A DNA stretch of 64,000 nucleotides, taken from IMG/VR virus record IMGVR_UViG_2861084961_000001; one strand, given 5' to 3'. Source of the stretch: a virus (lineage: Duplodnaviria; Heunggongvirae; Uroviricota; Caudoviricetes). Below, piece after piece: positions 1 through 64,000 of this stretch; positions within the stretch are counted from its first letter, which is position 1; the number at the start of each line of letters is the position of its first letter. A model generated the notes under the pieces. It was not told where the DNA came from. It did no database searches and saw nothing but the letters and a program-made list of their open reading frames with translations. The position numbers and the translations under genes were made by a program.

Positions 1-130
1 GTTACGTCACTGGAACCCTATGGCTGTCAGCATAGACCCATCTAGTCAGATTCTCACCATCATCTCCAAAGAAGACCGCCACATTGAAGTGGGTGTTACA
101 ACATTTGATGCCAGGTCTACCAACCACTAA
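1..130 (+). CDS. 3' end of an unidentified gene (partial, open frame ending in TAA at 128-130)
   Basis: Open frame from window edge to stop at 128-130, followed by terminator hairpin. Confidence 0.3.
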   Translation, partial: LRHWNPMAVSIDPSSQILTIISKEDRHIEVGVTTFDARSTNH

Positions 131-138
131 TTCCTAAA

Positions 139-165
139 CCCGCTACGGCGGGTTTTTGTTATTAA
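139..165 (+). terminator. Rho-independent terminator hairpin (cccgctacggcggg + T-run)
   Basis: GC stem cccgc/gcggg with tacg loop followed by tttttgtt. Confidence 0.55.
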
Positions 166-291
166 GTCCTTACCAAATCTATGTACCTATCATTAAACCT
201 TTACACCACAGCCGTAGGCATTTAGGCTATATCACATATAAGAAAACAAGTTGTTTCAGACGATAATTATATACGCAAAGGGAACTCTCCA

Positions 292-960
292 ATGACCAAG
301 ATCTTTGTGGTTGGCGGCACAAAGGGCGGGCCTGGCAAATCCACCGTTGCCCAGCAAATTGCCGTTTGCCTGAAAGTCAAAAAGAAGAAGAAGGTTTATA
401 TCACTGATATAGATATTCAGCGCACGACAACAAGCTGGTGTGAAGACCGTCGACAGAACGAAGACCTTGAGCTGATTCCTTTTGCATACGTTCAGGATGA
501 CATCATTAAGCACCTAAAATCGCTTCAGGGTAGAGCTGAGTTTGTAGTGGTAGATGCTGGTGGCTTTGACTCCGAAATTCAGCGACAAGCGATGCTGATG
601 GCCGACGTTATCATTATCCCGCTTCGCCCTAAGCGTCGTGATTTGAAATCTCTGCGTGACATCGATCCTATTATCGACAATGTTCGCAATATAAACGACA
701 AAGTGAAGGTTCGCGCGGTCATGAACCAATGCCCGGCTTTGCCATCACAAGTGTCTCGCATTCTAGCGGCTAAAGAGATTGTCGAGACGTTTGGCATCGA
801 GTCTGCGCCTGTCAATCTATATAACCGCAACGTCTACGATGATGCGGAAGAGTCTGGTCGTTCTATCTTTGAAATGACCGGTAGCGAACGCGACAAAAAG
901 GCGGAAGCCGAGTTTGAAGAATTTGTAGATTATCTGTTGAGTCTGGAGGAAGAAGAATAA
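292..960 (+). CDS. parA: ParA/Soj-family partition ATPase
   Basis: N-terminal deviant Walker A VGGTKGGPGKST; 222 aa typical small ParA; followed by small overlapping partner gene. Confidence 0.85.
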   Translation: MTKIFVVGGTKGGPGKSTVAQQIAVCLKVKKKKKVYITDIDIQRTTTSWCEDRRQNEDLELIPFAYVQDDIIKHLKSLQGRAEFVVVDAGGFDSEIQRQAMLMADVIIIPLRPKRRDLKSLRDIDPIIDNVRNINDKVKVRAVMNQCPALPSQVSRILAAKEIVETFGIESAPVNLYNRNVYDDAEESGRSIFEMTGSERDKKAEAEFEEFVDYLLSLEEEE

Positions 961-1319
961 TGTCCATGAAAATGGGTGACCTAGCAAAGCGCAAAGATAC
1001 TGATGAACCGGCTAAGAATACAACTCCTTTGCGCCAACCACTCAGACCACAGGGACGCCCGACTCGTGGCAAAGAGAAAATTAAAAGCCGCACAATGTCA
1101 TTGGAAGACGAATACTTCGAACTGCTGGAGATGATGAAGTTCATCCCTCGCTTCGAGAAGTTCACTCGTTCTGACGTGATTCGAGCAGCCATTTTCCATC
1201 TGGCAGAGAAGTCACCGCAGGAAATCGAGGACATCGTGAAATTGAATGAGGCGATCACCGCTGCCGATGTCACGATGCGTACCGATGAAATCAAACGAGA
1301 GTTGATGAAGAAAGGTTAA
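960..1319 (+). CDS. Small partition partner protein (ParB/ParG-like centromere-binding candidate)
   Basis: 119 aa ORF start-overlapping parA stop (ATGA-type coupling); basic N-terminus; position typical of type Ib par operon. Confidence 0.45.
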   Translation: MSMKMGDLAKRKDTDEPAKNTTPLRQPLRPQGRPTRGKEKIKSRTMSLEDEYFELLEMMKFIPRFEKFTRSDVIRAAIFHLAEKSPQEIEDIVKLNEAITAADVTMRTDEIKRELMKKG

Positions 1320-1323
1320 AAAT

Positions 1324-1356
1324 CATGCATTGGCGCGTACATTGCGCCAATGCATG
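1324..1356. terminator. Perfect palindrome catgcattggcgc-gtacat-tgcgccaatgcatg, bidirectional terminator candidate between convergent genes
   Basis: 12-13 bp perfect inverted repeat between convergent parB-like (+) and GIY-YIG (-) genes. Confidence 0.5.
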
Positions 1357-1371
1357 AGTACAATGTCAGTT

Positions 1372-2139
1372 TTATGCCGCGCTAACACTATGTTCAGTCC
1401 TAACCACTCCAACCTTCACAAAAGGGCTACCGTAGCTTGGTGGCTTCTTGATTAATTTGCCTACATACAGTTTTCTAATATGCTCATCGGCTATTCTGCC
1501 AACAAATTCATAACGTTTTGTGTCGGGGCCAAGAGCTATATCCCTTGTAAAGTACTGCTGAGAACCGGCTTTGACCCAGCATTCAATCTGATAAACTTCC
1601 ATTATCAGCCCACCATATGTAGCGTAGGCATATTTGAGATTCTCGTCTCTTGGAACCTTTGCCCATACGCCACGCGTTGCTTCATATAATGCCAGAGCGG
1701 ACATTCCTGACTTGTAGGTGCTGTTTAGCAGGAAGGCAAGACCAGCGTGCTCAGGAGCAATTTCAGTTTCCTCTTGCAGCACTAAGTGATGGTAGGCGTC
1801 CAGTGATATTCTGCCCATCATGGAACCACTTCCTCGTACCTTATTCGTAAGCTCTCCGACCCCCATAAGGTCGATGCATGTCGCCTCAACAAGTTTGGCT
1901 GTGGTTTCATCCATACCATGACGAAGAATATCTATGCCTAATTTTTTATTAGCCAAAAGTTCTTTGATCCGCATGGATTTGGGAGAGTCATCGGGATACT
2001 TGATGTGATCGAGACAACGAGTCGATTTGCCTTTTCCTATGTAAAACGGTCTTTTCATCTTGTCTTCTGTATCATAGAGACAGTAAACATAGTATTTAGC
2101 CTTATCCAATGATCTCGCGTATACCGATAAATCGTCCAT
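1372..2139 (-). CDS. GIY-YIG domain protein (homing-endonuclease-like)
   Basis: N-terminal YVYCLYD...PFYIGKGKSTRCLDHIKY matches GIY-YIG nuclease motif; 255 aa; opposite strand to surrounding operons. Confidence 0.55.
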   Translation of the reverse strand: MDDLSVYARSLDKAKYYVYCLYDTEDKMKRPFYIGKGKSTRCLDHIKYPDDSPKSMRIKELLANKKLGIDILRHGMDETTAKLVEATCIDLMGVGELTNKVRGSGSMMGRISLDAYHHLVLQEETEIAPEHAGLAFLLNSTYKSGMSALALYEATRGVWAKVPRDENLKYAYATYGGLIMEVYQIECWVKAGSQQYFTRDIALGPDTKRYEFVGRIADEHIRKLYVGKLIKKPPSYGSPFVKVGVVRTEHSVSAA

Positions 2140-2248
2140 TATTGCATCTCTTAGCTACTGACTAATGCGTTCTATTTTACACATAAGTTTTTAATCAATT
2201 TAACAGGCTCAAAGTGTAGAGCTTCTGGGCGTCTAAGACGACAAGTTA

Positions 2249-2306
2249 TGCCTGCTTCTGTATATATAAATAATAAGTAACTTATTAAATATATACGGAA
2301 GCAGGT
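2249..2306. repeat. Large hairpin cctgcttctgtatat...atatacggaagcagg (15 bp stem, AT-rich loop); near-identical copy at 48859..48912
   Basis: Inverted repeat visible in sequence; second copy 46 kb away. Confidence 0.6.
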
Positions 2307-2412
2307 CTTTTAAAAGACACCACCAGAACAACTCCCTTCCGTTTCCACTTCCAAAAACTGCCACCAGTCGCTATCATCCGCTTATTGTGATAAGTAAGTA
2401 ACTACCTACCAG

Positions 2413-3162
2413 GTGAGCCACATGAGCCAAATCTTTTTCGACACCATCGACAACGACCAGTACGACTTCATGACAGAGTGGAATACCGCTGTTATGGATA
2501 AGTGGGTTGCTGAAAACATTGGTTTGTCGCGCTGCAAAGACGAGGCTGAACTTTTCGATACGAAGTGGTTTGATTACCGCGACATGCATCCTCTTATGGC
2601 CACCTGTCTATTTACGGAGGCATACAAACGTCAGTACTCAAATATCATGCTGACGCACGGTCGTGAACACTTTGAAACAGCTCCGTTCACCACCGGGTTA
2701 AAACGCCTGCCTTATCAGGAGTTGTCGACTGCCAATAAAACGTCGCTATGGAAAGCACGCCAGTTTGCTGACCGCTATTGCTGCTCATACGACTACTTTA
2801 TCTCCACTGTTCTTTCCGCAGCTGCACGACGTCTGTGGGACAAGCTGCCTCGCCCACAACATTTGTGGCAGCCAGAACTGATTGAGATATTTGAAGAGAA
2901 ATTAGCCAGACGCGCAACAACCCGTCTGGATGACTCTCTGGTTAGCTTTAAGCATATGGGAGACATGCAGTTCAACCCGATCCAGGAAAGCTATTTTGAG
3001 TGGATTCTGGAGCGTTTACGCACCATCCCCCGCAGCAAGCGCATACGCGCAATTTTCTCCGCTATCTGGCTAATGGAAATTGTTCCAGAGCGCCTTATTT
3101 CCGCCCACTTTCCAGAAGAACTGGAAGAAGCACGGCGGTTTATTGATCCCCTATCTAATTAA
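2413..3162 (+). CDS. Hypothetical protein (249 aa)
   Basis: Long ORF in operon context upstream of helicase; no recognisable motif. Confidence 0.45.
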   Translation: MSHMSQIFFDTIDNDQYDFMTEWNTAVMDKWVAENIGLSRCKDEAELFDTKWFDYRDMHPLMATCLFTEAYKRQYSNIMLTHGREHFETAPFTTGLKRLPYQELSTANKTSLWKARQFADRYCCSYDYFISTVLSAAARRLWDKLPRPQHLWQPELIEIFEEKLARRATTRLDDSLVSFKHMGDMQFNPIQESYFEWILERLRTIPRSKRIRAIFSAIWLMEIVPERLISAHFPEELEEARRFIDPLSN

Positions 3163-3205
3163 CTAATACTAGAAAACAATTTGTTTAAAAAACAAAGGAA
3201 AGCAC

Positions 3206-4546
3206 ATGACCGAACTTTGCCATACAGGACGCGGGCTGTCCGAAGAGTTTGATGAAGATTTCCAGAACAGACTGACGGCATATTTTTGTCGTGATCACGA
3301 GTTTCTTACTCGTGCGGGAGATCTGGTTGTGCCTAGCCAATTTGCCAATGCGGCCAATGCCATATTGGTTAATATGGTTTCGGGCTATTACCGTATGTAC
3401 AAGAGCGCGCCCTCTTCATCTGCAATTCTGGATATGCTTAAGCGTGCGAAACGCGATAAGACTATCCGTGAGGAACTATTCGCCGATGTTGTTGCTGCGT
3501 TTAAGCGCATCCTTGCAGAAAAATTGTCCGATACCTCGTACATGGTTGACCAGGTATCAACCTTCGCAAAAAGCGTAGCGTTTGATGATGCTCTGATTAA
3601 GGCTGCTGAACTGAAAGAGAAGGGCGACTTTCAGGGGGCGATGGCAATCATGGCCAAGGTTCAGCAGATTGGATCGAACGAAGCGACCGGAATCTATGAC
3701 TACTACACCTCCGCAAGTGAGCGATTGAAAGCGCGTGAATATGAGGCTTCAGAGGAGTATGTACCAAACAGTATTACAACTGGACTCCCTCTTCTCGATA
3801 GGTTGCTGTACCAAAAAGGCTGGGCAAAGCGCGAAATGGTGCTCTTCATGGGGTTCGCTAAATCCGGTAAATCGACCGCAATGGGTGAGTTTTCCATAAA
3901 CGCAACGCTTGCTGGCTACAATGTTCTGTATCTCTCGCTGGAGGTTCACACCAACATTTTGTCCGACCGCTTTGATGCAAGATTGTCGGAGACGGAAATG
4001 TCCAAGCTGGTGGAACGGCGCGATGAAGTTCATCGTAAGTTGGCAGAGTTGGGAGCCACGAAGGGGATTGGTAGTTTGTGGGTTGTTGAGCGTCCGTCAG
4101 GAAGTATGTCACCGGCAGATCTGGACCGTATGCTTAACAGCATGAAAGCCAATGGCATGGTGCCTGACATGGTTGTTGTCGACTACGCAGATTTGATGCG
4201 TGCCAGTTATGACCTTCGTGATGATCGCGCCAATATTCGTAGTATCTACACCGATTTACGTGCTCTTTATGACAAACATAACGTTGCTGGGATCACGGCA
4301 TCGCAGACAAACCGTGAAGGTGGCGCGTCAGAAGTTGCCACAATGATGCACGCTGCCGACAACATCGAAAAAGTACGTATTGCTGACCTGGTAATAACGA
4401 TCAACAAAACCGAAGAAGAAGAAGCGAAAGGAGAGGCTCGTCTCTACTTTGCTGGTTCGCGTAACCAGCAGGGAGGGATCAGCATTCGCGTTAAACAAAA
4501 TCTCGAACAAATGCGCTTCATTGAGCGAATCTTAGACGTTACCTAA
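3206..4546 (+). CDS. DnaB-like replicative DNA helicase
   Basis: RecA-fold C-terminal domain with Walker A GFAKSGKST and Walker B VVVDYADLM; conserved upstream AAAGGAAAGCACATG start context. Confidence 0.8.
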   Translation: MTELCHTGRGLSEEFDEDFQNRLTAYFCRDHEFLTRAGDLVVPSQFANAANAILVNMVSGYYRMYKSAPSSSAILDMLKRAKRDKTIREELFADVVAAFKRILAEKLSDTSYMVDQVSTFAKSVAFDDALIKAAELKEKGDFQGAMAIMAKVQQIGSNEATGIYDYYTSASERLKAREYEASEEYVPNSITTGLPLLDRLLYQKGWAKREMVLFMGFAKSGKSTAMGEFSINATLAGYNVLYLSLEVHTNILSDRFDARLSETEMSKLVERRDEVHRKLAELGATKGIGSLWVVERPSGSMSPADLDRMLNSMKANGMVPDMVVVDYADLMRASYDLRDDRANIRSIYTDLRALYDKHNVAGITASQTNREGGASEVATMMHAADNIEKVRIADLVITINKTEEEEAKGEARLYFAGSRNQQGGISIRVKQNLEQMRFIERILDVT

Positions 4547-4627
4547 AAAATAAGCGTGGAGAACACCTCCACGCTTGATTCATTGGTGAAACAACTTTTC
4601 TTTTGCCAAACCACAAAAGAAAAACAC

Positions 4628-5809
4628 ATGAGCCTTTATGTTATATCAACATTTAGGTTGGTCACAATATTGCCTGTTAAAAGTGGAATTATCGTGAGCG
4701 AGCTGAAAGAGCTAATTACCGAATTAGATTTTGAACAATGGTTGGATACTGAAGGTATCGTTTATCGACGTGGAGGCGTGAGTGCTCGCGGTCGTGAAGT
4801 GAATATCAAGGAGTGTCCGGTATGCGGCAGCTCCAACTGGAAGGTATATTTCAATCTGACCAGCGGCGTCGGTAAATGCTTCGCTGGTGATCATCCCGAA
4901 GAGATTCAGTTCAATAAGCTGGTCTTCCTCAAGCACTACAGCGGTAAATCACGACGACAGTTCGAGGAATATGTGCAGAACGCTCTTCTTTCCCAGGGGT
5001 GGGCACCAAAGAAAGAAGAGATAGTGCTTGCAAGCACAGTCGAGTTAGAGGGACCACTTGCACTCCCTCGTCATTACGAACTTCCTATAGATGGCCGTCT
5101 TCCAGACTATCTGGTTGAACGAAACATATCGCCTGAAATGGCAAAGTATTTTGACCTACGATACTGCGTCGAAGGCAAGCACGCTTATGTTGACCCGTAT
5201 ACAGATCAGGTTAAAGGACAGATATTCGATATGCGAATACTGATACCGGTTTACGATCTGGATGGGGTAATGAAGACATTTCAGGGGCGAGACATTACCG
5301 GTGCAGCAGAACGTCGCTACCTCTTTCCTATGCAGCTTCCAGCTTCAGGTAAGTTTCTCTACAACGGCCATAATGCGCTCGGCAAACAGACTGTAGTTGT
5401 CTGTGAGGGGGCGTTCGATGTTATGGGGGTTAAACGAGCTATTTTTGATGAAGAAACATTACGTGATTACGTGGAACCGATAGGAACGTTCGGGATGCAT
5501 CTATCTGGCAACACCACTCAAGATGCAGAAGATCAGTTGGGCGCGTTCCTGACGCTCAAGGCACGTGGATTACGTAATGTGATCATGATGTGGGATAGTG
5601 AAAAGCAAGCTATACGCAACACTATGGCCGCGGCCAGGCGACTGACCAGTATTGGTCTTAATGTCAAAGTAGCGTGTTTGGGCGAGGAAGGACTCGACCC
5701 CGGCGATGCAACGCCAGAACAAATTATCAAAGCCTATTATCGGGCAAAACCGTATACCAAACAGTTGGAGTTGCAAAGCAAGGTTTTAGGCATTAAGGCT
5801 CTATCGTAA
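4628..5809 (+). CDS. DNA primase (zinc-finger + TOPRIM)
   Basis: CPVCGSS...GKCFAGDH zinc-binding motif; TOPRIM-like VVVCEGAFDVM; start chosen at ATG 4628 preceded by conserved AAAGAAAAACACATG rather than the longer ORF start 4556. Confidence 0.75.
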   Translation: MSLYVISTFRLVTILPVKSGIIVSELKELITELDFEQWLDTEGIVYRRGGVSARGREVNIKECPVCGSSNWKVYFNLTSGVGKCFAGDHPEEIQFNKLVFLKHYSGKSRRQFEEYVQNALLSQGWAPKKEEIVLASTVELEGPLALPRHYELPIDGRLPDYLVERNISPEMAKYFDLRYCVEGKHAYVDPYTDQVKGQIFDMRILIPVYDLDGVMKTFQGRDITGAAERRYLFPMQLPASGKFLYNGHNALGKQTVVVCEGAFDVMGVKRAIFDEETLRDYVEPIGTFGMHLSGNTTQDAEDQLGAFLTLKARGLRNVIMMWDSEKQAIRNTMAAARRLTSIGLNVKVACLGEEGLDPGDATPEQIIKAYYRAKPYTKQLELQSKVLGIKALS

Positions 5810-5884
5810 CAAGTGCCGCTAAAATAAGTAGATGATTACTTATCTTTCTGTAAGAATACTTTCATCTGTTAGCTAGGAGTTGGT

Positions 5885-6667
5885 ATGAAAGACGAAATTC
5901 AGAAATTAGCCTGCGACATCATTGATAAAACTGGTTTAGAAATCAGCGAGAGCAATCGGCTAGACATCATTGAAAAAGCCGTAAAAACAGCAATGGATCA
6001 TATCGCCACTCGTTTGGTTGAGATCCCGCTACCAGGGCTACCTTATCTGAAGGTTAAGTTGTGCGTATGGGGCGAACCTGCACATGCACGACGTTCTGCA
6101 TTAGTTGTTTTTGTACGCAAAGAAAACTTACGTACTCTAAAAGTGCAGGTTGGGGCGTGGTTTGATGGCAGAGTCATCTATACAGATACCATTATCTGTC
6201 CTCCAGGTGACGAACATATTGAAGCCGTCATTCGAGAGTCAATTCGAGCTATGCGCAGTTTAGCTTTGCTGGAAGACAAGCAAAACTTTGAAGATTACTT
6301 GCTGTCGGTAAAAGCTGAACCAACATTGTCTCTAAAAGCCGATTTCGTCACCCCGACAAACCTATTGGAAGTCTTGCTTAATAAAGGGGCTAATGATGCC
6401 GTAAATGTAATCAGAGAGAGTGAGTATGCGTCTCTTTGCGACATGTGCAAAAGCCAGTTGGATCTGGTGCATATCGTTATTGATGCTGGGAAGGCATGTG
6501 ATGGCGTAATGGCGGAATTTGCTGGGAAGATGGTCAGGATTGCTAACGAATTACCGATGATAGAGCAAGAGGCTAAATCATACGCCACCAATCATGTCAC
6601 AGAGCTTCTTGTCCCCTATCGCTTAGAAAGCAATCAGCGCAAGATGATTAGCTGGGGAAGTTGGTAA
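5885..6667 (+). CDS. Hypothetical protein (260 aa)
   Basis: ORF in operon context. Confidence 0.45.
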   Translation: MKDEIQKLACDIIDKTGLEISESNRLDIIEKAVKTAMDHIATRLVEIPLPGLPYLKVKLCVWGEPAHARRSALVVFVRKENLRTLKVQVGAWFDGRVIYTDTIICPPGDEHIEAVIRESIRAMRSLALLEDKQNFEDYLLSVKAEPTLSLKADFVTPTNLLEVLLNKGANDAVNVIRESEYASLCDMCKSQLDLVHIVIDAGKACDGVMAEFAGKMVRIANELPMIEQEAKSYATNHVTELLVPYRLESNQRKMISWGSW

Positions 6668-6723
6668 TCTCTCCGCGCGTCGTTTTTTTACGCAAACAAT
6701 GATAGGTAAGTACAAGATTATCT

Positions 6724-7206
6724 ATGGTGATGGTTGTGAAAGCTGATTTGTCAAAAATCCCCTCTATTTCAGGAAATAATGGTTATTCACTTCGTTGTGA
6801 GGAAGTAAAGATAAACGGTGAGTCGGCATATTGCAGCTACTCCGTTTGCCAGCACACCATTCTTGCCTTCAAAGAAAACCGTCTTCCTCGAACTTCATTC
6901 CAGTCGTGCGCAACCGCTATCAAAGCAGGCAAATGCAAGGCGTTAAAAATGATGGTTGAAGAGATTCGTAAAGGAGAATCTCTGTATTTCGAAGATATGA
7001 CCGCGCTCATTAATGAGGTTGAAGAACGGAATAAACAAGCCAGAACTATAAAACGAAAACGTGACAGTGTAACGATTAATAGCATGGTTAAGAAGAGCGC
7101 CACATCACAAACAGCGATCACTGACGTGTATGCGGCGTTGCTTGAAGAAACAACAAAAGAAACACATGAGCAAATCGATCAACATATGGAGGCAAAACAA
7201 CAATGA
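6724..7206 (+). CDS. Hypothetical protein (160 aa)
   Basis: ORF; stop overlaps ligase start. Confidence 0.4.
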   Translation: MVMVVKADLSKIPSISGNNGYSLRCEEVKINGESAYCSYSVCQHTILAFKENRLPRTSFQSCATAIKAGKCKALKMMVEEIRKGESLYFEDMTALINEVEERNKQARTIKRKRDSVTINSMVKKSATSQTAITDVYAALLEETTKETHEQIDQHMEAKQQ

Positions 7207-8524
7207 AAAAGTTGATCGCACTTAAGCATAAGCTGGACGAAATGAAAGCTATGGGAACCAATGCAAAAAAAGAGGCATTGGCCAACATGGATGACTTCGA
7301 GCAAAGCATGGTTTCATTGATGCTCAACCCTTTCATCCGTTTTGGGGTAAAGAAATACAAAGTGGCAGAGCCGCTTAGTGAGTCCGTCCCAAGTGACGAA
7401 AAAGCCATTGATATACTGAATAAGCTGGCCTCTCGCGAGCTGACGGGGAACGCAGCAATAGCTGCTGTTGAGTCTATCGTGGCGTCAATGTGCGCCGATG
7501 GGCAGGACGTGTTCCGTCGTTTCCTCTTAAAAGACCCGAAAGCAGGTGTTGGGATTAGCCTATGCAACAAGGTTTTGAAAATCCCATTCCGAAATTCGAG
7601 GTGCAGCTGGCGTCACCGTATAAAGAAAAAGGCGACAAATACCCCTTCAAGCCAAATCCTAAAGCAAAATGGCCGATGATTGGCAGCCTTAAGCTCGATG
7701 GTTTGCGAGTAATTTGCGAGGTTATTGTTGACGAGGAAGAGGTGAACTTCCTTTCTCGTACTGGTAATCCAATCACGTCTCTCGATCACCTAAAGCCAGC
7801 CATGCTCGAATTAGGCAAACTTTCAGGCCACAAACACATCTTCTTCGATGGTGAAGGAACAGCCGGTTCATTTAACCAGTCCGTATCTGCATTGCGCAAA
7901 AAGAACGTGCAGGCAATTGGCGCTATTTATCATGTTTTCGACTTCTTCCTACCGGAATGGTGGGCACAGGCTAAATCCAAAGAGTATGCAAAGACAGGTA
8001 TGAAGCTGAAAGAGCGCCTGGCTATGCTCGTGGCGTTGTTCAAAAACGATCGCAGTGAAGACTATGCGCAAGACATTCACCTGCATCCGTTCTACATCAT
8101 CCATAGTCACGAAGACTTCATCGAACGCTTCATGAAACGCCTGGACGATAACGAAGAAGGGGAGATGGGCAAAGATCCGAACTCTGTTTACGAGTTTAAA
8201 CGTACCCGCAGCTGGTGGAAGTTAAAAGACGAAGATTCAGAAGATGGTGAAATTATCGACTTTGAGCCGGGTGACCCGGACTCTGGTTTTGCCAACACGC
8301 TTGGAAAAATTGTTATTCGCCTTGAAAACGGTGTGATTGTTCGTGCGAGCGGAATTAAGCATAAATATCTGGACGAGATCTGGAACAACAAAGAGAAGTA
8401 CCGTGGTCGTATTGTCGAGGTTCATTGTCACGAGAAAACGCCGGATGGCAGCTTACGCCACCCACGACTGAAATGGCCGCGTTGCTTACGCGATACAGAA
8501 GATCGAATCGGAGATAAAGAATGA
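7203..8524 (+). CDS. ATP-dependent DNA ligase (T4-type), reading frame broken at T-run 7573-7576
   Basis: N-terminal part LTGNAAIAAVE...GISLCNKV resembles T4 ligase N-domain; second frame carries adenylation motif SLKLDGLR (KxDG); inserting one T in the tttt run restores NKVFENPIPKF. Confidence 0.8.
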
Positions 8525-8700
8525 TGCTCGGCTGGATGATTGCATTTTTAGCAGTTGGTTTTTTTATCGGTATTGTGGTGATGTCCAGTTGCATTAATGA
8601 TTACATTAAAAACGGTGTTATAGAAAGACGCGGTCGTATTTATCGCATTGTAGAAATAACCAACACCGTGAAGGAGATTAAGGATGATCGTATTAAGTAA
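8521..8700 (+). CDS. Small single-pass membrane protein (59 aa), paralog of 8896..9048
   Basis: Hydrophobic N-terminus MMLGWMIAFLAVGFFIGIVV then RGRIYRIVEIT motif shared with next-but-one ORF. Confidence 0.4.
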   Translation: MMLGWMIAFLAVGFFIGIVVMSSCINDYIKNGVIERRGRIYRIVEITNTVKEIKDDRIK

Positions 8701-8899
8701 ACGGGAGAAGGAAACACTTCATGAAATCAGTAAGTGGCCGGAGTTCCCTGAGTACTGGAAGCCTAAAACGCGGGCTAAGTTAGAGCGGTTAGGGTTGGTT
8801 GCAAACGTTTCTGAAACGAAGTGTTCGGCCAACTACCAGTTAACTGATAAAGGGAAAGTATTGCTACAGCAATTAGTAGAATCAGGAGCGTTAAAATGA
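8684..8899 (+). CDS. Hypothetical small protein (71 aa)
   Basis: ORF with overlapping start/stop in small-gene cluster. Confidence 0.35.
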   Translation: MIVLSKREKETLHEISKWPEFPEYWKPKTRAKLERLGLVANVSETKCSANYQLTDKGKVLLQQLVESGALK

Positions 8900-9048
8900 T
8901 TCCATACATCTCATTAGCTTTTATGGGTGGCTTCCTTATCGGCTTCGGCATCTGTCGTGATTTAATTAAGCAGGAACTTAAAACCAAAACACTGTGCATC
9001 GGAAAGCGTGTGTATCGGGTAGTTCATGAAACAAAGGTTAGAAAATGA
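8896..9048 (+). CDS. Small single-pass membrane protein (50 aa), paralog of 8521..8700
   Basis: MIPYISLAFMGGFLIGFGIC then GKRVYRVVHET motif. Confidence 0.4.
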   Translation: MIPYISLAFMGGFLIGFGICRDLIKQELKTKTLCIGKRVYRVVHETKVRK

Positions 9049-9335
9049 GCAATTTAACTTCTTGGGACTGGTGGTTGGCCACCTATTTCTTAGCGGCCGG
9101 AGTCGCATTCGCCTTTTACGTAGGTCAGTTAGTCGTAAAACTGCTGCTGATTAAATTTGCCAGTCATAAACGTATCGATGATGGTCTGTGGCGTCTTGGC
9201 ACCCTGGTGGAAACTCGCTACGGGCAACTTAAGGAGAACGAAACCATTACTATCCAAGCGAAACGGTTCACTGCCACCATCACAAGAACACCTAGTCGTA
9301 GAGTGGCCTTGATCAAAAAAGTCACAACCGAATAA
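9045..9335 (+). CDS. Small membrane protein (96 aa)
   Basis: N-terminal hydrophobic segment WWLATYFLAAGVAFAFYVGQLVV. Confidence 0.4.
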   Translation: MSNLTSWDWWLATYFLAAGVAFAFYVGQLVVKLLLIKFASHKRIDDGLWRLGTLVETRYGQLKENETITIQAKRFTATITRTPSRRVALIKKVTTE

Positions 9336-10111
9336 AAATACAATAATAAGTATTTACTTACTTATCTTTTATGTATAAGATGACTTTGTTTTCGTTGAGA
9401 CGCGACTGTTTGAACTTAAATACAAGTGCAAACGAAGAAGTCTATCTGGCAGTAGCCTAATAAGCCAAACACCAGCGAGGTCAGTTTCCAGCCTCGTTAC
9501 CGAAATGGGACACACTGAGCGAGTGTGATTGCAGAACGCAGGAGGGAACATTCATGTTCCCTCCGATGAAGTAACAGAATGGGCGGTTGGTATATTTTCA
9601 ACTCCATATGACTCCCGGATTCTTAGCCACTGACCGCCCATCCTGTTACGTCATTTTGTTCAATTATGTCGTTTATACTGGGTTAAAAAGCGGCGACGTA
9701 GCCCGGCTGGTATGGTTAGCCAGCACACAACGTTGAGGCCATTACATTTTTATCAATTCTAAGGTTCTATTCACAGAGATACCGGCGAGCGTTGATATGT
9801 AACATGTTGGGCAAACATTCAATCGGAGTAGTGGCCTCAACGTTGTGAAGACAGGATTGTTGTGTAGGTTTAACCACTGTTGCCATTGGTGCCTGTTTTC
9901 ACAACAAATGATTCCATACATCACATTGTATAAATAACAAAGTAGGTGCTGTCCTCAGAAACATCATCTACTTAAAGATTTAGCCTTCTATTGAGCGAAG
10001 TCGAAAGCGTCTGGCACTAACGTAAAGTGCAAGTAGCGGTGCGTTTCCTGGCAGAAACTAACACCGCCGCGATTGGCACTGTTGAGTAATAAATACTGTC
10101 AGTGCTGAATT

Positions 10112-10186
10112 GATGGTGTAGCTCAGCGGTAGAGCAGTTGGCTGTTAACCAACTGGTCGGTGGTTCGAATCCACCCACCATCGCCA
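10112..10186 (+). tRNA. tRNA-Asn (anticodon GTT)
   Basis: Cloverleaf by eye: acceptor gatggtg/caccatc, anticodon loop ctGTTaa, T-loop ggttcgaat, CCA end. Confidence 0.8.
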
Positions 10187-10191
10187 ATTTA

Positions 10192-10278
10192 GGGGAGTTA
10201 GTCCGTAGAGGTAGCGGTGTAGACTGTAAATCTACTGTCATGGCGACTCGGGTGGTTCGACTCCATCACTCCCCACCA
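10192..10278 (+). tRNA. tRNA-Tyr (anticodon GTA), type II with long variable arm
   Basis: Acceptor ggggagt/actcccc, anticodon loop ctGTAaa, T-loop ggttcgact, CCA end. Confidence 0.75.
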
Positions 10279-10282
10279 AATT

Positions 10283-10358
10283 GCCGGTTTAGCTCAGTTG
10301 GTAGAGCGCCTGCCTTGTAAGCAGGATGTCAGCGGTTCGAGTCCGTTAACCGGCACCA
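10283..10358 (+). tRNA. tRNA-Thr (anticodon TGT)
   Basis: Acceptor gccggtt/aaccggc, D-arm agctcagttggtagagc, anticodon stem cctgc/gcagg with loop ctTGTaa, CCA end. Confidence 0.75.
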
Positions 10359-10582
10359 ATACAACGATAAGATCATTACGGTTAATCGTCGTTCATGTGC
10401 ACAATGACTGGTCGAAAGGTAGTGATCTTACCGTTGTGGTGGATTCGCAGACTGATGCGATAGCTTTCTTGGATGTTAGGGAAATGCGGCCGCAAATCTT
10501 CCCTTTCGCGAGCGGTGATCGTCCGTAGTCCTAATTGGCTGCACCGTATGCCGGAGATTCAGTACCGGCCACCACAACGGCC

Positions 10583-10669
10583 GGAGAGTAGGGAGCATGG
10601 TGCTCAAGCTGTCTTGAAAACCGCCCCATTGCGCAAGCGATGATGGTTCGATTCCATTACTCTCCGCCA
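10583..10669 (+). tRNA. Type II tRNA-like gene, anticodon TGA (Ser?), imperfect stems
   Basis: Acceptor ggagagt/actctcc, loop ctTGAaa, T-loop ggttcgatt, CCA; anticodon stem and variable arm pair poorly, may be non-canonical or pseudo. Confidence 0.5.
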
Positions 10670-10674
10670 GACAC

Positions 10675-10748
10675 AGCGTTGAGCGGTTTGGCCTTTTAAT
10701 CACCCAGATTAAGACTCCGCTAACATAAACCAGACCGCTCAACGCTGT
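10675..10748 (+). terminator. Long stem-loop (acagcgttgagcggtttgg ... ccagaccgctcaacgctgt) after tRNA cluster
   Basis: 19 bp inverted repeat directly after last tRNA. Confidence 0.45.
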
Positions 10749-10819
10749 GATAGACAATTACGGCAGACGTTCTTAACCATAGCTTGCTAACATCCTAGCA
10801 ACACTTTTTTCAGCGCAAA

Positions 10820-10845
10820 ATTCAAAGGGGCTTCGGCCCTTTTTG
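10820..10845. terminator. Bidirectional terminator hairpin aaaggggcttcggcccttttt
   Basis: GC stem gggc/gccc with ttcg loop flanked by A-run and T-run; lies just 3' of minus-strand gene 10846..11619. Confidence 0.65.
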
Positions 10846-11619
10846 TTAATGATTGCCTAGATATGATTTTAGTTCTTCTTTAATGATTAGTGAGTATTCT
10901 AAAATATCACTTAGTAAAAATTTTGCTCTGTTAAAATAACCACCAAAAGAACCAAAAATTTCAGATGGTCTTTCTAAGAGCATTACAATATCATCTTCTT
11001 GCACTTTAGCAATGTAACTTCTAACAGCTCTTTCTCCAATAACTCTTTTCTTACCGTTTATTTCAGATTCATCTAAAACCTTATTTATAAATTTTTCTGT
11101 ATCATTGAATCGTCCACTATTGTGTACTATTGTATGTCTTAGTAGTTCAATTAGCTTGATGTTAAAGCGATAGTTTTTACCAATCTTGTTGTTTATTTCT
11201 ATCTCTTTGAAGCCAGGTATTTTATTTCTGAAAATTTTAATTATTTTTTTCGATGGGTTACTTTTTGCTTTTAATAATTTGTAATAAACTTCCCCTTTCC
11301 CAATGTCATCATCTTCAACCTTACCAAAATAACTTGAGGACCAGAAATCATTTCGAACACATACAGTATAGACATATATTGCCTCAATATAGTCTTCCAG
11401 TAACTCATAGGCTTCAGTAATAACCCACTGATATTGTTTATTTTTCAAAACATTACACAATCTTATCTTTTCTTCTAAATCAATGGCGCTGTTACCTATC
11501 TCTAATGTTGAACCTGTATATGGGTTTGAACATAAATGGCGAGCTAACGTTGTGCCACACTTAATCTTAATAGTTTCATTAATATTAATAATAGTATCTG
11601 GATTCTGTGCATACTCCAC
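10846..11619 (-). CDS. AT-rich hypothetical protein (257 aa), possible HEPN/Abi-like
   Basis: Clean minus-strand ORF with GGAG RBS; markedly AT-rich compared with flanks; contains R-x4-H motif (LLRHTIVHNSGR). Confidence 0.5.
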   Translation of the reverse strand: MEYAQNPDTIININETIKIKCGTTLARHLCSNPYTGSTLEIGNSAIDLEEKIRLCNVLKNKQYQWVITEAYELLEDYIEAIYVYTVCVRNDFWSSSYFGKVEDDDIGKGEVYYKLLKAKSNPSKKIIKIFRNKIPGFKEIEINNKIGKNYRFNIKLIELLRHTIVHNSGRFNDTEKFINKVLDESEINGKKRVIGERAVRSYIAKVQEDDIVMLLERPSEIFGSFGGYFNRAKFLLSDILEYSLIIKEELKSYLGNH

Positions 11620-11925
11620 TTCTTTTAGAAGACGTTTATATTTTTCTTTGTTGTATCATTTATCTGATTTAAATAGTCAAAAAGTAAAGATATTTCTTCT
11701 CTAAATTCGTTGTATTTTTTTCAATCAAAGAATCAGACAACTTACCAATCATTAAAACCTCTATAAAATGTACATTTCAAGGCAATCCTTACTGTAATCT
11801 ATTGTCATAATCACTTCAATTGTTTACCAGTCAATCAATAAGTTACTACATACTTATCAAAAAAATCTGTTTGTAGTATAGTCTGATATGTTCGAATCAA
11901 TATTTATAAAGGTATTTGTTAGGTT

Positions 11926-12171
11926 ATGACGATCACTATCTACGGACGAGATAACTGCTCATACTGCAAACGTGCAGTCGAGCTGGCGAAGCAACTAAAG
12001 GGACATGGCTACGGTGATTATGAGTACATCGACATCACCACTGCCGGTATCGACAAGGAAAAACTAAGTGAAATTGTTGGTAAACCGGTAGAGACTATCC
12101 CCCAGGTGCTGATCGATGGCCAGCCGATTGGCGGATACACAGAACTGGCTGCATACGTCAGCACCCTCTGA
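11926..12171 (+). CDS. Glutaredoxin (Grx1/NrdC-like)
   Basis: 81 aa; CSYC active site near N-terminus; PVETIPQVLIDGQPIGGYTEL closely resembles E. coli glutaredoxin 1. Confidence 0.8.
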   Translation: MTITIYGRDNCSYCKRAVELAKQLKGHGYGDYEYIDITTAGIDKEKLSEIVGKPVETIPQVLIDGQPIGGYTELAAYVSTL

Positions 12172-12381
12172 TTTTAACGGCTCACAGGAGCCGTTTTTAT
12201 TCCCACCAAACTCACTCCTGTTTCCCTTAAAATTCAAAAAACGACGTCTAAATGATTCCATACCTACTATGTATGGAATCATTACTGAAAATGAGTTACT
12301 TTTACTCTTGATCCTATAAGAATCTATGCCTAATATACTGTTTACTTATACAGTGCATCGGCGTAACTCGGTGATTGTCAT

Positions 12382-13483
12382 ATGAAAAATAGCTTTGACA
12401 GAGCACGCGCTGCGGAGAACACCTCAAAAGAGGCGATTGAGTATCTCGAAAGAGCATCTCAAATGCAGGCCGTTATGATCTCCCAGGTCAGCAATGACAT
12501 GAGATTCTCGGACGCATTCATGTTATTCACTCGCTTATCTCTGCTGATAACCAGACGTCGGCCAGAGATCGCTGTTCATTGTATTTTGATACATGTTTTG
12601 CCGCACATTGCTGATGTAAAAGTAAGTGACATTAATAGGTTCATGGTGAACCAACTGGTCAACCCCCTAATACTGGATGGCAAAATTGTTATGGGCCGCC
12701 GCGTTTTCTCTCTGATGAAGCAGTTCCTTAGCTGGTGCGCCTTCCAGGGGATGATAGACGTGTCACCGTTAAACGATATGTCACTAAACAAAGTTGCCGG
12801 TGGCGCAAAGCCCACACCTCGCGAGCGTAAGCTGACCGACGCAGAGGTATGGGTGTTCTGGAATATATGGGACTACTTCAATGTGTGCGCTGGTACAAAA
12901 TGGGCGGCCAGGCTGTGTCTTGTATCAGCAAGACGACCTGACGAAGTACTGCGGGCTAAAAAAGTGAGTTCAATCTTAAGCGTGGAGTTTGGAATCAAGG
13001 CAAGAGAAACAAGTCAGCACGTGAGCATTCGCTGCCTTTAAGCACATTAATGCGCACATGCATTGAAGAGTTGTTCGAATACGGTAAAAACAGCCAGTGG
13101 CTCGTGCCTTCGAATAAAAAATCGGGAAAGACCTTCCTATGTCTAAAGTGGCAATAGCCCAGGCATTACGTCGTATTCTGGAACGACCAGAACTGATGGA
13201 GCTTGAGCCATTTACACCCCGAGATTTGCGCCGTACTGCGCGTAGTTACTTCCCAGCATTAGGCATAAGCCAGGAGGTATCACGCAAAATCATGAACCAC
13301 AGTCTTGAGGGGATAGATCGGGTCTACGACCGGCACGATTATATGGACGAGATGCGAGACGCCTTAGAAAGTTTCTCGACGTACATCGCATCAATCGTAG
13401 AGCAACCGGATTTAGACGAAATTGACCACAAATTCAAGGGAGATCGTCTATCAACAGAGCTTATTCGTGTAAATTTTTCATAG
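12382..13483 (+). CDS. Tyrosine recombinase/integrase (P4-like), frame broken twice (around 13041 and 13139)
   Basis: C-terminal HSLPLSTLMRT..., FTPRDLRRTARSY..., IMNHSLEGIDRVYDRHDY resemble integrase catalytic region (R..H..R..Y); three frames all shifting -1. Confidence 0.6.
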
Positions 13484-13864
13484 AGACTTTATGGCCTCAA
13501 CAACCTTTTGTGATGCGCCTTTCTCTTTACCGAATCGCTCGTTATATGCAGCAAGAACCTGTTTTTCGTCCTCGTTAAGAGGAGCGGTGCCTTCTTTGTA
13601 TAAAAATGCTGCGAGTTCAGGTTGGCGTTCTTCCAGCACCATCATCATAAGACGACTTGGCTCAATACCCAGCGCCAGCGCCAGCGGACGAACCTTATCG
13701 ATAGGCAAAGGAATTTTGCCACTTTTAATTAAAGAAAGGTTGTTGGCATTTTTATAACCAATAAGTCTGGCTATTTGGGCCTGACTCATAGGTGAGGATT
13801 CAATCAGCCCTGCGATAAAAGCAGCATAGCGACTTTCTATAAATTCAATCTTGTTGTCAGACAT
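13478..13864 (-). CDS. XRE-family HTH transcriptional regulator (CI/Cro-like repressor candidate)
   Basis: Helix-turn-helix SQAQIARLIGYKNANNLSLIKSGK; divergent from downstream operon; palindromic ggtaagtgcttacc in its upstream region. Confidence 0.7.
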   Translation of the reverse strand: MSDNKIEFIESRYAAFIAGLIESSPMSQAQIARLIGYKNANNLSLIKSGKIPLPIDKVRPLALALGIEPSRLMMMVLEERQPELAAFLYKEGTAPLNEDEKQVLAAYNERFGKEKGASQKVVEAIKSL

Positions 13865-13894
13865 TGTTACAACCTTTGCGCGTTTAATTCTCTC

Positions 13895-13908
13895 TGGTAA
13901 GTGCTTAC
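13895..13908. promoter_or_regulatory. Palindromic operator candidate GGTAAGTGCTTACC in the XRE regulator promoter region
   Basis: Perfect 14 bp palindrome; same half-site as dispersed intergenic motif. Confidence 0.5.
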
Positions 13909-14115
13909 CGATATTACATCAAAGGTTAGGGTTGTAAAGCTATTATCATTTTTTTCGGCAGGCACTTGTAAGACCGAGCAAAGGTCCATGCATGGAGAAA
14001 AACTAGCCCCAAATAGGTAAGAAAATTAACTTGCATCTGATATGGATGTATTCAGTATTGATACAAATTTTAGTAGTATTCCTTACCATAGTATAAGTTA
14101 GAATGGATTGATTGA

Positions 14116-14328
14116 ATGAAAACCACTATTTCCAGCCTAATCGCTCTTGAGATCGGACACGTACAGAAATTAGCTGATGAGTGTGTAGCTGACATCCTCA
14201 CCGATCTACCGAATGAGCAGATTCAGGTTGGTGTGAATGACACAACTGGCTTTATATTCGAACTTAACAACAAACGCTTCACACTTCTCAATACCGGCTC
14301 CGGGTCTTTAGCCATCAGAATCTGTTAA
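14116..14328 (+). CDS. Hypothetical small protein (70 aa)
   Basis: ORF only. Confidence 0.3.
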   Translation: MKTTISSLIALEIGHVQKLADECVADILTDLPNEQIQVGVNDTTGFIFELNNKRFTLLNTGSGSLAIRIC

Positions 14329-14426
14329 CCCCTCTTCTCCCTGCGCGAATGGCTTAGTTCCCTGTTCGCGCAGTGCTACATTAAACACACTAGTAAATAA
14401 TTTGTTTTCATAACAAAGGATTAGCC

Positions 14427-16534
14427 ATGTCTAAAAAACGTTCCATCAAAGAGGTTCAGGACTTCCGTGACAGTGTAAAACGAGTAGTCGCTCTCCTTTC
14501 AGGTAAAAACATCCCTGTTGCAGAACGAGGGGACGACGCTTATGTACGCTATAACGATGATGGAGAGCCAATTCTCGTAAACATCCCATCAATCCCGGAT
14601 AACGCAACACCGGCATTGATGAATGCTGTGCGCGGATTTCTCGATCATGAGGTTGCTCACATTTTGTTTACCGATATTCGTGTGTCCAACAAAATGAGAG
14701 AAAAAGGACGCGTTCCTTCCTGGTCACTATGGAATGCCTTAGAAGACGTGTTCATCGAGCGAAAAATGGGGCAGGTCTTTAACGGAACGAGACGTAATCT
14801 GATGGCAACTCAGCGCCTTATAATCGAAAAAGTCTTTAAACCAAAGGCTTCAGAGGCTATTGATTATTGTGGCAAAGATCAGCGCGCGCTTTTTCTAAAC
14901 TTCTTTCTCTGTCCGGTTGTAAGAGCCTGGGATGGCCAAGCACCGTTCGTAGATTTCATGGATGAATACTGGCCTGTCATTGAGAAACCAATTTCATTAT
15001 TAAAAGAACATGGTATCGATGTGGCCGTGCGTAACATGTCTTGCACCGAGGATTGTGTAAAGGTGGCTGCGACCATAGCTAAGATCCTCAAAGACACTGA
15101 AAGTGAAAGCAAAGGTAAGGAGTCAGCTCCGGGAAAAACTTCCGATCCTTCAGATACTGACCAAACGGATGCCTCTGGAGAAAACAATGAAGACAACGAA
15201 GATCATGAGACACCCTCAGCGTTAGATAATCACAAATCTATCGAATCAGAATCACACAGTAAGCACAAACATGATAATAACGACAGTGATGATTCAGATA
15301 ATTCTGAATCATCAGAAACAATATTCGATGATACAGAAAATGATAAAGAGGTATCAGATTCTGATGCTTCTGATAACGCGGCGTCAGAATCATTAACCGC
15401 TGACCACGAAAAAAGAAAAACGACAGAAGACGGCTCTTCAGATATTCCAACTCCGTCAAAAATGAGTCTGGAAGAGGCTTTAGAGGAGCTGGATAGCATA
15501 GAAGATGAAGTCGGAGGCATGACAGAAGATGCTCTATCCGAAACGATTAAAAGCGAGTTAACAGAAAGCTCGAAAGCGAATACAGGCCATACAATCGCTC
15601 ATACGACTTCATCGGCTCGATTGATCAGGCAGAAGCCCATATCAAACGGCTTATTAAAACATTCTCCGATATTGATTTAGGAGGATATCCAATCAGCCGC
15701 TATCGCATCGTTCCTGAAGGCAACCAGCTCTTCGACAAATATATTGAAAAGCATCTTTCGTCAGGTGTTTCGTCGACGCTGGCAAAAGACCTGGAGCGAG
15801 CAATAGCAAGCAGAAACAGAGTTCAGTTTATACCGGGCCAGCGTCGGGGGCGCATTCATGGTTCTAGTATCTACAGATTAGCAATGAATGATGATCGCGT
15901 GTTTCGTAAAAAAGAAGAATCTAAAGCCGTTAACGCCTGTGTTCAACAAGTGATTGATTTATCAGGTTCAATGAGTGGTATAACGATACAATTGGCTCTT
16001 GCAAGTGCATATACCATCGCCGATGCCCTTGATCGAATAAATGTTCCCAACATTATCACCGGCTTCACTACATTTGGTAGTCATATGGCGGCAGGAGAAC
16101 TTAAGGCTGTCAAGTATGAGTTCTCTCGCTTTGAATCTTTAATGCTACCTATCATCAAAAATTGGAATGAAAAGGCAAATTCTCGCGAAGTTCGCTCACG
16201 TATGGGGTGCGTAGGCTACACATTCCCACTTCTTAATAACGTGGATGGTGAAAGCATAGCCAGCCTTGCATCGTTATTTTCTGGTCGCATGGAGGACAAG
16301 AAGATCATGCTTGTTCTAAGCGATGGCGCGCCGTGGGCTGTTGGGAGAGGTTTTGACGCTCATTTGCGTTCGGTTGCGAAGCAAATTGAAACGCAGACTG
16401 ACATTGATTTGATGGCAATTGGCATCATGACTGACGCACCGGAGAGATTTTACGCAAACCATGCCCTGGTAACGAGCGTTGATAGTCTTGGTTCATCTGT
16501 AGTTACTGAACTATCTCGTATCATTTTGAAGTGA
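14427..16534 (+). CDS. CobT-like vWA-domain protein with acidic Ser/Asp-rich linker; frame broken near 15550-15600
   Basis: C-terminal vWA MIDAS motif VIDLSGSMSG; long D/E/S-rich low-complexity region; conserved AACAAAGGATTAGCCATG start context; second frame is open upstream of 15884. Confidence 0.6.
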
Positions 16535-16629
16535 TTAGAACAGCCTTAATGATAAGTAATCACTTACGTTATTTGATGGTATATTTATATAAGAAGTTGA
16601 AAGCTCATTAGAAAACAAAGGAAAAACGC

Positions 16630-16902
16630 ATGACTACTACTGCACTGCAAAATGAAAAAAATCCTTCTGATTACCTTGTTTGCAAGTGGTGCGGAAAATC
16701 ATTTCACTATTTTAAGTCCCATGTAGCCAATGGTAATTGCGAGGGCATTCCTGAGTCAGTAAAAGATGCCGATCCTGACACCGTACTGAAAATGTACACA
16801 ACGCAGTTTCCAGATGAGCCAACGCTATCGAAAAAGGCACTTGATGCAATTCAAGCTAAACGTGCCGAGCAAAAAGCGAAATGGCCAAATCATCTGGCGT
16901 GA
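16630..16902 (+). CDS. Small zinc-ribbon-like protein (90 aa)
   Basis: CKWCGKSFHYFKSH...CEG cysteine/histidine cluster; conserved start context. Confidence 0.4.
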   Translation: MTTTALQNEKNPSDYLVCKWCGKSFHYFKSHVANGNCEGIPESVKDADPDTVLKMYTTQFPDEPTLSKKALDAIQAKRAEQKAKWPNHLA

Positions 16903-17864
16903 CCAATAGCCCAGGCTATACAGGCACAGTTGAGTACAAGACAGATCTGGTCGCAGCTCACGAACTGCTAAATGTAACGGTGAAAGAACTCGGAACAAAA
17001 CGTGGGACGCCGCTCATGGTTAGCGTCAACGTCAATACGCCGTTTCCAGAGTTCGTTCCAGAAGTGAAGAAGGGATACGTATATGGCGACTTCGAACTGA
17101 TCAAAGACATTTTCATGATGCTTGAACTTGGCATACCAGGCTATTTGTGGGGTCATGCAGGAACAGGCAAATCTTCATTGCCTACACAACTATGTGCTTT
17201 GCTCAATCGTCCGTTAATCCGTGCCCAACATACAGCATCAATGGAAGAGGCTCATGTTACGGGACAAATTCTGGCGCGTGATGGCTCTACGTATTTCGAG
17301 CCTGGCTTGCTTGCGCTCGCAATGAAGCATGGCTGGGTTTACCTCGCGGATGAATACGACTTTGCGTTTCCACAGATTCTTGGCGTGTATCAGCCAGTGC
17401 TGGAAGGTGAAGCGTTGGTCATCAAAGAGGCGACTCCAGAATGGCGTCGCATTACTCCGCATGAACGGTTTGCTTTCATTGGCACTGGCAACACGAACGG
17501 ATCTGGTGATGAAACCGGCTTGTACCAGGGTACAAACATCCAGAACGCCGCTAACTTTTCGCGTTTTGGCATCGTTTCGAATGTGAAATACATGAGCAAA
17601 GAGGCAGAGATCAACATGTTGATAAATGCCGGCATCGTGGATGAATACGCTGAAAAGATGGTTAAGTTTGCCGGTATCGTTCGCGATGGATACGAAGAAC
17701 ACCTGATCAGTCAGCCGATTGGCCCTCGTGAACTTTTGTTGTCGGCCAAGATTGGAATGATGCGAGGCGACTTTGTGACAGGTATTGAGCGTTCTTTCAT
17801 TAACAAACTCCCTTCAGCTTCTGCGCAAGCGGCACGTGAAGTTGTTCAAAAAATATTTGGTTAA
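16881..17864 (+). CDS. MoxR/CobS-like AAA+ ATPase
   Basis: Walker A GHAGTGKSS, Walker B WVYLADEYD; size and pairing with vWA protein. Confidence 0.75.
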   Translation: MAKSSGVTNSPGYTGTVEYKTDLVAAHELLNVTVKELGTKRGTPLMVSVNVNTPFPEFVPEVKKGYVYGDFELIKDIFMMLELGIPGYLWGHAGTGKSSLPTQLCALLNRPLIRAQHTASMEEAHVTGQILARDGSTYFEPGLLALAMKHGWVYLADEYDFAFPQILGVYQPVLEGEALVIKEATPEWRRITPHERFAFIGTGNTNGSGDETGLYQGTNIQNAANFSRFGIVSNVKYMSKEAEINMLINAGIVDEYAEKMVKFAGIVRDGYEEHLISQPIGPRELLLSAKIGMMRGDFVTGIERSFINKLPSASAQAAREVVQKIFG

Positions 17865-18043
17865 TCGTGCGTAAAGGATGTTTCGGCTCTCTTATCGCTG
17901 CTTCTGAAACTGGCAAGGCTTGTCTGGTGTGTCCAGACAAGCCCGATTGTCACCAATCAGCAAAAGAAGTTGCGATTTCGATGTATGGGAAGTTCGTAGG
18001 CTTCCCCAATGACAAAATCAAAAAACCAGAAAGGTAAAAACAC

Positions 18044-21000
18044 ATGAAGGCTCTGATGGTTCGAACTGACTTCTCTCTTGGGGAGTCGGCTCTAAAAGCA
18101 GAAAACGCGGTGAAGATTGCCAGAGAAGCTGGCTACACCGCTGTAATTTCGGCAGATAGCATGAATATTGCGAGTGTTATTCCACTACAACGTGCCGCTG
18201 GTGACGACATGGCGGTTATTTGTGGTGTGAAACTAAACATTGTTGATGATCCCACATACGAGCACCGGGCTAAACTTGCTAAAGAGTCTATGGGATGTAT
18301 GGAATCATTAGAGCGTGGGCGGAACTACTCCTTTACCGCTCTAATTAAAAATGAGCAGGGATATCGAGACATCTGCGAACTAATGACGGCGGCCAACACA
18401 CGAGAACAGTTCTACTTTGTACCGCGTCTCTCGCTCGAACAGTTGGTTTCTACATATGCCAAAGGCAACATCATCCTGCTAACTTCCGACATCGGTAGCG
18501 TGTTCCAACGCAACGATTTTGCAAAAATCATAAGCTCACTGATTACAGCGGGTGGAAAAGACAACTTCTATAGTGTGGTTTATCCGCACCCTACCCATTC
18601 TACGACCAGATTAACGTCCGGGCGATGAAAGTCGCCAGCGCACTGAAAATAGAGCCAGTAGCGTTCTATCCCGCTTATTACGAATCGATCGACGATGCAG
18701 ACATTAAAGACATTGCGCACATGGTTACGAACAACATCAAAATCGACCAGCCGCATCGTCTGCGTATCCCCACCAGCGAGATAACGCCGTCAATTGTCGC
18801 CGCCATCTCCTTGAGGCGCTGAAAGCCTTCTCCGTTCGCATGGATGTGCCGGTAACAGCTGCAATGGCCTCAACAACGCAGGATACCATTATCGATGCCT
18901 GCACATGGCGCTGGCATGAATTGCCACCAGCACTGCCAAAGATGGCAGACGACGAGCCTGCAACTCTGATGAAACTGGCCGTTGCTGGGCTGCGTAAACG
19001 TCTTACCACAAAAGAGTTTGGCTACACACCACCGGCTTCTGAGAACAGGGTTTATGTTGAGCGACTTAAGTACGAAATGGATACGCTGACTCGCCTGGGA
19101 TTCTGTGGTTACTTCCTGATGGTGCGCGATCTGATGAATCATAGTCGTGAAACTGGCATTCCCGTTGGGCCTGGTCGTGGTTCCTCTGCTGGCTCTTTGG
19201 TGGCATGGTGCATAGGCATAACCAACGTCGACCCAATCCGTCACGGTCTTCTGTTTGAACGTTTCATCAACCCTGAGCGTCTCGACTTGCCGGATGCGGA
19301 TTTGGACTTCAGCCAGGCACGTCGCCATGAAGTGATCGAGTATCTGAATGAACGCTACGGCGAAGATTACGTTGCGGGTATTCCGAACTTCACATATCTG
19401 GGCGCAGCCTCTGCACTACGTGACACCGCTCGTATTTATGGTGTGGAGTCCGCAGATATGGCGGTATCAAAGAACTGAAGAACGTCGAGGATGATAGCCT
19501 TCCATTGGAAGAACTGCGCGAACAACTGGCAAGTCTCGACAAATACGCAACAAAATATCCTGATGCATTCAATGCAGCCTGCAAGTTACAAAGCCTTATG
19601 CGTGGCTTTGGTAGACATGCGGCAGGGATGATCGTAGCAGGTGTTCCTCTGACAGAACGTACACCGGTTGAACGACGTGGTGACGCGCGTTGTATCGCAT
19701 TTGACAAGCGTTACTGCGAGGCTATGGGCCTAATTAAGCTGGACGTGCTTGGCCTGGCAACTCTCGATTTGCTCGATAGTGCAAAACGCTACATAAAAGA
19801 GAACACAGGTGAAGATATCAATCTTGATGCCATTTCTCTTGAAGATCGCAAGGTGCTGGATGGTTTTGCTGCTGGGTACACTCAAGGTGTTTTCCAGCTT
19901 GAATCAGGCCCAATGCGCAAGCTGCTTAAAGATTTAGGTGGTGGAATTGAGCCAATGAGCTTTAAAACGGTCGTCGCTACGACTGCGCTCTTCCGGCCGG
20001 GGCCAATTCAGTCAGGCATGTTGGATGACTATGTTTCTGTAGCCAAAGGCTTTATGAAGCCGGAATCATTACACCCCGTTCTTGATGAACTTACCGCAGA
20101 AACAAATGGCGTGATTCTCTATCAGGAACAGACGATGAACGCGACTCGATTGCTTGCTGGCTTCACAATGGCTGAAGCTGACGGTGTTCGTAAAGCGATC
20201 GGCAAAAAGGACATGGAAAAATGAAGAGCATGGGCGAGAAGTTCATCGTTCAGGCTCAAGCTGGCTGGATAGACGTTGAGCTGGAAGATGGCACTACACA
20301 GCGCATTCACCGTGCGGAACATTTTAAATGCGAAGACGGAACTCTGAAAACTGTCGAAGAGGCACTTGAGTACGGCGCAAAACTACCTATAAACGCAGTA
20401 CGCGTTACAGCGTCACATCCAGGGCTATCAGAGATGAAAGCGAAGGAGATCTGGACCGCATTCGAAAAAAATGGAGCCTACCAGTTCAACAAATCACACT
20501 CTGTTGCTTACTCCTTAATCAGTTATCAATCTATGTGGTTGAAAACTCATTATCCCGCAGAGTTTTCGCTGCTGCTCTCACTATTCTTGGCGAAGATAAA
20601 CACCAGGGGCTGGTTAAAGATGCGCTGACCTATGGTATTCGCGTATTGCCACCAGACGTTAACGTGTCATCTAACCGAATCGAGATCCGCACGCTTGAAG
20701 ATGGCAGCCAGGTGCTGTATGCGCCCTTCTCTGCTGTGAAGGGGTGTTCTGAGAATGGCTGCCAGGCCATCATGAGAGCGCGAGAAAGGGTTGGCGGCAA
20801 ATTCGAGTCACTGGCGCAATTCGAAGAAGCTGTCGAGAAACGTGCCTGTAATAGTCGAGTGCGCGAATCACTGCAAAAAGTAGGTGCGTTTGCGTCCATA
20901 GAGCCAGGTAGTCTGCCAGCAACTGATCCAGAGCGTCTCCGCGACCAAGCAGAATTGATGGGAAACCTTGTCATAGATGCAGTTAAAGCCTCACGTCCGT

Positions 21001-21556
21001 TTGAGATGAACCCCAAACGTTCGGCTGAGATTAACGTGCTCATGACACGGATGGCGGCTGAAATGGGCTTAGGTGATGAACTAATCCGCCCAGCATTGGT
21101 ATTAAGCCGAAAATCATGATCATTCTGGACAATGCGAACGGCAATGATGCTCGAACCGGTTACTTCATGGAGAACGGATACGACGATTTTAAGGCCAAGC
21201 TATTGACGGCTGGAGATTTACGCATGGGCGATCTCTATGTCACAGGCGTTTGCAAAAAGGTGAAAGACAAAGAAAAGGACTACACCAAAGACGAGATCGG
21301 CCAGTTCACCGACTTTATGCGTGAAGAGATCAATCTGGTGCGTCCGACCTATGTGCTGACGTGTGGCAGCCGGGCAACGGCATTGTTTAACAACAAAAAC
21401 AAGCCATCCGATTTGGTCGGCAGGAAGGAGTATCTTCCAGACCTTGACGTTACTGTCTTTTACGGGTTTAACCCCAACATTCTTTACTTCAGACCTGAAG
21501 AGGGAGAACGACTAGAAGCGATATTAGCCGACGTAGCAGAAACTATTAAGACGTGA
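18044..21556 (+). CDS. dnaE: DNA polymerase III alpha-like (DnaE-type) replicative polymerase, split into 7 frames by -1 shifts
   Basis: PHP-like N-terminus, [42 protein letters not shown] polymerase core motif; summed length ~1170 aa matches DnaE; consecutive ORFs 18044,18625,18840,19505,20221,20535,21116 each shift frame by -1. Confidence 0.7.
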
Positions 21557-21659
21557 TCCAATAAACATGGCCATAAAGGCCATGTTTTCCCTTATCCCCT
21601 CACATCCCCCTATCTTCAAGCTCATTGCCTCATCATTACAATGATATAATCAATACAAA

Positions 21660-22115
21660 ATGATAAGTGATAAGGAAATGCGCATGATCGCCGATATTTA
21701 CGAGAAAATAATGTCTGATCTCGAGTTTGACCGAGACAATCTGGAAGAAGTCTGGCGTAGACAACCCCGCCTGTTGATGGAATATGGCTCAAAACTCGCT
21801 CATGCAGAAAAAAGTGTCGCAGAGGCAAAACTTAACCTTGAAGCTGTTGAAGCAAAGCTATACGACACAGAGCGTAAGAACTTGAGTATGAACGGCATTA
21901 AGTTCAACGAGTCTGTACTGGACGCTAAGGTTAAAACAAACCCACAGTATCTGTCTAAACGGCAGAAGTTGGATGAAGCACGGCACATCGCAGACATATA
22001 CAAACATGCTGTCGCCGCCTTTTCGCATCGCCGAGACATGATCGTTCAGGCGTCGAAGATGGCCATTGTTGAATTGGAGCGATTAGGCTCCGAACGCTTT
22101 ATTACTCCCCGTTGA
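21660..22115 (+). CDS. Hypothetical coiled-coil protein (151 aa), possible recombination mediator
   Basis: ORF between polymerase and SSB; helical/charged composition. Confidence 0.4.
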   Translation: MISDKEMRMIADIYEKIMSDLEFDRDNLEEVWRRQPRLLMEYGSKLAHAEKSVAEAKLNLEAVEAKLYDTERKNLSMNGIKFNESVLDAKVKTNPQYLSKRQKLDEARHIADIYKHAVAAFSHRRDMIVQASKMAIVELERLGSERFITPR

Positions 22116-22232
22116 TTTTTGATAGATAATAAGTAAGTACTGATCTATCATTGAGCAGCTCGAAAGAGCCACGAATGAACGAAAGCCCAACGCGCATAGC
22201 GCCATCGGCCAAATCACAACAAGGAGAAACAC

Positions 22233-23261
22233 ATGTCTAAGACATTACTTGATTTGCTTAACAAAACTCGTGAAGACATTGCCGCCAAACGTGGTAACAA
22301 CGTTGATCTGACTCGCTTAAAAGATGGCGTCAACTATATCCGTATCTTCCCGAATAAGGACGACCCAAACGGTAAGTTCTTCCAGACTTTCGGTATGCAC
22401 TACGTTAAGTATCAGAACGAGGACGGTAAAGAAGCAACCAACGCTTATATTTGTGAGCAACATACTCACGGTCGCGCTTGTCAGCTATGCGAAATGGTGA
22501 TGGAAGGTCGCGCTCGTCACAAGGGTAACAAAGCAATGGAAGAACGCATCGGTCAAATGCGTGCCACTCCTCGCTACCTGGTCAACGGCATTCTTTCAGC
22601 TCGTGAGGATTTCGCCGATGCAGAGAAATGCCAGTTAATCGAACTGCCTTCCACTGTATTCGATGATATCTGCAAAGCAATCACCGAAGACATCGCTGAT
22701 GATATCGGTAATCCACTGAGCAAAGAGGAAGGCTACGCATTCCTGATTAAACGTACTGGCTCTGGTCGCGATACCAAATATGACGTCTCGCCTAAGCGTA
22801 AAGTCTACAAAGGCGATATCGAAGATAAATTCTGGAATACCCAGCATGATCTGATCGCATACGCAAATCAGGCTGATGAAACTCGTCTTCTCTCGACAGT
22901 TCGCACTATGGGCCGTCTGATTGGCATCGCAGCACCAACTGCCTCTGCATCTGCACCAGCAATTTCCTCTACCGCGAAAACATCGGCCGCGGCACTGCCT
23001 GGATTTGGCTCTGTCACTGGTCATACGGAGGGTGCGACTGCTGTAGCAACCGCTCACACCCCAGCATCTGAACCAACCAGTCTGGTTGATGAAGAAATCC
23101 TCCGAGCCGTTGAAACTGAATTTAAACCAGAGGCAAGTTCCGCTGCCGTTGCCGTATCAGTCAAAGAGTCTGAAGCAGTCGCAGCGACATCTGTAGCAGC
23201 CGCATCTGCGACGGAAGATGAAGGTCTGGATGATCTACTGAGAGAGCTTGACTCTCTGTAA
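22233..23261 (+). CDS. gp32-like single-stranded DNA-binding protein
   Basis: IRIFPNKDDPNGKFF and Cys/His cluster CEQHTHGRACQLC resemble T4 gp32 zinc-binding core; acidic Ala/Ser-rich C-terminal tail. Confidence 0.7.
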   Translation: MSKTLLDLLNKTREDIAAKRGNNVDLTRLKDGVNYIRIFPNKDDPNGKFFQTFGMHYVKYQNEDGKEATNAYICEQHTHGRACQLCEMVMEGRARHKGNKAMEERIGQMRATPRYLVNGILSAREDFADAEKCQLIELPSTVFDDICKAITEDIADDIGNPLSKEEGYAFLIKRTGSGRDTKYDVSPKRKVYKGDIEDKFWNTQHDLIAYANQADETRLLSTVRTMGRLIGIAAPTASASAPAISSTAKTSAAALPGFGSVTGHTEGATAVATAHTPASEPTSLVDEEILRAVETEFKPEASSAAVAVSVKESEAVAATSVAAASATEDEGLDDLLRELDSL

Positions 23262-23277
23262 TCCCATTACGTGACCA

Positions 23278-23306
23278 GTAAGGCGTCTACGGACGCCTTA
23301 CTTTTT
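23278..23306 (+). terminator. Terminator hairpin gtaaggcgtctacggacgccttac + T-run
   Basis: Stem ggcgtc/gacgcc, tacg loop, ttttt. Confidence 0.7.
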
Positions 23307-23321
23307 GGAAGGAATGTACCG

Positions 23322-24266
23322 GTGAATTATCTCTTCGTAGATGGCAATAGCCTGGGTTATTACCACCAACAATCTGACAAATTGCACAACGGCGAAATGG
23401 AAGTACAGGCTGCTTTCGGCTTTGTTAAGAACGTCCGTCGTTATGCCTCCATCCTCCATGCCCGACCTATGATTCTTTGGGATGGATTTAGTGACAAGCG
23501 TCGCGACTTTTACCCGGACTACAAAGCAAATCGCGACGACGATCCTGATATGAAAAAGATGAAGGAAGGCTTTGCTATCCAGAAGCCATACATCCTCAAA
23601 ATGATGACCGCGCTTGGAGTTACCCAACTCATTGCAAAAGATGCAGAAGCGGATGATCTGGCCGGGCTGCTGGTATCCCGCATGGCACCGCAGCCAACCG
23701 TTGAACACATCTATCTGTTAACAGGCGATAGCGACTGGCTTCAGTTAGTTCGTGAAAACGTAAGCTGGGTAAGCCTGCGTGAAGACGCCAAAAACAAGCA
23801 GGTTAATTTTGAGCAATTTGCGAAGCTGACAGGATTCGCCACGCCTCGCGCATTTTTGGAAGCAAAAGCATTACAAGGCGATAACTCGGACAACATTAGC
23901 GGTGTTGGTGGCATTGGTGCTGGCGGTGCGAAAGAGCTGCTGCATGAATGGGGAAGTGTCGCAACGATGGTACGCGGCATCAACGACGGCTCAATCGTGG
24001 TTAATAAAGGGCGTCATAAGACCGCCTTCAACAAACTAGCGAAGAATGCCTTCAACGAGAAAACAGGCTGTCGAATGCTCGAAGCGTTCAAGAGAAACAT
24101 CACGCTAATGAACCTGATTGAGACGAAGTTTCCGCCTACCGAAATCGAAACAATCAAAGGCAATCGTGACGTGAAAGCATTCGAGCAACTGTGCTACGAG
24201 CTGAATTTCCGTTCGTTCCTTGAAGACCTTGAAGTGTTTGTTCTTCCATTCGAAAGGTATTGCTAA
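23322..24266 (+). CDS. 5'-3' exonuclease / flap endonuclease (phage RNase H-type)
   Basis: VNYLFVDGNSLGYY N-terminal FEN motif, YLLTGDSDWLQLV; start placed at GTG 23322 after terminator and GGAAGG RBS (longer ORF from 23271 would overlap the terminator). Confidence 0.75.
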   Translation: MNYLFVDGNSLGYYHQQSDKLHNGEMEVQAAFGFVKNVRRYASILHARPMILWDGFSDKRRDFYPDYKANRDDDPDMKKMKEGFAIQKPYILKMMTALGVTQLIAKDAEADDLAGLLVSRMAPQPTVEHIYLLTGDSDWLQLVRENVSWVSLREDAKNKQVNFEQFAKLTGFATPRAFLEAKALQGDNSDNISGVGGIGAGGAKELLHEWGSVATMVRGINDGSIVVNKGRHKTAFNKLAKNAFNEKTGCRMLEAFKRNITLMNLIETKFPPTEIETIKGNRDVKAFEQLCYELNFRSFLEDLEVFVLPFERYC

Positions 24267-24532
24267 TGCTTAAATCGATTATTAATGGCGCTACAACCAC
24301 CCCTGCCCAACTGGCAAAAGAGATTGTCTTTTATCACGGTGAGTACGCTGTCATCGCACTGCCGTCAATTCTAGGCACTGCCGGAATGAAAGCGACAGAT
24401 CGCGAGTTTGGATTAGTCAGCGAGCAGGTCGTAAAAATCCTCGCTCGTGTATCCAGACTCCTTAACCACGATGCGATTGTATTCGACGAATCCGCCGCTT
24501 TAAAACGAATCAACGAAACAAAAGGAGCCTGA
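24260..24532 (+). CDS. Hypothetical protein (90 aa)
   Basis: ORF start-overlapping upstream stop. Confidence 0.35.
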   Translation: MLMLKSIINGATTTPAQLAKEIVFYHGEYAVIALPSILGTAGMKATDREFGLVSEQVVKILARVSRLLNHDAIVFDESAALKRINETKGA

Positions 24533-24534
24533 TC

Positions 24535-25608
24535 ATGGCAAAAGGAAAATCCGCACTGGCACTTGCTCTGAAAAAGAAAATCGGTAGCAACGACGAAATT
24601 CAGAAAGTAACTCATTGGATTGACACAGGCTTTCCTCCGTTAAACAAAGCTATTTCCGGTCGTTACGATGGCGGTTTCCCATGTGGTCGTATCGTCGAAG
24701 TATTCGGGCCGCCAAGCGCGGGGAAAACTTTTTTGGCAACGGCAGCAATGATCTCCGCTCAGAAACAAGATGGCCTGGCGGTATTCCTCGATCATGAGAA
24801 CAGTTTTGACGTTGGCCTGGCTGTCGCCAATGGTCTGAACGCAGATGAGGATGACGGCCAGTGGGTATACAAGCAGCCTGATACCTTCGAAGACTCTGTA
24901 GAGTTGATCGGCACAATACTTAAATTGGTACGTGATGAAGAGCTTATCCCTGAATCAGCACCTATCTGTATCGTGGCTGACTCACTTGCGTCTATGGTTC
25001 CGAACTCCAAAGCCGAGAAGTTCGAAAAGATGGCTGAAGGCACTGCCAAAGACAAAGATCAGCTAAACATGAACGACAATACGGCGCTGGCTCGTGCAAC
25101 GAGTGCGAACTTCCCCACTCTGGCTTTGTGGGCACGCAAATACAACGCCTGCATCATCTTCTTGAATCAGGTTCGCACAAAAATCGGTGTAATGTTTGGC
25201 GACCCTACTACGTCACCAGGCGGCGATTCACCGAAGTTTTACGCTTCTGTGCGCATCCGTCTCGGTGCATCGGTGATGAAGGATGGTAAAGAGAAGATCG
25301 GTCAGGACGTAGGCGCAGAGTGCATCAAAAACAAAGTTGCACCACCGTATGGCAAATGCACCTGGAAATTCTACTTCGATCCTACTCGTGGCCTCGACGT
25401 TATCGAGTCGCTCGTCGAGTACATGCTGGAAGAAGGATACCTGCCAAAGAACGCCAGCGGTCGAGTAGAAATTGGTGACAAGAAATACACCAAATCACAG
25501 ATCGTCGAGATGTATCGGGAGAAGCCACTAGCTGAAATCATTGCAGCTTTACAGGCAATCGACGACCGGAGAGCAAAAGATACCCCCACCGAGTCAGTAG
25601 AAGGGTAA
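24535..25608 (+). CDS. RecA/UvsX-like recombinase
   Basis: GRIVEVFGPPSAGKTFLA Walker A in RecA core context; 357 aa. Confidence 0.85.
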   Translation: MAKGKSALALALKKKIGSNDEIQKVTHWIDTGFPPLNKAISGRYDGGFPCGRIVEVFGPPSAGKTFLATAAMISAQKQDGLAVFLDHENSFDVGLAVANGLNADEDDGQWVYKQPDTFEDSVELIGTILKLVRDEELIPESAPICIVADSLASMVPNSKAEKFEKMAEGTAKDKDQLNMNDNTALARATSANFPTLALWARKYNACIIFLNQVRTKIGVMFGDPTTSPGGDSPKFYASVRIRLGASVMKDGKEKIGQDVGAECIKNKVAPPYGKCTWKFYFDPTRGLDVIESLVEYMLEEGYLPKNASGRVEIGDKKYTKSQIVEMYREKPLAEIIAALQAIDDRRAKDTPTESVEG

Positions 25609-25613
25609 ACACA

Positions 25614-25636
25614 AGGCGTCCATAGGACGCCTTTTT
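25614..25636 (+). terminator. Terminator hairpin ggcgtccataggacgcc + T6
   Basis: Stem ggcgtcc/ggacgcc followed by tttttt. Confidence 0.75.
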
Positions 25637-25700
25637 TATCTCTTGAAAATATATAAGTACTTACTTATTATTTTCGCATAACAACCACATAGGAAAACAC

Positions 25701-25901
25701 ATGATCAAAATCTATCTATTGGCAGTAGCCACAGGCCTTTCTGTGGCTCTCATCTACGGATTACTGGTTCCGTCGCTGATTTCTGCAAAGAGTGATTTGG
25801 CCGTCATGCTTGGAGTTCTCGTTGGTTTTGGCACTCCTGTAATCGGTCTTATTGCTGGTCGTAAGTTTATTAACTCATTAATCAAAGCAAAGGGGAAATA
25901 A
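25701..25901 (+). CDS. Small two-helix membrane protein (66 aa), possible NfeD-like partner of SPFH protein
   Basis: Two hydrophobic segments; immediately upstream of SPFH gene; conserved GGAAAACACATG start context. Confidence 0.4.
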   Translation: MIKIYLLAVATGLSVALIYGLLVPSLISAKSDLAVMLGVLVGFGTPVIGLIAGRKFINSLIKAKGK

Positions 25902-25904
25902 GTA

Positions 25905-26734
25905 ATGAAGAAAGGTTTACTTGCAGTTGCTCTGGCGGCTATTTGCACAATGGGTCTTACTGGCTGTGATCGCGTGGAGCCTGGATACGTTGGCATCAAA
26001 GTAAACAAATTAGGTGAAGACAAAGGGATTGGTGAAGTGGTTGGCGTTGGTCGCCAATGGACAGGTCTTAACACCGAACTTTACGTATTCCCGACCTTCA
26101 AACAAATGAAGACCTACGACGAGCCGTTCACATTCCAGATGAGTGACGGTACTGCTATTGGTCATAAAATTGGCGTTGCGTATCTGGTTAATCGTGACAA
26201 GGTAACGACGGTGTTCCAGACCTATCGCAAAGGCGTAGACGATATCACCGAATCAGATCTGCGTCAGAAAATTGCCGACTCTCTAAACCGTTTGGCCAGC
26301 CGTATGACCACTGACTCATTTATCGACGGTGGTAAGGCGCAATTGCTGGACAACGCACTGAAAGATATTCAGAAAGAGATGTCTCCGGTTGGTATTGAGG
26401 TACTGAGCCTATCATGGGTTGGAAGCCTGATTACCCAAAAACCGTCATTGAATCTATCAACGCCAAAGTAACGGCTAACCAGCGTACTCTGCAACGTCAG
26501 CAGGAAGTCGAACAACGTAAAGCTGAGGCGAATATGCTGCGTGAACAGGCTAATGGTGAAGCTGATGCTATTCGTGCTCGTGCGCAAGCAGAAGCAGACG
26601 CTATTCGTCTGCGCGGTGAAGCTCTGCGTCAAAACCCGAACGTTATGGAACTGGAAGCCATCAATAAATGGAATGGCCAGTTACCGCAGTACATGACTCA
26701 AGGGGCTAACACTCCTTTCATTACAGTGAAATAA
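25905..26734 (+). CDS. SPFH/band-7 family lipoprotein; frame broken near 26400-26470
   Basis: Lipoprotein signal MKKGLLAVALAAICTMGLTGC; C-terminal coiled-coil with EAxA repeats; -1 frame relation between the two ORFs. Confidence 0.55.
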
Positions 26735-26753
26735 CTCTCTTTAAGAAGATCAG

Positions 26754-26778
26754 GCGTCCAGTTGGACGCCGTTTTATT
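26754..26778 (+). terminator. Terminator hairpin ggcgtccagttggacgcc + T-rich tail
   Basis: Same GGCGTCC stem family as terminators at 23278 and 25614. Confidence 0.65.
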
Positions 26779-26829
26779 CTCGTTATTATCACACACAAGA
26801 AAACAATTTGTTAAAAGGTTAAGTTAATT

Positions 26830-27654
26830 ATGCCCAACCACATTACAAACGAAATCCGAGTCATAGGTGGTACAAATAAACAACGCTTAGATTTCATACG
26901 TGCCATAACTAACAAAAAAGGTCTAATTGACTTTAATACCATTTGCAGACGTCCGAAAAGTATAGAAATGGAAGAAAACAATCATATCAGGCGCATGGCC
27001 TCTGCAATGGCGGGCGAAACAGTTTACGACTACATGTTCGGTGAATTAAAGACTCCAGAACAGGTCGAATTAGCTATGCGTGAATCTGGAATGACACGCA
27101 AGGAAATTCGCAAAATCAAAGAGCAGGCTCTTATGCGGCTTGAGAATTATCGTCGCTATGGCTATTACTCATGGTTTGACTGGTCGCGAGCTAATTGGGG
27201 AACAAAATGGAATGCCTACAACATCGAAATGCCCGTAAAACGTATCCCTACACGTATTAAGTACGGCCATAATTTCCGCCATACACACGTTCGAGCATAT
27301 GCAAAACGAATCTATAAAAAACGTCTTGCAAGACATGCCGCAACTGGTGGTGAGTTGGTGATTCGCTTTGAAACAGCCTGGTCTATGCCAAAACCAATTT
27401 ATCAAGCGATGGCTAGAAAGTTCCCGCACCTTGAATTTGTAATACGTTATGCAGACGAAGACTTCGGCAATAACTGCGGATTCATTTTACTTCGCAACGG
27501 CAAATGGGAATATGACTACATTGCACCGGCGAATAACGAACAATCGTCAGAAGAAAAAATCAAATGGCGCAAGTTCGCCTTTGAGTTATGTTGTCCTGGT
27601 ATTACTCCACAAGAATACGGTCTAAATGAAGAATACGAATACGCCGGATATTAA
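26830..27654 (+). CDS. Hypothetical protein (274 aa)
   Basis: ORF preceded by AGAAAACAATTTGTT motif; Trp-rich segment YSWFDWSRANWGTKWNAY. Confidence 0.45.
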   Translation: MPNHITNEIRVIGGTNKQRLDFIRAITNKKGLIDFNTICRRPKSIEMEENNHIRRMASAMAGETVYDYMFGELKTPEQVELAMRESGMTRKEIRKIKEQALMRLENYRRYGYYSWFDWSRANWGTKWNAYNIEMPVKRIPTRIKYGHNFRHTHVRAYAKRIYKKRLARHAATGGELVIRFETAWSMPKPIYQAMARKFPHLEFVIRYADEDFGNNCGFILLRNGKWEYDYIAPANNEQSSEEKIKWRKFAFELCCPGITPQEYGLNEEYEYAGY

Positions 27655-27779
27655 AAAATTGTCATTTAGCTTTACGCATGAAGCATAGAGGTTAATAAGA
27701 TGAAAAGAAAATTGAAGAACCAAAAACAACCCTTAATAAACATGGGGAAAAAATTCAAACACATCCAGCGTTCGGTCTT

Positions 27780-28439
27780 GTGAAAACAAGCCGTGTTAGC
27801 ACAACTGGCATTCGCCTATTTGATTCAGAACTGGAACATAGAGACTATATTGAAATAGGCGTTTACGAGGCAGAGCTGTCCTTAGACAATGAACGAACCC
27901 GGCCACAAAGAAGTAGCAATAGACGGCCTTTAGTTGAAATTAGACTTAGCCAGGCACAATGGGCTGCTATGGTTAGCAGTTTTGGTGTGGGCGAAGGTGT
28001 GCCATGCACTATTTCATATAAAACCATTGGCGACTCAATTAGAGTTCATGATATTGCCGAGCAAAAAAGTATTCGGCAAAAATTCAACGATCAAATAAAG
28101 GCAGCTACGAATAGTGAGATTGATCGACTTAATCAGCAAGTTTCAGAGCTAGGTGAGCTTGTGAAAAAAGGAAGAGCTGGAAAACGTGACCTTGAAGAAC
28201 TATATAGAAAACTTGCATCTGCTGTAGCTAACCTTCCTGAAAATCTGTGCTTTGCTACCGAATTAATGCAGGAGCAAATGGATGAAATTGTCTCATCTGG
28301 AAAGGCGGAGATTGAGGCGTATGTTGCAGGCACTGTTATGCGTAAAGGATTAGCAGCATTAGGTACAGAATCATGCATTAACGATGATCCTACAGTCTCT
28401 ATCACCAAAATGGAAAGCGGTAAAGAATTACTGCCATAA
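27780..28439 (+). CDS. Hypothetical coiled-coil protein (219 aa as given; may start upstream at ATG 27700 via a frame break)
   Basis: ORF; upstream in-frame continuation and ATG 27700 in -1 related frame near an A-run. Confidence 0.4.
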   Translation: MKTSRVSTTGIRLFDSELEHRDYIEIGVYEAELSLDNERTRPQRSSNRRPLVEIRLSQAQWAAMVSSFGVGEGVPCTISYKTIGDSIRVHDIAEQKSIRQKFNDQIKAATNSEIDRLNQQVSELGELVKKGRAGKRDLEELYRKLASAVANLPENLCFATELMQEQMDEIVSSGKAEIEAYVAGTVMRKGLAALGTESCINDDPTVSITKMESGKELLP

Positions 28440-28506
28440 ATGTATCTGAGGTACTGACAATGCTTTTAATTCAACCTGGGTTCGGTTTAAAGATAAAAAA
28501 GGACAT

Positions 28507-28848
28507 ATGTTTGGTGAGAGAGATTCCAAACGAAAAATTCTGTCTATTCGATTGCCATTTATCACCATTCATTGGTTAAACAGAGAGTCAACCGATTATT
28601 GGTATAAATGTGCAAGAGCAGCATTTAACGACCCTGACTGGTTTATAGAAAACCACCACGCGGTTCGTCAGGCAAAAAGAAAGGCAAATACGACATATAT
28701 GAAGGCATATCAGGATGCCTGGGAAGAACATCGTGGTCGATACCAAAAAAACATTGAAAAACTTGAATCTGAAAATATGGACCTAAGAAGAAAACTCGGT
28801 GAAGCACGGCGAGATATTGAAGCATATAAACGTCTTGTATCGGAGTGA
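28507..28848 (+). CDS. Hypothetical protein (113 aa)
   Basis: ORF in AT-rich block. Confidence 0.35.
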   Translation: MFGERDSKRKILSIRLPFITIHWLNRESTDYWYKCARAAFNDPDWFIENHHAVRQAKRKANTTYMKAYQDAWEEHRGRYQKNIEKLESENMDLRRKLGEARRDIEAYKRLVSE

Positions 28849-29010
28849 ATATGACTTTACATTGTTTTTCAAAGGGCATTGCTTTTCACTATACAGAAAC
28901 AGAAATAATAATGGGGCATTCTACATATGTAGTAAATGTGGCAGAACAAAATATCTTCCAGATGTCAAATTTGAAGGTCCTTAAATGTTTGCATTAAATG
29001 GGCAATACAG

Positions 29011-29427
29011 ATGATCGCAACAGACTTTTCTAAATTAAGTGATTTTGAAATTAACAGACGAGTATGTGAGGCTTTAGATATGGAGGAGTATTTCTTCATA
29101 CCTGATGACGAAGCAGATTTCGATTCGGAGATCCCCACTGATGAAAGAGGTCCTGTTTGGCAAACGTCAAAAAGGGATATTAATGGCTTCCGTGCTTCAA
29201 ACGGAAATTGCTTCAATCCTTGCAACAATCCGGCAGACGCAAAGCCTATTATCGTAGAGAATAGAATTGGCATCATTCCAGCGCCAGAAAATGGATTATG
29301 GAAGGCTGCGCATAGAAAGGTTGGTAACGATAATACTCCATACCATATGACTCAAAATGTAAATCCACTCCGCGCCGCTATGATTGTCTTTCTGATGATG
29401 AAAGAAAGTGAGAGTTGTACCGATTAA
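29011..29427 (+). CDS. Hypothetical protein (138 aa)
   Basis: ORF. Confidence 0.35.
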   Translation: MIATDFSKLSDFEINRRVCEALDMEEYFFIPDDEADFDSEIPTDERGPVWQTSKRDINGFRASNGNCFNPCNNPADAKPIIVENRIGIIPAPENGLWKAAHRKVGNDNTPYHMTQNVNPLRAAMIVFLMMKESESCTD

Positions 29428-29725
29428 TGAATATATACGATTTTTTAAAAAACCTAACACATGTGTCAGAAAAGGGTATAGACCGTCAGTCATCGATTGC
29501 TGGTCGCTATCAGCAAATAATCTCAACAATGTATTCAAAATGCATTGGGAGTTTCTTTGTGAAGCGCGCGGCGTTCTCGACATGACAGTCAGAGAAGCAA
29601 TTATCTGGATTCTTTGGTTTCCGGTAAGAACATTTATGACTCTGACGTACCCATTTACCTTCTGGATTTGGGGAACCGTCCTTTATTTCATATTAAAAGG
29701 AGAAGTAAAACATGGCAGCAATTAA
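29408..29725 (+). CDS. Hypothetical membrane protein (105 aa)
   Basis: Hydrophobic C-terminal half WILWFPVRTFMTLTYPFTFWIWGTVLYFIL. Confidence 0.35.
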   Translation: MRVVPINEYIRFFKKPNTCVRKGYRPSVIDCWSLSANNLNNVFKMHWEFLCEARGVLDMTVREAIIWILWFPVRTFMTLTYPFTFWIWGTVLYFILKGEVKHGSN

Positions 29726-30137
29726 GAAACTCTACGATGCCGCAAACGCGGCTCTGAATGTTATTGATGATGAAGTATCAAAAGGCTTTCCTGAACCTGA
29801 TTGGGCGCATCAGCTACGAAACGCTATCGCCGAAATGAAGCCACCAGCTCCGACCACCGACGAGACAGACTGGCAGCGATTTATCCGTATGTACGCTCAG
29901 GAAATAGGTCCAACGCCAACGGCAGAGCAAGCAATGCTGCTGAAATACTTCAAAGAGGCGGGAGAGGATTTACCAATTGATGACTCAGCATATTGGTTCC
30001 ACTGCGCATGGCGTAAATATGACGTGATATTCACACAAGGCATGGGGAGCAAAGATATGGTTGTGTGGCATCTACTCCATATAGACACAGCCGTTGACAG
30101 AGTTATTGAACAGTTTTTCCCTAAACAAGAAGATTGA
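29712..30137 (+). CDS. Hypothetical protein (141 aa)
   Basis: ORF overlapping neighbours in operon fashion. Confidence 0.4.
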   Translation: MAAIKKLYDAANAALNVIDDEVSKGFPEPDWAHQLRNAIAEMKPPAPTTDETDWQRFIRMYAQEIGPTPTAEQAMLLKYFKEAGEDLPIDDSAYWFHCAWRKYDVIFTQGMGSKDMVVWHLLHIDTAVDRVIEQFFPKQED

Positions 30138-30192
30138 TCGCCTATTCATAACTAACAAAATAAGTAAACACTAACCACAAAAGGAAAAACAC

Positions 30193-30468
30193 ATGAGAGT
30201 TTTAGTTCGAATCGTTACCAGCACTGTCTATGACGTGTTTCCGCTTTTTATGGTCAAAGCCGATGGCCTTAACGACGAAGAAACTGACGCACTGATCCAG
30301 CGTATTCTCGTTGAATATACAGGTCATGACGCTGATTCAGTGATGGTTGATGATGATGGTGTTTGTTGGCATAACGGCAACTGTTGGTACGTAGAAGAGA
30401 CTCAACAAATCAGTGATGAAGATGCCGCACATCTTGAGCGTATTCTAAGCATCAGCACTTTTGAGTGA
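30193..30468 (+). CDS. Hypothetical acidic protein (91 aa)
   Basis: Conserved AAAGGAAAAACACATG start context. Confidence 0.45.
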   Translation: MRVLVRIVTSTVYDVFPLFMVKADGLNDEETDALIQRILVEYTGHDADSVMVDDDGVCWHNGNCWYVEETQQISDEDAAHLERILSISTFE

Positions 30469-30682
30469 GTTTACAGTAAAATTTATATAAGTTAGTATCT
30501 ACCTATCATGAAGATTTTATTGAATACTTGTTGCTCATCGTGTCAATAGCTTTTGTCATCGACTGCATTTTCACTGGTGTCATTCGTAAAGTCTTTTCCC
30601 CGGTGAACGACGTAGTCATAAACGCTTTGGCTATCGTGCTCGTATTTAATTCAGCATTTGATGTAATCAAAGAGGTGGCAGC

Positions 30683-31018
30683 ATGAAGGCCATCCCATTC
30701 GCGCTGTTGTTCCTTTCTTCGATCGTTGTGGCCGACACCACTGTTTATCAGTGTGAAATGTCTGTAGCCGACGTTAAGAATGGCGCTCTTACCGACGTCA
30801 TAAAAGCACCATATGGAGCGATGGTCGTAGACAGCGGCGACCAGTTCTATGTTGTGCGTGACGATCGAGTATTGTCATCCCCATATCTCACAAACCGTAA
30901 TGGCAAATTAACCGGCGTCGGAGAAGACCACTTCGTATACAACAAATACAAGGGCTTCTATGGCGTTCACGCTTCTCAGCAAAGCTACCTTTTCGATGAC
31001 TGCAAGGAGGTTGGATAA
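30683..31018 (+). CDS. Secreted/periplasmic hypothetical protein (111 aa)
   Basis: N-terminal signal peptide MKAIPFALLFLSSIVVADTT. Confidence 0.45.
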   Translation: MKAIPFALLFLSSIVVADTTVYQCEMSVADVKNGALTDVIKAPYGAMVVDSGDQFYVVRDDRVLSSPYLTNRNGKLTGVGEDHFVYNKYKGFYGVHASQQSYLFDDCKEVG

Positions 31019-31230
31019 TGGCATTAACACTAGCAGGTCTGGAAATCGAGAAAACAAGCGGATACTGGCGTGCTAAGGGTTTCAAGCAGCCTGGCGTTCT
31101 TGAGCGTCTGGAGCGTGAAGATGGGTATATCGTCCACCAGCGGCGTGAATGGCGCATGTACGATCCAGAAACAGGAAAACTGACTACAAAAGCCGGAACA
31201 CTTTGGGGTCTGTTAAAGAAAATACACTAA
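31018..31230 (+). CDS. Hypothetical protein (70 aa)
   Basis: ORF start-overlapping upstream stop; followed by hairpin actgcggctcgttccgcagt. Confidence 0.35.
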   Translation: MALTLAGLEIEKTSGYWRAKGFKQPGVLERLEREDGYIVHQRREWRMYDPETGKLTTKAGTLWGLLKKIH

Positions 31231-31278
31231 ATGCAAACTGACTGCGGCTCGTTCCGCAGTCATATTTCATAGTCGTCA

Positions 31279-31809
31279 CCGCTGACAGCATACACAATCA
31301 ACTGCCGCTGATAGCATATCGAGAGTCTATCTCACCGCTCACAGCATACTTTACTCGATTTTTACCGCTGACAGCATACTTAAGGCATTGCATGAATAAT
31401 GTGTACCGGTATGGGTATAACCAGAACAAAATTACCGCTGGCAGCATACGAAGGTCTGACATATGCCATTAATTACCGCTGATAGCATATCCAAACAAAA
31501 TTCCTCAATAAAACACCGCTGACAGCATACGTTCTATCAGGGAGCAGCAGGCAATAAATGCCTTTCACTACAAGTAATCAGCGCAATGGCAATAGAATGT
31601 TAGTGAGCGCAAACCTATATGGAATGCACTCTTCGAGGTTAGTAACCACTGGGGAGGTATAAAAGAGCATTGAGTGGTGATAGATGATTTACCGCTCACG
31701 GCATACGTTCATCTCACTATACCGCTGGTAGCATATCTTTAACCGTTCACAGCATACTTTTCAGAAAAATAGCCGCTGATAGCATACATTTCACCGCTGA
31801 CAGCATATC
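31279..31809. repeat. Iteron array: 12 copies of ~15-19 bp repeat CCGCTGACAGCATAC (variants) in two groups (7 + 5), downstream of repA
   Basis: Counted by eye at approx 31279, 31305, 31335, 31366, 31435, 31474, 31516, 31691, 31722, 31742, 31773, 31793. Confidence 0.85.
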
Positions 31810-32901
31810 AAAGCAGTTTGAGACTATTGGAAAGGATCTCAATCATCTTGATATTTTCAGGCGTCAAATTCTGTGAAAGTTCGGTTATCTTATTGATAAT
31901 GTTCTGTTTGGCATCAATTTCCCCGGCTTTCTCATCTGGTTTTTTGGGTTCGATGTCTTCAGGTTTTGGCGGTGCGACTTTGAGTTTTGGATTGCGGCTG
32001 TGAATCTGGATATAGATCGACCGCCCTCGCTTAATCTCGCTGTATTCGAGATAACCCAAATCTTGGAGAGCTTTTAAGCCGTTACGTATAGTCTGATTCT
32101 GCGAGCTGACATTCCTGCTACTCAAATTGAGTCGCGCACGCAATCGAGCAAGCGATACCGGCGCAGGCTTGGTTGGAAGACTTTCGATGAAGGTGTACAG
32201 AGCCTGTGCTGTTTCTTTGCGTGGTAGCTTATTGATAACCTTTAACTGTAAAAGAACCTTATGGTCAAAGCGATATAGTTCGGCCAGCTTCGGTTCTGCA
32301 TAGAACACCACCGTATCTTTCTGCTCGTTGTAGTCCACGCTATTGATGAGGTGCACCATCAGAAGCGAGATCTTGTTAGAGCCGTCGACATTCTTTTCTT
32401 CATACGTTCTCTGGAAAGACAGAGTGGTACGCATAATCTTCAAAAGACTGTTTGTAAGCCGGTCGCGGAGTGTTTTGCGGATCTGTGACGATGGATAGCC
32501 ACAAAACTTCGCAAATTTCGTGATGCTTAACTCGACACGACCGTTAGGTTCGCCGTATTCTGCCAGCGAACGCACAACGCCCACCCACGTTTTGAAATCA
32601 TGATCCATGTCGAGACGAGGACCGGTTATCTTGATATCGGAATAGCCTTCAGAACGGGCTACTTCGAGCTGAACAAGCTCCTTTGAAGCATCGATCTCAT
32701 TTGGCTTGTTACGCTTGCTGTATTTTGTCCCTTGAGCGTTGGCACGAACAACCCCAGCCGCATCAACGCAATTGGTTGGACTGTATTGTTGCTATTAGGG
32801 ACAAGTTCCCCTGTGTACAATTCAAGGGAACCTTCTTCAAAGTTGTCGAGATTATCTTCTACTTCTTTGTTATTTTTACCTTTTTTATTTTTTGTGGACA
32901 T
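31808..32901 (-). CDS. repA: Replication initiator RepA (iteron-binding), probable frame break near 32650-32760
   Basis: Minus-strand ORF 31808..32608 flanked on both sides by iterons; N-terminal Lys-rich segment MSTKNKKGKNNK starting at 32901 is in -1-related frame; larger ORF start at 33021 lies inside iterons and is rejected. Confidence 0.7.
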
Positions 32902-32922
32902 GTGGACACCTTTGTCATTCAA

Positions 32923-33023
32923 CCGCTGACAGCATACTTGATTTGCCGCTGGCAGCATACCAAAAACAGTTGGCAGCATACGGCGAACCGTTGACAGACT
33001 ATCAATTACCGCTGGCAGCATAC
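32923..33023. repeat. Upstream iteron group (4-5 copies) overlapping repA promoter
   Basis: aaccgctgacagcatac, tgccgctggcagcatac, agttggcagcatac, ccgttgacagactat, ccgctggcagcatac. Confidence 0.8.
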
Positions 33024-33059
33024 ATGAACATGGCTTCAGACCAGTCGTGGCGCGGCTTA

Positions 33060-33140
33060 CAGCGATCGGGGATCTTATTTGATCTATACAAGGATCTATC
33101 TATGGATCTCTTTATTAGGATCTATCCTGTGGATATGTAA
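33060..33140. promoter_or_regulatory. Origin-like AT-rich segment with six GATC sites in ~60 bp and a DnaA-box-like TGTGGATAT
   Basis: GATC at ~33064, 33071, 33081, 33093, 33105, 33119; tgtggatat at 33129-33137 (8/9 match to reverse DnaA box). Confidence 0.6.
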
Positions 33141-33221
33141 TAATTAAAACAGGCATTTACTACCTTCGGCGCACCTGGTGGGTTATCGTTGCCTCGGCTA
33201 ACAATCACAGAAAAATGACAT

Positions 33222-33866
33222 ATGGATCTAAAACGCACGCGCTGGGTTCGTCGTCTTGAAGACGGCTCCTACACTATCGAATCAAATTCCAACCTGAATA
33301 AGCAGAAGCTGCTTTGTGACATCTGCGGTATAGCGGCGAAGTGCCCGATCTACGAAACCAGAATTAAACTTGATAAGGCTGGTGTGAATTTTCATTTAAA
33401 CAGTTGCATCAGGTACGTTCCATTGCTCGCATTTCGTAAACCGATCATCGGATTGGATGCCCCCTACTTCAACACACTCCGTTCAGGTGTGACGTGGCGA
33501 GATCGTTTATCACCAGACAAGCTGATTTGCCTTGTATCCGCAGACACAGGGAAAATCATCCGTTTTGGGAAAGTAGACAAGGTTTACTCAGGTCCAGTAG
33601 ACGAAATGTTGCGGAAACACAGCCGGTTTAATCATCTCTGTATGGGGGGTGAGAAAATCGAAAAGGTGGAAGAAGTGATCCGTAAATCCTACGGACACTT
33701 CCTGACCAAAGATAGCCTGCTCACCGCAATCTACATCAGACATGTAAAACGTGAGTTCGACCTCGAATACCACAGTGAAGAAGAGCTTAACCTTGTTGAC
33801 CCACGTCCAAAAGCTGGCGTCATAAGCATAAACGCAGCGCGTAAAAAGCCCACTGACGCGCTGTAA
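33222..33866 (+). CDS. Hypothetical protein (214 aa)
   Basis: ORF. Confidence 0.45.
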   Translation: MDLKRTRWVRRLEDGSYTIESNSNLNKQKLLCDICGIAAKCPIYETRIKLDKAGVNFHLNSCIRYVPLLAFRKPIIGLDAPYFNTLRSGVTWRDRLSPDKLICLVSADTGKIIRFGKVDKVYSGPVDEMLRKHSRFNHLCMGGEKIEKVEEVIRKSYGHFLTKDSLLTAIYIRHVKREFDLEYHSEEELNLVDPRPKAGVISINAARKKPTDAL

Positions 33867-34120
33867 CCCTCCAGATCGCATATTGGCGTAGATAGAATCT
33901 ACGCCCCCTCAAAATAGCTCTCATAGCGTTCTACAGTGATTCTGTCTTATTTTTAGTCATACAGACAAGCAAAGTTGCGCCACGATAAATAGGTATATAC
34001 TTACTTATAAATTTTGTATATTAAGACGCTCGTTTCATTCCTAACATACCGTTATGCATAGTTGTTTACCTTCTCATTGCTCTTAAAATTTGTATCAAAA
34101 TAACCACAAAGGAAAAACAC

Positions 34121-35436
34121 ATGACTTTGCCATACGGCGTCATTTCTGACTGCCACTACCACAAATGGGATGCGTTCTCCACGACGAACGCTGAGGGGCT
34201 TAACTCCAGACTTGAAATACAGTTGGAAGCAACGAAAGAAGCAGCCATCGCCATGAAGAAGGCCGGTTGTAAGTACATGTTGGTTGCCGGTGATACATTT
34301 CACGTCCGAGGAACTGTGTCCCCTTCTGTTTTGCATTACGTAACTGAAACGTACAAGTGGATTATCAACGAGCTTGATCTGACAGTAGTAATGCTGGCCG
34401 GTAATCACGATCTTGAAACCAACGATTCAGTATATAGCGCCAACGCAGCAGCATCGCTGAGTTCTATCGGCGTGGTAATCGTATGTGGCAAGCGCCCACA
34501 CTCAATAAAAATTGGTGATGTCACTGTCCACCTGATTAGCTGGCGTAACAATCATGCGGAGCTTATCAGCGATCTGAAAGCATTACGTAAGAGCGTAGAA
34601 GGTGATAATCATGACGTTGTTATCCATACATCCATTAACAAAGCCATTCCAACAATGCCTGACGTCGGTATCGATGCGCAGGAGTTAAAGGATATCGGCT
34701 TTCGTCTCGTGCTTAGTGGGCATTACCACAACCACAAAGAGGTCATTCCTGGAGTTATCAGTGTCGGTGCACTGACCATCAAAATTGGGGAGATGTTGGA
34801 TCTCTGGCTGGTTACATGATCGTAAACCCGGACGGCAGTTTCAGTCACTACGAAACCAGTGCGCCTAAATTCATTAACCTGGAAGATTATGTTGCCGATG
34901 ATCAAATTCGCGGCAACTACGTGCGTTTCCGCGCCGTAATGAGAACGATGAAGAAGGCATTAAGTACCAGAACATCCTCAAAACAATGGGTGCAAAGGTG
35001 TTGTGTGCAACTTCATCCGTAAGTCATCAATGATGGAAGGGACAGCAAGCACAACGGAAACCAGCAAAATCGATAGCCTGGGAGAGTCGGTATCTGCTTA
35101 TTGCAAGATTGTCCACGATACTGACGGCGGATTTGATCTGAGCAAGTTGGATATTTTGTGTCAGGAAATCCTCACCGAAGCGGAGAGTTCGGAGGCTGTG
35201 TGAGGCAAAGTCGTTATGGGAGCTTTCGAGACTTTGCCATCACGATGAAAAGACTTGAACGAGGCCAGACGGTGATGTTTCACAAGCCCTACCCGCCACA
35301 AGGAAATCCCGTAGCGTTTTATCTTGGAAGGTTAACCAGAAAAGGCGTATTGAGGCGCAGATCCTTCCCGGCGCATACGGAGTTCAGATTGAAAGAAGGT
35401 CAAAAGCTAACACACGGTATCAAAGGTGTTATATGA
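34121..35436 (+). CDS. SbcD/Mre11-like nuclease (calcineurin-like phosphoesterase), C-terminal part frame-broken
   Basis: Phosphoesterase motifs DCHYH, AGDTFH, GNHD, GHYH; conserved start context; C-terminal fragments 34816, 35003, 35158. Confidence 0.7.
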
Positions 35437-37346
35437 AGTTTTTAAAACTCCAGGTTGAGAATTTTATGGCTATCGCCAGCGCGGAGGTCGAGTTAGATCA
35501 GCGTGGTTTAGTGCTAATTCAGGGCATTAATAGTGATGATAGTTCCGCATCAAGTAATGGCTCTGGAAAGTCAACTCTAATGAATAGCCTGATGTGGTGT
35601 CTTTATGGCGAAACAGCTCATGGTGTGAAGGGTGACGATGTGTTGTCTACCGACCATGAAAAGAACTGTCGTGTTGCAGTAACCATCGAGGATGAAGGCA
35701 AGAGATATGCGATCATTCGTCACCGTAACACAAAGAGTTCAAAAATCGTCTTATCGTTCGTGGTGAAGATGGCGATATGACGAAAGGCAAAGATGCGCTG
35801 ACGCAGGAGTTCGTCGAGCGTCTGATCGGTGCATCTAAAGAGGTTTTCATGGCTTCCATCTATGCGAGCCAAGAAGCTATGCCAGATCTACCTGGAATGT
35901 CCGACAAAAACCTCAAAACCATCGTAGAAGAAGCCGCTGGCGTTGACAGACTGACACGCGCCTACGCTATTGCTCGTGAACGAGCTAACGCAGCTGCCGC
36001 ACGCATGGACGTGGTTAAAACCAAATTGGAGTCGACAATCTCGACCATTGAGGCAACACAGTCAGAAATTGAGTCCGCGAAAGCCTCCTCTGAATCATGG
36101 GAACAAGAGCGTTCTAAACGTTATGACGATGCCCTAGCTGGGCTGGCAAGTGCCGAAGTTGAGTTAACGGAAGTTGAACTTGAGATCCGCACTCTTCCCG
36201 AACAGATCCGTGATACCGAGAAGGCAATCGAAAGTGAGCGCAAAAAGTTAGCCTCAAAAGAAGAACATGATGCCAAGTTGCTCAAAGTGCGTGGTGCGAT
36301 AACTGATATTCGGGCAAGCATCAAAGCTACAGAAATAGTCAGGCTGATGCAATGAGCCGCGCGCGCAATTTTAAGACCAAAGCAGAAGAGGTTGGTACTA
36401 AAGTAGGATCACCATGCCCTACTTGTGGCAAAGCCTACTGCGAAGAAGATCTATCAACGGTGAAGGAGAATTTCATTGAACAAGCACGTCAGGAAATTGG
36501 TCAGGCGAAGACACTTGCAGAGGCAATGGCTAAACACAAAACGAATCTTGAGAAGGCGTTAAGCATTGAGTCTGCCCTTGTTAAAACGACACCTGATGTA
36601 ACGGCTATCATTGCCCGGATTGAAGAGCTTACTAAACAACTTTCATCTTTGCGTCATCGTGAGAAGGAGGTTGTTGCTATTGAGTCTCTTGTGACTCGTG
36701 CTCGTACTGAGGTCGATCGTATATCAAAAGAGATTAATCCGTTTATTGCTCTTATCGCCAGACACGAAGATAACCTGGTATCCAGTAAGTCTACCTTCAA
36801 GTCCTTAAAAGATGAGTTGAAGGCTATTCAGGAACAAACGTTGCTATTGGAAAAAGCTCGTCAGGTCTACTCTCCTGCCGGGGTGCGTTCTCATATTTTG
36901 ACGTCTGTTACGCCTTTCCTGAATACACGCACTGCCGAGTATCTCAATACGTTGTCTGACGGGAATATTACTGCTGAGTGGTCGACGATGGATGTCACTA
37001 AAAAGGTGAGTATCGCGACAAATTCAACATTAGTGTGCAGAAGAAAGGTTCAAGTAAGTCGTTCCAAACCCTCTCTGGTGGTGAGAAGCGGAAGGTTCGC
37101 ATTGCGTGTTCTTTGGCATTGCAGGATCTGGTTAGTAACCGGGCGAGTAAAAACATCGATTTGTTTATCGGCGACGAAATTGACGATGCACTCGATACAG
37201 CCGGTCTTGAACGCCTCATGGGTATTCTGGAGTCCAAAGCTCGCGAGCGAGGTACTGTGCTGATTATCTCCCATAAAGAGATGAAGTCATGGTTCCGGGA
37301 AACTATTACGCTGGAAGTTAAAGAGGGGCGCAGCTATGTCGTTTAA
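35433..37346 (+). CDS. SbcC/Rad50-like ATPase, split into 4 frames by -1 shifts
   Basis: Walker A GSGKST, coiled-coil, zinc-hook CPTCGK, ABC signature LSGGEKR, D-loop DLFIGDEIDDALD across ORFs 35433, 35777, 36352, 37035. Confidence 0.7.
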
Positions 37347-38078
37347 ATTAAGCCGCACGCAGTTTTTGCAGGTATTTGCAGTGATGCAGTCGATAAAACT
37401 GATCAATGGGCATACTTCCAATGGTGCGGCTCCACGTATTCTGTGGGGCAGCAACAATATTGACGGAGTACAATTCGCCGCGTTGCTTGGTCTAATATCC
37501 GAGACACCATTGATGCAAAGTTTGAAATCACTACCACCTGGATGTATTGCGCCGATCCTGATTAATCCTTTTGTTGAGGGGGATATCTTCCCAACGTCGG
37601 GCCTGGGTTTATTGCATCCCATGAAACTGAAGATCTTAACATTAATAGCGAAGGGTTCTTTGGGGGAATGGGTGCGCATCACTGTATGGCTTTCACGAAC
37701 CTTATTCGACTTGCCAATAAGCGGGTGGATAGTTTGGCATCTCCAGGTGATGCTTTTACTGATTTCCTTATCCAAAGGAGGGATAAAAAGTACAGTGCGG
37801 ACAAACTACAGTTTATTGGTAAGTATGGAGAAATGGTAGAAATCGAACTTCAGCTCCCTCATGTTTTAGCAAACGATAGTGCAGACAGTCGGAGGCTGTT
37901 GGGCATCATGCGTCATTTCATAGCAAGTGGCGTTAAACATGCCGTAGATAAACGTGTCACGCAGGAAAATGAGTATTCAGACTTTGCAAACTATCCCCAA
38001 CCAACGTTGCAAACGGCAATAATAGCCAATTCGTTGGAGGCGAGATTATTGGAAAACCCTATATGGGGAACATGGTAA
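37336..38078 (+). CDS. Hypothetical protein (two overlapping ORFs in -1 relation)
   Basis: ORFs 37336..37839 and 37668..38078; first frame looks partly non-protein-like, true frame path uncertain. Confidence 0.3.
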
Positions 38079-38124
38079 GGAGACTATATGAGTAAAAAAT
38101 CAGCGTAGTTGGTGTTGATCCTCA

Positions 38125-38654
38125 ATGAGTAACTTTGGGCTTGCTGTGGGCACTTTAGACCTTGAAACGGACGAACTTGAGATTCACGGCCTTACTCTTG
38201 TTGAGACTAAAGCGGGGAGTAACAAAAAGACAGTTCGTGTGAACAGCGACGATCTGCGCCGTGCCAGTGAAATATGGCGTGTTGCGAAGCCAATCATTGA
38301 TAAGGCAAATATGGTTTTTTGTGAGCTACCGGTTGGGAGCCAAACTCTCGTTCGCAGACGTCTTACGGAATTTGTATCGGTGTACTTGCGTGTGTGGATA
38401 AGCCATTGATCCAGGTTACTCCAAACGAAATTAAGCATTTTGTCGGCAATAAACTTACTACATCGAAAGAAGAGATTATCCAGTGGGCTACGAAAAAACA
38501 CCCTAAAGCACCGTGGCTGCGTCGTAAGCAATCTGGACAGGATGTTCTCGTGAACAAAAACGAACATTTGGCTGATGCGGTGGCTGCCATCCATACCGGT
38601 ATGCAAACGGATCAGTTCCGCCAGGTGCGCGATGTTCTTAAGTCTCTCATTTGA
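38125..38654 (+). CDS. RuvC-like Holliday junction resolvase candidate (frame break near 38400)
   Basis: C-terminal EHLADAVAAIHTG resembles RuvC D..DA.A.A..H motif; combined length ~176 aa. Confidence 0.45.
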
Positions 38655-38688
38655 TTTCATTGATAGGTAAGTGCTTATCTATTAACAT

Positions 38689-38720
38689 GGGCCACTATAT
38701 TTAGTGGCCCTCTTTATTTG
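38689..38720 (+). terminator. Terminator hairpin gggccactatatttagtggccc + T-rich
   Basis: 7 bp GC stem, followed by tctttattt. Confidence 0.6.
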
Positions 38721-38727
38721 GTGATAC

Positions 38728-41043
38728 ATGATAAGCATCGTAAAACGTAACGGCCAAACAGAGCCGTTATCCGAAGAAAAATACAACCGCGTCGTAATGT
38801 ATGGCGTAGAAGGCATTCGTGGTGTAAGCGCATCCGCTGTAGCAATGGGAGCTGCGGCCAGCATTTTTGATGGGATTACCACCAGCCAGTTGCATGAGGC
38901 TTTGGTTAAATCTGCCGCTGATTTGATCTCACCAGATGCACCAAATTACTCACAGGTGGCTGCCCGCCTGAACATTTTTAAAATCCGCAAAGATGCCTTC
39001 GGTCGTTACGACTATCCGAACTTCTACCAACACATTGTCAAGAACGTTAACAAGGGCGTTTATGACAAGGATTTGCTGACACATTATTCGTTTGAAGAGA
39101 TCGAAGAACTCGGCAATTACATTAAGCCTAAACGTGACGATCTTTTTGGCTATGCAGCTACGGTGCAATTGCAAAGCAAATACCTCGTTCAAAACCGTGT
39201 TACTGGTGAGATTCATGAGGGGCCGCAACATATCTATATGCTGGTAGGCATGTGTCTGTTCCAGAATTGGGAAGACGACTGCGCTGGCAAAACACGTATG
39301 GAGATGGTCAAAGGTTTCTATGACGTTACAAGTACGTTCAAACTGTCTCTGCCCACACCAATCATGGCCGGCGTCCGTACTCCAACCCGTCAGTTCTCCA
39401 GTTGTGTGCTGATTGAGTCTGGCGATAGTCTGAAAGGGATTAGCGCAGCTTCAGCCGCAATTATCGACTACGTTTCACGTCGTGCTGGAATTGGTATTGG
39501 TTTTGGCCGTATCCGTGCGCTGGGCAGTGAGATCCGCAATGGTGAAGCCACCCATACCGGAGTTATTCCATTCCTGAAGCATTTCCAGACGGCTGTTAAA
39601 TCTTGCTCGCAAGGTGGTGTCCGTGGTGGCGCAGCAACAGCGTTTTACCCGATTTGGCATCTTGAAGTTGAAAGTCTGCTGGTGGTGAAAAATAACCGTG
39701 GTATCGATGAAAACCGCGTTCGCCATCTTGATTACGGTGTCATGAGTAACCGTCTGATGTACCGTCGACTCGTCAGAAGCGAGAACATCACTCTGTTCAG
39801 CCCGCATGATGTGCCTGATATGTACGAAGCCTTCTTCACAGACCAGGATCTGTTTGAAAAGCTGTACCATAAATACGAAGCCGATGATTCAATTCGCAAG
39901 AAGTCAGTGCCTGCCATTGAGCTGTTCTCATCTCTGATGCAGGAACGAGCGTCCACGGGCCGAATTTATATTGCGAACGTCGATCATATTAACGAGCATG
40001 GCGCTTTCATTCCTGCTCTTGCACCTGTCCGCCAGTCAAACCTGTGTATGGAGATCACCCTACCCACCCGTCCACTGACATTTACCGACGACCCGAACGG
40101 TGAGATCGCGCTTTGCACTTTATCCGCTTTTAACCTCGGAGCCATCCGTTCACTGGAGTCTCTTAAAGAGGTGGCGTTCTATGCCGTCGCTGCACTGGAT
40201 TCGTTACTGGATTATCAAGACTATCCGATGGAGGCAGCCGAAGTGCCTGCCAAAGCTCGTCGTAGCCTGGGAATCGGTGTAACCAACTTTGCTTATTACC
40301 TGGCAAAGAATGGCGTTCGTTATTCTGATACCGCTGGCAATAAACTGGTGCATGAAACGTTCGAAGCTATCCAGTATTACCTTCTCGATGCCAGCTGCCA
40401 ACTTGCTGAAGCTAAAGGTGAGTGTGACTGGTTTGAGCAGACCAAATACGCAATTGGTCAGTTGCCGATCGACCATTACCGTTCTTCATTAGACGAAAGT
40501 GGTGAAACCAACTTTGAGTTAAAGATGCCGTGGGAAGAACTGCGTGAACGTATTGCAAAATTCGGTCTTCGCAACTCCACACTGACGGCACAAATGCCAT
40601 GCGAGACTTCCAGCCAGATCACTAATTCCACCAACGGCATCGAACCGCCTCGTGGACCGGTGTCGGTGAAATCTTCTAAGGACGGCATCGTTAAGATGGT
40701 CGTGCCTGAGTTTGAAAAACTGAAGGAACAGTATGAATACCTGTGGGATATGCCGGACAACCGCGGCTATCTGACAAAGGTGGCGATCATCCAGAAGTTC
40801 TTTGACCAGGCTATTTCAGCCAATACCAACTATGACCCTTCTCGCTTTGAAGGCGATAAAGTCCCAATGATGACGCTACTGTCAGATTTGCTTCTCGCCT
40901 ACAAGATGGGAGTTAAAACGCTTTACTACCACAACACCAGAGATGGGGCAGGAAAGCGTGATGACGACGAACCGCAGAATCCACTGACGCAAGCTGTAGC
41001 CGTCGAGCCAGAAGATGAGTGCGACGGAGCCTGCAAAATCTGA
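38728..41043 (+). CDS. nrdA: Ribonucleotide reductase class Ia large subunit NrdA (T4-like)
   Basis: 771 aa intact ORF; N-terminal ATP cone; TPIMAGVRTPTRQFSSCVLIESGDSLKGI and NLCMEI, CETSSQITNSTNGIEPPRGP active-site regions closely match T4/E. coli NrdA. Confidence 0.95.
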   Translation: MISIVKRNGQTEPLSEEKYNRVVMYGVEGIRGVSASAVAMGAAASIFDGITTSQLHEALVKSAADLISPDAPNYSQVAARLNIFKIRKDAFGRYDYPNFYQHIVKNVNKGVYDKDLLTHYSFEEIEELGNYIKPKRDDLFGYAATVQLQSKYLVQNRVTGEIHEGPQHIYMLVGMCLFQNWEDDCAGKTRMEMVKGFYDVTSTFKLSLPTPIMAGVRTPTRQFSSCVLIESGDSLKGISAASAAIIDYVSRRAGIGIGFGRIRALGSEIRNGEATHTGVIPFLKHFQTAVKSCSQGGVRGGAATAFYPIWHLEVESLLVVKNNRGIDENRVRHLDYGVMSNRLMYRRLVRSENITLFSPHDVPDMYEAFFTDQDLFEKLYHKYEADDSIRKKSVPAIELFSSLMQERASTGRIYIANVDHINEHGAFIPALAPVRQSNLCMEITLPTRPLTFTDDPNGEIALCTLSAFNLGAIRSLESLKEVAFYAVAALDSLLDYQDYPMEAAEVPAKARRSLGIGVTNFAYYLAKNGVRYSDTAGNKLVHETFEAIQYYLLDASCQLAEAKGECDWFEQTKYAIGQLPIDHYRSSLDESGETNFELKMPWEELRERIAKFGLRNSTLTAQMPCETSSQITNSTNGIEPPRGPVSVKSSKDGIVKMVVPEFEKLKEQYEYLWDMPDNRGYLTKVAIIQKFFDQAISANTNYDPSRFEGDKVPMMTLLSDLLLAYKMGVKTLYYHNTRDGAGKRDDDEPQNPLTQAVAVEPEDECDGACKI

Positions 41044-41147
41044 CATATGGTGGGGGGTATCCCACCTTCTCTTTGATTTGTAAGCCTTGTTTAAACAAAT
41101 AAGATAACAACTTGTTTAAACACATCAAAAAGCAAAAGGAAAAACAC

Positions 41148-42290
41148 ATGTCATATTCAACGTTCCGTTTGGGTGCTAATGATGCAACCAAAGAGCCTAT
41201 GTTCCTCGGACAATCTGTCAACGTGGCACGTTACGATCAGCAAAAATACCGTGATTTTGAAAAGTTGATTGAACGTCAATTGTCTTTCTTCTGGCGGCCG
41301 GAAGAAGTTGATATTTCGAGCGATCGTATCGACTTCAACACGAAGCTGCGGGACCACGAACGTCACATTTTTCTGAGCAATCTCCGTTATCAAACGTTAC
41401 TCGATTCAGTTCAGGGACGTAGCCCAAATGCAACGTTGCTGCCGCTTATCTCTATTCCTGAACTGGAAACGTGGGTTGAAACATGGTCTTTCTCTGAGAC
41501 TATCCATAGCCGCAGCTACACCCACATTATTCGTGGCATGGTGGACGATCCGAGCATTGTTTTTGACGGTATTGTTACGGATGAAGAAATCATCAACCGA
41601 GCGATCAGTATCTCTGCTGAATATGACAGGCTTTATGGGATGACCTGCGAGCGCCAGTCGTTAGGTGAGAAGGAGTTTGAACGTCTGTACGTAAATGAAT
41701 ATGGCTGGGAGCCATACCCTTTGCACCGTCAGCTTTTCCGCACGTTGGTGTCCATTAATGCGCTTGAGGCGATCCGTTTCTATGTAAGTTTTGCATGTAC
41801 GTTTGCCTTTGGCGAACGGAAGTTGCTTGAGGGTAACACCAAAATTATGCGCTTTATTGCCCGTGATGAAGCTCTGCATTGCGAAGGAACTGAACGCATG
41901 ATCCGCTTCATGCGTACCGGTCGCGAAGGTTTATTGTGGAAAGAGATTGCTGCTGATGAAGAAAATGTCATTTACGACACCATGAAATCAGTCGCCGAAC
42001 AAGAAATGAACTGGGCAGACTATCTCTTCAAAGACGGTTCGATGATTGGTTTAAACGCGGATATTCTGAAGACCTATGTAAAATACCGCACCAATCTGGC
42101 TATGAATCGTCTTGGCCTGAAGGCTTTATTTCCAGAGGTTACCACCGATCCGCTGATCTGGATGAACAAGTGGTTGTTAACCGACACACTGCAAATTGCA
42201 CCACAAGAGGCAGAGCAAAGCACATATCTGGTAGGTCAGATCGATTCTACCGTGGATAAGGCTTCTCTAAGCCAGTTTGCTGACCTGTAA
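41148..42290 (+). CDS. nrdB: Ribonucleotide reductase small subunit NrdB
   Basis: [22 protein letters not shown]-terminus like E. coli NrdB; di-iron motifs in EAIRFYVSF and RDEALHCEG; start at ATG 41148 after conserved AAAGGAAAAACACATG. Confidence 0.9.
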
Positions 42291-42367
42291 ACCGATACAA
42301 AGCATTATGTGGCCTGGCAACGCTGGGCCACAATGGATCACAAGAATTAAGAAGGAACAAAACTAGC

Positions 42368-43237
42368 ATGAACTTTACCAAACTGACTGACCACCTGAAA
42401 CTTGCCACCGATCGACTCATTGGATTTAAACCAGAACCATATGAGTTGCATGAAGGTCATGGTGTAGCTACTGAAAGTATTTACAAGATGGTCGATCAGT
42501 TTCATGAACTCTTCCAGCATCCGAGACGCGTTATGCCGACACCAGAGCTGCTTCGTCTCCGTGCAAGCCTGATTCATGAAGAAGCTGTAGTGGAAGGTAT
42601 TCCAGCCGCAATGAATGGGGATATTGAGCAACTGCTGGATGCAATGGCCGACTTTTTATACGTTGGTGTTGGTACGATGGTCGCCATCAAAGGTGGTATT
42701 TCTACCGGCATGACCTATTACACGCAGGAACAGAGCATTGATCGCTTTATGCAGACAATTTTTGTGCCTGGTAACACTGTTTTCGATGATATGGCAATGC
42801 CATTTCAGGAAGCTCGTGAGGCGTCATGTATGCTCGAAGAGCTGGCAGATAAACTTGAGAACAAGACTGTTAAGGATTCTGAGCTGATTCAGGAACTGCG
42901 CCGTGTCATGAACAAAATCTATGTGGCGTGCATGATGACCTATCGACTGGCTGATTTCCTCGGTATCAATGTCGTCGAGCTGGTTGGCGAAATTCATCGG
43001 TCCAACATGACAAAATTATGGCCTGCAGATGCCGAAGAGCGTCGCCATGCTGTGGCCAACTGCAAATACGACTCTTCTGACCTGGGATTTCGCCATGCTG
43101 ATGGCACCGATAAGATGATCGGTTTTCGAATTTCCGATGGAAAAATTCTGAAGTCTCCAACCTATAGTGATGTCGATTTATCCTCCTTTGTTGAGCAAGC
43201 TAAAGCCTCAGCAATGTACGGAATGATCAAAAAATAA
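42368..43237 (+). CDS. MazG-like all-alpha NTP pyrophosphohydrolase candidate (dCTPase/dUTPase-like)
   Basis: LIHEEAVVEGIPAAMNGDIEQLLDAMADFLYV resembles MazG EExxE...D motif; location inside nucleotide-metabolism block. Confidence 0.4.
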   Translation: MNFTKLTDHLKLATDRLIGFKPEPYELHEGHGVATESIYKMVDQFHELFQHPRRVMPTPELLRLRASLIHEEAVVEGIPAAMNGDIEQLLDAMADFLYVGVGTMVAIKGGISTGMTYYTQEQSIDRFMQTIFVPGNTVFDDMAMPFQEAREASCMLEELADKLENKTVKDSELIQELRRVMNKIYVACMMTYRLADFLGINVVELVGEIHRSNMTKLWPADAEERRHAVANCKYDSSDLGFRHADGTDKMIGFRISDGKILKSPTYSDVDLSSFVEQAKASAMYGMIKK

Positions 43238-43306
43238 TTGTAGGTAGTTATCTATCTATGTATATTGTGTCGGCGCGTTAAATTTCTGAAACAACTATCC
43301 GTTTTT

Positions 43307-43331
43307 GGTGGCCTATGGCCACCATTTTTTT
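43307..43331 (+). terminator. Terminator hairpin ggtggcctatggccacc + T7
   Basis: 7 bp GC stem, tat loop, tttttttt. Confidence 0.75.
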
Positions 43332-43408
43332 ATCTATCTGGTCTTGTTCTCTCAATAAATGTAAACTCACACGATGAATAAGTAATTACTTATCTCTGTG
43401 AGGTTTTT

Positions 43409-44511
43409 GTGTCACTCCTTTTGAATCGTGAGCATACGAACGGTCAGGTAACAAACGCATCGTATGCAAAAGTTATTGAGACGGTGCTTAAAGCGGCGTG
43501 CAGGCTGATGATCGCACAGGCACTGGTACTTTAAGCACCTGCTACGTTCCCTCTTACTACATGCTTACTGGTGGGACTGTGCCGCTTATTTCTGGAAAGG
43601 CGGTAAATCTTAAGCCACTACTTGTCGAACTTGAGTGGTATCTGAAAGGCACGGGTAACATCCAATTTCTCAAGGATAACGGCGTGAAGATTTGGGACGC
43701 ATGGGCCGATGAGAATGGTGATTTGGGGCCGGTTTACGGCAAGCAGTGGCGTCGCTGGGAAGATACCCGCATCGTGAGCCATAGTGAGTATCTGAGCAAG
43801 ATCGATACGTTCCGTGAACGCGGGTACAAAGTCGAGGGATACCTGGGTATCAGTGAAGATCGCGTAGTGCTGTCCCGTGAAATCGATCAGCTACAGCGTA
43901 TTGTCGATACACTGCGCACGAACCCTACCGATCGTCGCATCATGCTTAACGCATGGAACGTAGGCGAGCTTGAGGATATGAAACTGCCACCTTGCCACTT
44001 TGTCTTCTCTTTGTGGAGTCGTGAGCTTGATTTTGAAACCCGTTTAACGATGGCAACTGACATTGGTCTTCAACACAGTCGCCTCGGTTACGAGTCTATC
44101 TATACCAAGATGCTATACGATCTGGAGATGGTCGGCAGTGTTACTGAAACTGAACTGGATGAACTTGGAATCCCCAAACGCATCCTCAACTCCTGCCTCG
44201 TACAGCGTAGCGTAGACACTTTTGTTGGTATGCCATTCAATATTGCTGGTTATGGCATTCTCACTCATTTTCTCGCGAAGATTACGGGTCACATGGCCGG
44301 TGCCTTTGTGCATTTTGGCTTTGACGTGCATTTGTACAACAACCACATGGAAGGTGTGTGTGAGCTAATGAAACGACAGGCTCCAGAGCATTCAGATCCG
44401 GTCGTTATTTTCCCTCATGAATGGTCAGAGTTGGATGATTTCAAATGGGACGAGGTTCTAATTCTTGGCTATGCCCCTCTACCGTGGATCAAGGTTCCAG
44501 TGGCGGTGTGA
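43409..44511 (+). CDS. thyA: Thymidylate synthase (ThyA-type) with two internal insertions; N-terminal frame break at A-run 43490-43492, start uncertain
   Basis: DRTGTGTLS, WDAWADENGDLGPVYGKQWR, catalytic LPPCHF, PFNIAGY (Asn retained); adding one A at 43490-43492 joins VIETVLK to SGVQADDRTGTGT. Confidence 0.8.
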
Positions 44512-44512
44512 T

Positions 44513-44926
44513 ATGGCAAGAGGTATGTATGTCTTATGCGAAATTGAAGGTGTGCTGGCAAATACCAGCCATCGTAAATCTGTATCTGACGCGGATGCAG
44601 GCCAGCTCATTGCCGGTGATGAACTCATTTTCCCCACCAGCCGTATGTTGCGTGGTTTTGCTCGCTCAGGGGCTGAAGTGGTGCTTATCAGTAGCCGCTC
44701 TGAAACTCTTGAAGCGCCCACTAAACGATGGCTGAAAGATTTTGGTGTTGATTACGACTGGCTTCATCTCGTACCGAATGGCATCAGTTATGAGAAGCAT
44801 ATTAAGCGCACATTAGCGGAGCATAAAGGCGATCTGCTTATCGCTGCGCTGGTGCACGATCCTCGACTCCGTGCCGCTTTAGCTGACTCTCATCATAGAC
44901 CGGTCATCTATGAGGTGGGCAAATGA
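44513..44926 (+). CDS. HAD-like hydrolase fold protein (possible deoxyribonucleotidase) with E-for-D substitutions in motif I
   Basis: YVLCEIEGVLAN in place of canonical DxDGVL; VVLISSRSE motif II-like. Confidence 0.35.
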   Translation: MARGMYVLCEIEGVLANTSHRKSVSDADAGQLIAGDELIFPTSRMLRGFARSGAEVVLISSRSETLEAPTKRWLKDFGVDYDWLHLVPNGISYEKHIKRTLAEHKGDLLIAALVHDPRLRAALADSHHRPVIYEVGK

Positions 44927-45398
44927 AGATGATAGCTGCTGTTGGCCGTAACTATGAGATCGGCATAGCGAACGAACTGCCCTGGCGTTGTTCTACCGAT
45001 CTGAAGCTATTTAAGAGACTCACCAAAAACGCCACTGTCGTTATGGGCGTAAAACGATGGAAAGTCTCAAACGTCCTCTTCCAGAGCGTCATAACCTCGT
45101 TTTGACGCGCTCTCATGGCTTTGTACCAAATGGATTCTACCCTGCTGGTGTGGATGATGTGTTGCGATTACCAGAGCCTGTGTGGGTGATTGGCGGGGAA
45201 CAAATTTACTCGCTATTCATGCCGCATGTTGAAGAGATTTGGCTCTCCCACATCGGCGTTGATGTACCAAACGCTGATGCATTCTTCCCGGCAAGCATGA
45301 TGCGTAACTTAGGCTTTGTGCCTGTTGAAACAGCTTATACCCAACGAGCCAGCGAGGAAGAGCCTGGCTTTTCGCAGATCGTATACAGAAGGTCGTAA
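44923..45398 (+). CDS. folA: Dihydrofolate reductase, frame broken at A-run 45051-45054
   Basis: MIAAVGRNYEIGIANELPW and VMGVK...ESLKRPLPERHNLVLT, VWVIGGEQIY match DHFR; adding one A restores GVKTMESLKRPLPER. Confidence 0.8.
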
Positions 45399-46041
45399 TG
45401 GATTACCGGATTGGGATCACTGGTGCTCAGGGCAGTGGGAAAACAACCCTGGCTAAATATATCGACAAACATTACGGAATCCCTTACGTGGATGCTGGTG
45501 TCGGAAGTTTGATGAGCCGCCTCGGTGTTCGAGTAGGTGAGTCTATGCCTCTATATGAGCGGCTTCAGATTCAAATGGAAATAGCAAAGCATATAGAGCT
45601 ACTTACGCGTGGTGTTGAAGGCTTTGTTATCGATCGCACACCTGCTGATGTTATGGCCTACACGTTGGATTTGGTCGGTCATACCAATGAAGATCGGTGT
45701 ATTGAGTTAGCCCTCGATATCGAAAAGTTTTGCCACAAAACTGCTATTTCAAACTTTAACGCCATTGCTGGCCTACGCCCGGAGTCGCTCTCACAGAGCG
45801 AGATTACTTGCGATCACAACGAGCATCATTAGACCGTCTGTATGTTGCTCGTATTGATGCGTTGATGTGCGGGGAACTGACAAAAATTCACCTGCATCCG
45901 CAAAGGGGAGATCTGCAAACCTTCGTCGTTTCCAACCGATATCGCACGGTTGAAGCAAGAGCCAGATCAGTGATGAGAATGCTAGATAACGCTGTAGAAA
46001 AGATAGAAAACCGGTTCTGTGGCCGAGTGACCGTTCATTAG
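45398..46041 (+). CDS. P-loop kinase (dNMP kinase-like candidate), frame break near 45810
   Basis: Walker A GITGAQGSGKTTLA; two ORFs in -1 relation. Confidence 0.5.
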
Positions 46042-46102
46042 AAATTGTTCGCCTCTTCTACATTGCGACAATAAAACTCTCAAAATGGGTTAAGGATAAA
46101 AA

Positions 46103-46522
46103 ATGTTTAGTGAAATGTTGCTTGAAGATGAACTGGATCGGAAAACAACAGAGGCTTTGATTCGTGTAGCGGACGAACATTCCCGGTCGCTTATGACCGA
46201 TCGAGAGGCTCGTCTGGCTATTCGAGCCATATTCGAAACTGCGCAGGGGCTTGTTGGCGCACAAGTAGGTGAAGCCATTAACATCGCCATGTCTCAGTTC
46301 AGTGAAGGCAGTAAAAAGCCTCTGTTTCCTATGCATTTGATGCTGGCTGGTGGCACGGTGCTTTATATCTCTGTTTGTCTGGATAGCAACCAAATCAACA
46401 TTCTCAACACAGCATCAGGTAAGTGGAAAGATCCGATTGTCTGTGAAACCAGTGAAGAAACTTTGAAAAAAGCGGCTCAATTTGTACGTAGCGCACTACT
46501 TAAGGGCGCTAAGAAGTTGTAA
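46103..46522 (+). CDS. Hypothetical protein (139 aa)
   Basis: ORF with RBS-like AAGGATAAAAA upstream. Confidence 0.45.
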   Translation: MFSEMLLEDELDRKTTEALIRVADEHSRSLMTDREARLAIRAIFETAQGLVGAQVGEAINIAMSQFSEGSKKPLFPMHLMLAGGTVLYISVCLDSNQINILNTASGKWKDPIVCETSEETLKKAAQFVRSALLKGAKKL

Positions 46523-46531
46523 GGAGTTCTG

Positions 46532-47088
46532 ATGACAACGATTGTTGCAGGCATCGATATCGAGTCTACGGGACTGGATTTCCTTGCTGGTCATAAAATT
46601 ATTGAAATCGCAATTACCCGCTATGAACTGGAGACACAGAGACATATTGATAGTCTGGAGATGCGTTTTAACCCTCGCAGAAACATAGATCCGAAAGCTC
46701 AAGCCGTTCATGGCATTTCATTGGAACAGCTCGCAGCTGAACCTTTGTTGTCAAATCATGCCAGCGAAATTGGCGCTTATATGGGGGCATGTAGTGCGTG
46801 GATTGCTCATAACGGCGAAGCGTTTGATATACCATTTATTCGACACGAGTTTTCAGGGTATGGAGTAAGACTGCCAGACGTTCCTGTTATAGATACTATG
46901 TTATCGGGATTGTGGCCACAGAAGACGGTAAACGTCCCCGCCTTGAAGAGTTGGCCTTCTCTCTTGGCTTTATATACGATCATGCCAAAGCACATAGTGC
47001 CTTATATGACACAAACTTAATGATGCAATGCTTCTTTAAGGCACGTAATAAGTACGGATTTTTTAAATTACCCTCTGAAATTGTGTAA
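46532..47088 (+). CDS. DnaQ-like 3'-5' exonuclease (DEDDh), frame break near 46940-46960
   Basis: Exo I GIDIESTGLD, Exo II HNGEAFDIPFI, and Exo III HSALYDTNLM in the -1 frame downstream of a cccc run. Confidence 0.65.
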
Positions 47089-47248
47089 AGCAAAAGCCTA
47101 CTTTAAAGAGAGTTTAAAGTAGGCTTTCTTTTAAAGAACAGTCGCCTTTCAATCATTTCCTGCCTGTATTTAATACTTTTCCGCCTGATAGGTTTAGTCA
47201 AAATATAGCCATCGAAACGCAAATGTAACCAAACAGAAGGAGACTTAC

Positions 47249-48057
47249 ATGAGTTCGGTTGAAAATGTAATGACAAATGATGATCTGGACGAACTGACAG
47301 CTATGTTGCAATCACTTGATGAACCGGTAAAAAAAGCTGCACAGGTTGAGAATACTGATGATATTGACGATCTGCTTCTAGGCCTCGATGCTGGCGTAGC
47401 CATGAGTTCTGATGATGTTGCCGAAGAACTGTTCAATGAAGAAAAAGCAGGTGATTTTAGCTCCGCTTTAAATGAGTTGGAGTTAGCGCATGAGCCTATA
47501 AACGTAATTAACGCTGAAAGTGGTGAAGCTGCCGAAAATGAGCCAGAACAGTTGGGGATCATTGAGGTTGAAGAGTGTGTTGAGGTTAATGATGAATTAA
47601 AAGTTCAACAGTCAAATGATAGCAATACAAATAAAAAGCTCGTGCTGCAAGAGGTCCTCGTTTTACTTTAAGTGATAAAGATGATTCGTTTTTCAATAAA
47701 GCAGGCTTAGAAAAAGATATTTTCTTAGACGCTTATGAAAACGCGCCTGTCAAAGCGAAGGATAAGATATTAAACCTTCTTAATTGGTTTAGCGGAGGTC
47801 CAGATATTAGTGTTTACACGGTAATTTCCATGAGACACCTTCTCACAGAAAAGAAGGCTACAAGTAATAGTATTAAGATTGCTTTAATGAGCAATCCAGA
47901 AAAACCGTATCCGCTTAACACTGCGTCAACTCAGGCTGGGCAAATGATGGCTGTATTTCCAGCTACAGGAATTGCCGTTAGAGACGGTGGAAATCTAACA
48001 TTGAACGAAGAATCACCGATCGTTAAGAAGTTTGTCGCGGAGTACACTATTGGATGA
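47249..48057 (+). CDS. Highly acidic N-terminal protein (DNA-mimic-like anti-restriction candidate), frame break near 47650
   Basis: N-terminal 130 aa rich in D/E; C-terminal part continues in -1 frame; sits immediately upstream of orphan methyltransferase. Confidence 0.4.
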
Positions 48058-48227
48058 CGTTCCCCTACTGAAAATAAAGCCCATAGAGAGCTTTATAGTG
48101 CTGGGTAAGCTAACCCATACCCAGCACCACAAAAACGCGCCAGAGAGCTTCTTGTTCGCATTTCTGGCGCGTTTTATTTGATTGCCATACATAAAATCAA
48201 ATGCAAAAATAGGTAATCACTTACCTA

Positions 48228-48833
48228 TTGAGAAAGAAGATGATTGCAGCCGAAAAAATCAAACAGCGAAAGCGCGACAACTCTCTTCGTGACCTCTGGA
48301 GAACACCTGATTGGCTGTTTTCTGCCATTCAACGTTATCTTGGGGTGACATTTGATGTTGACGTTGCCTGCAACAAGGACAATGCAAAGCTGCCTAATTT
48401 CATAGGCGTTGAGCGTGATGCTTTGAAATCTGAATGGGGACAGCCAGGTACAATTGCCTTCCTCAATCCACCCTACTCCAAAATCTCCCCCTGGATTGAT
48501 GCTGCTATACGTGAGCAGGCTCGCGGAGTTACAACAGTGATGCTAATTCCTCAATCCCTCGATACAAAGTGGTATGAGCGTGCAACAGAGTATGCGAATG
48601 AGACGATTATTCTGTCTGGTGGCCGCGTAGCGTTTGTCGAGCCTGACGTCAATTTGGGTCAGGTAGAAGTAAACATCAACCCCGGTGGCAGTATGCTCGT
48701 TGTTTTTCGAGGATTCTGTCAGGACGCTGGGCACTCTATAAGCAAGATCCCTTTGGACGTAATGAAAAGTCTGGGAGGGTATGATCCTGCGAATGTGGTC
48801 AGGAAAAAAAGACCATCAAAGAAGGCTGCTTAG
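48228..48833 (+). CDS. Phage-type DNA N6-adenine methyltransferase (orphan)
   Basis: Catalytic motif FLNPPYS; ~200 aa; no adjacent restriction endonuclease. Confidence 0.7.
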   Translation: MRKKMIAAEKIKQRKRDNSLRDLWRTPDWLFSAIQRYLGVTFDVDVACNKDNAKLPNFIGVERDALKSEWGQPGTIAFLNPPYSKISPWIDAAIREQARGVTTVMLIPQSLDTKWYERATEYANETIILSGGRVAFVEPDVNLGQVEVNINPGGSMLVVFRGFCQDAGHSISKIPLDVMKSLGGYDPANVVRKKRPSKKAA

Positions 48834-48858
48834 TTTGTTCTGGCGAGTGTAATTAACC

Positions 48859-48912
48859 TGCTTCTGTATATAAATAACTACATATTAATTATTAATATAC
48901 GGAAGCAGGCTG
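48859..48912. repeat. Large hairpin cctgcttctgtatat...atatacggaagcagg, second copy of element at 2249..2306
   Basis: Near-identical stems in both copies. Confidence 0.6.
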
Positions 48913-49018
48913 TTTTGTATCAGAGACTCCCAGACCTGAACACCACTACAGAATCCACTAGAACCCCTTCTCAGACGCTTTAAAATCGATTTTATGAACC
49001 ACTTTAAGGAAAACTAAC

Positions 49019-49249
49019 ATGTCATACCCGACCAATGTTGTTGCGCTCGTAGAGAGCGATTTTCTGGCTAAGGCTCGTGAAATGATGAAAGATCGCGAGC
49101 AGGCTTTCAACTTGTACGAATGGGCAATTAAGTGCTTGCATCTTGGGGAGCATCGCGAACTTGTTGAACAGCTTTTAGGTGAGTTGATCAACGAGGTGTT
49201 TGCCTTGAATGTTCAACTACATGGTCGAGAAAATAACCAATCGAAATGA
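49019..49249 (+). CDS. Hypothetical protein (76 aa)
   Basis: ORF with RBS AAGGAAAACTAACATG. Confidence 0.4.
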   Translation: MSYPTNVVALVESDFLAKAREMMKDREQAFNLYEWAIKCLHLGEHRELVEQLLGELINEVFALNVQLHGRENNQSK

Positions 49250-49830
49250 TAGATAAGTACAAACTATTCATAAGATGGATTGTAAGTGCTAAGATCTGAT
49301 AGTTTCCAGTCGTAGACTGGAGACTCGACCTGATGGGTGGGGGTAAGCGTCACTGGCGTCAGGTTTAAAAAAGCTCACTACCAGCGTAGAACCGGTGCCG
49401 TTTAGGTGTCGGGGAAGGGGGAACCAAAGTGAGCGGAGACAAGGGTCACTTTATGATTGTCGAGTCTGGGATGTTTCGAGAGGTTGAATCCAGTACTCCC
49501 CTTCATAAAGTGTGGGAAGATCTCGGTTCTGGGGTGCTGTCATCCATAACTTCCCAAGTCTAAGCTGGCAGTAGACTTAGACCATAGCTTTTCAGGTTAT
49601 GAAACGACCAGGTTGGTGAGGAATTTTATACTCACCTCCCTGGGAGAGTATTACCTGAAAAGACAACCTCTCACTTCGTTCGAGGTGAACTTCACTCACT
49701 TCGTTCGTTCAGTTCAGGTTTATAAAAACCTGTACTGGGAAGTAATTTGTTTATTTTAATAATTATTACACGCACGCGTGTGCGCACGCGCGAGGAAAAA
49801 ATCGGCGCGGCGCTTGATTCAGGAGTTTAT

Positions 49831-50421
49831 ATGACGTCGAAGACACCAGCCCGGTCGCAAGCAAAAACTCGCAAAAAAGACAAAAACAAAAATTCTCCCC
49901 GCACCAATCCCACAACGCCTGTCGTAGAGTTCAATCCCCAGCTTAAAACCGTGAAAATCTTCAGTGATGGCTCTTGCCTTAAAAATCCGGGTGGCCCGGG
50001 CGGTTACGGTATAGTTCTCCAGTATCGTGGTGAGGAACGCGAGTTCTCAGATGGTTTTCATAGCACCACCAATAACCGCATGGAGATGATGGGGGCACTT
50101 ATCGGGCTGGAGCGTTTGAAATATCCATGCAACGTTATTTTGCACTCTGATAGCCAGTATCTGAAAAACGGCATGACACAGTGGATGAAATGGTGGAAAC
50201 GCAATGGATGGATGACTTCTGACAAAAAACCGGTAAAGAATGTTGATCTGTGGAAGCGTCTGGATGAGGCCGCAAGTCGACATAATGTTCGCTGGAAGTG
50301 GGTTAAAGGTCACGCCGGGCATCGTGAAAATGAAATATGTGATCGACTCGCGAAGATCGCAGCTTTTTCCGCAGCAGATATGCCTCACAAGAAAGATATT
50401 GGTTTTGTTTATAACAAGTAG
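49831..50421 (+). CDS. rnhA: Ribonuclease HI with short basic N-terminal extension
   Basis: [62 protein letters not shown] closely match E. coli RNase HI; start at ATG 49831 rather than ORF start 49747. Confidence 0.85.
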
Positions 50422-50569
50422 TAAGTAAGTGTTTACCTATCATTTTAAATCATGTATCTTATCGGCGTCAGGATGACAATGTGTCGGTAAGACACAGTTC
50501 CAGGATGGAACGAGAAAGGCGGCTGGCAATCGCCAGCCGCAACTCTTTCTGACACTGGATGGAGTCCAC

Positions 50570-51064
50570 ATGGCACGTCAAACCTATTTCACTTCTGCAA
50601 CTAAACGTCCTCGTTCTTTACGTCAAATTTTGGCCGAATTATTTAGCGGTCGTGTTATGTCACGTCTTGATGAACTAGAGACTACCGTTCGGTTGCTGAA
50701 TGAACGTTTAGATAATCAAGCGTCAGTTGTTGCGAACGTGGGGGCGATTGTTGCCTCTGGTTCTTCACGCGAAGCGAAAAGTACACGGCCTTTAGTGAAG
50801 GAGAAAAACAACAAGGACAGTTCGAATGGAAAATTTTCAAAGAAAGAGGCTGAAACCAATGGCCTACGTTCTCATTATAGTTTCACTGGCGACGGTAGCC
50901 GTTCCAGCCGGCCAGAGCCTTTTGATGCCGGATTCATCCATCACCACACCTTCGTCGACGACAATTACCACCACTCCAGTGGAGCGTCCTGTCACTCTGG
51001 ATGGGATGGCGGTGGATGCGATACCTCAAGTTCATCCAGTTACTCAGGATCATGCTGTGACTAA
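50570..51064 (+). CDS. Hypothetical Ser/His/Cys-rich protein (164 aa)
   Basis: ORF. Confidence 0.4.
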   Translation: MARQTYFTSATKRPRSLRQILAELFSGRVMSRLDELETTVRLLNERLDNQASVVANVGAIVASGSSREAKSTRPLVKEKNNKDSSNGKFSKKEAETNGLRSHYSFTGDGSRSSRPEPFDAGFIHHHTFVDDNYHHSSGASCHSGWDGGGCDTSSSSSYSGSCCD

Positions 51065-51073
51065 GGCGGTTGT

Positions 51074-51262
51074 ATGAACTGGTTTTCAAATCACTTTGGA
51101 AAAATTTGGCTGGCAATTCTTGCCCTCATGGCCGCCGGTTGGGTATCGAACATTATAAAACTTGTTTGCTCTGGCGATCTCCAGTTTCAGGCTGGCATGA
51201 CCTTGGCTCGTGTAGTTGGGATTTTTGTTTTTCCAGTTGGTTCGGTACTTGGTTATTTCTGA
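51074..51262 (+). CDS. Small membrane protein (62 aa)
   Basis: Two hydrophobic segments. Confidence 0.35.
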   Translation: MNWFSNHFGKIWLAILALMAAGWVSNIIKLVCSGDLQFQAGMTLARVVGIFVFPVGSVLGYF

Positions 51263-51355
51263 CGGCTGTTAGTGCATATGCATTGACCATCTCTGCGTAA
51301 GCAATTTATGTAATTAGAAAACAACTTGTTTTGACAAATAATAAAAGGAAAACAC

Positions 51356-51780
51356 ATGTTAGGTTTCTTCAAAAAGAAAACTCGTAAAGCTGTTATCGAA
51401 GTCAAAAAATGGAGAACCGTGATGCGGTTGAGGCCACCGTGTGGGGCGCGTACATGATCTCCTATGCCGACGGCACATGTGACGCAAAAGAAATTGCCAT
51501 TCTTGAGAAGACAATTGCAGCTCTGCCTGCGTTTTCTCCGTTTGCTGGTGAAATTGCCCAAATGAGCGCCAATATCCGTGCTCGTTACGAAGCGTCCCCT
51601 CGTTCTGCTAATGCACAGGCTATTCGTGAGCTGTCTGATATTGCGGGTACTCCAGAGGCGGTCGATGTTCTGTGTCTGTGCCTTGATATTGCCGATCAGG
51701 ACGGCATTGGTGAACAAGAAGAGCAGGCACTGAAAAAGATCGCCCAGGCGCTTCAGTTGTCACTGGATGCTTATCTCTAA
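51356..51780 (+). CDS. TerB-like domain protein, frame broken at A-run 51404-51409
   Basis: ATVWGAYMISYADGTCDAKEIAILEK...DQDGIGEQEEQALKKIAQAL resembles TerB; ATG 51356 follows conserved AAAAGGAAAACACATG. Confidence 0.5.
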
Positions 51781-52076
51781 TGCTTGAGAGATTCCGGCTT
51801 GTGATCGTCATTGCTCTTCTGGTGATGGCGGTGTTGGTGGATTTACGGGAAAGATGATGTCTGTCATTTCTGATGGCGTCCTCATTGGTTTGGCGATCTA
51901 CTTCGCTTATCCGTTAGTTCGTAAAGCAAAGTGTTAATGACAAGGGCCAAATGGCCCTTGTGTTTCGTTGACCGAAATAGAGAGTTTGCACCTTTACGTT
52001 TAGCTTGCTCCCCTTTTATGCCACATCACAATAAAGCCAATAAGAAAACAACTTGTTTAAGCATTAGGAAAAACAC

Positions 52077-52643
52077 ATGTGCAAGAAATGCAAAGCGATA
52101 GCTGATGAACAAAACGCCTTATTCGAAGAAATGGATGCTAATGAACTGGTCAAAATGTTAGCCATTCTTCGAGGAATAGAAGACGTTTCCATATTTGAGA
52201 GAGTGGTTACAGCACTTAATTTTGAGTCCACCTTTGAAGAGCCAACTCAGGTTGTAGCTTTAGCACATCATTTCGGTGTTCATTATCTTGCTGAAAAAGA
52301 GAGAGCTGATAAGTTGCAAGCGACTTTGGATATGGTGAGCGAGACTCAAGGAACTCATGACGGTAACAAAAGTGAGACGATTATTGCCAGCAAAGATCGT
52401 GAAATTGCCGGGCTTAAATCCTCTCTAACGATGTTGATGTCTGCAATTAACCTTATGTCTTCTAAAGCAGGTTATAAAATGCCATCACTAAACAGCGACG
52501 ATCCGATGGCCGTTCGCCAGCTTTTAGGTGCAATGGCCGACCAGCTCGACGACACAAAGAGTCGCCTTGAAGACATGATGCGGGAGCTCACGCATCGCCA
52601 TGACTTGAATAAGCAGCCACACAAAACGCAATACGCACTCTAA
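52077..52643 (+). CDS. Hypothetical coiled-coil protein (188 aa)
   Basis: Conserved start context. Confidence 0.45.
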   Translation: MCKKCKAIADEQNALFEEMDANELVKMLAILRGIEDVSIFERVVTALNFESTFEEPTQVVALAHHFGVHYLAEKERADKLQATLDMVSETQGTHDGNKSETIIASKDREIAGLKSSLTMLMSAINLMSSKAGYKMPSLNSDDPMAVRQLLGAMADQLDDTKSRLEDMMRELTHRHDLNKQPHKTQYAL

Positions 52644-52784
52644 TACTGCACCAGTCGACAGGGGGCGAAAGCCCCCATTTTTACGCCTTAAATCTGCTGT
52701 AACGCCTATGAATGCAGCTTTTATGCCTTTTCAAGTTTGCGATAATTACACCAATAAGAAAACAAATTATTTAATGGTGTAATT

Positions 52785-54470
52785 ATGAATACAGCCCTTT
52801 CCATCATCGACGATGCCAGCTCAAACACGGCTATCGACTATCGTCAGGAAATGAATGTCATCCACGAAATCGTGGACGAGTGCGAGAAAGAGATCGCCTT
52901 CATGTATCAGGTACACGACTTCGTTTATGGCGACGAACGCCACAACATGATTAATCGCCTGCTGAGACTAAACCATCGACCAGATGAAGATCGCTCGCGT
53001 TTAAATCGAGGTTGGTTGGATAAAGTTGATCTGGAATGGGTGAAACAGAATATTTGGGCCGAGTACTGGAGGAAGGTCACGGACATGACTAACGTTTTGC
53101 TGATCATGCCAGCTTCCCGTCGAGATGAGTGGCGCGAGCAGTTTATAGAGGGCAAACAGGAAGTCATCAAAACTGACAGAACCGGCTACCAGATGAAGGT
53201 TAAAGAGTTCGTTGGTGTACCGGAGTTCAAAGCAGAAACGGTCATACCCACGATGCTTAATTTGCTGAATGACAGGCACAAATATCTCTCTGAGCGCGTG
53301 TATGGCTTGTTTAAGGCGCTGAGTCCTGCGCACAAGACAAATAAGACAAACGGTTTCAGCGAGCGTCTGATAATCGCTGACTGCATTTCTGATTTCTGGC
53401 GGGACAGCGTTAGCGTGAACTATCGCAAAGAGGACTACATCGACGATCTGCGTGTCTTGCTTCATTTCTTCGCGCACAAAGAATTTATTACCATCAACCG
53501 CACTGCTGAGGTGCTATCAGCTGCGTATCGGGCAAACGACTGCCAGACCGGTGACTGGATGAACGTCGATGGAAATCTGATGCGCGTGAAGATGTTCAAG
53601 AACGGCAACGTTCACTTTGAAATACATCCTGACGTGGCCTGGAAGTTGAATGAGGTGCTGGCTTACAGTATGCCTGCTGCAATCCCCGCGCCATGCCGAA
53701 CTGCGCCAAAAACACGGGCACCAAAGCAGTTCGGTTTAATCCAGAAGACGATCTCCGTGCCGGTTCGCACTGCGCTTCGTGACGGGCGATTGAGCAAAGA
53801 CAAAGGCGTATGGTACTTCTCTGATTCAGCTCTCCAGAAGTCGCAGGTGGAAGAGCTTGAGCGCACACTGAGCTTCATTGGCGGCGTGCAGGAGAAAAAG
53901 CACTGGCAGTTCCCGTATGACATCGGCCATACGCTAAATACGATTGTGGCTACCGGTTTAATACCGGATACAAAATCACACCAGTTCTACCCTACCCCAC
54001 GCTTGATTGCTGAGTACGTTGCCAGAGCCACTGAATTGAAGCCTGGTGAGAAGCTGCTTGAGCCTCACGCCGGACGTGGGGATCTTCTGGCCTATATTAA
54101 CGCCGATCTGGAAGATGTTACCTGCATAGAAATCGCACCTCTCTTCGCTGATATCCTGCGTGGAAAAGGGTATACGAACACGATTTGCTGCGACTTCATA
54201 AAGTGGTCTGAGGACAACGCAGGTTATCAGTTCGACAAAATCGTTATGAACCCGCCGTACTCGCTTGGTCGTCATAGGGAGCACACGATGGCTGCGCTGG
54301 GGCATCTGAAAGTCGGCGGGCGTCTTGTAGCAGTATTGCCGGGCACTGCGCCAATACTGGACTGGATGACGATGGATAATTACGTTTATGCCAGAGGGAA
54401 GTCGTTTACCAACGAGTTTGAAGACACAGGGATCACAGTCAGCGTATACGTTTTCAAACGCGTTAAATGA
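52785..54470 (+). CDS. Large protein with C-terminal N6-adenine DNA methyltransferase domain and ~400 aa N-terminal domain of unknown function
   Basis: FYPTP, LLEPHAGRGDLLAYI (SAM-binding) and VMNPPYS (catalytic) in C-terminal third; 561 aa intact ORF. Confidence 0.7.
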   Translation: MNTALSIIDDASSNTAIDYRQEMNVIHEIVDECEKEIAFMYQVHDFVYGDERHNMINRLLRLNHRPDEDRSRLNRGWLDKVDLEWVKQNIWAEYWRKVTDMTNVLLIMPASRRDEWREQFIEGKQEVIKTDRTGYQMKVKEFVGVPEFKAETVIPTMLNLLNDRHKYLSERVYGLFKALSPAHKTNKTNGFSERLIIADCISDFWRDSVSVNYRKEDYIDDLRVLLHFFAHKEFITINRTAEVLSAAYRANDCQTGDWMNVDGNLMRVKMFKNGNVHFEIHPDVAWKLNEVLAYSMPAAIPAPCRTAPKTRAPKQFGLIQKTISVPVRTALRDGRLSKDKGVWYFSDSALQKSQVEELERTLSFIGGVQEKKHWQFPYDIGHTLNTIVATGLIPDTKSHQFYPTPRLIAEYVARATELKPGEKLLEPHAGRGDLLAYINADLEDVTCIEIAPLFADILRGKGYTNTICCDFIKWSEDNAGYQFDKIVMNPPYSLGRHREHTMAALGHLKVGGRLVAVLPGTAPILDWMTMDNYVYARGKSFTNEFEDTGITVSVYVFKRVK

Positions 54471-54531
54471 TAGGTAAATACTTACTTAATTTATGTAAGA
54501 ATGTAGTAACTAAACGATAAGAGAAAAACAC

Positions 54532-55236
54532 ATGAGCAACCTCCAGTTAGAGCATTTTAACGTCACAGGCCATTCCGATTTTCCTTTCAAGTTTACATTG
54601 AAAGGTTATGCGGAGGATGCGGTAGGCCAGATCATTATTGATAAAGGTATCGTTAAGTTTGAGGGGAATTTTGATGAATCCGCGAAAACATTCATAGACT
54701 TCGTTGCCAAACGTTGGAGCGAGCAATGGAAAGACCTGGAAAAGCGCGCCAATGAGTTTGATCGGTTCATGGATGCAATGGATACAGCAAAAGAGGCTCT
54801 GGCTGCCGGGACTCCGTTAGATCTGGAGTCACTTTTCAACGGCACAATGGCCTCTGCGATGTTCGCCACCATGTTCGCGGGTGAGTTCGTCCGCAGCGGT
54901 GCCAAAAACTACCTTGAGCTGGATTACAACGTCCCTGAAATTGGCGATTTCGTCGTTACCATCCAACGAAAAGAAGGTAAGACGCCAGGTGAACGCGTCG
55001 CAGAACTTGAGGCCGTTGTGGAGCAGCGTAACGGCGAGTGCGTTCGTTTGATCAACGAACGTAATGCTCTTCGTGAAGAAAAAATATGCACAGGTAGCAA
55101 TACACGTAATGCAGCGGATATCTACTTCCAGTTAGTTGAGGAATGCCAGATTCCACCAGGTGGCTCTCTTGTCGATTACGTCAGACATTTAATGGCGGAA
55201 GTTAACTCCAGCCATAAAGATGGTGAGGTGCGCTGA
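54532..55236 (+). CDS. Hypothetical protein (234 aa)
   Basis: Conserved start context AGAAAAACACATG. Confidence 0.45.
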   Translation: MSNLQLEHFNVTGHSDFPFKFTLKGYAEDAVGQIIIDKGIVKFEGNFDESAKTFIDFVAKRWSEQWKDLEKRANEFDRFMDAMDTAKEALAAGTPLDLESLFNGTMASAMFATMFAGEFVRSGAKNYLELDYNVPEIGDFVVTIQRKEGKTPGERVAELEAVVEQRNGECVRLINERNALREEKICTGSNTRNAADIYFQLVEECQIPPGGSLVDYVRHLMAEVNSSHKDGEVR

Positions 55237-55616
55237 TGTTTGGCATTGATGCACAGCGTATAGCAGCTTTTGCAAAAAGCCCTCTTGATAATCCCTTGTC
55301 TCGTAGTGAGCAAATGGAGCTGGCAAGGCTTTTTCTTCACATTCAAAAACAGGCAGACGTTTTCAATAACATGCCTGATCAACCTATTCTGGATGGTCAC
55401 ATCCAGATGGTCATTAACAGTCATGAGAAAGGCTGGGCTGCAATCGTCCCCTGCACAATTACATACAAGTTGGCGAAAGAGGTTCAAGAGTTTCGAAAAG
55501 CCAGTGTCGAATCGGAGTCTACCAAAGCCGCAATAAACACTCTTATTCGCATGGGGTTCACATGGGACGGTGGAGTTTACTGGCAAGCACCTCAACCCAT
55601 TTTATCCGGCAATTAG
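55236..55616 (+). CDS. Hypothetical protein (126 aa)
   Basis: Start-overlaps upstream stop. Confidence 0.4.
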   Translation: MFGIDAQRIAAFAKSPLDNPLSRSEQMELARLFLHIQKQADVFNNMPDQPILDGHIQMVINSHEKGWAAIVPCTITYKLAKEVQEFRKASVESESTKAAINTLIRMGFTWDGGVYWQAPQPILSGN

Positions 55617-55735
55617 GCGCTACAAATCCTTCTGCATGAATAAATAAAGGCCATAACTTATGGCCTTAAATAAATTGTTTTCTACCTTTTCTTATTTGTG
55701 AAAATAACCACAACTAGAAAACAACGGAGTTAAGA

Positions 55736-56377
55736 ATGTCTAGTATTTCCGAAGCTCATATGTTCGCCGCTGGCGCTCATGGTGGCGTTGGTCAGAAAAG
55801 AAAATATACCGGCGAAGACTACATCAACCACCCGGTTGCTGTACGAGAGATTGTTGCATTGCATGACGGAACCGTGGATATGCAAATCGCGGCGCTTCTG
55901 CATGATGTGGTCGAAGACACCCATGTAACCATAGAGATGGTTCGTGATCACTTCGGTGAGCGCGTAGCTGAAATGGTTCAGGCTCTGACCAACATTGCAA
56001 GGCCAGAAGACGGCAATCGAATACAGCGTTTCATCATCAATGTCCGGGAGCTGGAGCAAAATCTCGACATGCAGACGCGCATGATCAAGCTGGCTGACCT
56101 GCTCGACAATACCTCTTCTATCGTGAGTCGCGATCCTGAGTTTTCAGCTATCTACCTTGCAGAGAAAGAGCTGATGCTGGACGTACTTTTTAACGGGAAG
56201 GAGATTGGTGCCAACGCTGATGTTGTCGAGTACATGGAGAGGATAGGTATAGAACACCCGTTGCTATTAAGCGCAATGGCGAAAGTCACTGAAGGTATTG
56301 CGCTTCTGAAACCGGAACACATCAAACGTTATGAAAAACACAAATCGCTGATCTGGAGCGCGTGGGAGGCTGCATGA
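55736..56377 (+). CDS. HD-domain hydrolase resembling RelA/SpoT-type (p)ppGpp hydrolase (small alarmone hydrolase candidate)
   Basis: INHPVAVREIV...AALLHDVVEDT HD motif and downstream ADLLDN; ~213 aa, no synthetase domain. Confidence 0.65.
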   Translation: MSSISEAHMFAAGAHGGVGQKRKYTGEDYINHPVAVREIVALHDGTVDMQIAALLHDVVEDTHVTIEMVRDHFGERVAEMVQALTNIARPEDGNRIQRFIINVRELEQNLDMQTRMIKLADLLDNTSSIVSRDPEFSAIYLAEKELMLDVLFNGKEIGANADVVEYMERIGIEHPLLLSAMAKVTEGIALLKPEHIKRYEKHKSLIWSAWEAA

Positions 56378-56520
56378 AGGTAGAAAAAATAGATGTTCTT
56401 TCCTTTGTGCTGACGGATCTGGAACGTCTCGATCCGGTTCGAGTGATGATTGAAAACTACGAACCTGGTAAGGGAAGAATCACCATCACCTGCTACGGAA
56501 AAGCGTGGACTGCGGCTTAG
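56374..56520 (+). CDS. Small hypothetical protein (48 aa)
   Basis: ATGA start-stop overlap with upstream gene. Confidence 0.3.
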   Translation: MKVEKIDVLSFVLTDLERLDPVRVMIENYEPGKGRITITCYGKAWTAA

Positions 56521-56526
56521 TTTGCT

Positions 56527-56916
56527 ATGGGCGGTGATGATGTGCAGACGTTCATCAAGCGAGTTAGCAACGACTATCTAATCGACAATTTCGACCCTCA
56601 ACTGCTAAGCACGGTCGACGATGACAACGATGCAAATCTGCTTTTCGTGAAGTCAGAAATCATAAAGTTACGAAGAGAGAGAGAAATCGACGCCGTACTA
56701 GCTCGTGAAATGTGGGACGAGGCGGAAAACGCCGATGACGTAAAAGAAAGCTGCTGTTGTTTCGGCGTCGGTAACAAACTGTTGAATCTCTTTGGTGATG
56801 ATCCGTGGTATGCCGACTGGCCAACTGTACCAAACCCGAAATACCAGTATCTGGAACGCATTGTGAACGCGGTACGTGAAGGGCTGAAAGAGTTAGACAA
56901 GTTAGAGGCATCGTAA
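56527..56916 (+). CDS. Hypothetical protein (129 aa)
   Basis: ORF in tightly coupled operon. Confidence 0.4.
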   Translation: MGGDDVQTFIKRVSNDYLIDNFDPQLLSTVDDDNDANLLFVKSEIIKLRREREIDAVLAREMWDEAENADDVKESCCCFGVGNKLLNLFGDDPWYADWPTVPNPKYQYLERIVNAVREGLKELDKLEAS

Positions 56917-57371
56917 TGAGAGAGAAAATCAAGAACCCGGTCGTCGTATTGTATAAACGGGAAACCAGCGATTCTTATGCGGTATCCATCACTGATGGAA
57001 GCCAGAACATGCACGATGGTCTGCTAATGGCCGCCGTATCTCCTGATGATTCGGACTACCCTTTCGCCACTTTCGCTATGGTTGGTTACTACATGGCTGC
57101 CGAAATTGAGAAGTTGCGGGCGCAGAGAGACGCATTAGCGGCGGAGAATGCAGCCCTGAAAGAATCTGAGCGAGCATTCGATGCGATGTGTGCCGAGGAA
57201 CACGGAGATAATTGGGTTAGCGAATTAACGGAGACTCCAGCCACCGATGCTTTTCTGGCTGAAGTACGTGCGCAGGGCGTGGAGATGTTTGCGGAGTGTG
57301 CATACACACTTGAACATCATGATCACGCAGTAGCTTTTGCCGCCGAGCTACGTAAAGGAGATAGACAGTGA
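56916..57371 (+). CDS. Hypothetical protein (151 aa)
   Basis: ORF; start overlaps upstream stop. Confidence 0.4.
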   Translation: MREKIKNPVVVLYKRETSDSYAVSITDGSQNMHDGLLMAAVSPDDSDYPFATFAMVGYYMAAEIEKLRAQRDALAAENAALKESERAFDAMCAEEHGDNWVSELTETPATDAFLAEVRAQGVEMFAECAYTLEHHDHAVAFAAELRKGDRQ

Positions 57372-57841
57372 GTGAGATTAACTACCTGGCGTTACGTGAG
57401 CGTTATTCACCAAAACCAGCGCCTAGATGCTCTGTTTGTGGCGAGGAAATGTCAATACAGCGCATATCTGGAGCACATGTCGTTTATGCCTGCTCCGGTG
57501 AGGGTGATGACGGATATTTTAAGATAGGACGTACTTTTGCAGACGAACATTATGAAAAATCACGCGTAACAGTAGTTGATGATAGTGATCCCGATGTGAT
57601 TGCACTGCTGGAAGAACTGGATAAAAGACGACATTACATCGGACGTCTTGAGCAGGAGAACGTAGAGATGGCCCTAACGCTTGAGAAGCTGCGTGTTGAG
57701 ATGAAGGCAGCCAAATCAAAACTCAACGAGCAGCGTGAGTATTACGAAGGTGTTATCTCGGATGGAAGCAAGCGCATAGCCGCTCTTCTTTGCAAGGACA
57801 ATCTTGTCAGCACCACGAACATTGAAGGTGAAAGAAGATGA
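57368..57841 (+). CDS. Hypothetical protein with CxxC pair and coiled-coil (157 aa)
   Basis: ORF; start overlaps upstream stop. Confidence 0.4.
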
Positions 57842-58161
57842 CCACATCGCATTCTGCTATTACCCAGGAAAAAGCCTTCAACATACTCGAACGACTAGAG
57901 ACGCTCGCTACGGAGGAGGAGATATCCCTGGAGAAACTGGTTGAGTTCAGCCGTGTGATATTGCGTCGCAAGAACGATATGGAGCGGCTGACATCTGGCG
58001 CTCCATCCTTATCAGCCAGGCGAACACTTTGTTGCAGCTTCTGCAACAAATCCCAGTACGCCGTCAAAAAGTTAATTGCTGGGGACGCCGTTTTCATCTG
58101 CGACGAGTGTGTGGATGTGTGCAACAGAATTATCCGGGGAGAGAAAGAGGGATCAGCATGA
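57838..58161 (+). CDS. ClpX N-terminal zinc-binding-domain-like protein (stand-alone, 107 aa)
   Basis: [38 protein letters not shown] closely parallels E. coli ClpX ZBD ([37 protein letters not shown]); no AAA+ module follows. Confidence 0.65.
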
Positions 58162-58709
58162 AATTTTCCAAATTTTCTGAGTCGGTGAATCGTATTTTGT
58201 CCAACAACCACAGCCATCGTCGCGATATGGATGTAACGATCGTTGTTCATTCGCCTGGTCGCATCGGTTCAACACCATCAGTTGAGGTTCAGTCAATTCA
58301 GGCGGGTTTTGATTGGGATGCCGGGCAAGTGATGATTTTTCCAGCACAGCCACTGACCACGCTAACACCGGAGCAGGTTGCTGATATTACTGAAAGTGTG
58401 CACAAAGGCCAGTCATGGCACGCGTATCAGGAATACAAGAAGCATAAAGAGCAGTTGGAAAAATTGTCGATGGAGTTGGAAGCCGCTAAACAGAGGGAAA
58501 AAGATCTGTTTATGGAAAATGTTCGACTTAAGTCAGGTATAGCCGGTCTGATACACCTCGGTATTCGATATGCGGATGTCGAGGTCATGAAAATAGCTGG
58601 AGATGCCCAGCTTTCTACTCCCTGTACTGACAGCATCATAAACAGTATTGCATCAGGCGTTTTCACCAAAGAGGGTCAGCATGATGAGAACAGTAGAAGT
58701 TCGCGCTGA
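58158..58709 (+). CDS. Hypothetical protein (183 aa)
   Basis: ATG 58158 overlapping upstream stop; longer ORF start 58029 rejected. Confidence 0.4.
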
Positions 58710-58869
58710 AGATGTAACCCCAGGCGATGTGGTCATAACATCTAAAGGCAAACGATGTGCGGTTAAATCTTTCTGGATGAACGGTGAAAAAGTGACTCTG
58801 TTCGGTACGGATGGTTCCGAAACTGATTATGACTACGACGAATTGCTTGTTGTTGAGAGAGCTACCTAA
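58681..58869 (+). CDS. Small hypothetical protein (62 aa)
   Basis: ORF; internal ATG chosen. Confidence 0.3.
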   Translation: MMRTVEVRAEDVTPGDVVITSKGKRCAVKSFWMNGEKVTLFGTDGSETDYDYDELLVVERAT

Positions 58870-59405
58870 TGACCACCTTTACCAAAGAACAGTTAATCTC
58901 CCATGCACGCGAAAGCGTTAGTTATCTGGAAGACTTGAAAGGACGTGTTAGTAAAGAAGGAGCGGACTGCAAAGTTGTTCATGAGATGGTTGAACGAGAT
59001 CTAAAACTGGCTCGAATTGCGCTGACCTCACTGGAGGCAGAGCCAGTGGCGTGGCAGGTAACACTCACAAAAAACGATCAGGAATCAGTCTCTATTATTT
59101 ACCGTGACTGTGCAGAGAAAGATACATGGGTTCGGATATATGAGTCACTCGGTTCTGTCGCACATGTTGCCCCGCTTTACATGGCGCAGCCAGAACCGTC
59201 GAAGGAGGAGAAAGGACGTTCAGTCATCCAGGGTAAAGCCGATAATTCACCATTGCCGCGCTACCAGGTTATCGAATTAACAATGCTGGTTAAACAATTG
59301 GTCAGCCAACTGAAAAAAGCAAAACCTGATTGCAAATTACCGGATAGGGCGATGGATTATCTTTTGCGGAACGGACTGCTAAGTGTGGAGGATGCCTTAC
59401 GATGA
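58869..59405 (+). CDS. Hypothetical protein (178 aa)
   Basis: ORF. Confidence 0.4.
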   Translation: MTTFTKEQLISHARESVSYLEDLKGRVSKEGADCKVVHEMVERDLKLARIALTSLEAEPVAWQVTLTKNDQESVSIIYRDCAEKDTWVRIYESLGSVAHVAPLYMAQPEPSKEEKGRSVIQGKADNSPLPRYQVIELTMLVKQLVSQLKKAKPDCKLPDRAMDYLLRNGLLSVEDALR

Positions 59406-59680
59406 TTGAAATGACAAAAGAAGAACTAACACAGGCAACAAAGGATTACGGAAAAATGCACATCGCACATCGTATGGCGAATGTGTTACTGGCCTTGTCT
59501 GAACAAAAGCCATCTGCGTTTGTAATGAAAGATGATTTGGCCGATCCGGCAATTGTTTCGACTCCGGCATATTTAGATATTGAGGATGCGGAACAAAAAA
59601 CGATTGGGATATTGTCGCGCTTTATGCCGATCCCTTTCCTGTCATCGGCGACACTACTGCTCTTGTGGACGATATTTTAA
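59402..59680 (+). CDS. Hypothetical protein (92 aa)
   Basis: ORF; start-stop overlap. Confidence 0.35.
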   Translation: MIEMTKEELTQATKDYGKMHIAHRMANVLLALSEQKPSAFVMKDDLADPAIVSTPAYLDIEDAEQKTIGILSRFMPIPFLSSATLLLLWTIF

Positions 59681-59988
59681 ACATTCTCGCGCTTCTTGAG
59701 GCTGGCGATTGGTCAGAACATTGCACTAAAACGGAGTTAGGCGGTCGGCTTGAAAGAGAGATTACACAACTTATTGGTGATGCCCAAAATGATTTGTCAC
59801 CTGAGCATCTCCCCTGCGATGTAGTCCTTGTGCCAGGGATGAGGATACACGAAGGCGTCAGAACGAAAACATTATTAACCGCATTACAGAGAAGAGCCGA
59901 ACTAAGCTCGCGGATAAAGTTGATGCCATCCAAAATATTTGATGTCGTCAAATTTACGCCATCGCAACATACTGAGAGAGATAAATGA
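59665..59988 (+). CDS. Hypothetical protein (107 aa)
   Basis: ORF. Confidence 0.35.
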   Translation: MDDILNILALLEAGDWSEHCTKTELGGRLEREITQLIGDAQNDLSPEHLPCDVVLVPGMRIHEGVRTKTLLTALQRRAELSSRIKLMPSKIFDVVKFTPSQHTERDK

Positions 59989-60611
59989 GCACGGTAGCGA
60001 AAGATCTCACAGAAGATATTCTCAATGAAATTATTGTTGGTGCAAATACCTCGCTTGAGCAACTTCTTGCGTTAGCACTGAGAGCCGAACGTCGAGACAG
60101 AAATCGTTTTTATGAGCGATTACCTGGGAAACGACCAGATAGATCAGATGAAGAAGGTTGCGATATAGACTACATGGAGCCTTCAGAGATTTATCAACTT
60201 GGTAAAGATGACGGCTGGAACGCTTATCACGATGCTGTGATGAAGTTGGATGAAAAAGTTAAACCTCTTTCTCGAACGGTAGATCACGGTTTCCGCGATA
60301 ACTGCGAATGCTCTAGTTGCCAGACCACGGCCCGTATTTGTTCCGAATTGACAGATAAATCCAGCCTAATCTACGAAGTTAATGTAGGCGGTAATACATG
60401 GGTCGAATGCACAAGAGCTGCATACGTAAGAGCAAAAGACAAGGGTGAATTAACCAGAGTTGTTGCCCATCACCCAAATAATGAGCTTAAAGATCACCAA
60501 ATTCGAGAACTGGTGAACGAGTTGAGGGATATTGCGGTTCAGTACCACGGAACGCAGCAATTGCGGGAGAAGATTGCCAGAGCAGTGAACAACTCAGTCC
60601 GTAAAAAATAA
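59985..60611 (+). CDS. Hypothetical protein with Cys cluster (208 aa)
   Basis: ORF; CECSSCQ motif; last gene before noncoding junction. Confidence 0.4.
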   Translation: MSTVAKDLTEDILNEIIVGANTSLEQLLALALRAERRDRNRFYERLPGKRPDRSDEEGCDIDYMEPSEIYQLGKDDGWNAYHDAVMKLDEKVKPLSRTVDHGFRDNCECSSCQTTARICSELTDKSSLIYEVNVGGNTWVECTRAAYVRAKDKGELTRVVAHHPNNELKDHQIRELVNELRDIAVQYHGTQQLREKIARAVNNSVRKK

Positions 60612-60720
60612 GCAATAGTACGATAAAGAGGCCCCATGCTCTTGATGGGGCCTGTAGCAACTAGCGTTATGGACGCTGGTTTACGTACTCAATGATCGCT
60701 TTGATAATCGCGAACATCGG

Positions 60721-61024
60721 CGGCACGATTTTGAACAGTAAGTTAACCATAACAGGCCTCACTTAGTTTTATCGCGCCTAGCTGCAAATACCTTTGGGCT
60801 TGCCTTTGCAGTTGCAATATCTGTAGTCGCCAGATACTTACGGCACGATTTCGAGTTAAGGTAAGGTTTTAGAGTCACCAAAAACCTGGACTTAAATCTT
60901 CTTTGAGAACAACGATGTTTAGTAAATGGTCATTATTACCTGGTATGACCACTCAACGTTTCTTGATGAATCCAGTACATTCGGTTAATCTTAATTCAGT
61001 CGCCAGATACTTATGGCTCAGGAA
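60721..61024. repeat. Interleaved direct repeats: composite agtcgccagatacttacggcacgattt (60825-60851) with its right half repeated at 60721-60731 and left half at 61008-61023
   Basis: Exact 11 bp and 16 bp matches read from sequence. Confidence 0.6.
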
Positions 61025-61049
61025 CAGAGCCGCAAACTCTGTTTCCTTT

Positions 61050-61082
61050 TAAAAAGCCCAGCCTAGTCAACTGGGCTTTTTA
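61050..61082. terminator. Hairpin aaaaagcccagcctagtcaactgggcttttt (bidirectional terminator candidate), preceded by second hairpin ggaacagag...ctctgtttcc
   Basis: GC stem flanked by A-run and T-run. Confidence 0.6.
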
Positions 61083-61379
61083 ATGTCTATTTTTAACCCA
61101 ATGAACCTTCAATACCGCAACATCAGTGTCTTGCGAATTAAGATAGTGTGTATAGGTTATACATGCAAGTGCATAACTCTGTGGATAACTCAGGAAGGAA
61201 AAAGTAGCTTCCGCGCAATTTAGGCCAGACAAGGCTTTCGCAAAAATCAACGGAGAGAAAAAAATTTGTTAAAAATAACGTTTGTTGGAATTGTATATAT
61301 TTATGCCTTTCAATAGTTAGCATCTTATTAACATCTTTTTTAAGAGATAGAGTTCAAAAATATATAGCTTCAACATATA

Positions 61380-61395
61380 CTGTATGCATATACAG
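61380..61395. promoter_or_regulatory. LexA (SOS) box CTGTATGCATATACAG upstream of UmuD'-like gene
   Basis: Perfect CTGT-N8-ACAG palindrome 19 bp upstream of ATG 61414. Confidence 0.8.
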
Positions 61396-61413
61396 TATTA
61401 AGAGGCGAGTATT

Positions 61414-61803
61414 ATGGGCTTCCCTTCTCCTGCGGCGGATTATGCTGAGAGCCGTATTTCTCTTGATCAGCAGATAATTAGACATCCTTCAGCGACCTAC
61501 TTCTTGAGGGCAGCTGATAGCCATCATCGTGAGGGAATATTGCAGGGTGCATTGCTGGTGGTCGATTCCTCACTCACTCCTGTTGATGGATCTCTTCTTG
61601 TATGTGCTCTGGATGGGGAATATCGCGTAAAAAGATACCGGAAGTATCCACGTCAGCATCTGGAGGATTTAAGAACTGGTAAGAAGGAAGCATTGCCAAA
61701 GGATGATGATGGATGCACGGGCAGCAATGCCGTGTTTGGTGTGATCACTCACATTATCAACGACGCAAGAAGTGGCGAGTTTGATGATTGTCCTGTGATG
61801 TAG
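61414..61803 (+). CDS. UmuD'-like protein (HumD-like; starts at the position corresponding to the UmuD self-cleavage site)
   Basis: MGFPSPAADYAESRISLDQQIIRHPSATYF matches UmuD residues ~25 onward; Ser-containing ADS motif; no umuC-like gene follows. Confidence 0.7.
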   Translation: MGFPSPAADYAESRISLDQQIIRHPSATYFLRAADSHHREGILQGALLVVDSSLTPVDGSLLVCALDGEYRVKRYRKYPRQHLEDLRTGKKEALPKDDDGCTGSNAVFGVITHIINDARSGEFDDCPVM

Positions 61804-61815
61804 GAGAACTGTTTA

Positions 61816-61839
61816 GGTGGTGCATTGCACCACCTTTTT
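61816..61839. terminator. Bidirectional terminator hairpin ggtggtgcattgcaccacc + T-run between convergent umuD'-like and mrp
   Basis: 9 bp stem with T-run on plus strand and A-run equivalent on minus strand. Confidence 0.65.
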
Positions 61840-61840
61840 A

Positions 61841-62941
61841 TCACACTGCGCGGAATGCGATTTCGCCAGGTATTACTTCACCTTGCCAATACATTTGGGC
61901 AGCAACGCGATCTGCGAGGTCACGATAAATAGCCGTAAATTCGCTATCTGGACGACTAATAACGGTTGGTGTTCCGTTATCCAGATCCTCACGAAGAGAG
62001 ATATGAAGTGGCATTTGGCCTAACAACTGCGTGTTGTATTTCTCGGCCAGTTTCTGTGCGCCACCGGTGCCAAAAATTGGCTCGTGATGACCGCAGTTAC
62101 TGCAAATATGCACACTCATGTTTTCGACGATACCTAGTACCGGCACTTCGACTTTTTCGAACATCACAATGCCTTTCTTCGCATCGATCAGCGCGATGTC
62201 TTGCGGCGTAGTTACCACAACCGCACCAGTTACAGGAATGTTCTGCGCCAGCGTCAATTGAATATCACCAGTGCCCGGCGGCATATCGAGAACGAGATAG
62301 TCCAGATCAGGCCACAGTGTTTCCTGCAACATCTGCATCAGCGCCTTGCTGGCCATCGGTCCACGCCACACCATTGCATTGTCGTCGGTGACCAGATAAC
62401 CAATAGAGTTGGTTGCCAGGCCATGAGACATGATAGGTGCCATGTGAGTACCGTCCGGTGAGGTTGGACGTTGGTTTTCCGCACCCAGCATGGTTGGAAT
62501 TGATGGACCGTAGATATCGGCATCCAAAATACCAACTTTCGCACCTTCAGCAGCCAACGCCAGTGCCAAGTTTACTGCTGTGGACGATTTGCCTACACCG
62601 CCCTTGCCTGAGCTGACGGCGATGATGTTCTTAACGCCATTAATGCCTGGTTGGTTTTTGACGCGCTTAAGCGTGGCAATGTTGTACGACAGCTTCCAGT
62701 CGATAGCCTTTGCGCCAGTGATACGGAGCAGATCACCACTACATTGCTCTTTCAGGTCTTCAAAAGGCTTATTCCACACGAAAGGCATGATTAGTTCGAC
62801 ATGCAGTGTGTCATCCATCAACGCAACATGGTGTAACGCTTTAAGCGTAGTCAGGTTGTGCTTCAGGGTTGGGTGCTGAAAATTAGCCAGCGTACCGGCT
62901 ACCATTGCTCTCAGGGCATCCGGCGATTTGGACTCGCTCAT
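61841..62941 (-). CDS. apbC: Fe-S cluster carrier ATPase ApbC/Mrp
   Basis: 366 aa; P-loop GKGGVGKS, CxxC; chromosomal gene divergent from metG as in E. coli. Confidence 0.9.
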   Translation of the reverse strand: MSESKSPDALRAMVAGTLANFQHPTLKHNLTTLKALHHVALMDDTLHVELIMPFVWNKPFEDLKEQCSGDLLRITGAKAIDWKLSYNIATLKRVKNQPGINGVKNIIAVSSGKGGVGKSSTAVNLALALAAEGAKVGILDADIYGPSIPTMLGAENQRPTSPDGTHMAPIMSHGLATNSIGYLVTDDNAMVWRGPMASKALMQMLQETLWPDLDYLVLDMPPGTGDIQLTLAQNIPVTGAVVVTTPQDIALIDAKKGIVMFEKVEVPVLGIVENMSVHICSNCGHHEPIFGTGGAQKLAEKYNTQLLGQMPLHISLREDLDNGTPTVISRPDSEFTAIYRDLADRVAAQMYWQGEVIPGEIAFRAV

Positions 62942-63098
62942 CCCGTCTCCTTTATTTTAATTTGCGCAATTGTCGCCTTGTAGTGTACTCCAGCTACGAC
63001 ATTTAATCATTTATGAGAAATGCTGTTATCACATGGCAGACATAAGGCCATTTTGTTACTATCAAGCCCCTTTTCACTACAAAGAAGTAATGCCTACT

Positions 63099-64000
63099 AT
63101 GACCCAAGTCGCGAAGAAAATTCTGGTGACGTGCGCGCTGCCGTACGCTAACGGCTCAATCCACCTCGGCCATATGCTGGAGCACATCCAGGCTGATGTC
63201 TGGGTTCGTTACCAGCGAATGCGCGGCCACGAGGTTAATTTCATCTGTGCCGACGATGCCCACGGTACGCCGATCATGCTGAAAGCACAGCAGCTTGGTA
63301 TCACACCGGAACAGATGATTGGCGAAATGAGCCAGGAACACCAGACTGATTTCGCAGGCTTTAACATCAGCTATGACAACTATCACTCGACGCACAGCGA
63401 AGAGAACCGCCAGCTGTCTGAGCTTATCTATACTCGCCTGAAAGAGAACGGTTTTATTAAAAACCGCACTATCTCTCAGTTGTACGACCCGGAAAAAGGC
63501 ATGTTCCTGCCGGATCGTTTTGTGAAAGGCACCTGTCCGAAATGTAAAGCGCCAGATCAATACGGCGATAACTGTGAAGTTTGCGGCGCGACCTACAGCC
63601 CGACTGAACTGATTGAGCCGAAATCGGTAGTTTCTGGCGCTACGCCGGTAATGCGTGATTCTGAACACTTCTTCTTTGATCTGCCCTCTTTCAGCGAAAT
63701 GTTGCAGGCATGGACCCGCAGCGGTGCGTTGCAGGAGCAGGTGGCAAACAAAATGCAGGAGTGGTTTGAATCTGGTCTGCAACAGTGGGATATCTCCCGC
63801 GACGCACCTTACTTCGGTTTTGAAATTCCGAACGCGCCGGGTAAATATTTCTACGTCTGGCTGGACGCACCGATTGGCTACATGGGTTCCTTCAAGAATC
63901 TGTGCGACAAGCGCGGCGACACTACCAGCTTCGATGAATACTGGAAGAAAGACTCCACCGCCGAGCTGTACCACTTCATCGGTAAAGATATCGTTTACTT
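63099..64000 (+). CDS. metG: Methionyl-tRNA synthetase (5' portion, continues beyond window)
   Basis: [43 protein letters not shown] with HLGH motif and zinc knuckles CPKC...CEVC; essentially identical to E. coli MetG as recalled. Confidence 0.95.

What the first reader, a model, noticed from the sequence alone, without database searches (positions are those of the whole stretch)
23278..26778. Family of terminators sharing a GGCGTCC / GGACGCC stem
Terminator hairpins after the SSB (23278-23306), RecA-like (25614-25636) and SPFH (26754-26778) genes all use the same GGCGTCC stem with different short loops. This suggests a conserved element or a recognition site for a processing or termination factor, not independent terminators.
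Basis: seen in the sequence. Interest (0 to 1): 0.35.

Follow-up and report, generated by a model that had tools for sequence, protein, structure and literature searches.

The report
Repeated terminator hairpins bracketing a phage moron
Three look-alike stem-loops in an SSU5-type phage-plasmid are ordinary transcription terminators rather than a factor-recognition site, but two of them are direct repeats that flank a small accessory gene cassette and have let it drop out precisely in several related phages.

Summary
The window is an SSU5-like phage-plasmid, 98% identical to Escherichia phage CMS-2020a. All three hairpins exist where stated. T2 (25613-25633) and T3 (26753-26770) share the 7-bp stem GGCGTCC/GGACGCC. 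T1 (23278-23301) shares only the 6-bp core GGCGTC/GACGCC, closed by a UACG tetraloop. There are no further copies in the window or in two complete 100-109 kb genomes.

Across about 90 related loci the stems are kept while the loops vary. One compensatory change and several G·U wobbles point to a plus-strand RNA hairpin, not a sequence-specific site. Other terminators of this phage are just as conserved, and unrelated viruses use the same stem.

T2 and T3 do share a history. They bracket a 1.14-kb moron (promoter, small membrane protein, SPFH lipoprotein). About 29 relatives lack it and carry one chimeric hairpin. In two independent lineages the junction lies inside the 5' arm or inside the 3' arm/U-tract. 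This resembles PeSL-mediated shuffling in T4-like phages. T1's match is only marginally beyond chance (p about 0.07).

Verdict: ordinary terminators, with a modestly interesting repeat-mediated cassette indel. Interest is low.

The parts
22233..23261 (+). gp32-like single-strand DNA-binding protein gene; T1 follows it
   Evidence: Pfam gp32, E = 1.6e-66; ORF list
23278..23306 (+). T1: a 10-bp stem GUAAGGCGUC/GACGCCUUAC with a UACG tetraloop, followed by UUUUU. It sits inside the operon, between SSB and the exonuclease, and is probably a leaky terminator (attenuator).
   Evidence: -19.8 kcal/mol, z = -4.2. The stem is invariant in 85 related loci and the loop is UACG or UGCG. No promoter fits between T1 and the exonuclease start (GTG 23322, with the SD GGAAGGA).
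23322..24266 (+). 5'-3' exonuclease gene (start GTG 23322)
   Evidence: The Pfam 5_3_exonuc_N domain begins at residue 3 of this start. SSU5 and Cyrano annotate the same start.
24535..25608 (+). RecA/UvsX-like recombinase gene; T2 follows it
   Evidence: Pfam RecA, E = 2.2e-42
25613..25639 (+). T2: a 9-bp stem AAGGCGUCC/GGACGCCUU with loop AUA and a U-tract. It is the left copy of the direct repeat.
   Evidence: -18.6 kcal/mol, z = -6.7. Orthologues in 57 loci include compensatory and wobble variants.
25643..25671 (+). Sigma-70-like promoter of the cassette (TTGAAA-17-TATTAT). Its spacer holds the palindromic motif ATAAGTACTTACTTAT.
   Evidence: Promoter scan, 10 of 12 matches. The motif family has 15 sites against 0.29 expected.
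25701..25901 (+). 66-aa membrane protein, the first gene of the cassette
   Evidence: PHROG 1130, category 'moron, auxiliary metabolic gene and host takeover', E = 7.6e-26
25905..26734 (+). SPFH/Band-7 lipoprotein gene, the second gene of the cassette. In this window a 1-nt deletion near 26422 splits it into two ORFs.
   Evidence: Pfam Band_7; PHROG 200; frameshift located by alignment to L135 and Cyrano
26753..26778 (+). T3: a 7-bp stem GGCGUCC/GGACGCC with loop AGUU and tail GUUUUAUU. It is the right copy of the direct repeat. The repeat period from T2 to T3 is 1138 bp.
   Evidence: -16.6 kcal/mol, z = -3.8. Orthologues in 49 loci mostly have a UUUUUU tail.
26786..26812 (+). Conserved element after the terminator (TTATCAC..AAGAAAACAAtTTGTT). 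It follows T3, and in cassette-less relatives it follows the single hairpin.
   Evidence: The core AAGAAAACAAnTTG occurs 7 times on the + strand against 0.27 expected.

Best explanation
T1, T2 and T3 are ordinary Rho-independent terminators that act as plus-strand RNA hairpins followed by U-tracts. They lie in the recombination module (UvsY-like, gp32-like SSB, 5'-3' exonuclease, RecA) of an SSU5-type phage-plasmid.

T1 lies inside the operon with no promoter after it. It is therefore inferred to be a leaky terminator that lets SSB be made in excess over the exonuclease and RecA.

T2 ends the operon. T2 and T3 are paralogous direct repeats: the 7-bp stem plus the U-tract, about 24 of 28 nt identical in many relatives. 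They bracket a self-contained moron consisting of a sigma-70-like promoter, a 66-aa membrane protein gene, an SPFH lipoprotein gene and a terminator.

Recombination or replication slippage between the two copies removes the cassette precisely and leaves one chimeric terminator. The reverse reaction could insert the cassette. The shared stem therefore reflects common descent of T2 and T3, and it has a consequence at the DNA level. It does not indicate recognition by a dedicated factor.

Shown: the hairpin anatomy, the pattern of conservation and covariation, the presence or absence of the cassette, and the positions of the junctions.

Inferred: termination itself and its efficiency, the direction of the events (loss versus gain), and the recombination pathway.
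For: Anatomy. GC-rich stems are followed by T-runs within 5-19 nt of stop codons on the coding strand. Folding is strong.

RNA-level structure. 95.4% of cells are paired across 24 distinct variants. There is one U-A to C-G compensatory change, and there are G·U and U·G wobbles that pair only on the + strand.

No special sequence constraint. Other orthologous terminators (windows 4552, 38689, 43306, 52661) are equally invariant between the window and SSU5, and 55647 shows its own compensatory change.

Cassette indel. 29 of about 86 related loci have a single hairpin after RecA, followed directly by the element that normally follows T3.
- SSU5-type locus L205: 45/45 nt upstream identical to the T2 flank of L156, the loop is that of T3, and 60/60 nt downstream are identical to the T3 flank. 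The junction is therefore inside the 7-nt 5' arm.
- E. coli-type locus L192: 43/45 nt upstream match the T2 flank, the loop is that of T2, and 59/60 nt downstream match the T3 flank. The junction is therefore inside GGACGCCTTTTT.

The cassette-less forms are nested among cassette-bearing relatives in a neighbour-joining ordering of the exonuclease region, and one cassette-bearing locus (L216) is nested among the cassette-less Klebsiella-type loci.

Cassette content is moron-like. A homologous two-gene pair sits in the P2-like phage P88 with a different terminator.
Against: There are no transcript 3'-end data, so termination is only predicted.

T3 in this window has a weakened U-tract (G UUUU A UU).

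The 7-mer shared by T2 and T3 would not be significant on its own (p = 0.20). The case for common descent rests on the comparative junction evidence.

The direction of the events (deletion or insertion) and the original source of the duplication are not resolved.

T1's membership in the same lineage is uncertain (p about 0.07). No T1/T2 fusion was found in IMG/VR.

Other rearrangements at this locus do not use the hairpins: L139 has a deletion from 26054 to 28621, and L150 has a type I R-M insertion inside the SPFH gene.
Confidence: 0.75

Rival explanations
1. Coincidence. The three are independently evolved terminators that happen to use the same GC-rich stem. The cassette indels are generic events with no causal link to the repeat.
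For: Terminator-level null models give only p = 0.02-0.03 for the triple and p = 0.20 for a shared 7-mer. Unrelated viral contigs with no protein similarity to the window use GGCGTCC-N3-4-GGACGCC followed by a T-tract. Other rearrangements at this locus ignore the hairpins.
Against: In cassette-less genomes the single hairpin joins the exact T2 upstream flank to the exact T3 downstream flank. The junction lies inside the repeat in two independent lineages, once in each arm. T2/T3 identity extends through TTTTTTAT(C) beyond the stem. All three hairpins lie within 3.5 kb.
Confidence: 0.13
2. One reading: the GGCGUCC hairpin is a sequence-specific recognition element for a phage or host RNA-binding, processing or (anti)termination factor, or a palindromic DNA site for a dimeric protein.
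For: The stem is identical at orthologous sites in genomes only 76-80% identical, while the loops vary. T1 plus its flank is perfectly conserved for about 40 nt.
Against: There are only three copies per roughly 105-kb genome. Compensatory (GGCGCCC/GGGCGCC) and wobble variants persist in natural lineages. Loop length and sequence are not conserved, so the half-site spacing varies between 3 and 4. The wobble variants break DNA symmetry. Other terminators are just as conserved. There is no Rfam match.
Confidence: 0.07
3. The hairpins are targets of a site-specific or hairpin-directed mobile-element mechanism that inserted the cassette, comparable to integron attC sites, IS200/IS605 insertion, or intron insertion after a terminator.
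For: A cassette is bounded by two copies of a folded inverted repeat and is excised precisely.
Against: The cassette holds only a promoter, a membrane protein gene and an SPFH gene, with no integrase, transposase or intron ORF. The junctions fall at different positions in the repeat in different lineages, which fits homology-driven rather than site-specific cleavage. The hairpins are 17-21 nt perfect stems without attC-like extrahelical features.
Confidence: 0.05

Closest known systems
Canonical Rho-independent (intrinsic) terminators of enterobacteria and their phages
   Same: A GC-rich 7-10 bp stem, a 3-4 nt loop (T1 has a C(UACG)G tetraloop), a U-tract immediately 3', a position just after stop codons, and pairing kept by compensatory and wobble changes.
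   Different: Nothing essential differs. Two copies share a sequence by descent, and T1 is internal to its operon, so it must be leaky.
PeSL (promoter-early stem-loop) mobile regulatory cassettes of T4-like phages (Arbiol et al. 2010, PMC2839356; Comeau et al. 2014, PMC4122927)
   Same: Repeated terminator stem-loops next to conserved sigma-70-like promoters flank non-essential genes. A flanked gene in one phage is replaced by a single chimeric element in a close relative, which is explained by recombination between the flanking repeats.
   Different: PeSLs are composites of about 100 bp present in about 50 copies per genome, clustered in hyperplastic regions of lytic myoviruses. Here the repeat is 17-28 bp (stem plus U-tract), there are only 2-3 copies, and the host element is a temperate siphovirus phage-plasmid. 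Mini-circles have not been shown. The junctions lie in the stem arms or U-tract, not in an AT-rich promoter region.
Morons of temperate phages (Juhala/Hendrix concept, from established knowledge): an autonomous promoter-gene-terminator unit inserted between conserved genes
   Same: The cassette has its own promoter and terminator, sits between conserved genes, is present or absent among close relatives, and encodes membrane or lipoprotein products.
   Different: The moron's terminator is a copy of the terminator of the gene upstream. This gives a built-in route for precise loss, which is not part of the general moron definition.

Membership tests
Rho-independent terminator | Stable GC-rich RNA stem-loop on the transcribed strand | tested here: met
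   -16.6 to -19.8 kcal/mol, z = -3.8 to -6.7; stems of 7-10 bp with at least 6 G-C pairs
Rho-independent terminator | U-tract immediately 3' of the stem | tested here: met
   T1 has TTTTT and T2 has TTTTTTAT (two of the T's are in the stem). T3 has GTTTTATT in this window (weaker) and TTTTTTAT in most relatives.
Rho-independent terminator | Located downstream of a stop codon, in the same orientation as the gene | tested here: met
   17, 5 and 19 nt after the SSB, RecA and SPFH stop codons respectively
Rho-independent terminator | Pairing, rather than sequence, is what is conserved | tested here: met
   95.4% of cells are paired. There is one U-A to C-G compensatory change and there are G·U and U·G wobbles (variants). 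The variation is small, so the support is modest.
Rho-independent terminator | Transcript 3' ends map to the U-tract | not testable with these tools
   No Term-seq or RNA-seq data are available. The moron table of the Cyrano transcriptome paper is an image.
PeSL-type mobile regulatory cassette | Composite of a stem-loop and a conserved sigma-70-like promoter | tested here: met
   T2 is followed 10 nt later by TTGAAA-17-TATTAT, which carries a motif found at 15 sites in the window.
PeSL-type mobile regulatory cassette | Many copies (tens) per genome, concentrated in hyperplastic regions | tested here: not met
   There are only three GGCGTC hairpins per roughly 105-kb genome. Other terminators have unrelated stems.
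PeSL-type mobile regulatory cassette | The flanked gene(s) are replaced in a close relative by one chimeric element | tested here: met
   L205 versus L156 and L192 versus L196; 29 loci have a single hairpin.
PeSL-type mobile regulatory cassette | Excised mini-circles are detectable | not testable with these tools
   This needs PCR or long reads on phage lysates.
Moron | Own promoter and terminator; dispensable; variably present between conserved genes | tested here: met
   Promoter 25643-25671 and terminator T3; presence or absence in about 86 loci; PHROG moron category.
Moron | Expressed from the repressed prophage | not testable with these tools
   No expression data could be read.
Sequence-specific RNA or DNA recognition hairpin (for example a boxB-like or operator palindrome) | Specific stem or loop nucleotides and spacing are invariant, with multiple regulated sites | tested here: not met
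   Loops differ in sequence and length (AUA, ACA, AUU, GUU, AAAC, GAAU, AGUU, ACUU). The stem tolerates compensatory and wobble changes. There are three sites only.
Integron attC / hairpin-targeting transposon | An associated integrase or transposase, and a fixed cleavage position | tested here: not met
   No such gene lies in or beside the cassette. The junctions fall in different arms in different lineages.

The most novel reading that the evidence does not exclude
The GGCGTC hairpins are preferred exchange points that the adjacent phage recombination module (UvsY-like, gp32, 5'-3' exonuclease, RecA) exploits. Together with the conserved promoter motifs next to them, they would form a PeSL-like cassette gain-and-loss system in SSU5-type phage-plasmids. 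That would make the region downstream of RecA a programmed cargo hot spot. In relatives this region holds an SPFH moron, a type I R-M system, or unknown ORFs.
Probability: 0.08. Interest if true: 0.6.

Novelty: new member of a known kind. Interest (0 to 1): 0.22.

Why it matters
The practical value is for annotation. These are terminators, and T1 should not be read as part of the exonuclease CDS, as it is in one deposited record. The finding also gives a clean natural example, outside the T4-like phages, of a moron whose terminator duplicates its neighbour's and so provides a scar-free route for loss, and possibly gain, of accessory genes. SSU5-type phage-plasmids are clinically widespread and carry cargo such as resistance genes. 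Knowing where and how their cargo region turns over has some relevance, but the mechanism is already known in principle.

Tried and rejected
- Single GGCGTCC/GGACGCC heptamers elsewhere in the window (1053, 1795, 17005, 39370, 51875, 58083) have no partner arm.
- One-mismatch hairpin searches in the whole CMS-2020a and SSU5 genomes found nothing extra.
- A search for T1/T2 fusion hairpins, which would mark deletion of the exonuclease-RecA block, found none. The two hits were an ordinary T2 in a more distant relative and an unrelated terminator.
- The genome-contig scan with RecA gave only 4 close relatives.
- The next RecA relatives in the phage collection are at or below 51% amino-acid identity (Stenotrophomonas, Xanthomonas, Pseudomonas and Rhizobium phages). 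That is too distant for nucleotide comparison of terminators, so the origin of the duplication could not be traced.
- Rfam gave no family. PADLOC gave no defence-system match for the cassette proteins.
- I considered whether T1 lies inside an N-terminally extended exonuclease ORF, as annotated in pJN2-26. I rejected this because there is a strong SD before GTG 23322, the Pfam domain begins at residue 3 of the short form, and the differences in the extension are mostly non-synonymous.
- The similarity between the SSB upstream region and the cassette promoter/5'UTR (D3 and D15) is explained by a promoter motif and an RBS consensus shared by many genes, not by a specific duplication.
- The Cyrano transcriptome paper could not be used, because its moron table is an image.
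Full report
**What the window is.** The region 22000-28000 is 98% identical to Escherichia phage CMS-2020a, 96-97% identical to phages PhiR41_1 and Cyrano, and about 80% identical to Salmonella phage SSU5 and Klebsiella relatives. The window is therefore an SSU5-type phage-plasmid. Pfam and PHROG assign the genes in this order:
- UvsY-like mediator, 21660-22115
- gp32-like SSB, 22233-23261
- 5'-3' exonuclease, 23322-24266
- small ORF, 24260-24532
- RecA, 24535-25608
- 66-aa membrane protein, 25701-25901
- SPFH/Band-7 lipoprotein, 25905-26734
- DUF1281-type protein, 26830-27654

**The observation.** All three hairpins are present.
- T1 is GUAAGGCGUC-UACG-GACGCCUUAC followed by UUUUU.
- T2 is AAGGCGUCC-AUA-GGACGCCUU followed by UUUUAU.
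- T3 is GGCGUCC-AGUU-GGACGCC followed by GUUUUAUU.

T1 shares only the 6-bp core GGCGTC/GACGCC, because its seventh position belongs to a C(UACG)G tetraloop. All three fold strongly, and all sit 5-19 nt after stop codons on the coding strand.

GGCGTC-N1-8-GACGCC occurs 3 times against 0.02 expected in shuffles. That null only shows that hairpins exist. I listed 19 convincing terminators in the window. All the others have unrelated stems. Simulated stems gave these probabilities:
- P(at least 3 share any 6-mer) = 0.02-0.03
- P(at least 2 share a 7-mer) = 0.20
- P(one more terminator carries GGCGTC, given that two do) = 0.07

No other copy, even with one mismatch per arm, exists in the window, in the complete 109-kb CMS-2020a genome, or in 100 kb of SSU5.

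**Structure or sequence?** I collected 80 IMG/VR loci, 4 bacterial contigs and several GenBank phages that carry the orthologous RecA.
- T1 is present in 85 loci. Its stem is invariant and its loop is UACG or UGCG.
- T2 is present in 57 loci, with loops ACA, AUA, AUU, GUU, ACU, AGU, AAU, AAAC or GAAU.
- T3 is present in 49 loci, with loops AGUU, ACUU or AUU.

Stem variants also exist.
- GGCGCCC/GGGCGCC is a compensatory U-A to C-G change. It occurs in L158, L159 and a Yersinia pestis contig.
- GGCGUCC/GGGCGCC and GGCGUCC/GGACGUC carry U·G or G·U wobbles that pair only in plus-strand RNA.
- A few variants have weakened base or top pairs.

On 24 distinct variants, 95.4% of cells pair. This fits a plus-strand RNA hairpin. 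It is hard to reconcile with a sequence-specific RNA or palindromic DNA site, whose spacing would also have to vary between 3 and 4 nt.

The invariance of the stem between genomes that are only 76-80% identical is not special. Other orthologous terminators (window 4552, 38689, 43306, 52661) are equally invariant between the window and SSU5, and 55647 shows its own compensatory change. Unrelated viral contigs, with no protein similarity to the window, use the same stem plus a T-tract. Rfam has no matching family.

**What links T2 and T3.** In Klebsiella phage ST13-OXA48phi12.3, RecA is followed by a single GGCGTCC hairpin. Its downstream flank is the sequence that follows T3 elsewhere (TTATTATCACC..AAGAAAACAA.TTGGTT), and the membrane-protein/SPFH pair is absent. 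In the census, 29 of about 86 loci have this single-hairpin form, in several backbone types. Three-way comparisons give the following.
- SSU5-type L205 is identical to L156 for 45/45 nt upstream of T2. It has the T3 loop (ACUU) and is identical for 60/60 nt downstream of T3. The junction therefore lies inside the 7-nt 5' arm.
- E. coli-type L192 matches L196 for 43/45 nt upstream of T2. It has the T2 loop (ACA) and matches 59/60 nt downstream of T3. The junction therefore lies inside GGACGCCTTTTT.

A neighbour-joining ordering on the exonuclease region nests these cassette-less forms among cassette-bearing relatives. It also nests one cassette-bearing locus (L216) among the cassette-less Klebsiella types. 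At least two independent, precise events have therefore used the repeat.

The unit between the repeats has a period of 1138 bp. It carries its own sigma-70-like promoter (TTGAAA-17-TATTAT), two genes and T3. The first gene falls in the PHROG 'moron' category. A homologous gene pair sits in the P2-like phage P88 with an unrelated terminator. T2/T3 identity extends beyond the stem into TTTTTTAT(C) in most relatives.

**Mechanism.**
Shown: the three elements have full intrinsic-terminator anatomy, and T2 and T3 are direct repeats at whose arms the cassette is lost or gained.

Inferred:
- T1 is a leaky, operon-internal terminator. Only about 20 nt, holding just a Shine-Dalgarno sequence, separate it from the exonuclease start. 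The exonuclease and RecA must therefore be transcribed by read-through, which would set an excess of SSB over the enzymes.
- T2 ends the recombination operon.
- Recombination or slippage between T2 and T3 deletes the moron, and the reverse reaction could insert it.

Whether T1 descends from the same ancestral hairpin or matches by chance (p about 0.07) is open. No T1/T2 fusion was found.

**Comparison with known systems.** The closest described phenomenon is PeSL-mediated modular shuffling in T4-like phages. There, repeated stem-loop/promoter composites flank ORFans, and a flanked ORF is replaced by a single chimeric PeSL in a sister phage (PMC2839356; PMC4122927). The logic here is the same. 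The defining high copy number and the roughly 100-bp composite are not met, because the GGCGTC stem has only three copies. I therefore describe this as working like a PeSL, not as a PeSL family member. It also fits the classical moron concept.

The window does hold conserved promoter-type motifs next to terminators. In addition, 8 of 26 window-versus-SSU5 homology-block ends fall within 20 nt of a terminator or such a motif. Selection for intergenic junctions would produce the same pattern.

**Verdict.** The 'recognition site for a factor' reading is not supported. The 'not independent' reading is right for T2/T3 for a different reason: they are paralogous repeats bounding a moron. This is a new member of known kinds and of low interest.

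Noticed in passing
window 2390, 9346, 16552, 22129, 25653, 30491, 33989, 38663, 43240, 43378, 48209, 48870, 50425, 54470: A 16-bp near-palindromic motif, ATARGTAnnTACYTAT, occurs 15 times (at most 2 mismatches) against 0.29 expected. It typically lies in the spacer and -10 region of sigma-70-like promoters, including those of the SSB gene and the SPFH cassette. It is a candidate operator or conserved promoter class of SSU5-type phage-plasmids.
   Followed up: partly
window 240, 3170, 26797, 41101, 51315, 52042, 52756 (+ strand): The motif AAGAAAACAAnTTG(TTT), which contains the inverted repeat AAACAA/TTGTTT, occurs 7 times, all on the + strand, against 0.27 expected. The sites are 20-45 nt upstream of start codons and often shortly after a terminator. 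The copy after T3 is conserved in all relatives. Its function is unknown; it may be an operator or a promoter element.
   Followed up: partly
window ~26422 (within 25905-26734): The SPFH/Band-7 gene is split into two ORFs (25905-26471 and 26414-26734) by a 1-nt deletion (GGAAAG to GGAAG) relative to about 50 relatives with an intact 276-aa lipoprotein. This is either a pseudogene or a sequencing error.
   Followed up: yes
L001 5536-7875 (Cyrano); also L192-L210: In Cyrano, PhiR41_1 and many IMG/VR relatives, RecA is interrupted after about residue 64-72 by an intein with a LAGLIDADG homing endonuclease (779-aa CDS). The window's RecA (357 aa) lacks it.
   Followed up: partly
L150/L151 ~6550-9500; L139 ~6520; L188 4700-6600: The region downstream of RecA is a cargo hot spot. 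In L150/L151 the SPFH gene is truncated at about window-equivalent 26084 and followed by a type I R-M HsdM-like gene (807 aa). L139 has a deletion from 26054 to 28621. In L188 the single hairpin is followed by an unrelated 530-aa ORF with no Pfam match.
   Followed up: partly
L009 5251-6246 (Klebsiella phage pJN2-26) versus window 23271-23321: The deposited annotations of pJN2-26 and ST13-OXA48phi12.3 start the exonuclease CDS at an upstream ATG, so the T1 terminator hairpin is annotated as coding. The shorter start (equivalent to GTG 23322) is better supported.
   Followed up: yes
L213 6084 (Yersinia pestis NCTC5923 contig, 108 kb): A Yersinia pestis contig carries the same recombination module, with the compensated T2 (GGCGCCC-AUU-GGGCGCC) and a normal T3. 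T2 and T3 are therefore not kept identical by concerted evolution.
   Followed up: no
window block ends versus SSU5, e.g. 135, 1317, 21548, 26810, 31228, 33987, 47078, 55637: 8 of 26 ends of window-versus-SSU5 homology blocks lie within 20 nt of a terminator or one of the two conserved motifs. Mosaic junctions therefore concentrate at these regulatory elements. Chance would give about 0.65 of 26 (my own rough estimate, not a computed tool result), but the pattern is also expected from selection for intergenic junctions.
   Followed up: partly
window 38663-38710: A promoter of the palindromic-motif class (TTGATA-17-TAACAT) is followed immediately by a strong hairpin plus T-run (GGGCCACUA-uauu-UAGUGGCCC, -16.6 kcal/mol). 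It is conserved in SSU5 and may be a promoter-proximal attenuator.
   Followed up: no
L082 5200-5787 (IMG/VR contig 3300028888_000125, unrelated): Three copies of (t)atGGCGTCC-N3-GGACGCCa lie within 600 bp of an unrelated 69-kb viral contig and have no T-tracts. This is a different repeated element that shares the same palindrome.
   Followed up: no

What the first reader, a model, noticed from the sequence alone, without database searches (positions are those of the whole stretch)
25701..26734. SPFH/band-7 lipoprotein paired with a small membrane protein
A lipoprotein-signal SPFH-family protein with a C-terminal alanine-rich coiled-coil is preceded by a 66 aa two-helix membrane protein. This resembles bacterial NfeD-SPFH pairs that organise membrane microdomains. 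A phage-plasmid copy could modulate host membrane proteases or act in exclusion.
Basis: partly seen in the sequence, partly recalled or inferred. Interest (0 to 1): 0.45.

Follow-up and report, generated by a model that had tools for sequence, protein, structure and literature searches.

The report
Phage SPFH lipoprotein with membrane partner
This is a real two-gene accessory cassette of an SSU5-like phage-plasmid, encoding an inner-membrane SPFH ("band 7") lipoprotein and its own small two-helix membrane partner (not an NfeD protein); the pair is common in phages, already annotated in databases, and has no known function.

Summary
Window 25701-25901 encodes a 66-aa two-helix membrane protein. 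Window 25905-26734 encodes a 276-aa SPFH/Band_7 lipoprotein (Pfam 2.6e-30 once repaired). Here the SPFH gene is split by a one-base deletion (AAA to AA near 26422). That is one of 14 indels, mostly in homopolymer runs, across 13 kb against a 99.2%-identical plasmid, so it is most likely a sequencing error.

The partner is not NfeD: 0 of 15 family members match it, and there is no room for the OB fold. It belongs to phrog_1130; the lipoprotein belongs to phrog_200. The two genes are linked:
- 79 of 80 close viral loci carry the partner directly upstream.
- About 30 of 50 distant loci do too.
- About 13% of family representatives have the partner fused to the SPFH N-terminus.

The cassette has its own conserved promoter-like element and terminator. 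Duplicated hairpins bracket it, and it is missing from an otherwise syntenic Klebsiella plasmid, so it behaves as a moron. The model (pLDDT 89) matches HflK/C, prohibitin, erlin and stomatin over its full length. Cys21 followed by Asp predicts inner-membrane retention with the domain in the periplasm.

The family occurs in 378 phage records, both virulent and temperate. Its function is untested; a client-sequestering periplasmic cage is my inference. Moderate interest.

The parts
25613..25633 (+). Terminator hairpin after the recA-like gene; left copy of the GGCGTCC...GGACGCC hairpin that brackets the cassette
   Evidence: Terminator scan. The hairpin motif occurs only twice in the 64 kb window, with 0 expected. 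The syntenic Klebsiella plasmid has a single copy.
25643..25671 (+). Sigma-70-like promoter TTGAAA-17 nt-TATTAT, with the 10-bp palindrome TAAGTACTTA (25654-25663) in its spacer
   Evidence: 10 of 12 matches. The whole block is identical in Y. pestis pMT-1, although the adjacent small gene is only 63% identical in DNA. The palindrome recurs 9 times in the window against 1.24 expected.
25701..25901 (+). Gene for the 66-aa two-TM inner-membrane partner protein (phrog_1130); predicted N-in/C-in, with the conserved periplasmic turn motif P-x-L-I-S-A-x-S
   Evidence: Pro24 and Ser28 are invariant across 15 diverse members. Homologous modules are fused to SPFH in about 13% of family representatives.
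25905..26734 (+). Gene for the 276-aa SPFH/Band_7 lipoprotein (phrog_200): lipobox LTGC with Asp at +2, SPFH domain 21-176, long helix 179-243, conserved C-terminal KWNGxLP tail. It reads as two ORFs in the window because of a 1-nt deletion.
26420..26422 (.). Site of the single-base deletion (AAA to AA) that splits the SPFH reading frame; probably a homopolymer sequencing error
   Evidence: alignment with L001 and L002; 14 single-base indels in 13.2 kb, 12 of them deletions in the window, almost all in homopolymer runs; dnaE is also fragmented.
26753..26770 (+). Terminator hairpin after the SPFH gene; right copy of the bracketing hairpin, followed by sequence that in Klebsiella directly follows the single recA hairpin

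Best explanation
This is a self-contained accessory cassette (moron) of an SSU5-like phage-plasmid: promoter, 66-aa two-TM protein, SPFH lipoprotein, terminator.

Proposed mechanism:
1. The SPFH protein is exported and lipidated on Cys21. Asp at +2 keeps it in the inner membrane, so its SPFH domain sits on the periplasmic leaflet, the same side as HflK/C.
2. Its long coiled-coil helix and conserved C-terminal KWxGxLP tail drive assembly into an HflK/C- or prohibitin-like dome over a patch of inner membrane.
3. The two-TM partner is the integral-membrane subunit of that assembly. It is predicted N-in/C-in, with a conserved periplasmic turn, and is often fused to the SPFH N-terminus in relatives.
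4. The resulting phage-made microdomain or cage sequesters or shields an inner-membrane client early in infection, or in the carrier state.

My leading candidate client is the FtsH protease system. The closest sequence relatives, prohibitin and HflK/C, both cage FtsH-family proteases on the non-cytoplasmic face. I put that specific client at only about 0.25.

Shown here: gene structure, family membership, linkage and fusion of the two genes, the lipobox with Asp+2, cassette insertion, and the fold.

Inferred: lipidation, inner-membrane localisation, oligomeric cage, partner inside the cage, and the client or function.

The stated confidence of 0.55 applies to the architecture and mechanism, not to the client.
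For: - SPFH membership: Band_7 over the full profile, 106 bits.
- Fold: AF2 model pLDDT 89.2 with SPFH domain, a 65-residue helix and a tail. Full-length Foldseek matches to HflC 7vhq_G (1.4e-14), PHB2 8rrh_B, HflK, erlin1/2, stomatin, flotillin and QmcA. Profile against PDB sequences: PHB1 1.4e-11, HflK 4.4e-7, HflC 5e-6, QmcA 5.6e-6.
- Lipoprotein signal: Cys21 is invariant in close relatives. The +2 residue is Asp in 97 of 103 lipobox-bearing close relatives.
- Partner linkage: 79 of 80 viral loci carry the small gene directly upstream, and the one exception is disrupted by an insertion. About 30 of 50 distant loci carry it and 1 is fused. It is kept in N4-like S6 and rV5-like 4MG.
- Fusions: about 18 of 142 representatives carry the two-TM module fused N-terminally, with the same turn motif. 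P0021 scores 2e-17 against the small-protein HMM.
- Topology: the fusions have basic TM2-TM3 linkers, which puts SPFH outside the cytoplasm.
- Moron status: own promoter and terminator, duplicated hairpins, an empty site in the Klebsiella plasmid pUCLAOXA232-4.X and an occupied site in pMT-1, and a conserved promoter block.
- Purifying selection: 119 synonymous against 17 nonsynonymous codon differences.
Against: - There is no experimental evidence for any step.
- Oligomerisation and the partner's position could not be modelled, because only monomer prediction was available and it returns no coordinates.
- About 40% of distant family members have no detectable partner next to them, and about 30% use a plain N-terminal TM instead of a lipobox. 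The partner is therefore not strictly required for the fold to work.
- The FtsH idea rests only on analogy. The protein scores far below the HflK and HflC equivalog cut-offs.
- Many carriers are strictly virulent phages, for which control of lysogeny through FtsH is irrelevant (PMC8540360).
- In this window the gene is frameshifted, and I cannot prove that this is an artefact.
Confidence: 0.55

Rival explanations
1. Canonical NfeD-SPFH operon: the upstream gene is a short NfeD that works with the SPFH protein, as YbbJ does with QmcA.
For: The gene order (partner upstream, translationally coupled) resembles NfeD-SPFH operons. QmcA-YbbJ (8z5g) is among the fold matches.
Against: - No NfeD (PF01957) match at E<=1 in the window protein or in 15 diverse homologues.
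- 66 aa holds two TM helices and no OB-fold domain.
- Nothing found in PDB sequences.
- The protein belongs to phrog_1130.
- QmcA faces the cytoplasm, whereas this lipoprotein is exported.
Confidence: 0.04
2. Superinfection exclusion or envelope barrier: the periplasm-facing assembly blocks DNA entry or inner-membrane penetration by incoming phages, in the way early T4 Imm (membrane) and Sp (periplasmic) do.
For: - It lies in early or accessory regions of both temperate and virulent phages.
- It carries its own promoter on the phage-plasmid.
- It is a periplasmic plus membrane pair.
- All the named host genera are Gram-negative.
Against: - No match to known defence or exclusion models in PADLOC.
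- The SPFH protein is very conserved across phages with unrelated injection machineries, which is unlike typical fast-evolving, narrow exclusion proteins.
- No experimental report.
Confidence: 0.2
3. General membrane stabiliser: a phage-made SPFH scaffold that keeps the inner membrane intact and energised during infection (against holin leakage or envelope stress). This would be analogous to the PspA-associated SPFH protein SamI/YdjI, or to the stress-tolerance roles of HflKC.
For: - The wide spread over virulent and temperate phages of many families suggests a generic physiological role.
- Host SPFH complexes affect respiration and stress tolerance (PMC12005517, PMC10434171).
- In B. subtilis, small membrane proteins recruit an SPFH protein in a stress operon (bioRxiv 10.64898/2026.02.06.704340).
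Against: This is purely analogical. SamI is cytosolic, whereas this protein is periplasmic. No association with lysis genes was seen.
Confidence: 0.15
4. Lysogenic-conversion or virulence lipoprotein that acts on the animal host, like the prophage-encoded HflK/C-like protein PM0222 of Pasteurella multocida. PM0222 is released in outer-membrane vesicles and triggers TLR1/2.
For: - PMC9872710 describes a prophage-island SPFH protein of 25-35 kDa found in OMVs, whose deletion attenuates virulence.
- The cassette is present on Y. pestis pMT-1 and on plasmids of pathogenic E. coli and Shigella.
Against: - I could not verify that PM0222 belongs to this family.
- Asp+2 predicts inner-membrane rather than outer-membrane or OMV localisation.
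- The family is common in virulent phages of plant and environmental bacteria, where action on an animal host makes no sense.
Confidence: 0.06
5. Genuine pseudogene: in this particular element the SPFH gene is inactivated by the frameshift, and only a truncated 188-aa product lacking the coiled coil is made.
For: The frameshift is in the sequence as given. A truncated product would lack the helix and tail needed for assembly.
Against: - It is a single-base loss in a homopolymer.
- It is one of 14 such indels in 13.2 kb against a 99.2%-identical plasmid, and 12 are deletions in the window.
- Three of them break the essential dnaE gene, which is the signature of sequencing error.
- All but two of the 237 plasmid relatives cover the query, the 25 best-listed records span the full-length 1202 nt, and the RefSeq copies are annotated as intact SPFH genes; all 80 viral loci match residues 1-276 or 3-276.
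- There is no slippery heptamer in the right frame for programmed frameshifting.
Confidence: 0.12

Closest known systems
HflK/HflC-FtsH complex of E. coli (PDB 7vhp, 7vhq, 7wi3, 9cz2)
   Same: - SPFH fold with a long coiled-coil wall and a C-terminal cap segment; it is the top Foldseek match.
- The SPFH domains lie on the periplasmic face of the inner membrane.
- It has a dedicated membrane-embedded client or partner.
   Different: - Scores far below the HflK and HflC equivalog cut-offs: 19 and 30 bits against 159 and 134.
- A single SPFH species rather than a heterodimer.
- Lipid anchor instead of an N-terminal TM helix.
- The partner is a 66-aa hairpin, not FtsH.
- Encoded by a phage.
Prohibitin PHB1/PHB2 cage (PDB 8rrh, 9o9z, 9unl)
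   Same: It is the best sequence-profile match among solved structures (1.4e-11), with a full-length fold match. The cage sits on the non-matrix side of an energy-transducing membrane, around an FtsH-type protease.
   Different: Eukaryotic or archaeal, TM-anchored and hetero-oligomeric. Identity is only about 14-17%.
QmcA-YbbJ and other SPFH-NfeD operons (PDB 8z5g)
   Same: A two-gene operon in which a membrane partner gene precedes the SPFH gene. The SPFH fold matches.
   Different: The partner lacks the NfeD OB-fold domain and any NfeD sequence signal. QmcA faces the cytoplasm; this protein is an exported lipoprotein.
B. subtilis SamG-SamH-SamI (YdjGHI) module
   Same: Small non-NfeD membrane proteins recruit an SPFH protein to the membrane (bioRxiv 10.64898/2026.02.06.704340).
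   Different: SamI is cytosolic and works with PspA. No sequence relationship was tested. It is a chromosomal stress operon, not a phage cassette.
PHROG families phrog_200 ('lipoprotein') and phrog_1130 ('membrane protein'); RefSeq WP_000715581.1 and WP_048959223.1
   Same: Direct membership: 3e-108 and 7.6e-26. The closest plasmid differs at 2 positions in the 1.2 kb spanning the cassette and is already annotated as an SPFH domain-containing protein plus a membrane protein.
   Different: Neither family has an assigned function. Some records carry a legacy 'serine protease' label (phiP27, P88, Stx phages), which has no domain support.
P. multocida prophage protein PM0222 (HflK/C-like)
   Same: A prophage-encoded SPFH protein of similar size, expressed in the lysogen (PMC9872710).
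   Different: Reported in OMVs and acting on TLR1/2. Its sequence relationship to this family was not verified here.

Membership tests
SPFH / Band 7 superfamily (Pfam PF01145) | Band_7 domain match above the gathering threshold | tested here: met
   Repaired protein: 106.2 bits against cut-off 23.6, residues 23-209 on profile positions 2-176 of 176. The N-terminal window fragment alone scores 74.6 bits.
Cage-forming SPFH proteins (HflK/C, prohibitin, stomatin, flotillin, erlin) | SPFH domain followed by a long coiled-coil helix and a C-terminal cap segment | tested here: met
   AF2 model pLDDT 89.2 with helix 179-243, helix 245-255 and a tail. Full-length Foldseek alignments to the cage formers.
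Cage-forming SPFH proteins (HflK/C, prohibitin, stomatin, flotillin, erlin) | Assembly into a multimeric ring or dome on a membrane | not testable with these tools
   Only monomer prediction is available. This needs AF-multimer, cryo-EM or SEC.
HflK / HflC (NCBIfam TIGR01933 / TIGR01932 equivalogs) | Score above the equivalog cut-off | tested here: not met
   18.7 bits against 159.4 (HflK) and 30.2 bits against 134.4 (HflC).
Flotillin (Pfam PF15975 Flot) | Flotillin C-terminal repeat region above threshold | tested here: not met
   19.9 bits against cut-off 27.
NfeD family (partner of SPFH proteins) | NfeD C-terminal OB-fold domain (PF01957) after the membrane segment | tested here: not met
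   No PF01957 hit at E<=1 for the window protein or for 15 diverse homologues. At 66 aa there is no soluble domain. No PDB sequence match.
Bacterial lipoproteins | Signal peptide ending in a lipobox [LVI][ASTVI][GAS]C | tested here: met
   MKKGLLAVALAAICTMGLTGC. Cys21 is invariant in alignment A2. A lipobox is present in about 60-65% of distant representatives. Actual lipidation was not tested.
Inner-membrane-retained lipoproteins of Enterobacterales (+2 rule) | Asp at position +2 after the lipidated Cys | tested here: met
   C21-D22 in the window. Asp in 97 and Glu in 5 of 103 lipobox-bearing close relatives. Localisation itself was not tested.
Phage morons (autonomous accessory cassettes) | Own promoter and terminator, inserted between two backbone genes, absent from related genomes | tested here: met
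   - Promoter-like site and flanking terminators.
- Duplicated hairpins only at the cassette ends.
- Empty site in the Klebsiella plasmid pUCLAOXA232-4.X and occupied site in pMT-1.
- Promoter block conserved.
Transcription itself was not tested.
Known anti-phage defence systems (PADLOC-DB 2.0) | Match to a defence-system protein model | tested here: not met
   No hit for the SPFH protein or the window partner at E<=0.1.
Spanin pair (i-spanin plus o-spanin lipoprotein) | Small outer-membrane lipoprotein plus a type-II inner-membrane protein with a periplasmic coiled coil, located in the lysis cassette | tested here: not met
   The lipoprotein is a 276-aa SPFH protein with the inner-membrane retention signal. 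The membrane protein is a two-TM hairpin with a turn of about 5 residues. The neighbours are recombination and replication genes.

The most novel reading that the evidence does not exclude
The SPFH lipoprotein and its two-TM partner form a phage-specific two-component membrane system, separate or fused. The pair was found in phages of Proteobacteria; for the Bacteroidota phages only the SPFH gene was seen. Phages would use it as a general host-takeover device on the periplasmic face of the inner membrane. One example would be replacing or hijacking HflKC to control FtsH and membrane proteostasis; another would be walling off the membrane against incoming phages. That would give a function to one of the 200 largest phage protein families and would be the first virus-built SPFH cage.
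Probability: 0.2. Interest if true: 0.7.

Novelty: new variant of a known kind. Interest (0 to 1): 0.4.

Why it matters
SPFH proteins are universal membrane organisers, and their clients are only now being defined by cryo-EM. Several phage genome papers call the phage copies puzzling (PMC13239085, PMC7760394, PMC8540360). Three results here turn that into a testable system:
- The phage SPFH lipoprotein has a dedicated non-NfeD partner, which is often fused to it.
- It carries an inner-membrane retention signal.
- It travels as an autonomous cassette among unrelated temperate and virulent phages, and it is also on Y. pestis pMT-1.

The system is two small genes, with clear localisation predictions and simple deletion or expression phenotypes to score. 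The genes themselves are already in databases, so the gain is in interpretation, not in discovering new sequence.

Tried and rejected
1. Programmed -1 frameshifting at the ORF overlap. Rejected: relatives have an intact frame, there is no X XXY YYZ heptamer in the zero frame, and the change is a homopolymer deletion like 13 others nearby.
2. P1 plp/upl as the same pair (a lead from memory). Rejected: P1 Plp is a 125-aa protein on the opposite strand. P1-like variants simply carry the SPFH pair in that variable slot upstream of ban.
3. NfeD identity of the partner. Rejected.
4. Known defence system. No PADLOC match.
5. The 'serine protease' annotation in phiP27, P88 and Stx phages. No protease domain; only Band_7.
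6. The search for related loci with broad alignments A1 and A3 failed because no stretch was conserved enough. Single distant proteins P0133 and P0140 gave only 3 and 1 loci.
7. The search for an exact empty site with a cassette-deleted query found no record joining both flanks. The Klebsiella plasmid instead retains only the proximal about 60 nt of the right flank.
8. Literature searches for any functional study of phage SPFH proteins found only genome-note speculation.
9. I did not run a second structure job on a natural fusion, because the tool returns no coordinates or PAE from which contacts could be read.

Full report
**1. What is in the sequence**

On the + strand, 25701-25901 encodes a 66-aa protein with two hydrophobic helices and a basic C-terminal tail. 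After the stop codon TAA and three more bases (GTA), a second gene starts at 25905 in the same reading frame. A GGGG-rich ribosome-binding site lies inside the end of the first gene.

In the window this second gene reads as two ORFs, 25905-26471 and 26414-26734. I aligned it with the closest plasmid, E. albertii pEA26_1 (99.8% identical over 1.2 kb), and with phage Cyrano. The split comes from loss of one A in GGAAAGCC at about 26420-26422. The 25 best-matching plasmid records, apart from one Shigella record that spans 1201 nt, all span the full-length 1202 nt.

The repaired product has 276 aa. It matches Pfam Band_7 over the complete profile at 106 bits, E 2.6e-30. The N-terminal fragment alone already scores 74.6 bits.

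**2. Is the frameshift real?**

Across the 13.2 kb I could compare, the window is 99.2% identical to pEA26_1 and differs by 14 single-base indels. Twelve are deletions in the window, and nearly all lie in homopolymer runs (A5, T4-T6, C3). Three of them cut the DNA polymerase III alpha gene into four ORFs (19505-21556), and others trim neighbouring genes.

This is the pattern of homopolymer under-calling, not of selection-free decay. I therefore treat the SPFH frameshift as a probable sequencing artefact, and put the probability of a true pseudogene at about 0.12. No suitable slippery site exists for programmed frameshifting.

**3. The element**

The window is 97% identical to Escherichia phages Cyrano, PhiR41_1 and CMS-2020a, and 79% identical to Salmonella phage SSU5. 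Its closest plasmid relatives are non-mobilizable plasmids of about 108-115 kb from E. coli, Shigella and E. albertii. DNA matching the 2.5-kb query around the cassette occurs in 330 of 5,426 complete E. coli genomes, on plasmids (243 places) and on chromosomes (101 places).

**4. A mobile cassette**

- A terminator hairpin follows the upstream recA-like gene (25613-25633). Next comes a sigma-70-like promoter, TTGAAA-17-TATTAT (25643-25671), then the two genes, then a second terminator (26753-26770).
- The two hairpins share the stem GGCGTCC/GGACGCC. This motif occurs nowhere else in the 64 kb, with 0 expected.
- In the syntenic Klebsiella plasmid pUCLAOXA232-4.X, a single such hairpin follows the recA-like gene. 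After it comes the sequence that, in the window, follows the second hairpin, and no SPFH gene is present. Y. pestis pMT-1 has the occupied arrangement, Y_RS21715 plus Y_RS21720.
- The cassette of about 1.14 kb is thus an insertion with a duplicated terminator, which is the classical moron layout.
- The promoter block is identical in pMT-1, although the adjacent small gene is only 63% identical in DNA. That argues the promoter is functional.
- Related copies (77-79% protein identity) sit in quite different backbones: the early operon of the P2-like phage P88, the early-left operon of phiP27 and Stx2 phages, and the variable slot upstream of ban in P1-like phages.

**5. The partner protein**

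It is not NfeD.
- Neither the window protein nor any of 15 diverse homologues matches PF01957 at E<=1.
- Nothing similar exists among PDB sequences.
- 66 aa leaves no room for the NfeD OB fold.
- It belongs to phrog_1130, and the lipoprotein belongs to phrog_200.

The two genes are tightly linked.
- 79 of 80 IMG/VR loci with a close SPFH homologue carry the small gene directly upstream. In the one exception the small gene is truncated by inserted DNA.
- In 50 much more distant viral loci (39-59% identical to representative P0126, itself about 45% identical to the window protein), an HMM of the partner finds it upstream in about 30, and fused in one.
- The pair is kept in the virulent N4-like phage S6 and in the rV5-like phage 4MG, but not in FelixO1-like phiEa21-4.

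Among about 142 full-length representatives of the SPFH family, about 18 carry an N-terminal extension with two extra TM helices. That extension aligns with the free partner, including the turn motif G-x3-P-x-[LM]-[IV]-S-[AS]-x-[SD]. Recurrent fusion is strong evidence that the two proteins act as one unit.

The fusions also fix the topology. The partner's basic tail, and the basic linker in the fusions, mark the cytoplasmic side. The short conserved turn and the SPFH domain are then periplasmic. This step is an inference from the positive-inside rule.

The partner evolves much faster than the SPFH protein. Against pMT-1 it is 61% identical in protein, compared with 94% for SPFH. Codon differences are 24 synonymous to 26 nonsynonymous for the partner, against 119 to 17 for SPFH.

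**6. The SPFH protein**

- The N-terminus is a lipoprotein signal (LTGC). Cys21 is invariant among close relatives.
- Asp follows the Cys in 97 of 103 lipobox-bearing close relatives. In Enterobacterales this is the established inner-membrane retention signal.
- In the wider family, roughly 60% have a lipobox and 30% a plain N-terminal TM segment. The rest are the three-TM fusions.
- The AlphaFold2 model (pLDDT 89.2) shows the SPFH alpha/beta domain (21-176), a 65-residue helix (179-243), a short helix and a C-terminal tail.
- The tail contains the most conserved motif in the family, KW-x-G-x-LP. W256 is invariant, and G258 and P261 are at least 90% conserved.
- Foldseek aligns the whole chain with HflC, HflK, prohibitin 1/2, erlin 1/2, stomatin, flotillin, QmcA and the major vault protein. 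The sequence profile's best solved relatives are prohibitin 1 (1.4e-11) and HflK/HflC.
- It is not an HflK or HflC orthologue, not a flotillin, and not a known defence protein.

**7. Distribution**

- The exhaustive representative search finds 2,816 clusters at E<=1e-3 and 192 at E<=1e-30.
- tblastn finds the protein in 378 phage genomes.
- Besides temperate phages, these include strictly virulent groups: N4-like, rV5-like, FelixO1-like, LUZ24-like, phiCbK-like, crAss-like and Lak megaphages. T4-like phages also encode SPFH ORFs (PMC1524935).
- All the named host genera are Gram-negative.
- In the virulent phages I inspected, the gene lies among early or replication-related genes.

**8. How it most likely works**

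The steps shown here are gene structure, family membership, linkage and fusion, the export and retention signals, cassette mobility and the fold.

From these I infer that the lipoprotein is anchored in the periplasmic leaflet of the inner membrane. It would oligomerise through its coiled coil and C-terminal tail into an HflK/C-like dome. The two-TM partner would be the integral-membrane subunit of that assembly. Together they would create a phage-made microdomain that sequesters or shields an inner-membrane component.

The two closest relatives by sequence, prohibitin and HflK/C, both enclose FtsH-type proteases on the non-cytoplasmic face (PMC12048511). FtsH is therefore my leading candidate client, at about 0.25. 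Superinfection exclusion (about 0.2) and general membrane stabilisation (about 0.15) are live alternatives.

Control of lysogeny through FtsH, as suggested in phage genome notes (PMC10269572, PMC8540360), cannot be the general role, because many carriers are virulent.

**9. What is known**

I found no functional study of a phage-encoded SPFH protein. Papers call its role unclear.

The only experimental work on a prophage-borne SPFH protein concerns P. multocida PM0222, reported in outer-membrane vesicles and as a TLR1/2 agonist (PMC9872710). I could not verify that it belongs to this family.

A conceptual parallel for a non-NfeD membrane partner is the B. subtilis SamGHI module.

**10. Verdict**

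The SPFH call is right, and the NfeD analogy fails as a membership claim.

The sequences are already annotated in RefSeq and PHROGs, so this is not a new gene. The architecture is a variant of the SPFH-operon theme that I could not find described: a lipid-anchored, periplasm-facing SPFH protein with its own two-TM subunit, often fused to it, moving as a moron. It is widespread enough to deserve a simple experimental test. Interest is moderate (0.4).

Noticed in passing
window 19505-21556 and scattered sites 20216-32728: The window carries 14 single-base indels in 13.2 kb against a 99.2%-identical plasmid. Twelve are deletions in the window and almost all lie in homopolymer runs. The DNA polymerase III alpha (dnaE) gene is cut into four ORFs, and several small genes are trimmed. 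The assembly probably has homopolymer errors throughout, so ORF calls in this window need frame correction.
   Followed up: partly
window 163, 9347, 13898, 22134, 25654, 38668, 43379/43383, 54475: The 10-bp palindrome TAAGTACTTA (<=1 mismatch) occurs 9 times against 1.24 expected. The contexts I read look intergenic, and in most sites it lies a few nt upstream of a -10-like hexamer. The only perfect copy is in the cassette promoter. It may be an operator or promoter element of a phage-plasmid regulator.
   Followed up: partly
window 24535-25608 (recA-like gene) and relatives: In the window the recA-like recombinase gene is uninterrupted (357 aa). In many related plasmids and in phage Cyrano it carries an intein or a LAGLIDADG homing endonuclease; the Cyrano RecA CDS is 2,340 nt.
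   Followed up: no
L090 (Y. pestis KIM10+ pMT-1) 4003-5037: The plague plasmid pMT-1 carries the same cassette at the same position after its recombinase gene. The SPFH protein is 94% identical, the partner 61% identical, and the promoter block is identical.
   Followed up: partly
L092 (P1-like phage vB_EcoM-Ro157c2YLVW) 2784-3828; L094 (P1) 873-2330: P1-like phages such as RCS47 carry the SPFH pair between the tRNA genes and ban. Canonical P1 has plp-upl-tciABC in that slot, so it is a variable accessory slot of the ban operon.
   Followed up: partly
protein P0018 (303 aa); window 25905-26620 joined to about 29900-30137: One public contig encodes a chimera: the first roughly 236 residues of this SPFH protein joined to the C-terminal part of the product of window ORF 29712-30137. 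This implies a deletion variant of about 3.3 kb that removes the SPFH tail and the genes in between.
   Followed up: no
L083 (IMG/VR UViG_2529293038_000017) about 3740-4000: This is the only close locus without an intact partner gene. Unrelated DNA has replaced the partner's 5' part and only its C-terminal codons remain. The inserted DNA was not identified; a mobile element is a guess.
   Followed up: no
protein P0131 (344 aa), residues 293-318: One SPFH representative has the partner-like motif at its C-terminus rather than its N-terminus. This may be a fusion in the opposite order.
   Followed up: no

What the first reader, a model, noticed from the sequence alone, without database searches (positions are those of the whole stretch)
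26830..30470. AT-rich block of eight uncharacterised genes immediately upstream of the replication origin
Genes at 26830-30468 have no recognisable motifs and lower GC than the core replication genes. They include a Trp-rich protein (YSWFDWSRANWGTKWNAY), a coiled-coil protein and small membrane proteins. The composition and lack of homology suggest an accessory region, where anti-defence or host-takeover genes are typically found.
Basis: inference. Interest (0 to 1): 0.45.

Follow-up and report, generated by a model that had tools for sequence, protein, structure and literature searches.

The report
Variable gene cassette in SSU5-like phage-plasmid
The flagged block is real, but it is an already-sequenced slot of swappable genes of unknown function, followed by two conserved backbone genes, in a common SSU5-type phage-plasmid of Escherichia, and nothing found here shows that it counters host defences.

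Summary
The window is an SSU5-like phage-plasmid. The stretch 22501-32901 is 99.5% identical to E. albertii plasmid pEA26_1. The block exists, all on the + strand, with GC 0.410 against 0.456 for the window.

"No recognisable motifs" is wrong. g1 is a YubB/Api92 (DUF1281_C) protein, g4 is NinX/DUF2591 and g5 is DUF7238. Every gene has a PHROG family. g3 is 82% nt-identical to a lambdoid nin-region gene. None of these families has a known function.

The block is composite:
- **26824-29692** (g1, g2, g3, NinX, a small membrane ORF) is a dispensable cassette. It is whole or partial in 24 of about 180 close Escherichia/Shigella relatives. The sampled remainder, including the virion-producing phage Cyrano, have an empty slot.
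- **g5 and g6** are backbone genes, conserved as far as SSU5 itself.

The origin iterons start at 31274, after three more genes and a terminator.

All genes tested are under purifying selection. PADLOC gave no hit above noise, NCBIfam gave no hit near its cut-offs, and there is no Rad homologue. The g1 and g2 families are spread across phages and plasmids, and g1-like folds also occur in giant viruses.

Apparent frameshifts in g2, g3, the SPFH gene and repA are 1-bp homopolymer deletions, probably sequencing errors.

Verdict: ordinary, already known sequence. "Accessory" is partly right. "Anti-defence" is untested.

The parts
26753..26770 (+). Terminator-like hairpin after the SPFH gene (GGCGTCCAGTTGGACGCC plus a T-run). 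It marks the left edge of the transcription unit that holds the block.
   Evidence: The same hairpin is conserved in Cyrano, SSU5 and AnCo3.
26771..26829 (+). Conserved leader (…TTATTATC…AAGAAAACAATTTGTTAAAAGG…). It precedes the first gene of the slot whatever that gene is.
   Evidence: comparison of the window with L003 (Cyrano), L005 (AnCo3) and L006 (SSU5). The left deletion junction in Cyrano is at 26823/26824.
26830..27654 (+). g1, 274 aa, of the YubB/Api92-like (DUF1281_C) family. It has a ferredoxin-like fold. Invariant motifs are the N-terminal M-P-N-H, WGTKWNAY, TAW and ADED-G-N-G.
27700..28439 (+). g2, 246 aa in pEA26_1. In the window a 1-bp deletion at 27707 puts the ATG out of frame, so the listed ORF starts at GTG 27780. 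Predicted N-terminal beta-rich domain (HPAFG, LFDS, H, LSQAQWA, GxGEGVPCT) followed by long helices.
   Evidence: phrog_6452 1.7e-87. Frameshift. 3,648 cluster representatives at E<=0.001 with no Pfam or PDB relative. AF2 pLDDT only 59.5.
28460..28848 (+). g3, 129 aa in pEA26_1. The window has a 1-bp deletion at 28494, so the listed ORF starts at 28507. It is a homologue of a lambdoid nin-region gene, with a coiled-coil C-terminus.
   Evidence: phrog_1511 2.6e-76. 81-83% nt identity to about 40 lambdoid and Stx phages. The homologue lies between ninE and ninF in HK630. dN/dS 0.13.
28915..29685 (+). NinX module. It is an indel relative to p09EL50-type plasmids. It contains NinX and most of the small membrane ORF.
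   Evidence: L002 lacks 28915-29685, and the flanking matches overlap by 30 bases in L002 (6389-6418).
29011..29427 (+). g4, 138 aa, NinX / DUF2591 family.
   Evidence: Pfam PF10765 4.2e-17 and phrog_444 5e-38. Annotated NinX or DUF2591 in relatives.
29415..29725 (+). g4b, about 103 aa, a small ORF with two hydrophobic helices. It is not annotated in RefSeq. The window has a 1-bp deletion at 29440.
   Evidence: phrog_2638 4.2e-15. Intact 103-aa ORF in L001 at 6919-7230. Deletion.
29712..30137 (+). g5, 141 aa, DUF7238. It is a backbone gene of SSU5-like phage-plasmids and the first gene after the slot.
   Evidence: Pfam 6.2e-38 and phrog_1451. Conserved in Cyrano, SSU5, AnCo3 and other genera.
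30193..30468 (+). g6, 91 aa, phrog_2209. Backbone gene.
   Evidence: Conserved in all relatives examined. dN/dS 0.07 against SSU5.
30528..31230 (+). The rest of the same co-directional unit, outside the finding. It holds a small membrane gene (phrog_2535, N-terminus lost to the deletion at 30514), g7 (111 aa, hydrophobic N-terminus read as a signal peptide by eye, not tested, phrog_2077) and g8 (70 aa, phrog_804, called Cra-like in Cyrano and SSU5).
31239..31262 (+). Bidirectional terminator-like hairpin that closes the unit.
31274..31808 (.). Twelve iterons (core ACCGCTGACAGCATAC) beside the 3' end of repA. Four more lie at 32918-33023.
   Evidence: repA (RepB family) lies at 31808-33021 on the - strand, split in the window by a 1-bp deletion at 32728.

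Best explanation
The block is the front part of one co-directional transcription unit of an SSU5-type phage-plasmid. The unit lies between the terminator after the SPFH gene and the terminator just before the repA iterons.

Its first 2.9 kb (26824-29692) is a cargo slot. Independent small genes taken from the common pool of phage and plasmid early genes are gained, lost and swapped there, behind a conserved leader and in front of the backbone genes g5-g8. The cargo genes are g1 (YubB/Api92-like), g2, g3 (lambdoid nin-type), NinX and a small membrane protein.

**Shown**
- The cargo is dispensable for plasmid maintenance and virion production.
- The genes compared are real and under purifying selection.

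**Inferred**
- The cargo genes act singly, not as a system, on host or competitor processes during entry or early lytic growth.
- g1 is the best candidate for an enzyme.
- Whether any of them counters a defence system is not known.
For: **Identity of the element**
- The stretch 22501-32901 is 99.5% identical to pEA26_1.
- It matches SSU5-like plasmids and phages.
- Synteny is exo, recA-like, SPFH, slot, g5-g8, repA.

**States of the slot**
- Window and pEA26_1: g1-g2-g3-NinX-g4b.
- p09EL50: g1-g2-g3.
- AnCo3: g1-g2-NinX.
- SSU5: NinX only.
- Cyrano: empty.

**Frequency**
- 24 records cover at least 80% of the query, out of about 180 at 95% identity or more.
- The sampled remainder have abutting flanks.
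- g1 is found in 24 Escherichia/Shigella plasmids.

**Dispensability**
- Cyrano lacks the cargo, yet it is kept at about 5.5 copies per cell and makes virions (PMC9928086).

**Structure of the unit**
- A conserved leader precedes whichever gene comes first.
- Terminator-like hairpins lie at 26753-26770 and 31239-31262.
- Low GC (0.40) is confined to the cargo.

**Real genes**
- pN is far below pS for g1, g2, g3, NinX, g5 and g6. dN/dS is 0.07-0.13 where dS could be computed (g1, g3, g6); synonymous sites are saturated in the other comparisons.

**Shared pool of mobile-element genes**
- The g3 homologue lies between ninE and ninF in HK630.
- g2 homologues occur in 125 phage records, including jumbo and Vequintavirinae phages. 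They also occur in 276 plasmids typed as conjugative; the one examined is the IncHI1 plasmid pHCM1.
- g1 relatives occur in prophage early regions, next to an orphan methylase or between recombination genes and xis-int.
- One g1 relative is fused to LPD28, a polyvalent-protein domain of invading elements (PMC5512222).

**Independence of g1 and g2**
- There was no co-occurrence in seven unrelated contexts.

**g1 as a possible enzyme**
- 19 invariant columns, mostly polar, including the very N-terminus, on a confident model.
Against: - No promoter was identified. Sigma-70-like sites are not enriched (10 found against 12.9 expected), so the "single unit" is inferred from gene orientation and hairpins only.
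- No expression data exist for the cargo. The only transcriptome is from Cyrano, which lacks it.
- g1 and g2 differ from their Salmonella copies about as much as the backbone genes do: 66% and 63% aa identity against 72% and 70% for g5 and g6. The cargo may therefore be old and repeatedly lost, not recently acquired.
- g1-like folds in giant viruses of eukaryotes argue against a role tied to bacterial immunity.
- The g2 model is poor (pLDDT 59.5), so its architecture is uncertain.
Confidence: 0.75

Rival explanations
1. **Anti-defence island.** One or more cargo genes (g1, g2, g3, NinX) inhibit host immune systems when the element enters a new cell.
For: - The genes are variable and dispensable, have low GC, and sit among early-type genes.
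- The g1 and g2 families are shared by phages and plasmids, as many anti-defence genes are.
- A g1 relative is fused to LPD28. LPD domains are proposed facilitators of early invasion.
- A g1 relative sits next to an orphan N6/N4 methylase in a prophage.
- In Cyrano, genes 58-62 (the conserved part of the unit) are not among the genes listed as expressed in lysogeny. This fits lytic or early expression.
Against: - No similarity to any characterised anti-defence protein was found.
- Rad is the only anti-defence system reported in SSU5-group elements (10.1101/2025.09.12.675607). The T5 TOPRIM protein T5.076, taken here as its homologue, has no match in the window.
- g1-like folds occur in Mimiviridae, Pithovirus and other eukaryotic giant viruses.
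- Most close relatives do without the cargo in the same host species.
- No anti-defence HMM library was available.
Confidence: 0.25
2. **Accessory DNA-metabolism genes.** This is a nin-region analogue. The cargo extends the upstream exonuclease and RecA-like recombination module and modulates replication, recombination or nucleotide handling.
For: - The cargo lies directly downstream of the 5'-3' exonuclease, the RecA-like recombinase and the SPFH gene, and before the replicon.
- g3 and NinX are lambdoid nin-region families.
- The Dickeya prophage g1 homologue follows a YqaJ exonuclease gene.
- The g1 family is present in giant viruses. With its invariant acidic ADED motif plus His and Lys, this fits a general nucleic-acid or nucleotide enzyme.
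Against: - The characterised nin genes with DNA functions (ninB, ninG) are not the ones found here.
Confidence: 0.2
3. **Lysogenic-conversion or defence cargo.** The genes are expressed from the plasmid state and protect the host against other phages or plasmids.
For: - Phage-plasmids of this group carry defence systems in variable regions (10.1101/2025.09.12.675607).
- The slot follows an SPFH-type membrane gene and includes a small membrane ORF.
Against: - PADLOC gave no hit above noise for any of the ten proteins. The only hit is g3 against LmuB, E 0.009 at 12.5 bits over a coiled coil.
- g2 homologues sit in virulent phages that do not lysogenise.
- The conserved genes of the unit are not listed among lysogeny-expressed genes of Cyrano.
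Confidence: 0.1
4. **Decaying pseudogenes.** The frameshifts in the window mean that the block is being lost.
For: In the window, g2, g3 and g4b have disrupted N-termini.
Against: - All nine indels against pEA26_1 over 10.4 kb are 1-bp deletions in A, T or C runs. There are no insertions.
- They also hit the SPFH gene and the replication initiator repA. This is the pattern of long-read homopolymer error.
- The same genes are intact in 24 relatives and are under purifying selection.
Confidence: 0.05

Closest known systems
E. albertii plasmid pEA26_1 (NZ_CP117610), E. coli O104:H4 plasmid p09EL50 (NC_018651), and the SSU5 / pHCM2 group of phage-plasmids
   Same: - The 4.5 kb around the block is 99.8% identical to pEA26_1, with the same gene order.
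- The same unit lies between SPFH and repA in SSU5, Cyrano and AnCo3.
   Different: - Only the content of the slot differs: full, without NinX, NinX only, or empty.
- The replicon also differs. Cyrano has no nt match for 31247-33035.
- The window carries homopolymer deletions that the relatives lack.
nin region of lambdoid phages (lambda, P22, HK630, Stx phages)
   Same: - It is a run of small, individually exchangeable, non-essential genes next to the replication genes.
- The g3 homologue lies between ninE and ninF in HK630.
- g4 is a NinX family member.
   Different: - The setting is a plasmid-replicating siphovirus, not an integrated lambdoid phage.
- None of the characterised nin genes (ninB/orf, ninG/rap, ninH, ninI) is present.
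- g1 and g2 are not nin genes.
Api92 of Yersinia pseudotuberculosis (PDB 2ijr) and the YubB/DUF1281 family
   Same: - g1 matches Pfam DUF1281_C.
   Different: - Sequence identity is only 14%.
- The family profile A1 did not retrieve 2ijr by sequence.
- The N-terminal DUF1281 Pfam model was not among the hits at E<=1.
- g1 has a helical insertion at about residues 140-171 that is shared only with some close relatives.
- Api92 itself has no known function.
Anti-defence islands of phages (for example the T5/SP15 island holding Rad and tRNA-Tyr) and leading regions of conjugative plasmids
   Same: These are clusters of small, variable, early-expressed genes of mobile elements. The g1 and g2 families are found in both phages and plasmids.
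   Different: - No member of the block matches a characterised anti-defence protein.
- The T5 TOPRIM protein taken as the Rad homologue has no match in the window.
- No functional evidence exists.

Membership tests
SSU5-type phage-plasmid (element as a whole) | Nucleotide similarity and synteny with SSU5 and pHCM2-like plasmids around the replicon | tested here: met
   - 72.6% nt identity to SSU5 over g5-g8.
- The order exo, recA-like, SPFH, slot, g5-g8, repA is shared.
- 333 matching plasmids, of which 329 are non-mobilizable and those listed are mostly about 100-125 kb.
YubB/Api92-like, Pfam DUF1281_C (g1) | Score above the Pfam gathering threshold for PF18406 | tested here: met
   58.4 bits against a cut-off of 22.8, E 6.7e-16, residues 171-242.
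YubB/Api92-like, Pfam DUF1281_C (g1) | Fold like the solved Api92 structure | tested here: met
YubB/Api92-like (g1) | N-terminal DUF1281 domain (PF06924) of the classical enterobacterial members | tested here: not met
   The Pfam scan at E<=1 returned only DUF1281_C. The N-terminal half of g1 is a distinct conserved region (MPNH…WGTKWNAY).
NinX / DUF2591 (g4) | Score above the Pfam gathering threshold for PF10765 | tested here: met
   62.9 bits against a cut-off of 22.6, full-length match 2-114 of 114.
DUF7238 (g5) | Score above the Pfam gathering threshold for PF23885 | tested here: met
   129.8 bits against a cut-off of 27.
Known anti-phage defence systems (PADLOC) | Match of any block protein to a defence-system profile | tested here: not met
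   The only hit is g3 against LmuB, E 0.009 at 12.5 bits, over the coiled coil.
Rad (retron anti-defence), the anti-defence system reported in SSU5-group elements | Homology to the small TOPRIM protein of T5-like phages | tested here: not met
   tblastn of T5.076 (172 aa, TOPRIM) against the whole window gave a best E of 1.0. Block proteins against T5 20-60 kb gave nothing below E 0.05. Caveat: T5.076 was chosen as the Rad homologue from the paper's description, not from a deposited Rad sequence.
Characterised anti-defence proteins in general | Match to an anti-defence profile library (AntiDefenseFinder, dbAPIS) | not testable with these tools
   No such library is offered. All PHROG hits are in the category 'unknown function'.
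Lambdoid nin-region genes (g3) | Homologue located inside a nin region | tested here: met
   82% nt identity over 389 nt. In HK630 the homologue (gp55, 133 aa) lies between ninE and ninF.

The most novel reading that the evidence does not exclude
g1 and/or g2 are founding examples of uncharacterised effector families that many kinds of mobile element use.
- g1 would be a YubB/Api92-fold enzyme whose invariant N-terminal Pro-Asn-His and ADED motif form an active site. It is present in phages, plasmids and even giant viruses.
- g2 belongs to a family of at least 3,600 clusters at 50% identity with no Pfam model and no solved structure. The family is present in jumbo phages, in Vequintavirinae and on large conjugative plasmids such as the IncHI1 plasmid pHCM1.

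Either could define a new way for an incoming element to alter host nucleic-acid or nucleotide metabolism, or to evade immunity.
Probability: 0.15. Interest if true: 0.6.

Novelty: already known. Interest (0 to 1): 0.22.

Why it matters
As a sequence feature this matters little. The block is 99.8% identical to deposited plasmids, and its genes already sit in DUF and PHROG families.

Three results are useful:
- It marks the SPFH-to-g5 interval as a recombination slot in a clinically common phage-plasmid group found in E. coli, Shigella sonnei and Salmonella.
- It separates the dispensable cargo from the backbone genes.
- It points to two large families, YubB/Api92-like and the g2 family, whose breadth and strong conservation make them reasonable targets for functional work.

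It also warns that this assembly carries homopolymer errors that break real genes, including repA.

Tried and rejected
**Sequence and profile searches for function**
- NCBIfam gave only sub-threshold coiled-coil noise.
- PADLOC gave nothing above noise.
- Single-sequence PDB searches for g1, g3, g4 and g5 found nothing meaningful.
- Profile PDB searches for g1 (A1) and g2 (A2, A3) found nothing meaningful. For g2 the only hits were coiled coils.

**Structure**
- The afdb50 fold library was unavailable.

**Tautomerase idea for g1**
- The invariant Pro after the initiator Met suggested a tautomerase-like catalytic Pro-1.

**Rad**
- Rad is reported in 16-22% of SSU5-group elements, and I considered that it might lie in the block.
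- It is described as a 189-aa TOPRIM protein.
- The T5 TOPRIM protein taken as its homologue has no match in the window.

**Other searches that found nothing**
- Domain fusions in ten longer g2 relatives and Pfam over 57 g2 family members.
- Linkage of g1 and g2 outside SSU5-like elements.
- Rfam on 25500-33500.
- Literature searches for DUF1281/Api92, DUF2591 and the PHROG numbers gave no functional study. One search on 'NinX' was swamped by nickel-nitride chemistry papers.

**Promoters**
- The sigma-70 promoter scan was not above chance.

Full report
**What the window is.** The stretch 26500-31000 matches 333 plasmids in PLSDB. Of these, 329 are typed non-mobilizable, and those listed are mostly about 100-125 kb. 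They come from Escherichia, Shigella, Salmonella, Enterobacter, Citrobacter and Klebsiella. The stretch also matches the phages SSU5, Cyrano and PhiR41_1. The best match is E. albertii plasmid pEA26_1, at 99.8% over this stretch and 99.5% over 22501-32901. The element is therefore an SSU5-type phage-plasmid, a group already described in the literature (PMC7969092; 10.1101/2025.09.12.675607).

**Sequence quality.** Against pEA26_1, the 10.4 kb around the block has 38 substitutions and nine indels.
- All nine indels are 1-bp deletions in the window inside runs of A, T or C.
- They fall in the SPFH gene (26422), g2 (27707), g3 (28494), the small membrane ORF (29440), a small membrane gene (30514) and repA (32728), and at three intergenic sites.
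- The changes are one-directional and confined to homopolymers, and one hits an essential replication gene. This is the signature of long-read sequencing error.
- I therefore used the intact pEA26_1 reading frames to define the proteins.

**The observation.** Genes lie head to tail on the + strand from 26830 to 30468. GC is 0.410 for the finding, 0.456 for the window and 0.477 for the upstream exo-recA-SPFH genes. Only 3.9% of windows of the same length are as low. The dip is confined to 26824-29692 (0.40). g5 is at 0.467 and g6 at 0.438.

The genes are:

| Gene | Coordinates | Size | Family hits |
|---|---|---|---|
| g1 | 26830-27654 | 274 aa | DUF1281_C, phrog_12644 |
| g2 | about 27700-28439 | 246 aa | phrog_6452 |
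| g3 | about 28460-28848 | 129 aa | phrog_1511 |
| g4 (NinX) | 29011-29427 | 138 aa | PF10765, phrog_444 |
| g4b | about 29415-29725 | about 103 aa, two hydrophobic helices | phrog_2638 |
| g5 | 29712-30137 | 141 aa | DUF7238, phrog_1451 |
| g6 | 30193-30468 | 91 aa | phrog_2209 |

- A 46-aa CxxC ORF at about 28845-28997 has only weak support.
- The statement that the genes have no recognisable motifs is therefore wrong. It is true that none of the families has a known function. NCBIfam gave no hit anywhere near its cut-offs, and PADLOC gave nothing above noise.

**The origin.** It is not immediately adjacent to the block.
- A small membrane gene (phrog_2535), g7 (111 aa; its hydrophobic N-terminus looks like a signal peptide, by inspection only) and g8 (70 aa, called Cra-like in Cyrano and SSU5) follow at 30528-31230.
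- A hairpin follows at 31239-31262.
- Twelve iterons follow at 31274-31808, with four more at 32918-33023 around repA on the - strand.

**Anatomy of the variation.** Pairwise comparison and the annotated relatives show that the interval between the SPFH gene and g5 is a slot with at least five states:
- g1-g2-g3-NinX-g4b in the window and pEA26_1
- g1-g2-g3 in p09EL50 and the Shigella sonnei plasmids, which lack 28915-29685
- g1-g2-NinX in Salmonella AnCo3
- NinX alone in SSU5
- nothing in phage Cyrano, which lacks 26824-29692

Among about 180 Escherichia/Shigella plasmids at 95% identity or more:
- 11 have the full cassette and 13 lack only the NinX module.
- Almost all of the sampled remainder have the two flanks abutting, with a span of 1616 bp.
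- g1 is detected by tblastn in 24 Escherichia/Shigella plasmids, 5 Salmonella plasmids and a few Moellerella and Pectobacterium plasmids.

In every state the first gene sits behind the same leader. This leader follows a conserved terminator-like hairpin at 26753-26770. The right junction lies at the ribosome-binding site and start of g5.

g5-g8 are kept at about 72% nt identity in SSU5 and in the relatives from other genera. g5 homologues come almost only from contigs of about 100-110 kb.

So the finding joins a dispensable cassette to two backbone genes.

**Dispensability.** Cyrano has the empty slot. It is maintained at about 5.5 copies per cell and produces virions (PMC9928086). In the same paper, the table of genes expressed in lysogeny does not list CYRAN_58-62, the conserved part of this unit. 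This hints at expression outside the plasmid state, but it is an inference from absence in a table.

**Real genes.** Comparison of the pEA26_1 copies with the AnCo3, SSU5 or HK630 copies gives pN far below pS for g1, g2, g3, NinX, g5 and g6. dN/dS is 0.07-0.13 where dS could be computed (g1, g3, g6); synonymous sites are saturated in the other comparisons. g1 and g2 are 66% and 63% identical to their Salmonella copies, against 72% and 70% for g5 and g6. The cargo may therefore be old in this lineage and lost many times, not newly acquired.

**g1.**
- The family is large, with 847 hits at E<=0.001.
- An alignment of 40 diverse members has 19 invariant columns. These include the first three residues (M-P-N, with H4 nearly invariant), T-K-W-N-Y within the WGTKWNAY motif, T-A-W, and A-D-E-D…N…G.
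- The AlphaFold model is confident (pLDDT 92.3).
- In the viral structure library, the neighbours are YubB ferredoxin-like proteins of phages. They also include proteins of Moumouvirus, Aureococcus virus, Bodo saltans virus, a choanoflagellate mimivirid and a pithovirus.
- Distant homologues lie in three kinds of context:
  - in prophage early regions next to an orphan N6/N4 methylase and an HNH gene;
  - between a YqaJ exonuclease gene and xis-int;
  - in an element with a resolvase and a PAPS-reductase-like gene.
- One homologue is fused to LPD28. This domain is defined from polyvalent proteins of phages and conjugative elements and is proposed to help early invasion (PMC5512222).
- The conservation pattern looks enzymatic. 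An N-terminal catalytic proline, as in tautomerases, is conceivable but has no structural support here.

**g2.**
- The word-indexed search found only 35 relatives, all in SSU5-like elements.
- An exhaustive profile search found 3,648 cluster representatives at E<=0.001, and 3,123 at 1e-10. Nearly all of the 150 listed are 200-340 aa long and match over positions about 15-227.
- tblastn finds the family in 125 phage records. These include Caulobacter, Microbacterium and Brevundimonas phages, and the jumbo phages phiR1-37 and BcepSauron. Vequintavirinae are also represented.
- It also finds the family in 352 plasmids. Of these, 276 are typed as conjugative, and the one examined is the IncHI1 plasmid pHCM1.
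- In the phages it sits within arrays of small unnamed genes.
- Residues H22, S43, Q87 and T104 are invariant across 57 diverse members.
- There is no Pfam model, no PDB relative and no informative fusion.
- The one structure prediction was poor.
- g1 and g2 do not travel together outside SSU5-like elements in the seven contexts examined.

**g3 and NinX.** g3 is 81-83% nt-identical to a gene of about 40 lambdoid and Stx phages. In HK630 that gene lies between ninE and ninF. From general knowledge of P22, not tested here, this is the position that ninX occupies in that phage. The cassette thus resembles a nin region, meaning a string of small exchangeable genes beside the replication functions. 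It lacks the nin genes whose functions are known.

**Test of a specific anti-defence lead.** A survey of clinical isolates reports the anti-retron gene Rad in 16% of Escherichia and 22% of Shigella SSU5-group elements, mostly S. sonnei. The g1-g3 cassette is also found in the S. sonnei plasmids, so I checked for a link. Rad is described as a 189-aa TOPRIM protein. The matching T5 gene (T5.076) has no similarity anywhere in the window, and the block proteins have none in T5 20-60 kb. The block is not Rad.

**Conclusion.** The best-supported account is a cargo slot at the head of a conserved early-type unit. It is filled with independent genes from the shared pool of phage and plasmid genes, and it is dispensable for the two life styles of the element.
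- The "anti-defence" label is one of several open possibilities. The others are accessory DNA or nucleotide metabolism, and host-protective cargo. It has only contextual support.
- The sequence and its gene families are already in public databases, so the finding is ordinary.
- What remains of interest is the g1 and g2 families, which are large, strongly conserved and unstudied.

Noticed in passing
window 26422, 27707, 28494, 28864, 29440, 30514, 31358, 31496, 32728: There are nine 1-bp deletions, all inside homopolymer runs, relative to the 99.5%-identical pEA26_1. They split the SPFH gene and repA and truncate g2, g3 and two small membrane genes. This is probably long-read assembly error, so ORF-based reading of this window is unreliable.
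   Followed up: yes
window 31247-33035 versus L003 (Cyrano): The repA gene and its iterons have no nucleotide match in phage Cyrano, although both flanks match at 93-97%. Cyrano's RepA is 1056 nt against 1215 nt here. The replicon seems to have been exchanged between otherwise similar elements.
   Followed up: partly
window 10112-10669: A cluster of four tRNA genes (Asn-GTT, Tyr-GTA, Thr-TGT, Ser-TGA) is carried by the phage-plasmid.
   Followed up: partly
window 10846-11619 (- strand): This is the lowest-GC spot of the window (0.30 over 11001-12000). It holds a 257-aa ORF that matches phrog_35492 (E 5e-173, unknown function) with no PADLOC hit. It is followed by an ORF at 11926-12171 that looks glutaredoxin-like by eye, and another at 12382-13041 that looks like an integrase fragment; neither was scanned. 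This may be another cargo site.
   Followed up: partly
window 47001-48000: A second GC dip (0.385) was not examined.
   Followed up: no
g2 family (window 27700-28439 and relatives P0156-P0302): The family has at least 3,648 clusters at 50% identity and is conserved end to end at about 240 aa. It is found in phages of Proteobacteria and Actinobacteria and on large conjugative plasmids such as the IncHI1 plasmid pHCM1. It has no Pfam model and no solved structure.
   Followed up: partly
g1 family (window 26830-27654): YubB/Api92-like folds similar to g1 occur in giant viruses of eukaryotes (Moumouvirus, Aureococcus anophagefferens virus, Bodo saltans virus, a pithovirus) as well as in phages.
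   Followed up: partly
window 26771-26829 and the same place in L003, L005, L006: A leader of about 50 nt (TTATTATC … AAGAAAACAA(A/T)TT(G/A)TT) after the SPFH terminator is conserved across Escherichia and Salmonella elements, whichever gene follows it. Its role (promoter, operator or recombination site) is unknown.
   Followed up: partly
rows H180 and H181: A few close E. coli relatives match only from 29693 rightwards (29% coverage). Their left flank, the SPFH side, differs. This is another variant of the locus and was not examined.
   Followed up: no

What the first reader, a model, noticed from the sequence alone, without database searches (positions are those of the whole stretch)
31279..33140. 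Replication origin with iterons on both sides of repA plus a GATC cluster and a DnaA-box-like site
Twelve iterons (consensus about CCGCTGACAGCATAC) lie downstream of repA in two groups, and four to five lie upstream overlapping the repA promoter. These are followed by six GATC sites within about 60 bp and a TGTGGATAT DnaA-box-like sequence. This mirrors the organisation recalled for P1-type oriR/incC/incA: upstream iterons for initiation and autoregulation, a downstream iteron array for copy-number control, Dam methylation and DnaA dependence.
Basis: partly seen in the sequence, partly recalled or inferred. Interest (0 to 1): 0.6.

Follow-up and report, generated by a model that had tools for sequence, protein, structure and literature searches.

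The report
P1/RepFIB-type plasmid replication origin
This is the plasmid-maintenance replication module of an SSU5-like phage-plasmid: an initiator gene (repA) flanked by its own binding repeats, built like the textbook phage P1 and IncFIB origins, so it is real but ordinary.

Summary
There are 17 same-orientation iterons (core GTATGCTGTCAGCGGT on the repA strand). Seven plus five lie downstream of repA and five lie upstream at 21-23 bp phasing. Next come a GC-rich spacer, the window's only GATC cluster (6 in 59 bp; 0 of 300 shuffles reach 6) and a DnaA-box-like 9-mer.

The P1 analogy is supported by homology, not only resemblance. Intact RepA from near-identical plasmids is 46% identical to P1 RepA and about 50% to IncFIB RepA. 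The 117-nt DnaA-box/GATC/spacer segment is 83% identical to the annotated P1 oriR core. The order of parts matches P1 feature for feature, including a control array that begins at the repA stop codon.

The replicon occurs in 131 PLSDB plasmids and 120 of 5,426 complete E. coli genomes, always on plasmids. It corresponds to MOB-suite rep_cluster_488 and, by linkage, PlasmidFinder IncFIB(H89-PhagePlasmid).

Differences from P1:
- a different iteron sequence;
- 12 all-direct control iterons in two blocks;
- no adjacent par operon;
- longer RepA termini.

In this window repA carries a 1-bp frameshift and one DnaA box a 1-bp deletion. Both are most likely long-read assembly errors. Verdict: a new member of a known kind, of low interest.

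The parts
31239..31262 (.). GC-rich hairpin (bidirectional terminator-like) between the convergent small ORF 31018-31230 and the first iteron. It marks the outer boundary of the replicon.
   Evidence: 9-pair stem with 6 GC pairs, T-run on the + strand; inverted repeat I5.
31279..31530 (-). Distal control block of 7 iterons (15-mers starting at 31279, 31305, 31335, 31365, 31435, 31476, 31516; spacings 26, 30, 30, 70, 41, 40). Inferred incA-like function: RepA titration and handcuffing.
   Evidence: The copy number of this block varies among close relatives: 4 in phage PhiR41_1 and 4 in Klebsiella pJN2-26.
31531..31691 (.). Iteron-free gap of 161 bp between the two downstream blocks.
   Evidence: Mostly deleted or diverged in the Klebsiella relative. 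No Rfam match. No function assigned.
31692..31808 (-). Proximal control block of 5 iterons (31692, 31722, 31743, 31773, 31794; spacings 30, 21, 30, 21). The last one abuts or overlaps the repA stop codon (31808-31810), as incA iteron 9 does in P1.
   Evidence: P1 annotation (iteron 9 starts at the last base of repA).
31808..32901 (-). repA, a P1/RepFIB-family iteron-binding initiator (364 aa when intact). Start ATG at 32901-32899, preceded by Shine-Dalgarno AAAGGTG at 32913-32907. In this window it is split by a 1-bp deletion at about 32727-32729 (GGGG to GGG on the repA strand) into a 97-residue N-terminal part plus a frameshifted tail, and an ORF at 31808-32608.
   Evidence: Pfam Rep3_N WH1 domain, 37.5 bits against a cutoff of 22.4.
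32547..32569 (+). Inverted iteron-like sequence inside repA. A 19-nt stretch is 18/19 complementary to origin iteron 3 plus its flank (32971-32989). Significance unknown.
   Evidence: I2, I6, I9, I10; 32555-32569, minus strand, 3 mismatches. Present in PhiR41_1. Weakened by synonymous changes in the Klebsiella relative.
32893..32909 (-). Two overlapping weak DnaA-box-like 9-mers (GTGTCCACA and ATGTCCACA, 2 mismatches each) across the repA start codon. Possible counterpart of the right-hand DnaA boxes of P1. Speculative.
   Evidence: Read. The Klebsiella relative has GTATCCACA here (1 mismatch). P1 has CTATCCACA between its iterons and repA. PMC4980987 describes two DnaA-box arrays in P1.
32923..33023 (-). 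Origin iterons (incC-like): five copies at 32923, 32946, 32967, 32988 (degenerate) and 33009, with 23/21/21/21-bp phasing. Inferred RepA binding site for initiation and for autorepression of repA.
   Evidence: Five upstream iterons at about 21 bp are found in P1, JK004, RCS47, SSU5 and pJN2-26. Against Klebsiella they are 89% conserved, compared with 69% for the spacers.
33024..33063 (-). GC-rich spacer (57.5% GC) containing GCCGCGCCACGACTGG, homologous to the spacer of P1 oriR.
33064..33127 (-). AT-rich (35% GC) GATC cluster: six GATC, five of them in (A)GATC(C/A) heptamers positionally homologous to the Dam sites of P1. Inferred DNA-unwinding element and Dam/SeqA target.
   Evidence: P1 Dam sites 1-5 are annotated.
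33128..33143 (-). DnaA boxes. ATATCCACA (33136-33128) is intact. The adjacent TTATT[C]ACA (33143-33136) lacks one base in this window; relatives have TTATTCACA, a perfect match to TTWTNCACA.
   Evidence: P1 tandem DnaA boxes are annotated.
48228..48833 (+). Phage-type DNA N6-adenine methyltransferase (Dam family) carried by the same element. A possible trans-acting source of origin GATC methylation (inferred; specificity not tested).
   Evidence: PF05869, 131.9 bits. The orthologue in the relative is annotated 'phage N-6-adenine-methyltransferase'.

Best explanation
The region is the plasmid-maintenance replicon of an SSU5-supergroup phage-plasmid. It is an iteron-controlled theta-type replicon homologous to the P1 R replicon and to RepFIB of IncF plasmids.

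Inferred mechanism, by homology:
1. RepA monomers bind the five phased origin iterons (32923-33023).
2. Host DnaA binds the box or boxes at 33128-33143.
3. Together they open the adjacent AT-rich GATC-heptamer segment (33064-33127) so that the host helicase can be loaded.
4. The GATC sites make firing dependent on full Dam methylation. Hemimethylated sites allow SeqA sequestration after each round.
5. RepA bound to the origin iterons, which fill nearly all the space upstream of repA, represses its own promoter.
6. The 12 downstream iterons (31279-31808) titrate RepA and pair with origin iterons ('handcuffing') to hold copy number low and to determine incompatibility.

Shown here: the repeats, their statistics and phasing, the GATC cluster, protein and DNA homology to P1 and RepFIB, conservation across relatives, and exclusive plasmid location.

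Inferred: every biochemical step.
For: - Iteron and GATC statistics.
- RepA homology: 46% to P1 RepA over almost its full length, about 50% to thousands of IncFIB RepA, 48% to SSU5 RepA, and a Pfam Rep3_N WH1 domain.
- The curated P1 record gives the same part list in the same order and spacing.
- The origin core is 83% identical to P1 oriR, z = 12. It aligns across seven replicons, with the DnaA box, AGATCC heptamers and spacer conserved. RepFIB of pJIE186-2 shows the same DnaA box plus five GATC.
- Iteron sequence co-varies with RepA type while the architecture stays constant: P1, JK004, RCS47, SSU5, pJN2-26.
- Iterons are conserved and spacers are not, compared with Klebsiella: 89% against 69% upstream, 71% against 42% downstream.
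- The replicon is the only typed replicon (rep_cluster_488) of 100-114 kb non-mobilizable circular plasmids. It is in 120 of 5,426 complete E. coli genomes, at 185 places, none chromosomal.
- Experimental support from relatives. For FIB replicons the downstream iteron block alone displaces the plasmid in trans, while the upstream block does not (PMC11983097). A single DnaA box suffices for the P1 origin (Abeles 1990, cited in PMC4980987).
Against: - In this window repA is frameshifted and one DnaA box has lost a base. If these are real, this copy could not replicate from this origin without RepA supplied in trans.
- No sigma-70 consensus promoter was found on the repA strand. The best candidate, TTGATA-19-TATGCT at 33005-32975, has a long spacer and is not conserved in Klebsiella.
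- The surviving DnaA box is not significant by itself.
- No experiment on this lineage's origin was found in the searchable literature.
Confidence: 0.9

Rival explanations
1. The replicon is a dead relic in this molecule. The repA frameshift and the DnaA-box deletion are real mutations, so the element is maintained by another replicon or by RepA supplied in trans.
For: The frameshift at about 32727-32729 truncates RepA after about 97 residues, removing most of the protein. A Shigella sonnei 66.5-kb relative also has a differently placed frameshift in repA.
Against: - The window shows a one-sided excess of single-base deletions: 45 against 24 insertions over 43 kb, with 32 deletions in homopolymers of 3 or more.
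- In the 7.5 kb around repA, 11 deletions break three neighbouring genes, while substitution divergence is only about 1.4%. This is the signature of uncorrected long-read assembly.
- All five deletions in the 30.3-34.4 kb stretch compared (four of them in 31.2-33.2 kb) are window-specific against two independent relatives.
- 120 plasmids encode an intact RepA at 99% identity or more.
Confidence: 0.07
2. The downstream repeat arrays are not copy-control sites. They would instead be a centromere-like or partition site, or a second origin used in another phase of the phage-plasmid life cycle.
For: No par operon adjoins the array, unlike in P1. The array is split into two blocks whose distal copy number varies between 4 and 7.
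Against: - The downstream repeats have the same 16-nt core as the origin iterons, so the same protein, RepA, should bind them.
- The homologous arrays in P1 are annotated as incA.
- In FIB replicons the corresponding array acts as a replication inhibitor in trans (PMC11983097).
- No DnaA box, GATC cluster or AT-rich element accompanies the downstream array.
Confidence: 0.03
3. The repeats flanking repA are recombination (attL/attR) sites, as annotated in the GenBank record of Klebsiella phage pJN2-26.
For: That record labels 20-nt direct repeats on each side of the RepB gene as attR and attL.
Against: Those two sequences are simply 2 of 13 iteron copies in that locus and correspond to 2 of 17 here. 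The copies are phased at 21-41 bp and sit in the positions of the RepA-binding iterons of P1. The elements are circular plasmids and never chromosomal.
Confidence: 0.01

Closest known systems
Bacteriophage P1 plasmid (R) replicon: oriR (DnaA boxes, five GATC heptamers, incC iterons), repA, incA
   Same: - RepA is homologous: 46% identity over 278 aa.
- The origin core is 83% identical at the DNA level.
- Both have five origin iterons at about 21-bp phasing.
- GATC heptamers and the GC-rich spacer sit in the same positions.
- The control iteron array begins at the repA stop codon.
- Both are carried by a temperate phage that lives as a plasmid.
   Different: - Iteron sequence: GTATGCTGTCAGCGGT here, GATGTGTGCTGGAGGGAAA in P1. 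Different RepA specificity and incompatibility are therefore expected.
- Here there are 12 control iterons, all direct, in two blocks. P1 has 9, with 3 direct and 6 inverted.
- Six GATC here, five in P1.
- No parAB operon next to the array.
- RepA is 364 aa here and 286 aa in P1, with a Lys-rich N-terminal extension and a C-terminal extension of about 55 aa.
- The phage backbone is SSU5-like (siphovirus-type), not P1.
RepFIB replicon of IncF plasmids (P307, F, pO157; PlasmidFinder IncFIB types)
   Same: - It has the closest RepA by sequence: about 50% identity over about 285 aa in thousands of plasmids.
- repA is flanked by an upstream origin iteron block and a downstream control iteron block (PMC11983097).
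- A DnaA box plus five GATC lie upstream.
- SSU5-supergroup phage-plasmids are typed as IncFIB (PMC7969092; IncFIB(H89-PhagePlasmid), PMC12838234).
   Different: - The iteron sequence differs.
- Most downstream RepFIB iterons are inverted relative to the upstream ones.
- RepFIB repA uses a CTG start (PMC11983097). Here the start is ATG with a good Shine-Dalgarno sequence.
- The GC-rich spacer motif shared with P1 is not evident in RepFIB.
Replicons of other SSU5-supergroup phage-plasmids: SSU5/pHCM2/pLF82 type, and the Klebsiella IncpKPHS1 type
   Same: - Same genomic neighbourhood: the conserved 214-aa ORF upstream, and small ORFs annotated in SSU5 and pJN2-26 as 'putative Cre-associated protein' downstream.
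- Klebsiella pJN2-26/IncpKPHS1 RepA is 85% identical and uses the same iteron core.
- SSU5 RepA is 48% identical and has the same architecture.
   Different: - SSU5 uses a different iteron (AACCACTGTAGAGAGT), has mixed orientations and carries an extra upstream cluster.
- The Klebsiella type has 8 downstream iterons and two intact tandem DnaA boxes.
- The published IncpKPHS1 description lists only four downstream iterons and no known RepA domain (PMC6735626).

Membership tests
P1-type R replicon (oriR/incC-repA-incA) | Initiator homologous to P1 RepA | tested here: met
   BLASTP gives 46% identity over 278 aa, E 4e-86, covering P1 RepA residues 20-284 of 286. tblastn result.
P1-type R replicon (oriR/incC-repA-incA) | Five directly repeated iterons at about 21-bp (two helical turns) phasing immediately upstream of repA | tested here: met
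   Copies at 32923, 32946, 32967, 32988 and 33009, spacings 23/21/21/21. In P1 the spacings are 21/21/21/22. One copy (32988) is degenerate.
P1-type R replicon (oriR/incC-repA-incA) | DnaA box(es) at the outer end of the origin | tested here: met
   ATATCCACA at 33136-33128 aligns with the tandem DnaA boxes of P1. A second box, TTATTCACA, is intact in relatives but has lost one base here. The motif alone is at chance frequency.
P1-type R replicon (oriR/incC-repA-incA) | Cluster of GATC-containing heptamers in an AT-rich segment between the DnaA boxes and the iterons, followed by a GC-rich spacer | tested here: met
   Six GATC in 59 bp; 0 of 300 shuffles reach 6. GC is 35% in the cluster and 57.5% in the spacer. 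Positional homology to P1 Dam sites 1-5.
P1-type R replicon (oriR/incC-repA-incA) | Control (incA) iteron array beginning at the repA stop codon | tested here: met
   The iteron at 31794-31808 abuts the stop codon at 31808-31810, and there are 12 copies in all. In P1, iteron 9 starts at the last base of repA.
P1-type R replicon (oriR/incC-repA-incA) | P1 iteron sequence, meaning the same RepA specificity and IncY incompatibility | tested here: not met
   The consensus here is GTATGCTGTCAGCGGT; in P1 it is GATGTGTGCTGGAGGGAAA. A separate specificity is therefore expected.
P1-type R replicon (oriR/incC-repA-incA) | Mixed orientation of incA iterons (3 direct, 6 inverted) and a parABS operon directly downstream | tested here: not met
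   All 12 downstream iterons are in the origin orientation. No ParA or ParB is annotated within about 10 kb in the near-identical relative. The flanking ORFs have no Pfam hit.
P1-type R replicon (oriR/incC-repA-incA) | Autonomous replication dependent on RepA, DnaA, Dam methylation and DnaK/DnaJ/GrpE, with a copy-number rise on deletion of the control array | not testable with these tools
   Only indirect support is available. The replicon is found solely on plasmids (185 places, none chromosomal) in 120 complete E. coli genomes, and it is the only typed replicon of those plasmids.
RepFIB / IncFIB replicons | RepA of the RepFIB family with iteron blocks on both sides of repA | tested here: met
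   About 50% identity to RepB-family/RepFIB RepA of IncFIB-typed plasmids. Flanking iterons; RepFIB layout (PMC11983097).
RepFIB / IncFIB replicons | Assignment to a catalogued IncFIB replicon type, IncFIB(H89-PhagePlasmid) | tested here: inconclusive
   PlasmidFinder could not be run. pAVS0575-B, reported as highly similar to IncFIB(H89-PhagePlasmid) plasmids and pECOH89 (PMC12838234), is rep_cluster_488 and matches window 31200-32901 at 97.8%. pECOH89 RepA is reported as 48% similar to the pLF82 type (PMC3999498), which fits the 47.9% to SSU5 RepA here.
Rep_3 / winged-helix (WH1-WH2) iteron initiator superfamily (RepE, pi, pPS10 RepA) | Pfam PF01051 Rep3_N WH1 domain above the gathering score | tested here: met
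   37.5-38.3 bits against a cutoff of 22.4. There is no PDB sequence match at E of 1 or below and no NCBIfam hit.

The most novel reading that the evidence does not exclude
This pECOH89/pKPHS1 lineage may have re-engineered the control half of the P1/RepFIB replicon. All 12 control iterons point the same way as the origin iterons, whereas P1, JK004, RCS47, SSU5 and RepFIB all have mixed or inverted arrays. They are also split into a fixed proximal block and a recombination-prone distal block (4-7 copies), with an extra inverted iteron-like site inside repA. This could mean a different pairing geometry (parallel cis-looping rather than antiparallel pairing) and a copy number that is tuned by iteron gain and loss. 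It might be coupled to the element's own Dam methylase and its switch between plasmid and lytic replication.
Probability: 0.12. Interest if true: 0.35.

Novelty: new member of a known kind. Interest (0 to 1): 0.15.

Why it matters
This replicon keeps a widespread group of E. coli, Shigella and E. albertii phage-plasmids in the cell. It is found in about 2% of complete E. coli genomes, and some of these elements carry CTX-M-15. A correct map of its origin, control iterons and initiator start has several practical uses:
- replicon typing;
- incompatibility-based curing designs (the downstream iteron block is the effective part in FIB replicons);
- fixing database annotation errors, namely a RepB start placed inside the iterons and iterons labelled as att sites.

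Biologically it adds no new principle. It shows that the host-factor half of the P1 origin is conserved at 83% across very different phage backbones, while RepA and its iterons have diverged together.

Tried and rejected
- Rfam scan of 30900-33400 at E of 1 or below: no RNA family. No evidence for an antisense-RNA control element in the 161-bp gap.
- Consensus promoter scan: no hit on the repA strand. A position-weight scan gave only weak candidates that are not conserved, so the repA promoter is left unassigned.
- NCBIfam and PDB sequence search: no hits for RepA.
- The DnaA box as a stand-alone statistical signal was rejected: 129 sites observed, 142 expected.
- The three iteron-like hits elsewhere in the window (10321, 14621, 24343; 3 mismatches each) are at chance level and were ignored.
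- The bioRxiv paper on repA-linked copy-number heteroresistance concerns an unrelated 49-kb phage-plasmid family.
- pECOH89 (HG530657) and p09EL50 (CP003298) are not in the local collections. The link to IncFIB(H89-PhagePlasmid) was therefore made indirectly through pAVS0575-B.
- Programmed frameshifting in repA was considered and rejected. There is no slippery site, the deletion is window-specific, and it is one of many homopolymer deletions.
- Several loci fetched in parallel (L002, L005-L007, L010) were not available to scripts, so they were analysed with the built-in tools instead.
- Structure prediction and the large protein-database searches were not run, because homology to P1 and RepFIB was already unambiguous.
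Full report
**Observation**

The repeats are real and far above chance. The 15-mer CCGCTGACAGCATAC with up to 3 mismatches occurs 20 times in the window against 1.46 expected. Sixteen + strand hits lie within 31279-33023. A degenerate copy at 32988, found by the repeat finder, brings the count to 17, all in one orientation.

They fall into three groups:
- seven at 31279-31530;
- five at 31692-31808;
- five at 32923-33023.

An information profile of the 17 copies gives a 16-nt core, RTATGCTGYCAGCGGT on the repA strand. Spacings are 21, 23, 26, 30, 40-41 or 70 bp, mostly near whole numbers of helical turns.

GATC density in the window as a whole is at chance level (271 observed, 265 expected). 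However, the six sites at 33064-33122 form the only cluster of 3 or more per 62 bp, and none of 300 dinucleotide shuffles produced six.

The DnaA-like 9-mer is at 33128-33136. It has one mismatch from TTATCCACA and is not significant on its own (129 such sites, 142 expected).

**The gene between the repeats**

On the minus strand, an ORF starting at ATG 32901 (Shine-Dalgarno AAAGGTG five bases upstream) runs to a stop codon at 31808-31810. In this window it is broken by a frameshift. Near-identical plasmids carry an intact 364-aa protein. That protein has these properties:
- a Pfam Rep3_N (WH1) domain;
- 46% identity to P1 RepA across almost all of P1 RepA;
- about 50% identity to the RepA of thousands of IncFIB plasmids;
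- 48% identity to SSU5 RepA and 85% to the Klebsiella pJN2-26/IncpKPHS1 type.

**Architecture compared with the curated P1 record**

The P1 GenBank record (AF234172) annotates the following order:
1. tandem DnaA boxes;
2. five Dam sites within 55 bp;
3. a gap of about 39 bp;
4. five RepA-binding iterons (incC) at 21-22 bp that enclose PrepA;
5. repA;
6. nine incA iterons, the first starting at the last base of repA.

Read on the repA strand, the window shows the same order:
1. DnaA box(es) at 33143-33128;
2. six GATC within 59 bp;
3. a 40-bp GC-rich spacer;
4. five iterons at 21-23 bp;
5. repA;
6. twelve iterons, the first abutting the stop codon.

This is homology rather than convergence. The 117 nt from the DnaA box to the spacer are 83% identical to the corresponding P1 segment (91 of 109 aligned pairs, z = 12 against shuffles).

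A seven-replicon alignment covers the window, pECAZ155_2, Klebsiella pJN2-26, SSU5, Cronobacter JK004, RCS47 and P1. It keeps the DnaA box, GGATAGATCC, the AGATCC heptamers, AGATCCC and most of the GC-rich spacer. The RepFIB replicon of pJIE186-2 has the same DnaA box followed by five GATC.

**Comparative support for function**

Each RepA type has its own iteron sequence but the same layout. This is the pattern expected of a protein and its binding sites evolving together.

Compared with the Klebsiella relative (repA DNA 76% identical), conservation is as follows:
- origin iteron positions 89%, against 69% for the spacers between them;
- downstream iteron positions 71%, against 42% for the spacers.

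The number of origin iterons is five in every member examined. The control array is plastic: 12 here, 9 in phage PhiR41_1 (an 86-bp deletion between two perfect iterons), 8 in pJN2-26 and 9 in P1.

The 2-kb region is found at 95-99% identity in 131 PLSDB plasmids. These are mostly non-mobilizable circles of about 100-114 kb, typed only as rep_cluster_488. It is also found in 120 of 5,426 complete E. coli genomes, at 185 places, all on plasmids and none on a chromosome. This is indirect evidence that the module sustains autonomous replication.

**The frameshift and sequence quality**

Relative to two independent relatives, the 30.3-34.4 kb stretch compared has five private single-base deletions, four of them within 31.2-33.2 kb. 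One lies in repA (GGGG to GGG at about 32727) and one in the first DnaA box (TTATTCACA to TTATTACA).

Over 43 kb there are 45 one-base deletions against 24 insertions, and 32 of the deletions are in homopolymers of three or more. The neighbouring metallophosphoesterase and AAA-ATPase genes are each split several times. This is the signature of an uncorrected long-read assembly. I put about 0.9 on the frameshift being an artefact. If it is real, this copy would need RepA supplied in trans.

**Mechanism (inferred from P1 and RepFIB; nothing biochemical was tested here)**

1. RepA monomers occupy the five phased origin iterons.
2. DnaA binds the box or boxes at the far end. One box is sufficient in P1 (Abeles et al. 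1990, cited in PMC4980987).
3. The AT-rich heptamer segment between them opens for helicase loading.
4. Its GATC sites tie initiation to full Dam methylation and allow SeqA sequestration of hemimethylated daughters. This rests on my knowledge of Abeles and Austin 1987 and Brendler et al. 1995; the sites themselves are annotated.
5. The origin iterons occupy most of the roughly 120 bp between the spacer and the start codon. Any promoter in that interval must overlap them, which gives autorepression.
6. The downstream iterons titrate RepA and handcuff the origin. For FIB replicons the downstream block alone displaces a resident plasmid in trans, whereas the upstream block does not (PMC11983097).

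The element also encodes a phage-type Dam-family methyltransferase at 48228-48833. This enzyme could supply origin methylation, but its specificity was not tested.

**Differences from the archetypes**

- The iteron sequence is distinct from both P1 and RepFIB, so a separate incompatibility specificity is expected.
- All twelve control iterons share the orientation of the origin iterons. P1, JK004, RCS47, SSU5 and RepFIB all have inverted copies.
- The control iterons form two blocks separated by a poorly conserved 161-bp gap.
- There is no par operon next to the array.
- RepA has N- and C-terminal extensions relative to P1.
- A 19-nt inverted copy of origin iteron 3 plus its flank lies inside repA (18/19 match). 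It is unexplained, and synonymous changes weaken it in Klebsiella.
- No convincing promoter could be assigned.

**Status in the literature**

- SSU5-supergroup phage-plasmids are already typed as IncFIB (Pfeifer et al. 2021, PMC7969092).
- PlasmidFinder has IncFIB(H89-PhagePlasmid), based on pECOH89 (PMC12838234; PMC3999498).
- pAVS0575-B, reported as highly similar to such plasmids, matches the window's repA and control array at 97.8% and is rep_cluster_488.
- The Klebsiella sister group was described as IncpKPHS1, with only four downstream iterons and no recognised RepA domain (PMC6735626).
- I found no paper that dissects this lineage's origin.

**Verdict**

The feature is a catalogued but experimentally uncharacterised member of a textbook family. 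The novelty rating is therefore 'new member of a known kind', and interest is low.

Noticed in passing
window 12172-64000 (examples: 30514, 31358, 31496, 32727, 33138, 34776, 34940, 34994, 35727, 36333, 37000): There is a systematic excess of single-base deletions in homopolymer runs relative to close relatives (45 deletions against 24 insertions over 43 kb). These split repA, the metallophosphoesterase gene (34121-35203) and the AAA ATPase gene (35433-36355). The sequence looks like an unpolished long-read assembly.
   Followed up: yes
window 32902-33021 (minus strand); L001 4611-5825; L004 1381-2598: RefSeq and GenBank annotate the RepB-family CDS as 404-405 aa, starting at the ATG inside origin iteron 1. 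The 21-bp-phased iterons happen to read through in frame (repeated 'MLP' motifs). The true start is most likely the ATG at 32901: it has a good Shine-Dalgarno sequence, only 3n indels occur downstream of it compared with Klebsiella, and the P1 RepA alignment begins at residue 32.
   Followed up: partly
L004 (Klebsiella phage pJN2-26, MZ779062) 1378-1397 and 2648-2667: The GenBank record labels two iteron copies flanking repA as phage attachment sites attR and attL. They are 2 of 13 RepA iterons in that locus, so this is almost certainly a mis-annotation.
   Followed up: yes
window 32547-32565 versus 32971-32989: A 19-nt sequence inside the repA coding region is 18/19 complementary to origin iteron 3 plus its adjacent spacer. 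This is an inverted iteron-like site about 400 bp from the origin. It is present in PhiR41_1 but weakened by synonymous changes in the Klebsiella relative. It may be chance, gene conversion or a regulatory site.
   Followed up: partly
window 48228-48833 (+): A phage-type DNA N6-adenine methyltransferase (Pfam PF05869 Dam, 132 bits) is encoded about 15 kb from the origin. It could methylate the origin GATC cluster independently of host Dam.
   Followed up: partly
window 26823-29693: A 2.9-kb segment is absent from the otherwise collinear relative pECAZ155_2. It encodes a DUF1281_C/Api92-like protein (26830-27654), two coiled-coil-like ORFs without real family hits, and a P22 NinX-like protein (29011-29427). 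It looks like an accessory cargo module.
   Followed up: partly
L002 (Escherichia phage PhiR41_1) 3080-3524 versus window 31279-31808: The distal control block has 4 iterons in this phage instead of 7. The difference is an 86-bp deletion whose end points are the two perfect iterons at 31279 and 31365. Iteron number in the control array therefore changes by recombination between repeats within a lineage that is 98% identical or more.
   Followed up: yes
L005 (Salmonella phage SSU5) 892-999: SSU5 has a second cluster of about five iterons at 21-bp phasing roughly 380 bp further upstream of its origin iterons. This feature is not present in the window's replicon.
   Followed up: no
window 33222-33866 (+): A conserved 214-aa ORF is transcribed divergently from the origin and has no Pfam hit. 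It keeps this position next to the replicon in E. coli, Klebsiella and SSU5 relatives. Its function is unknown.
   Followed up: no
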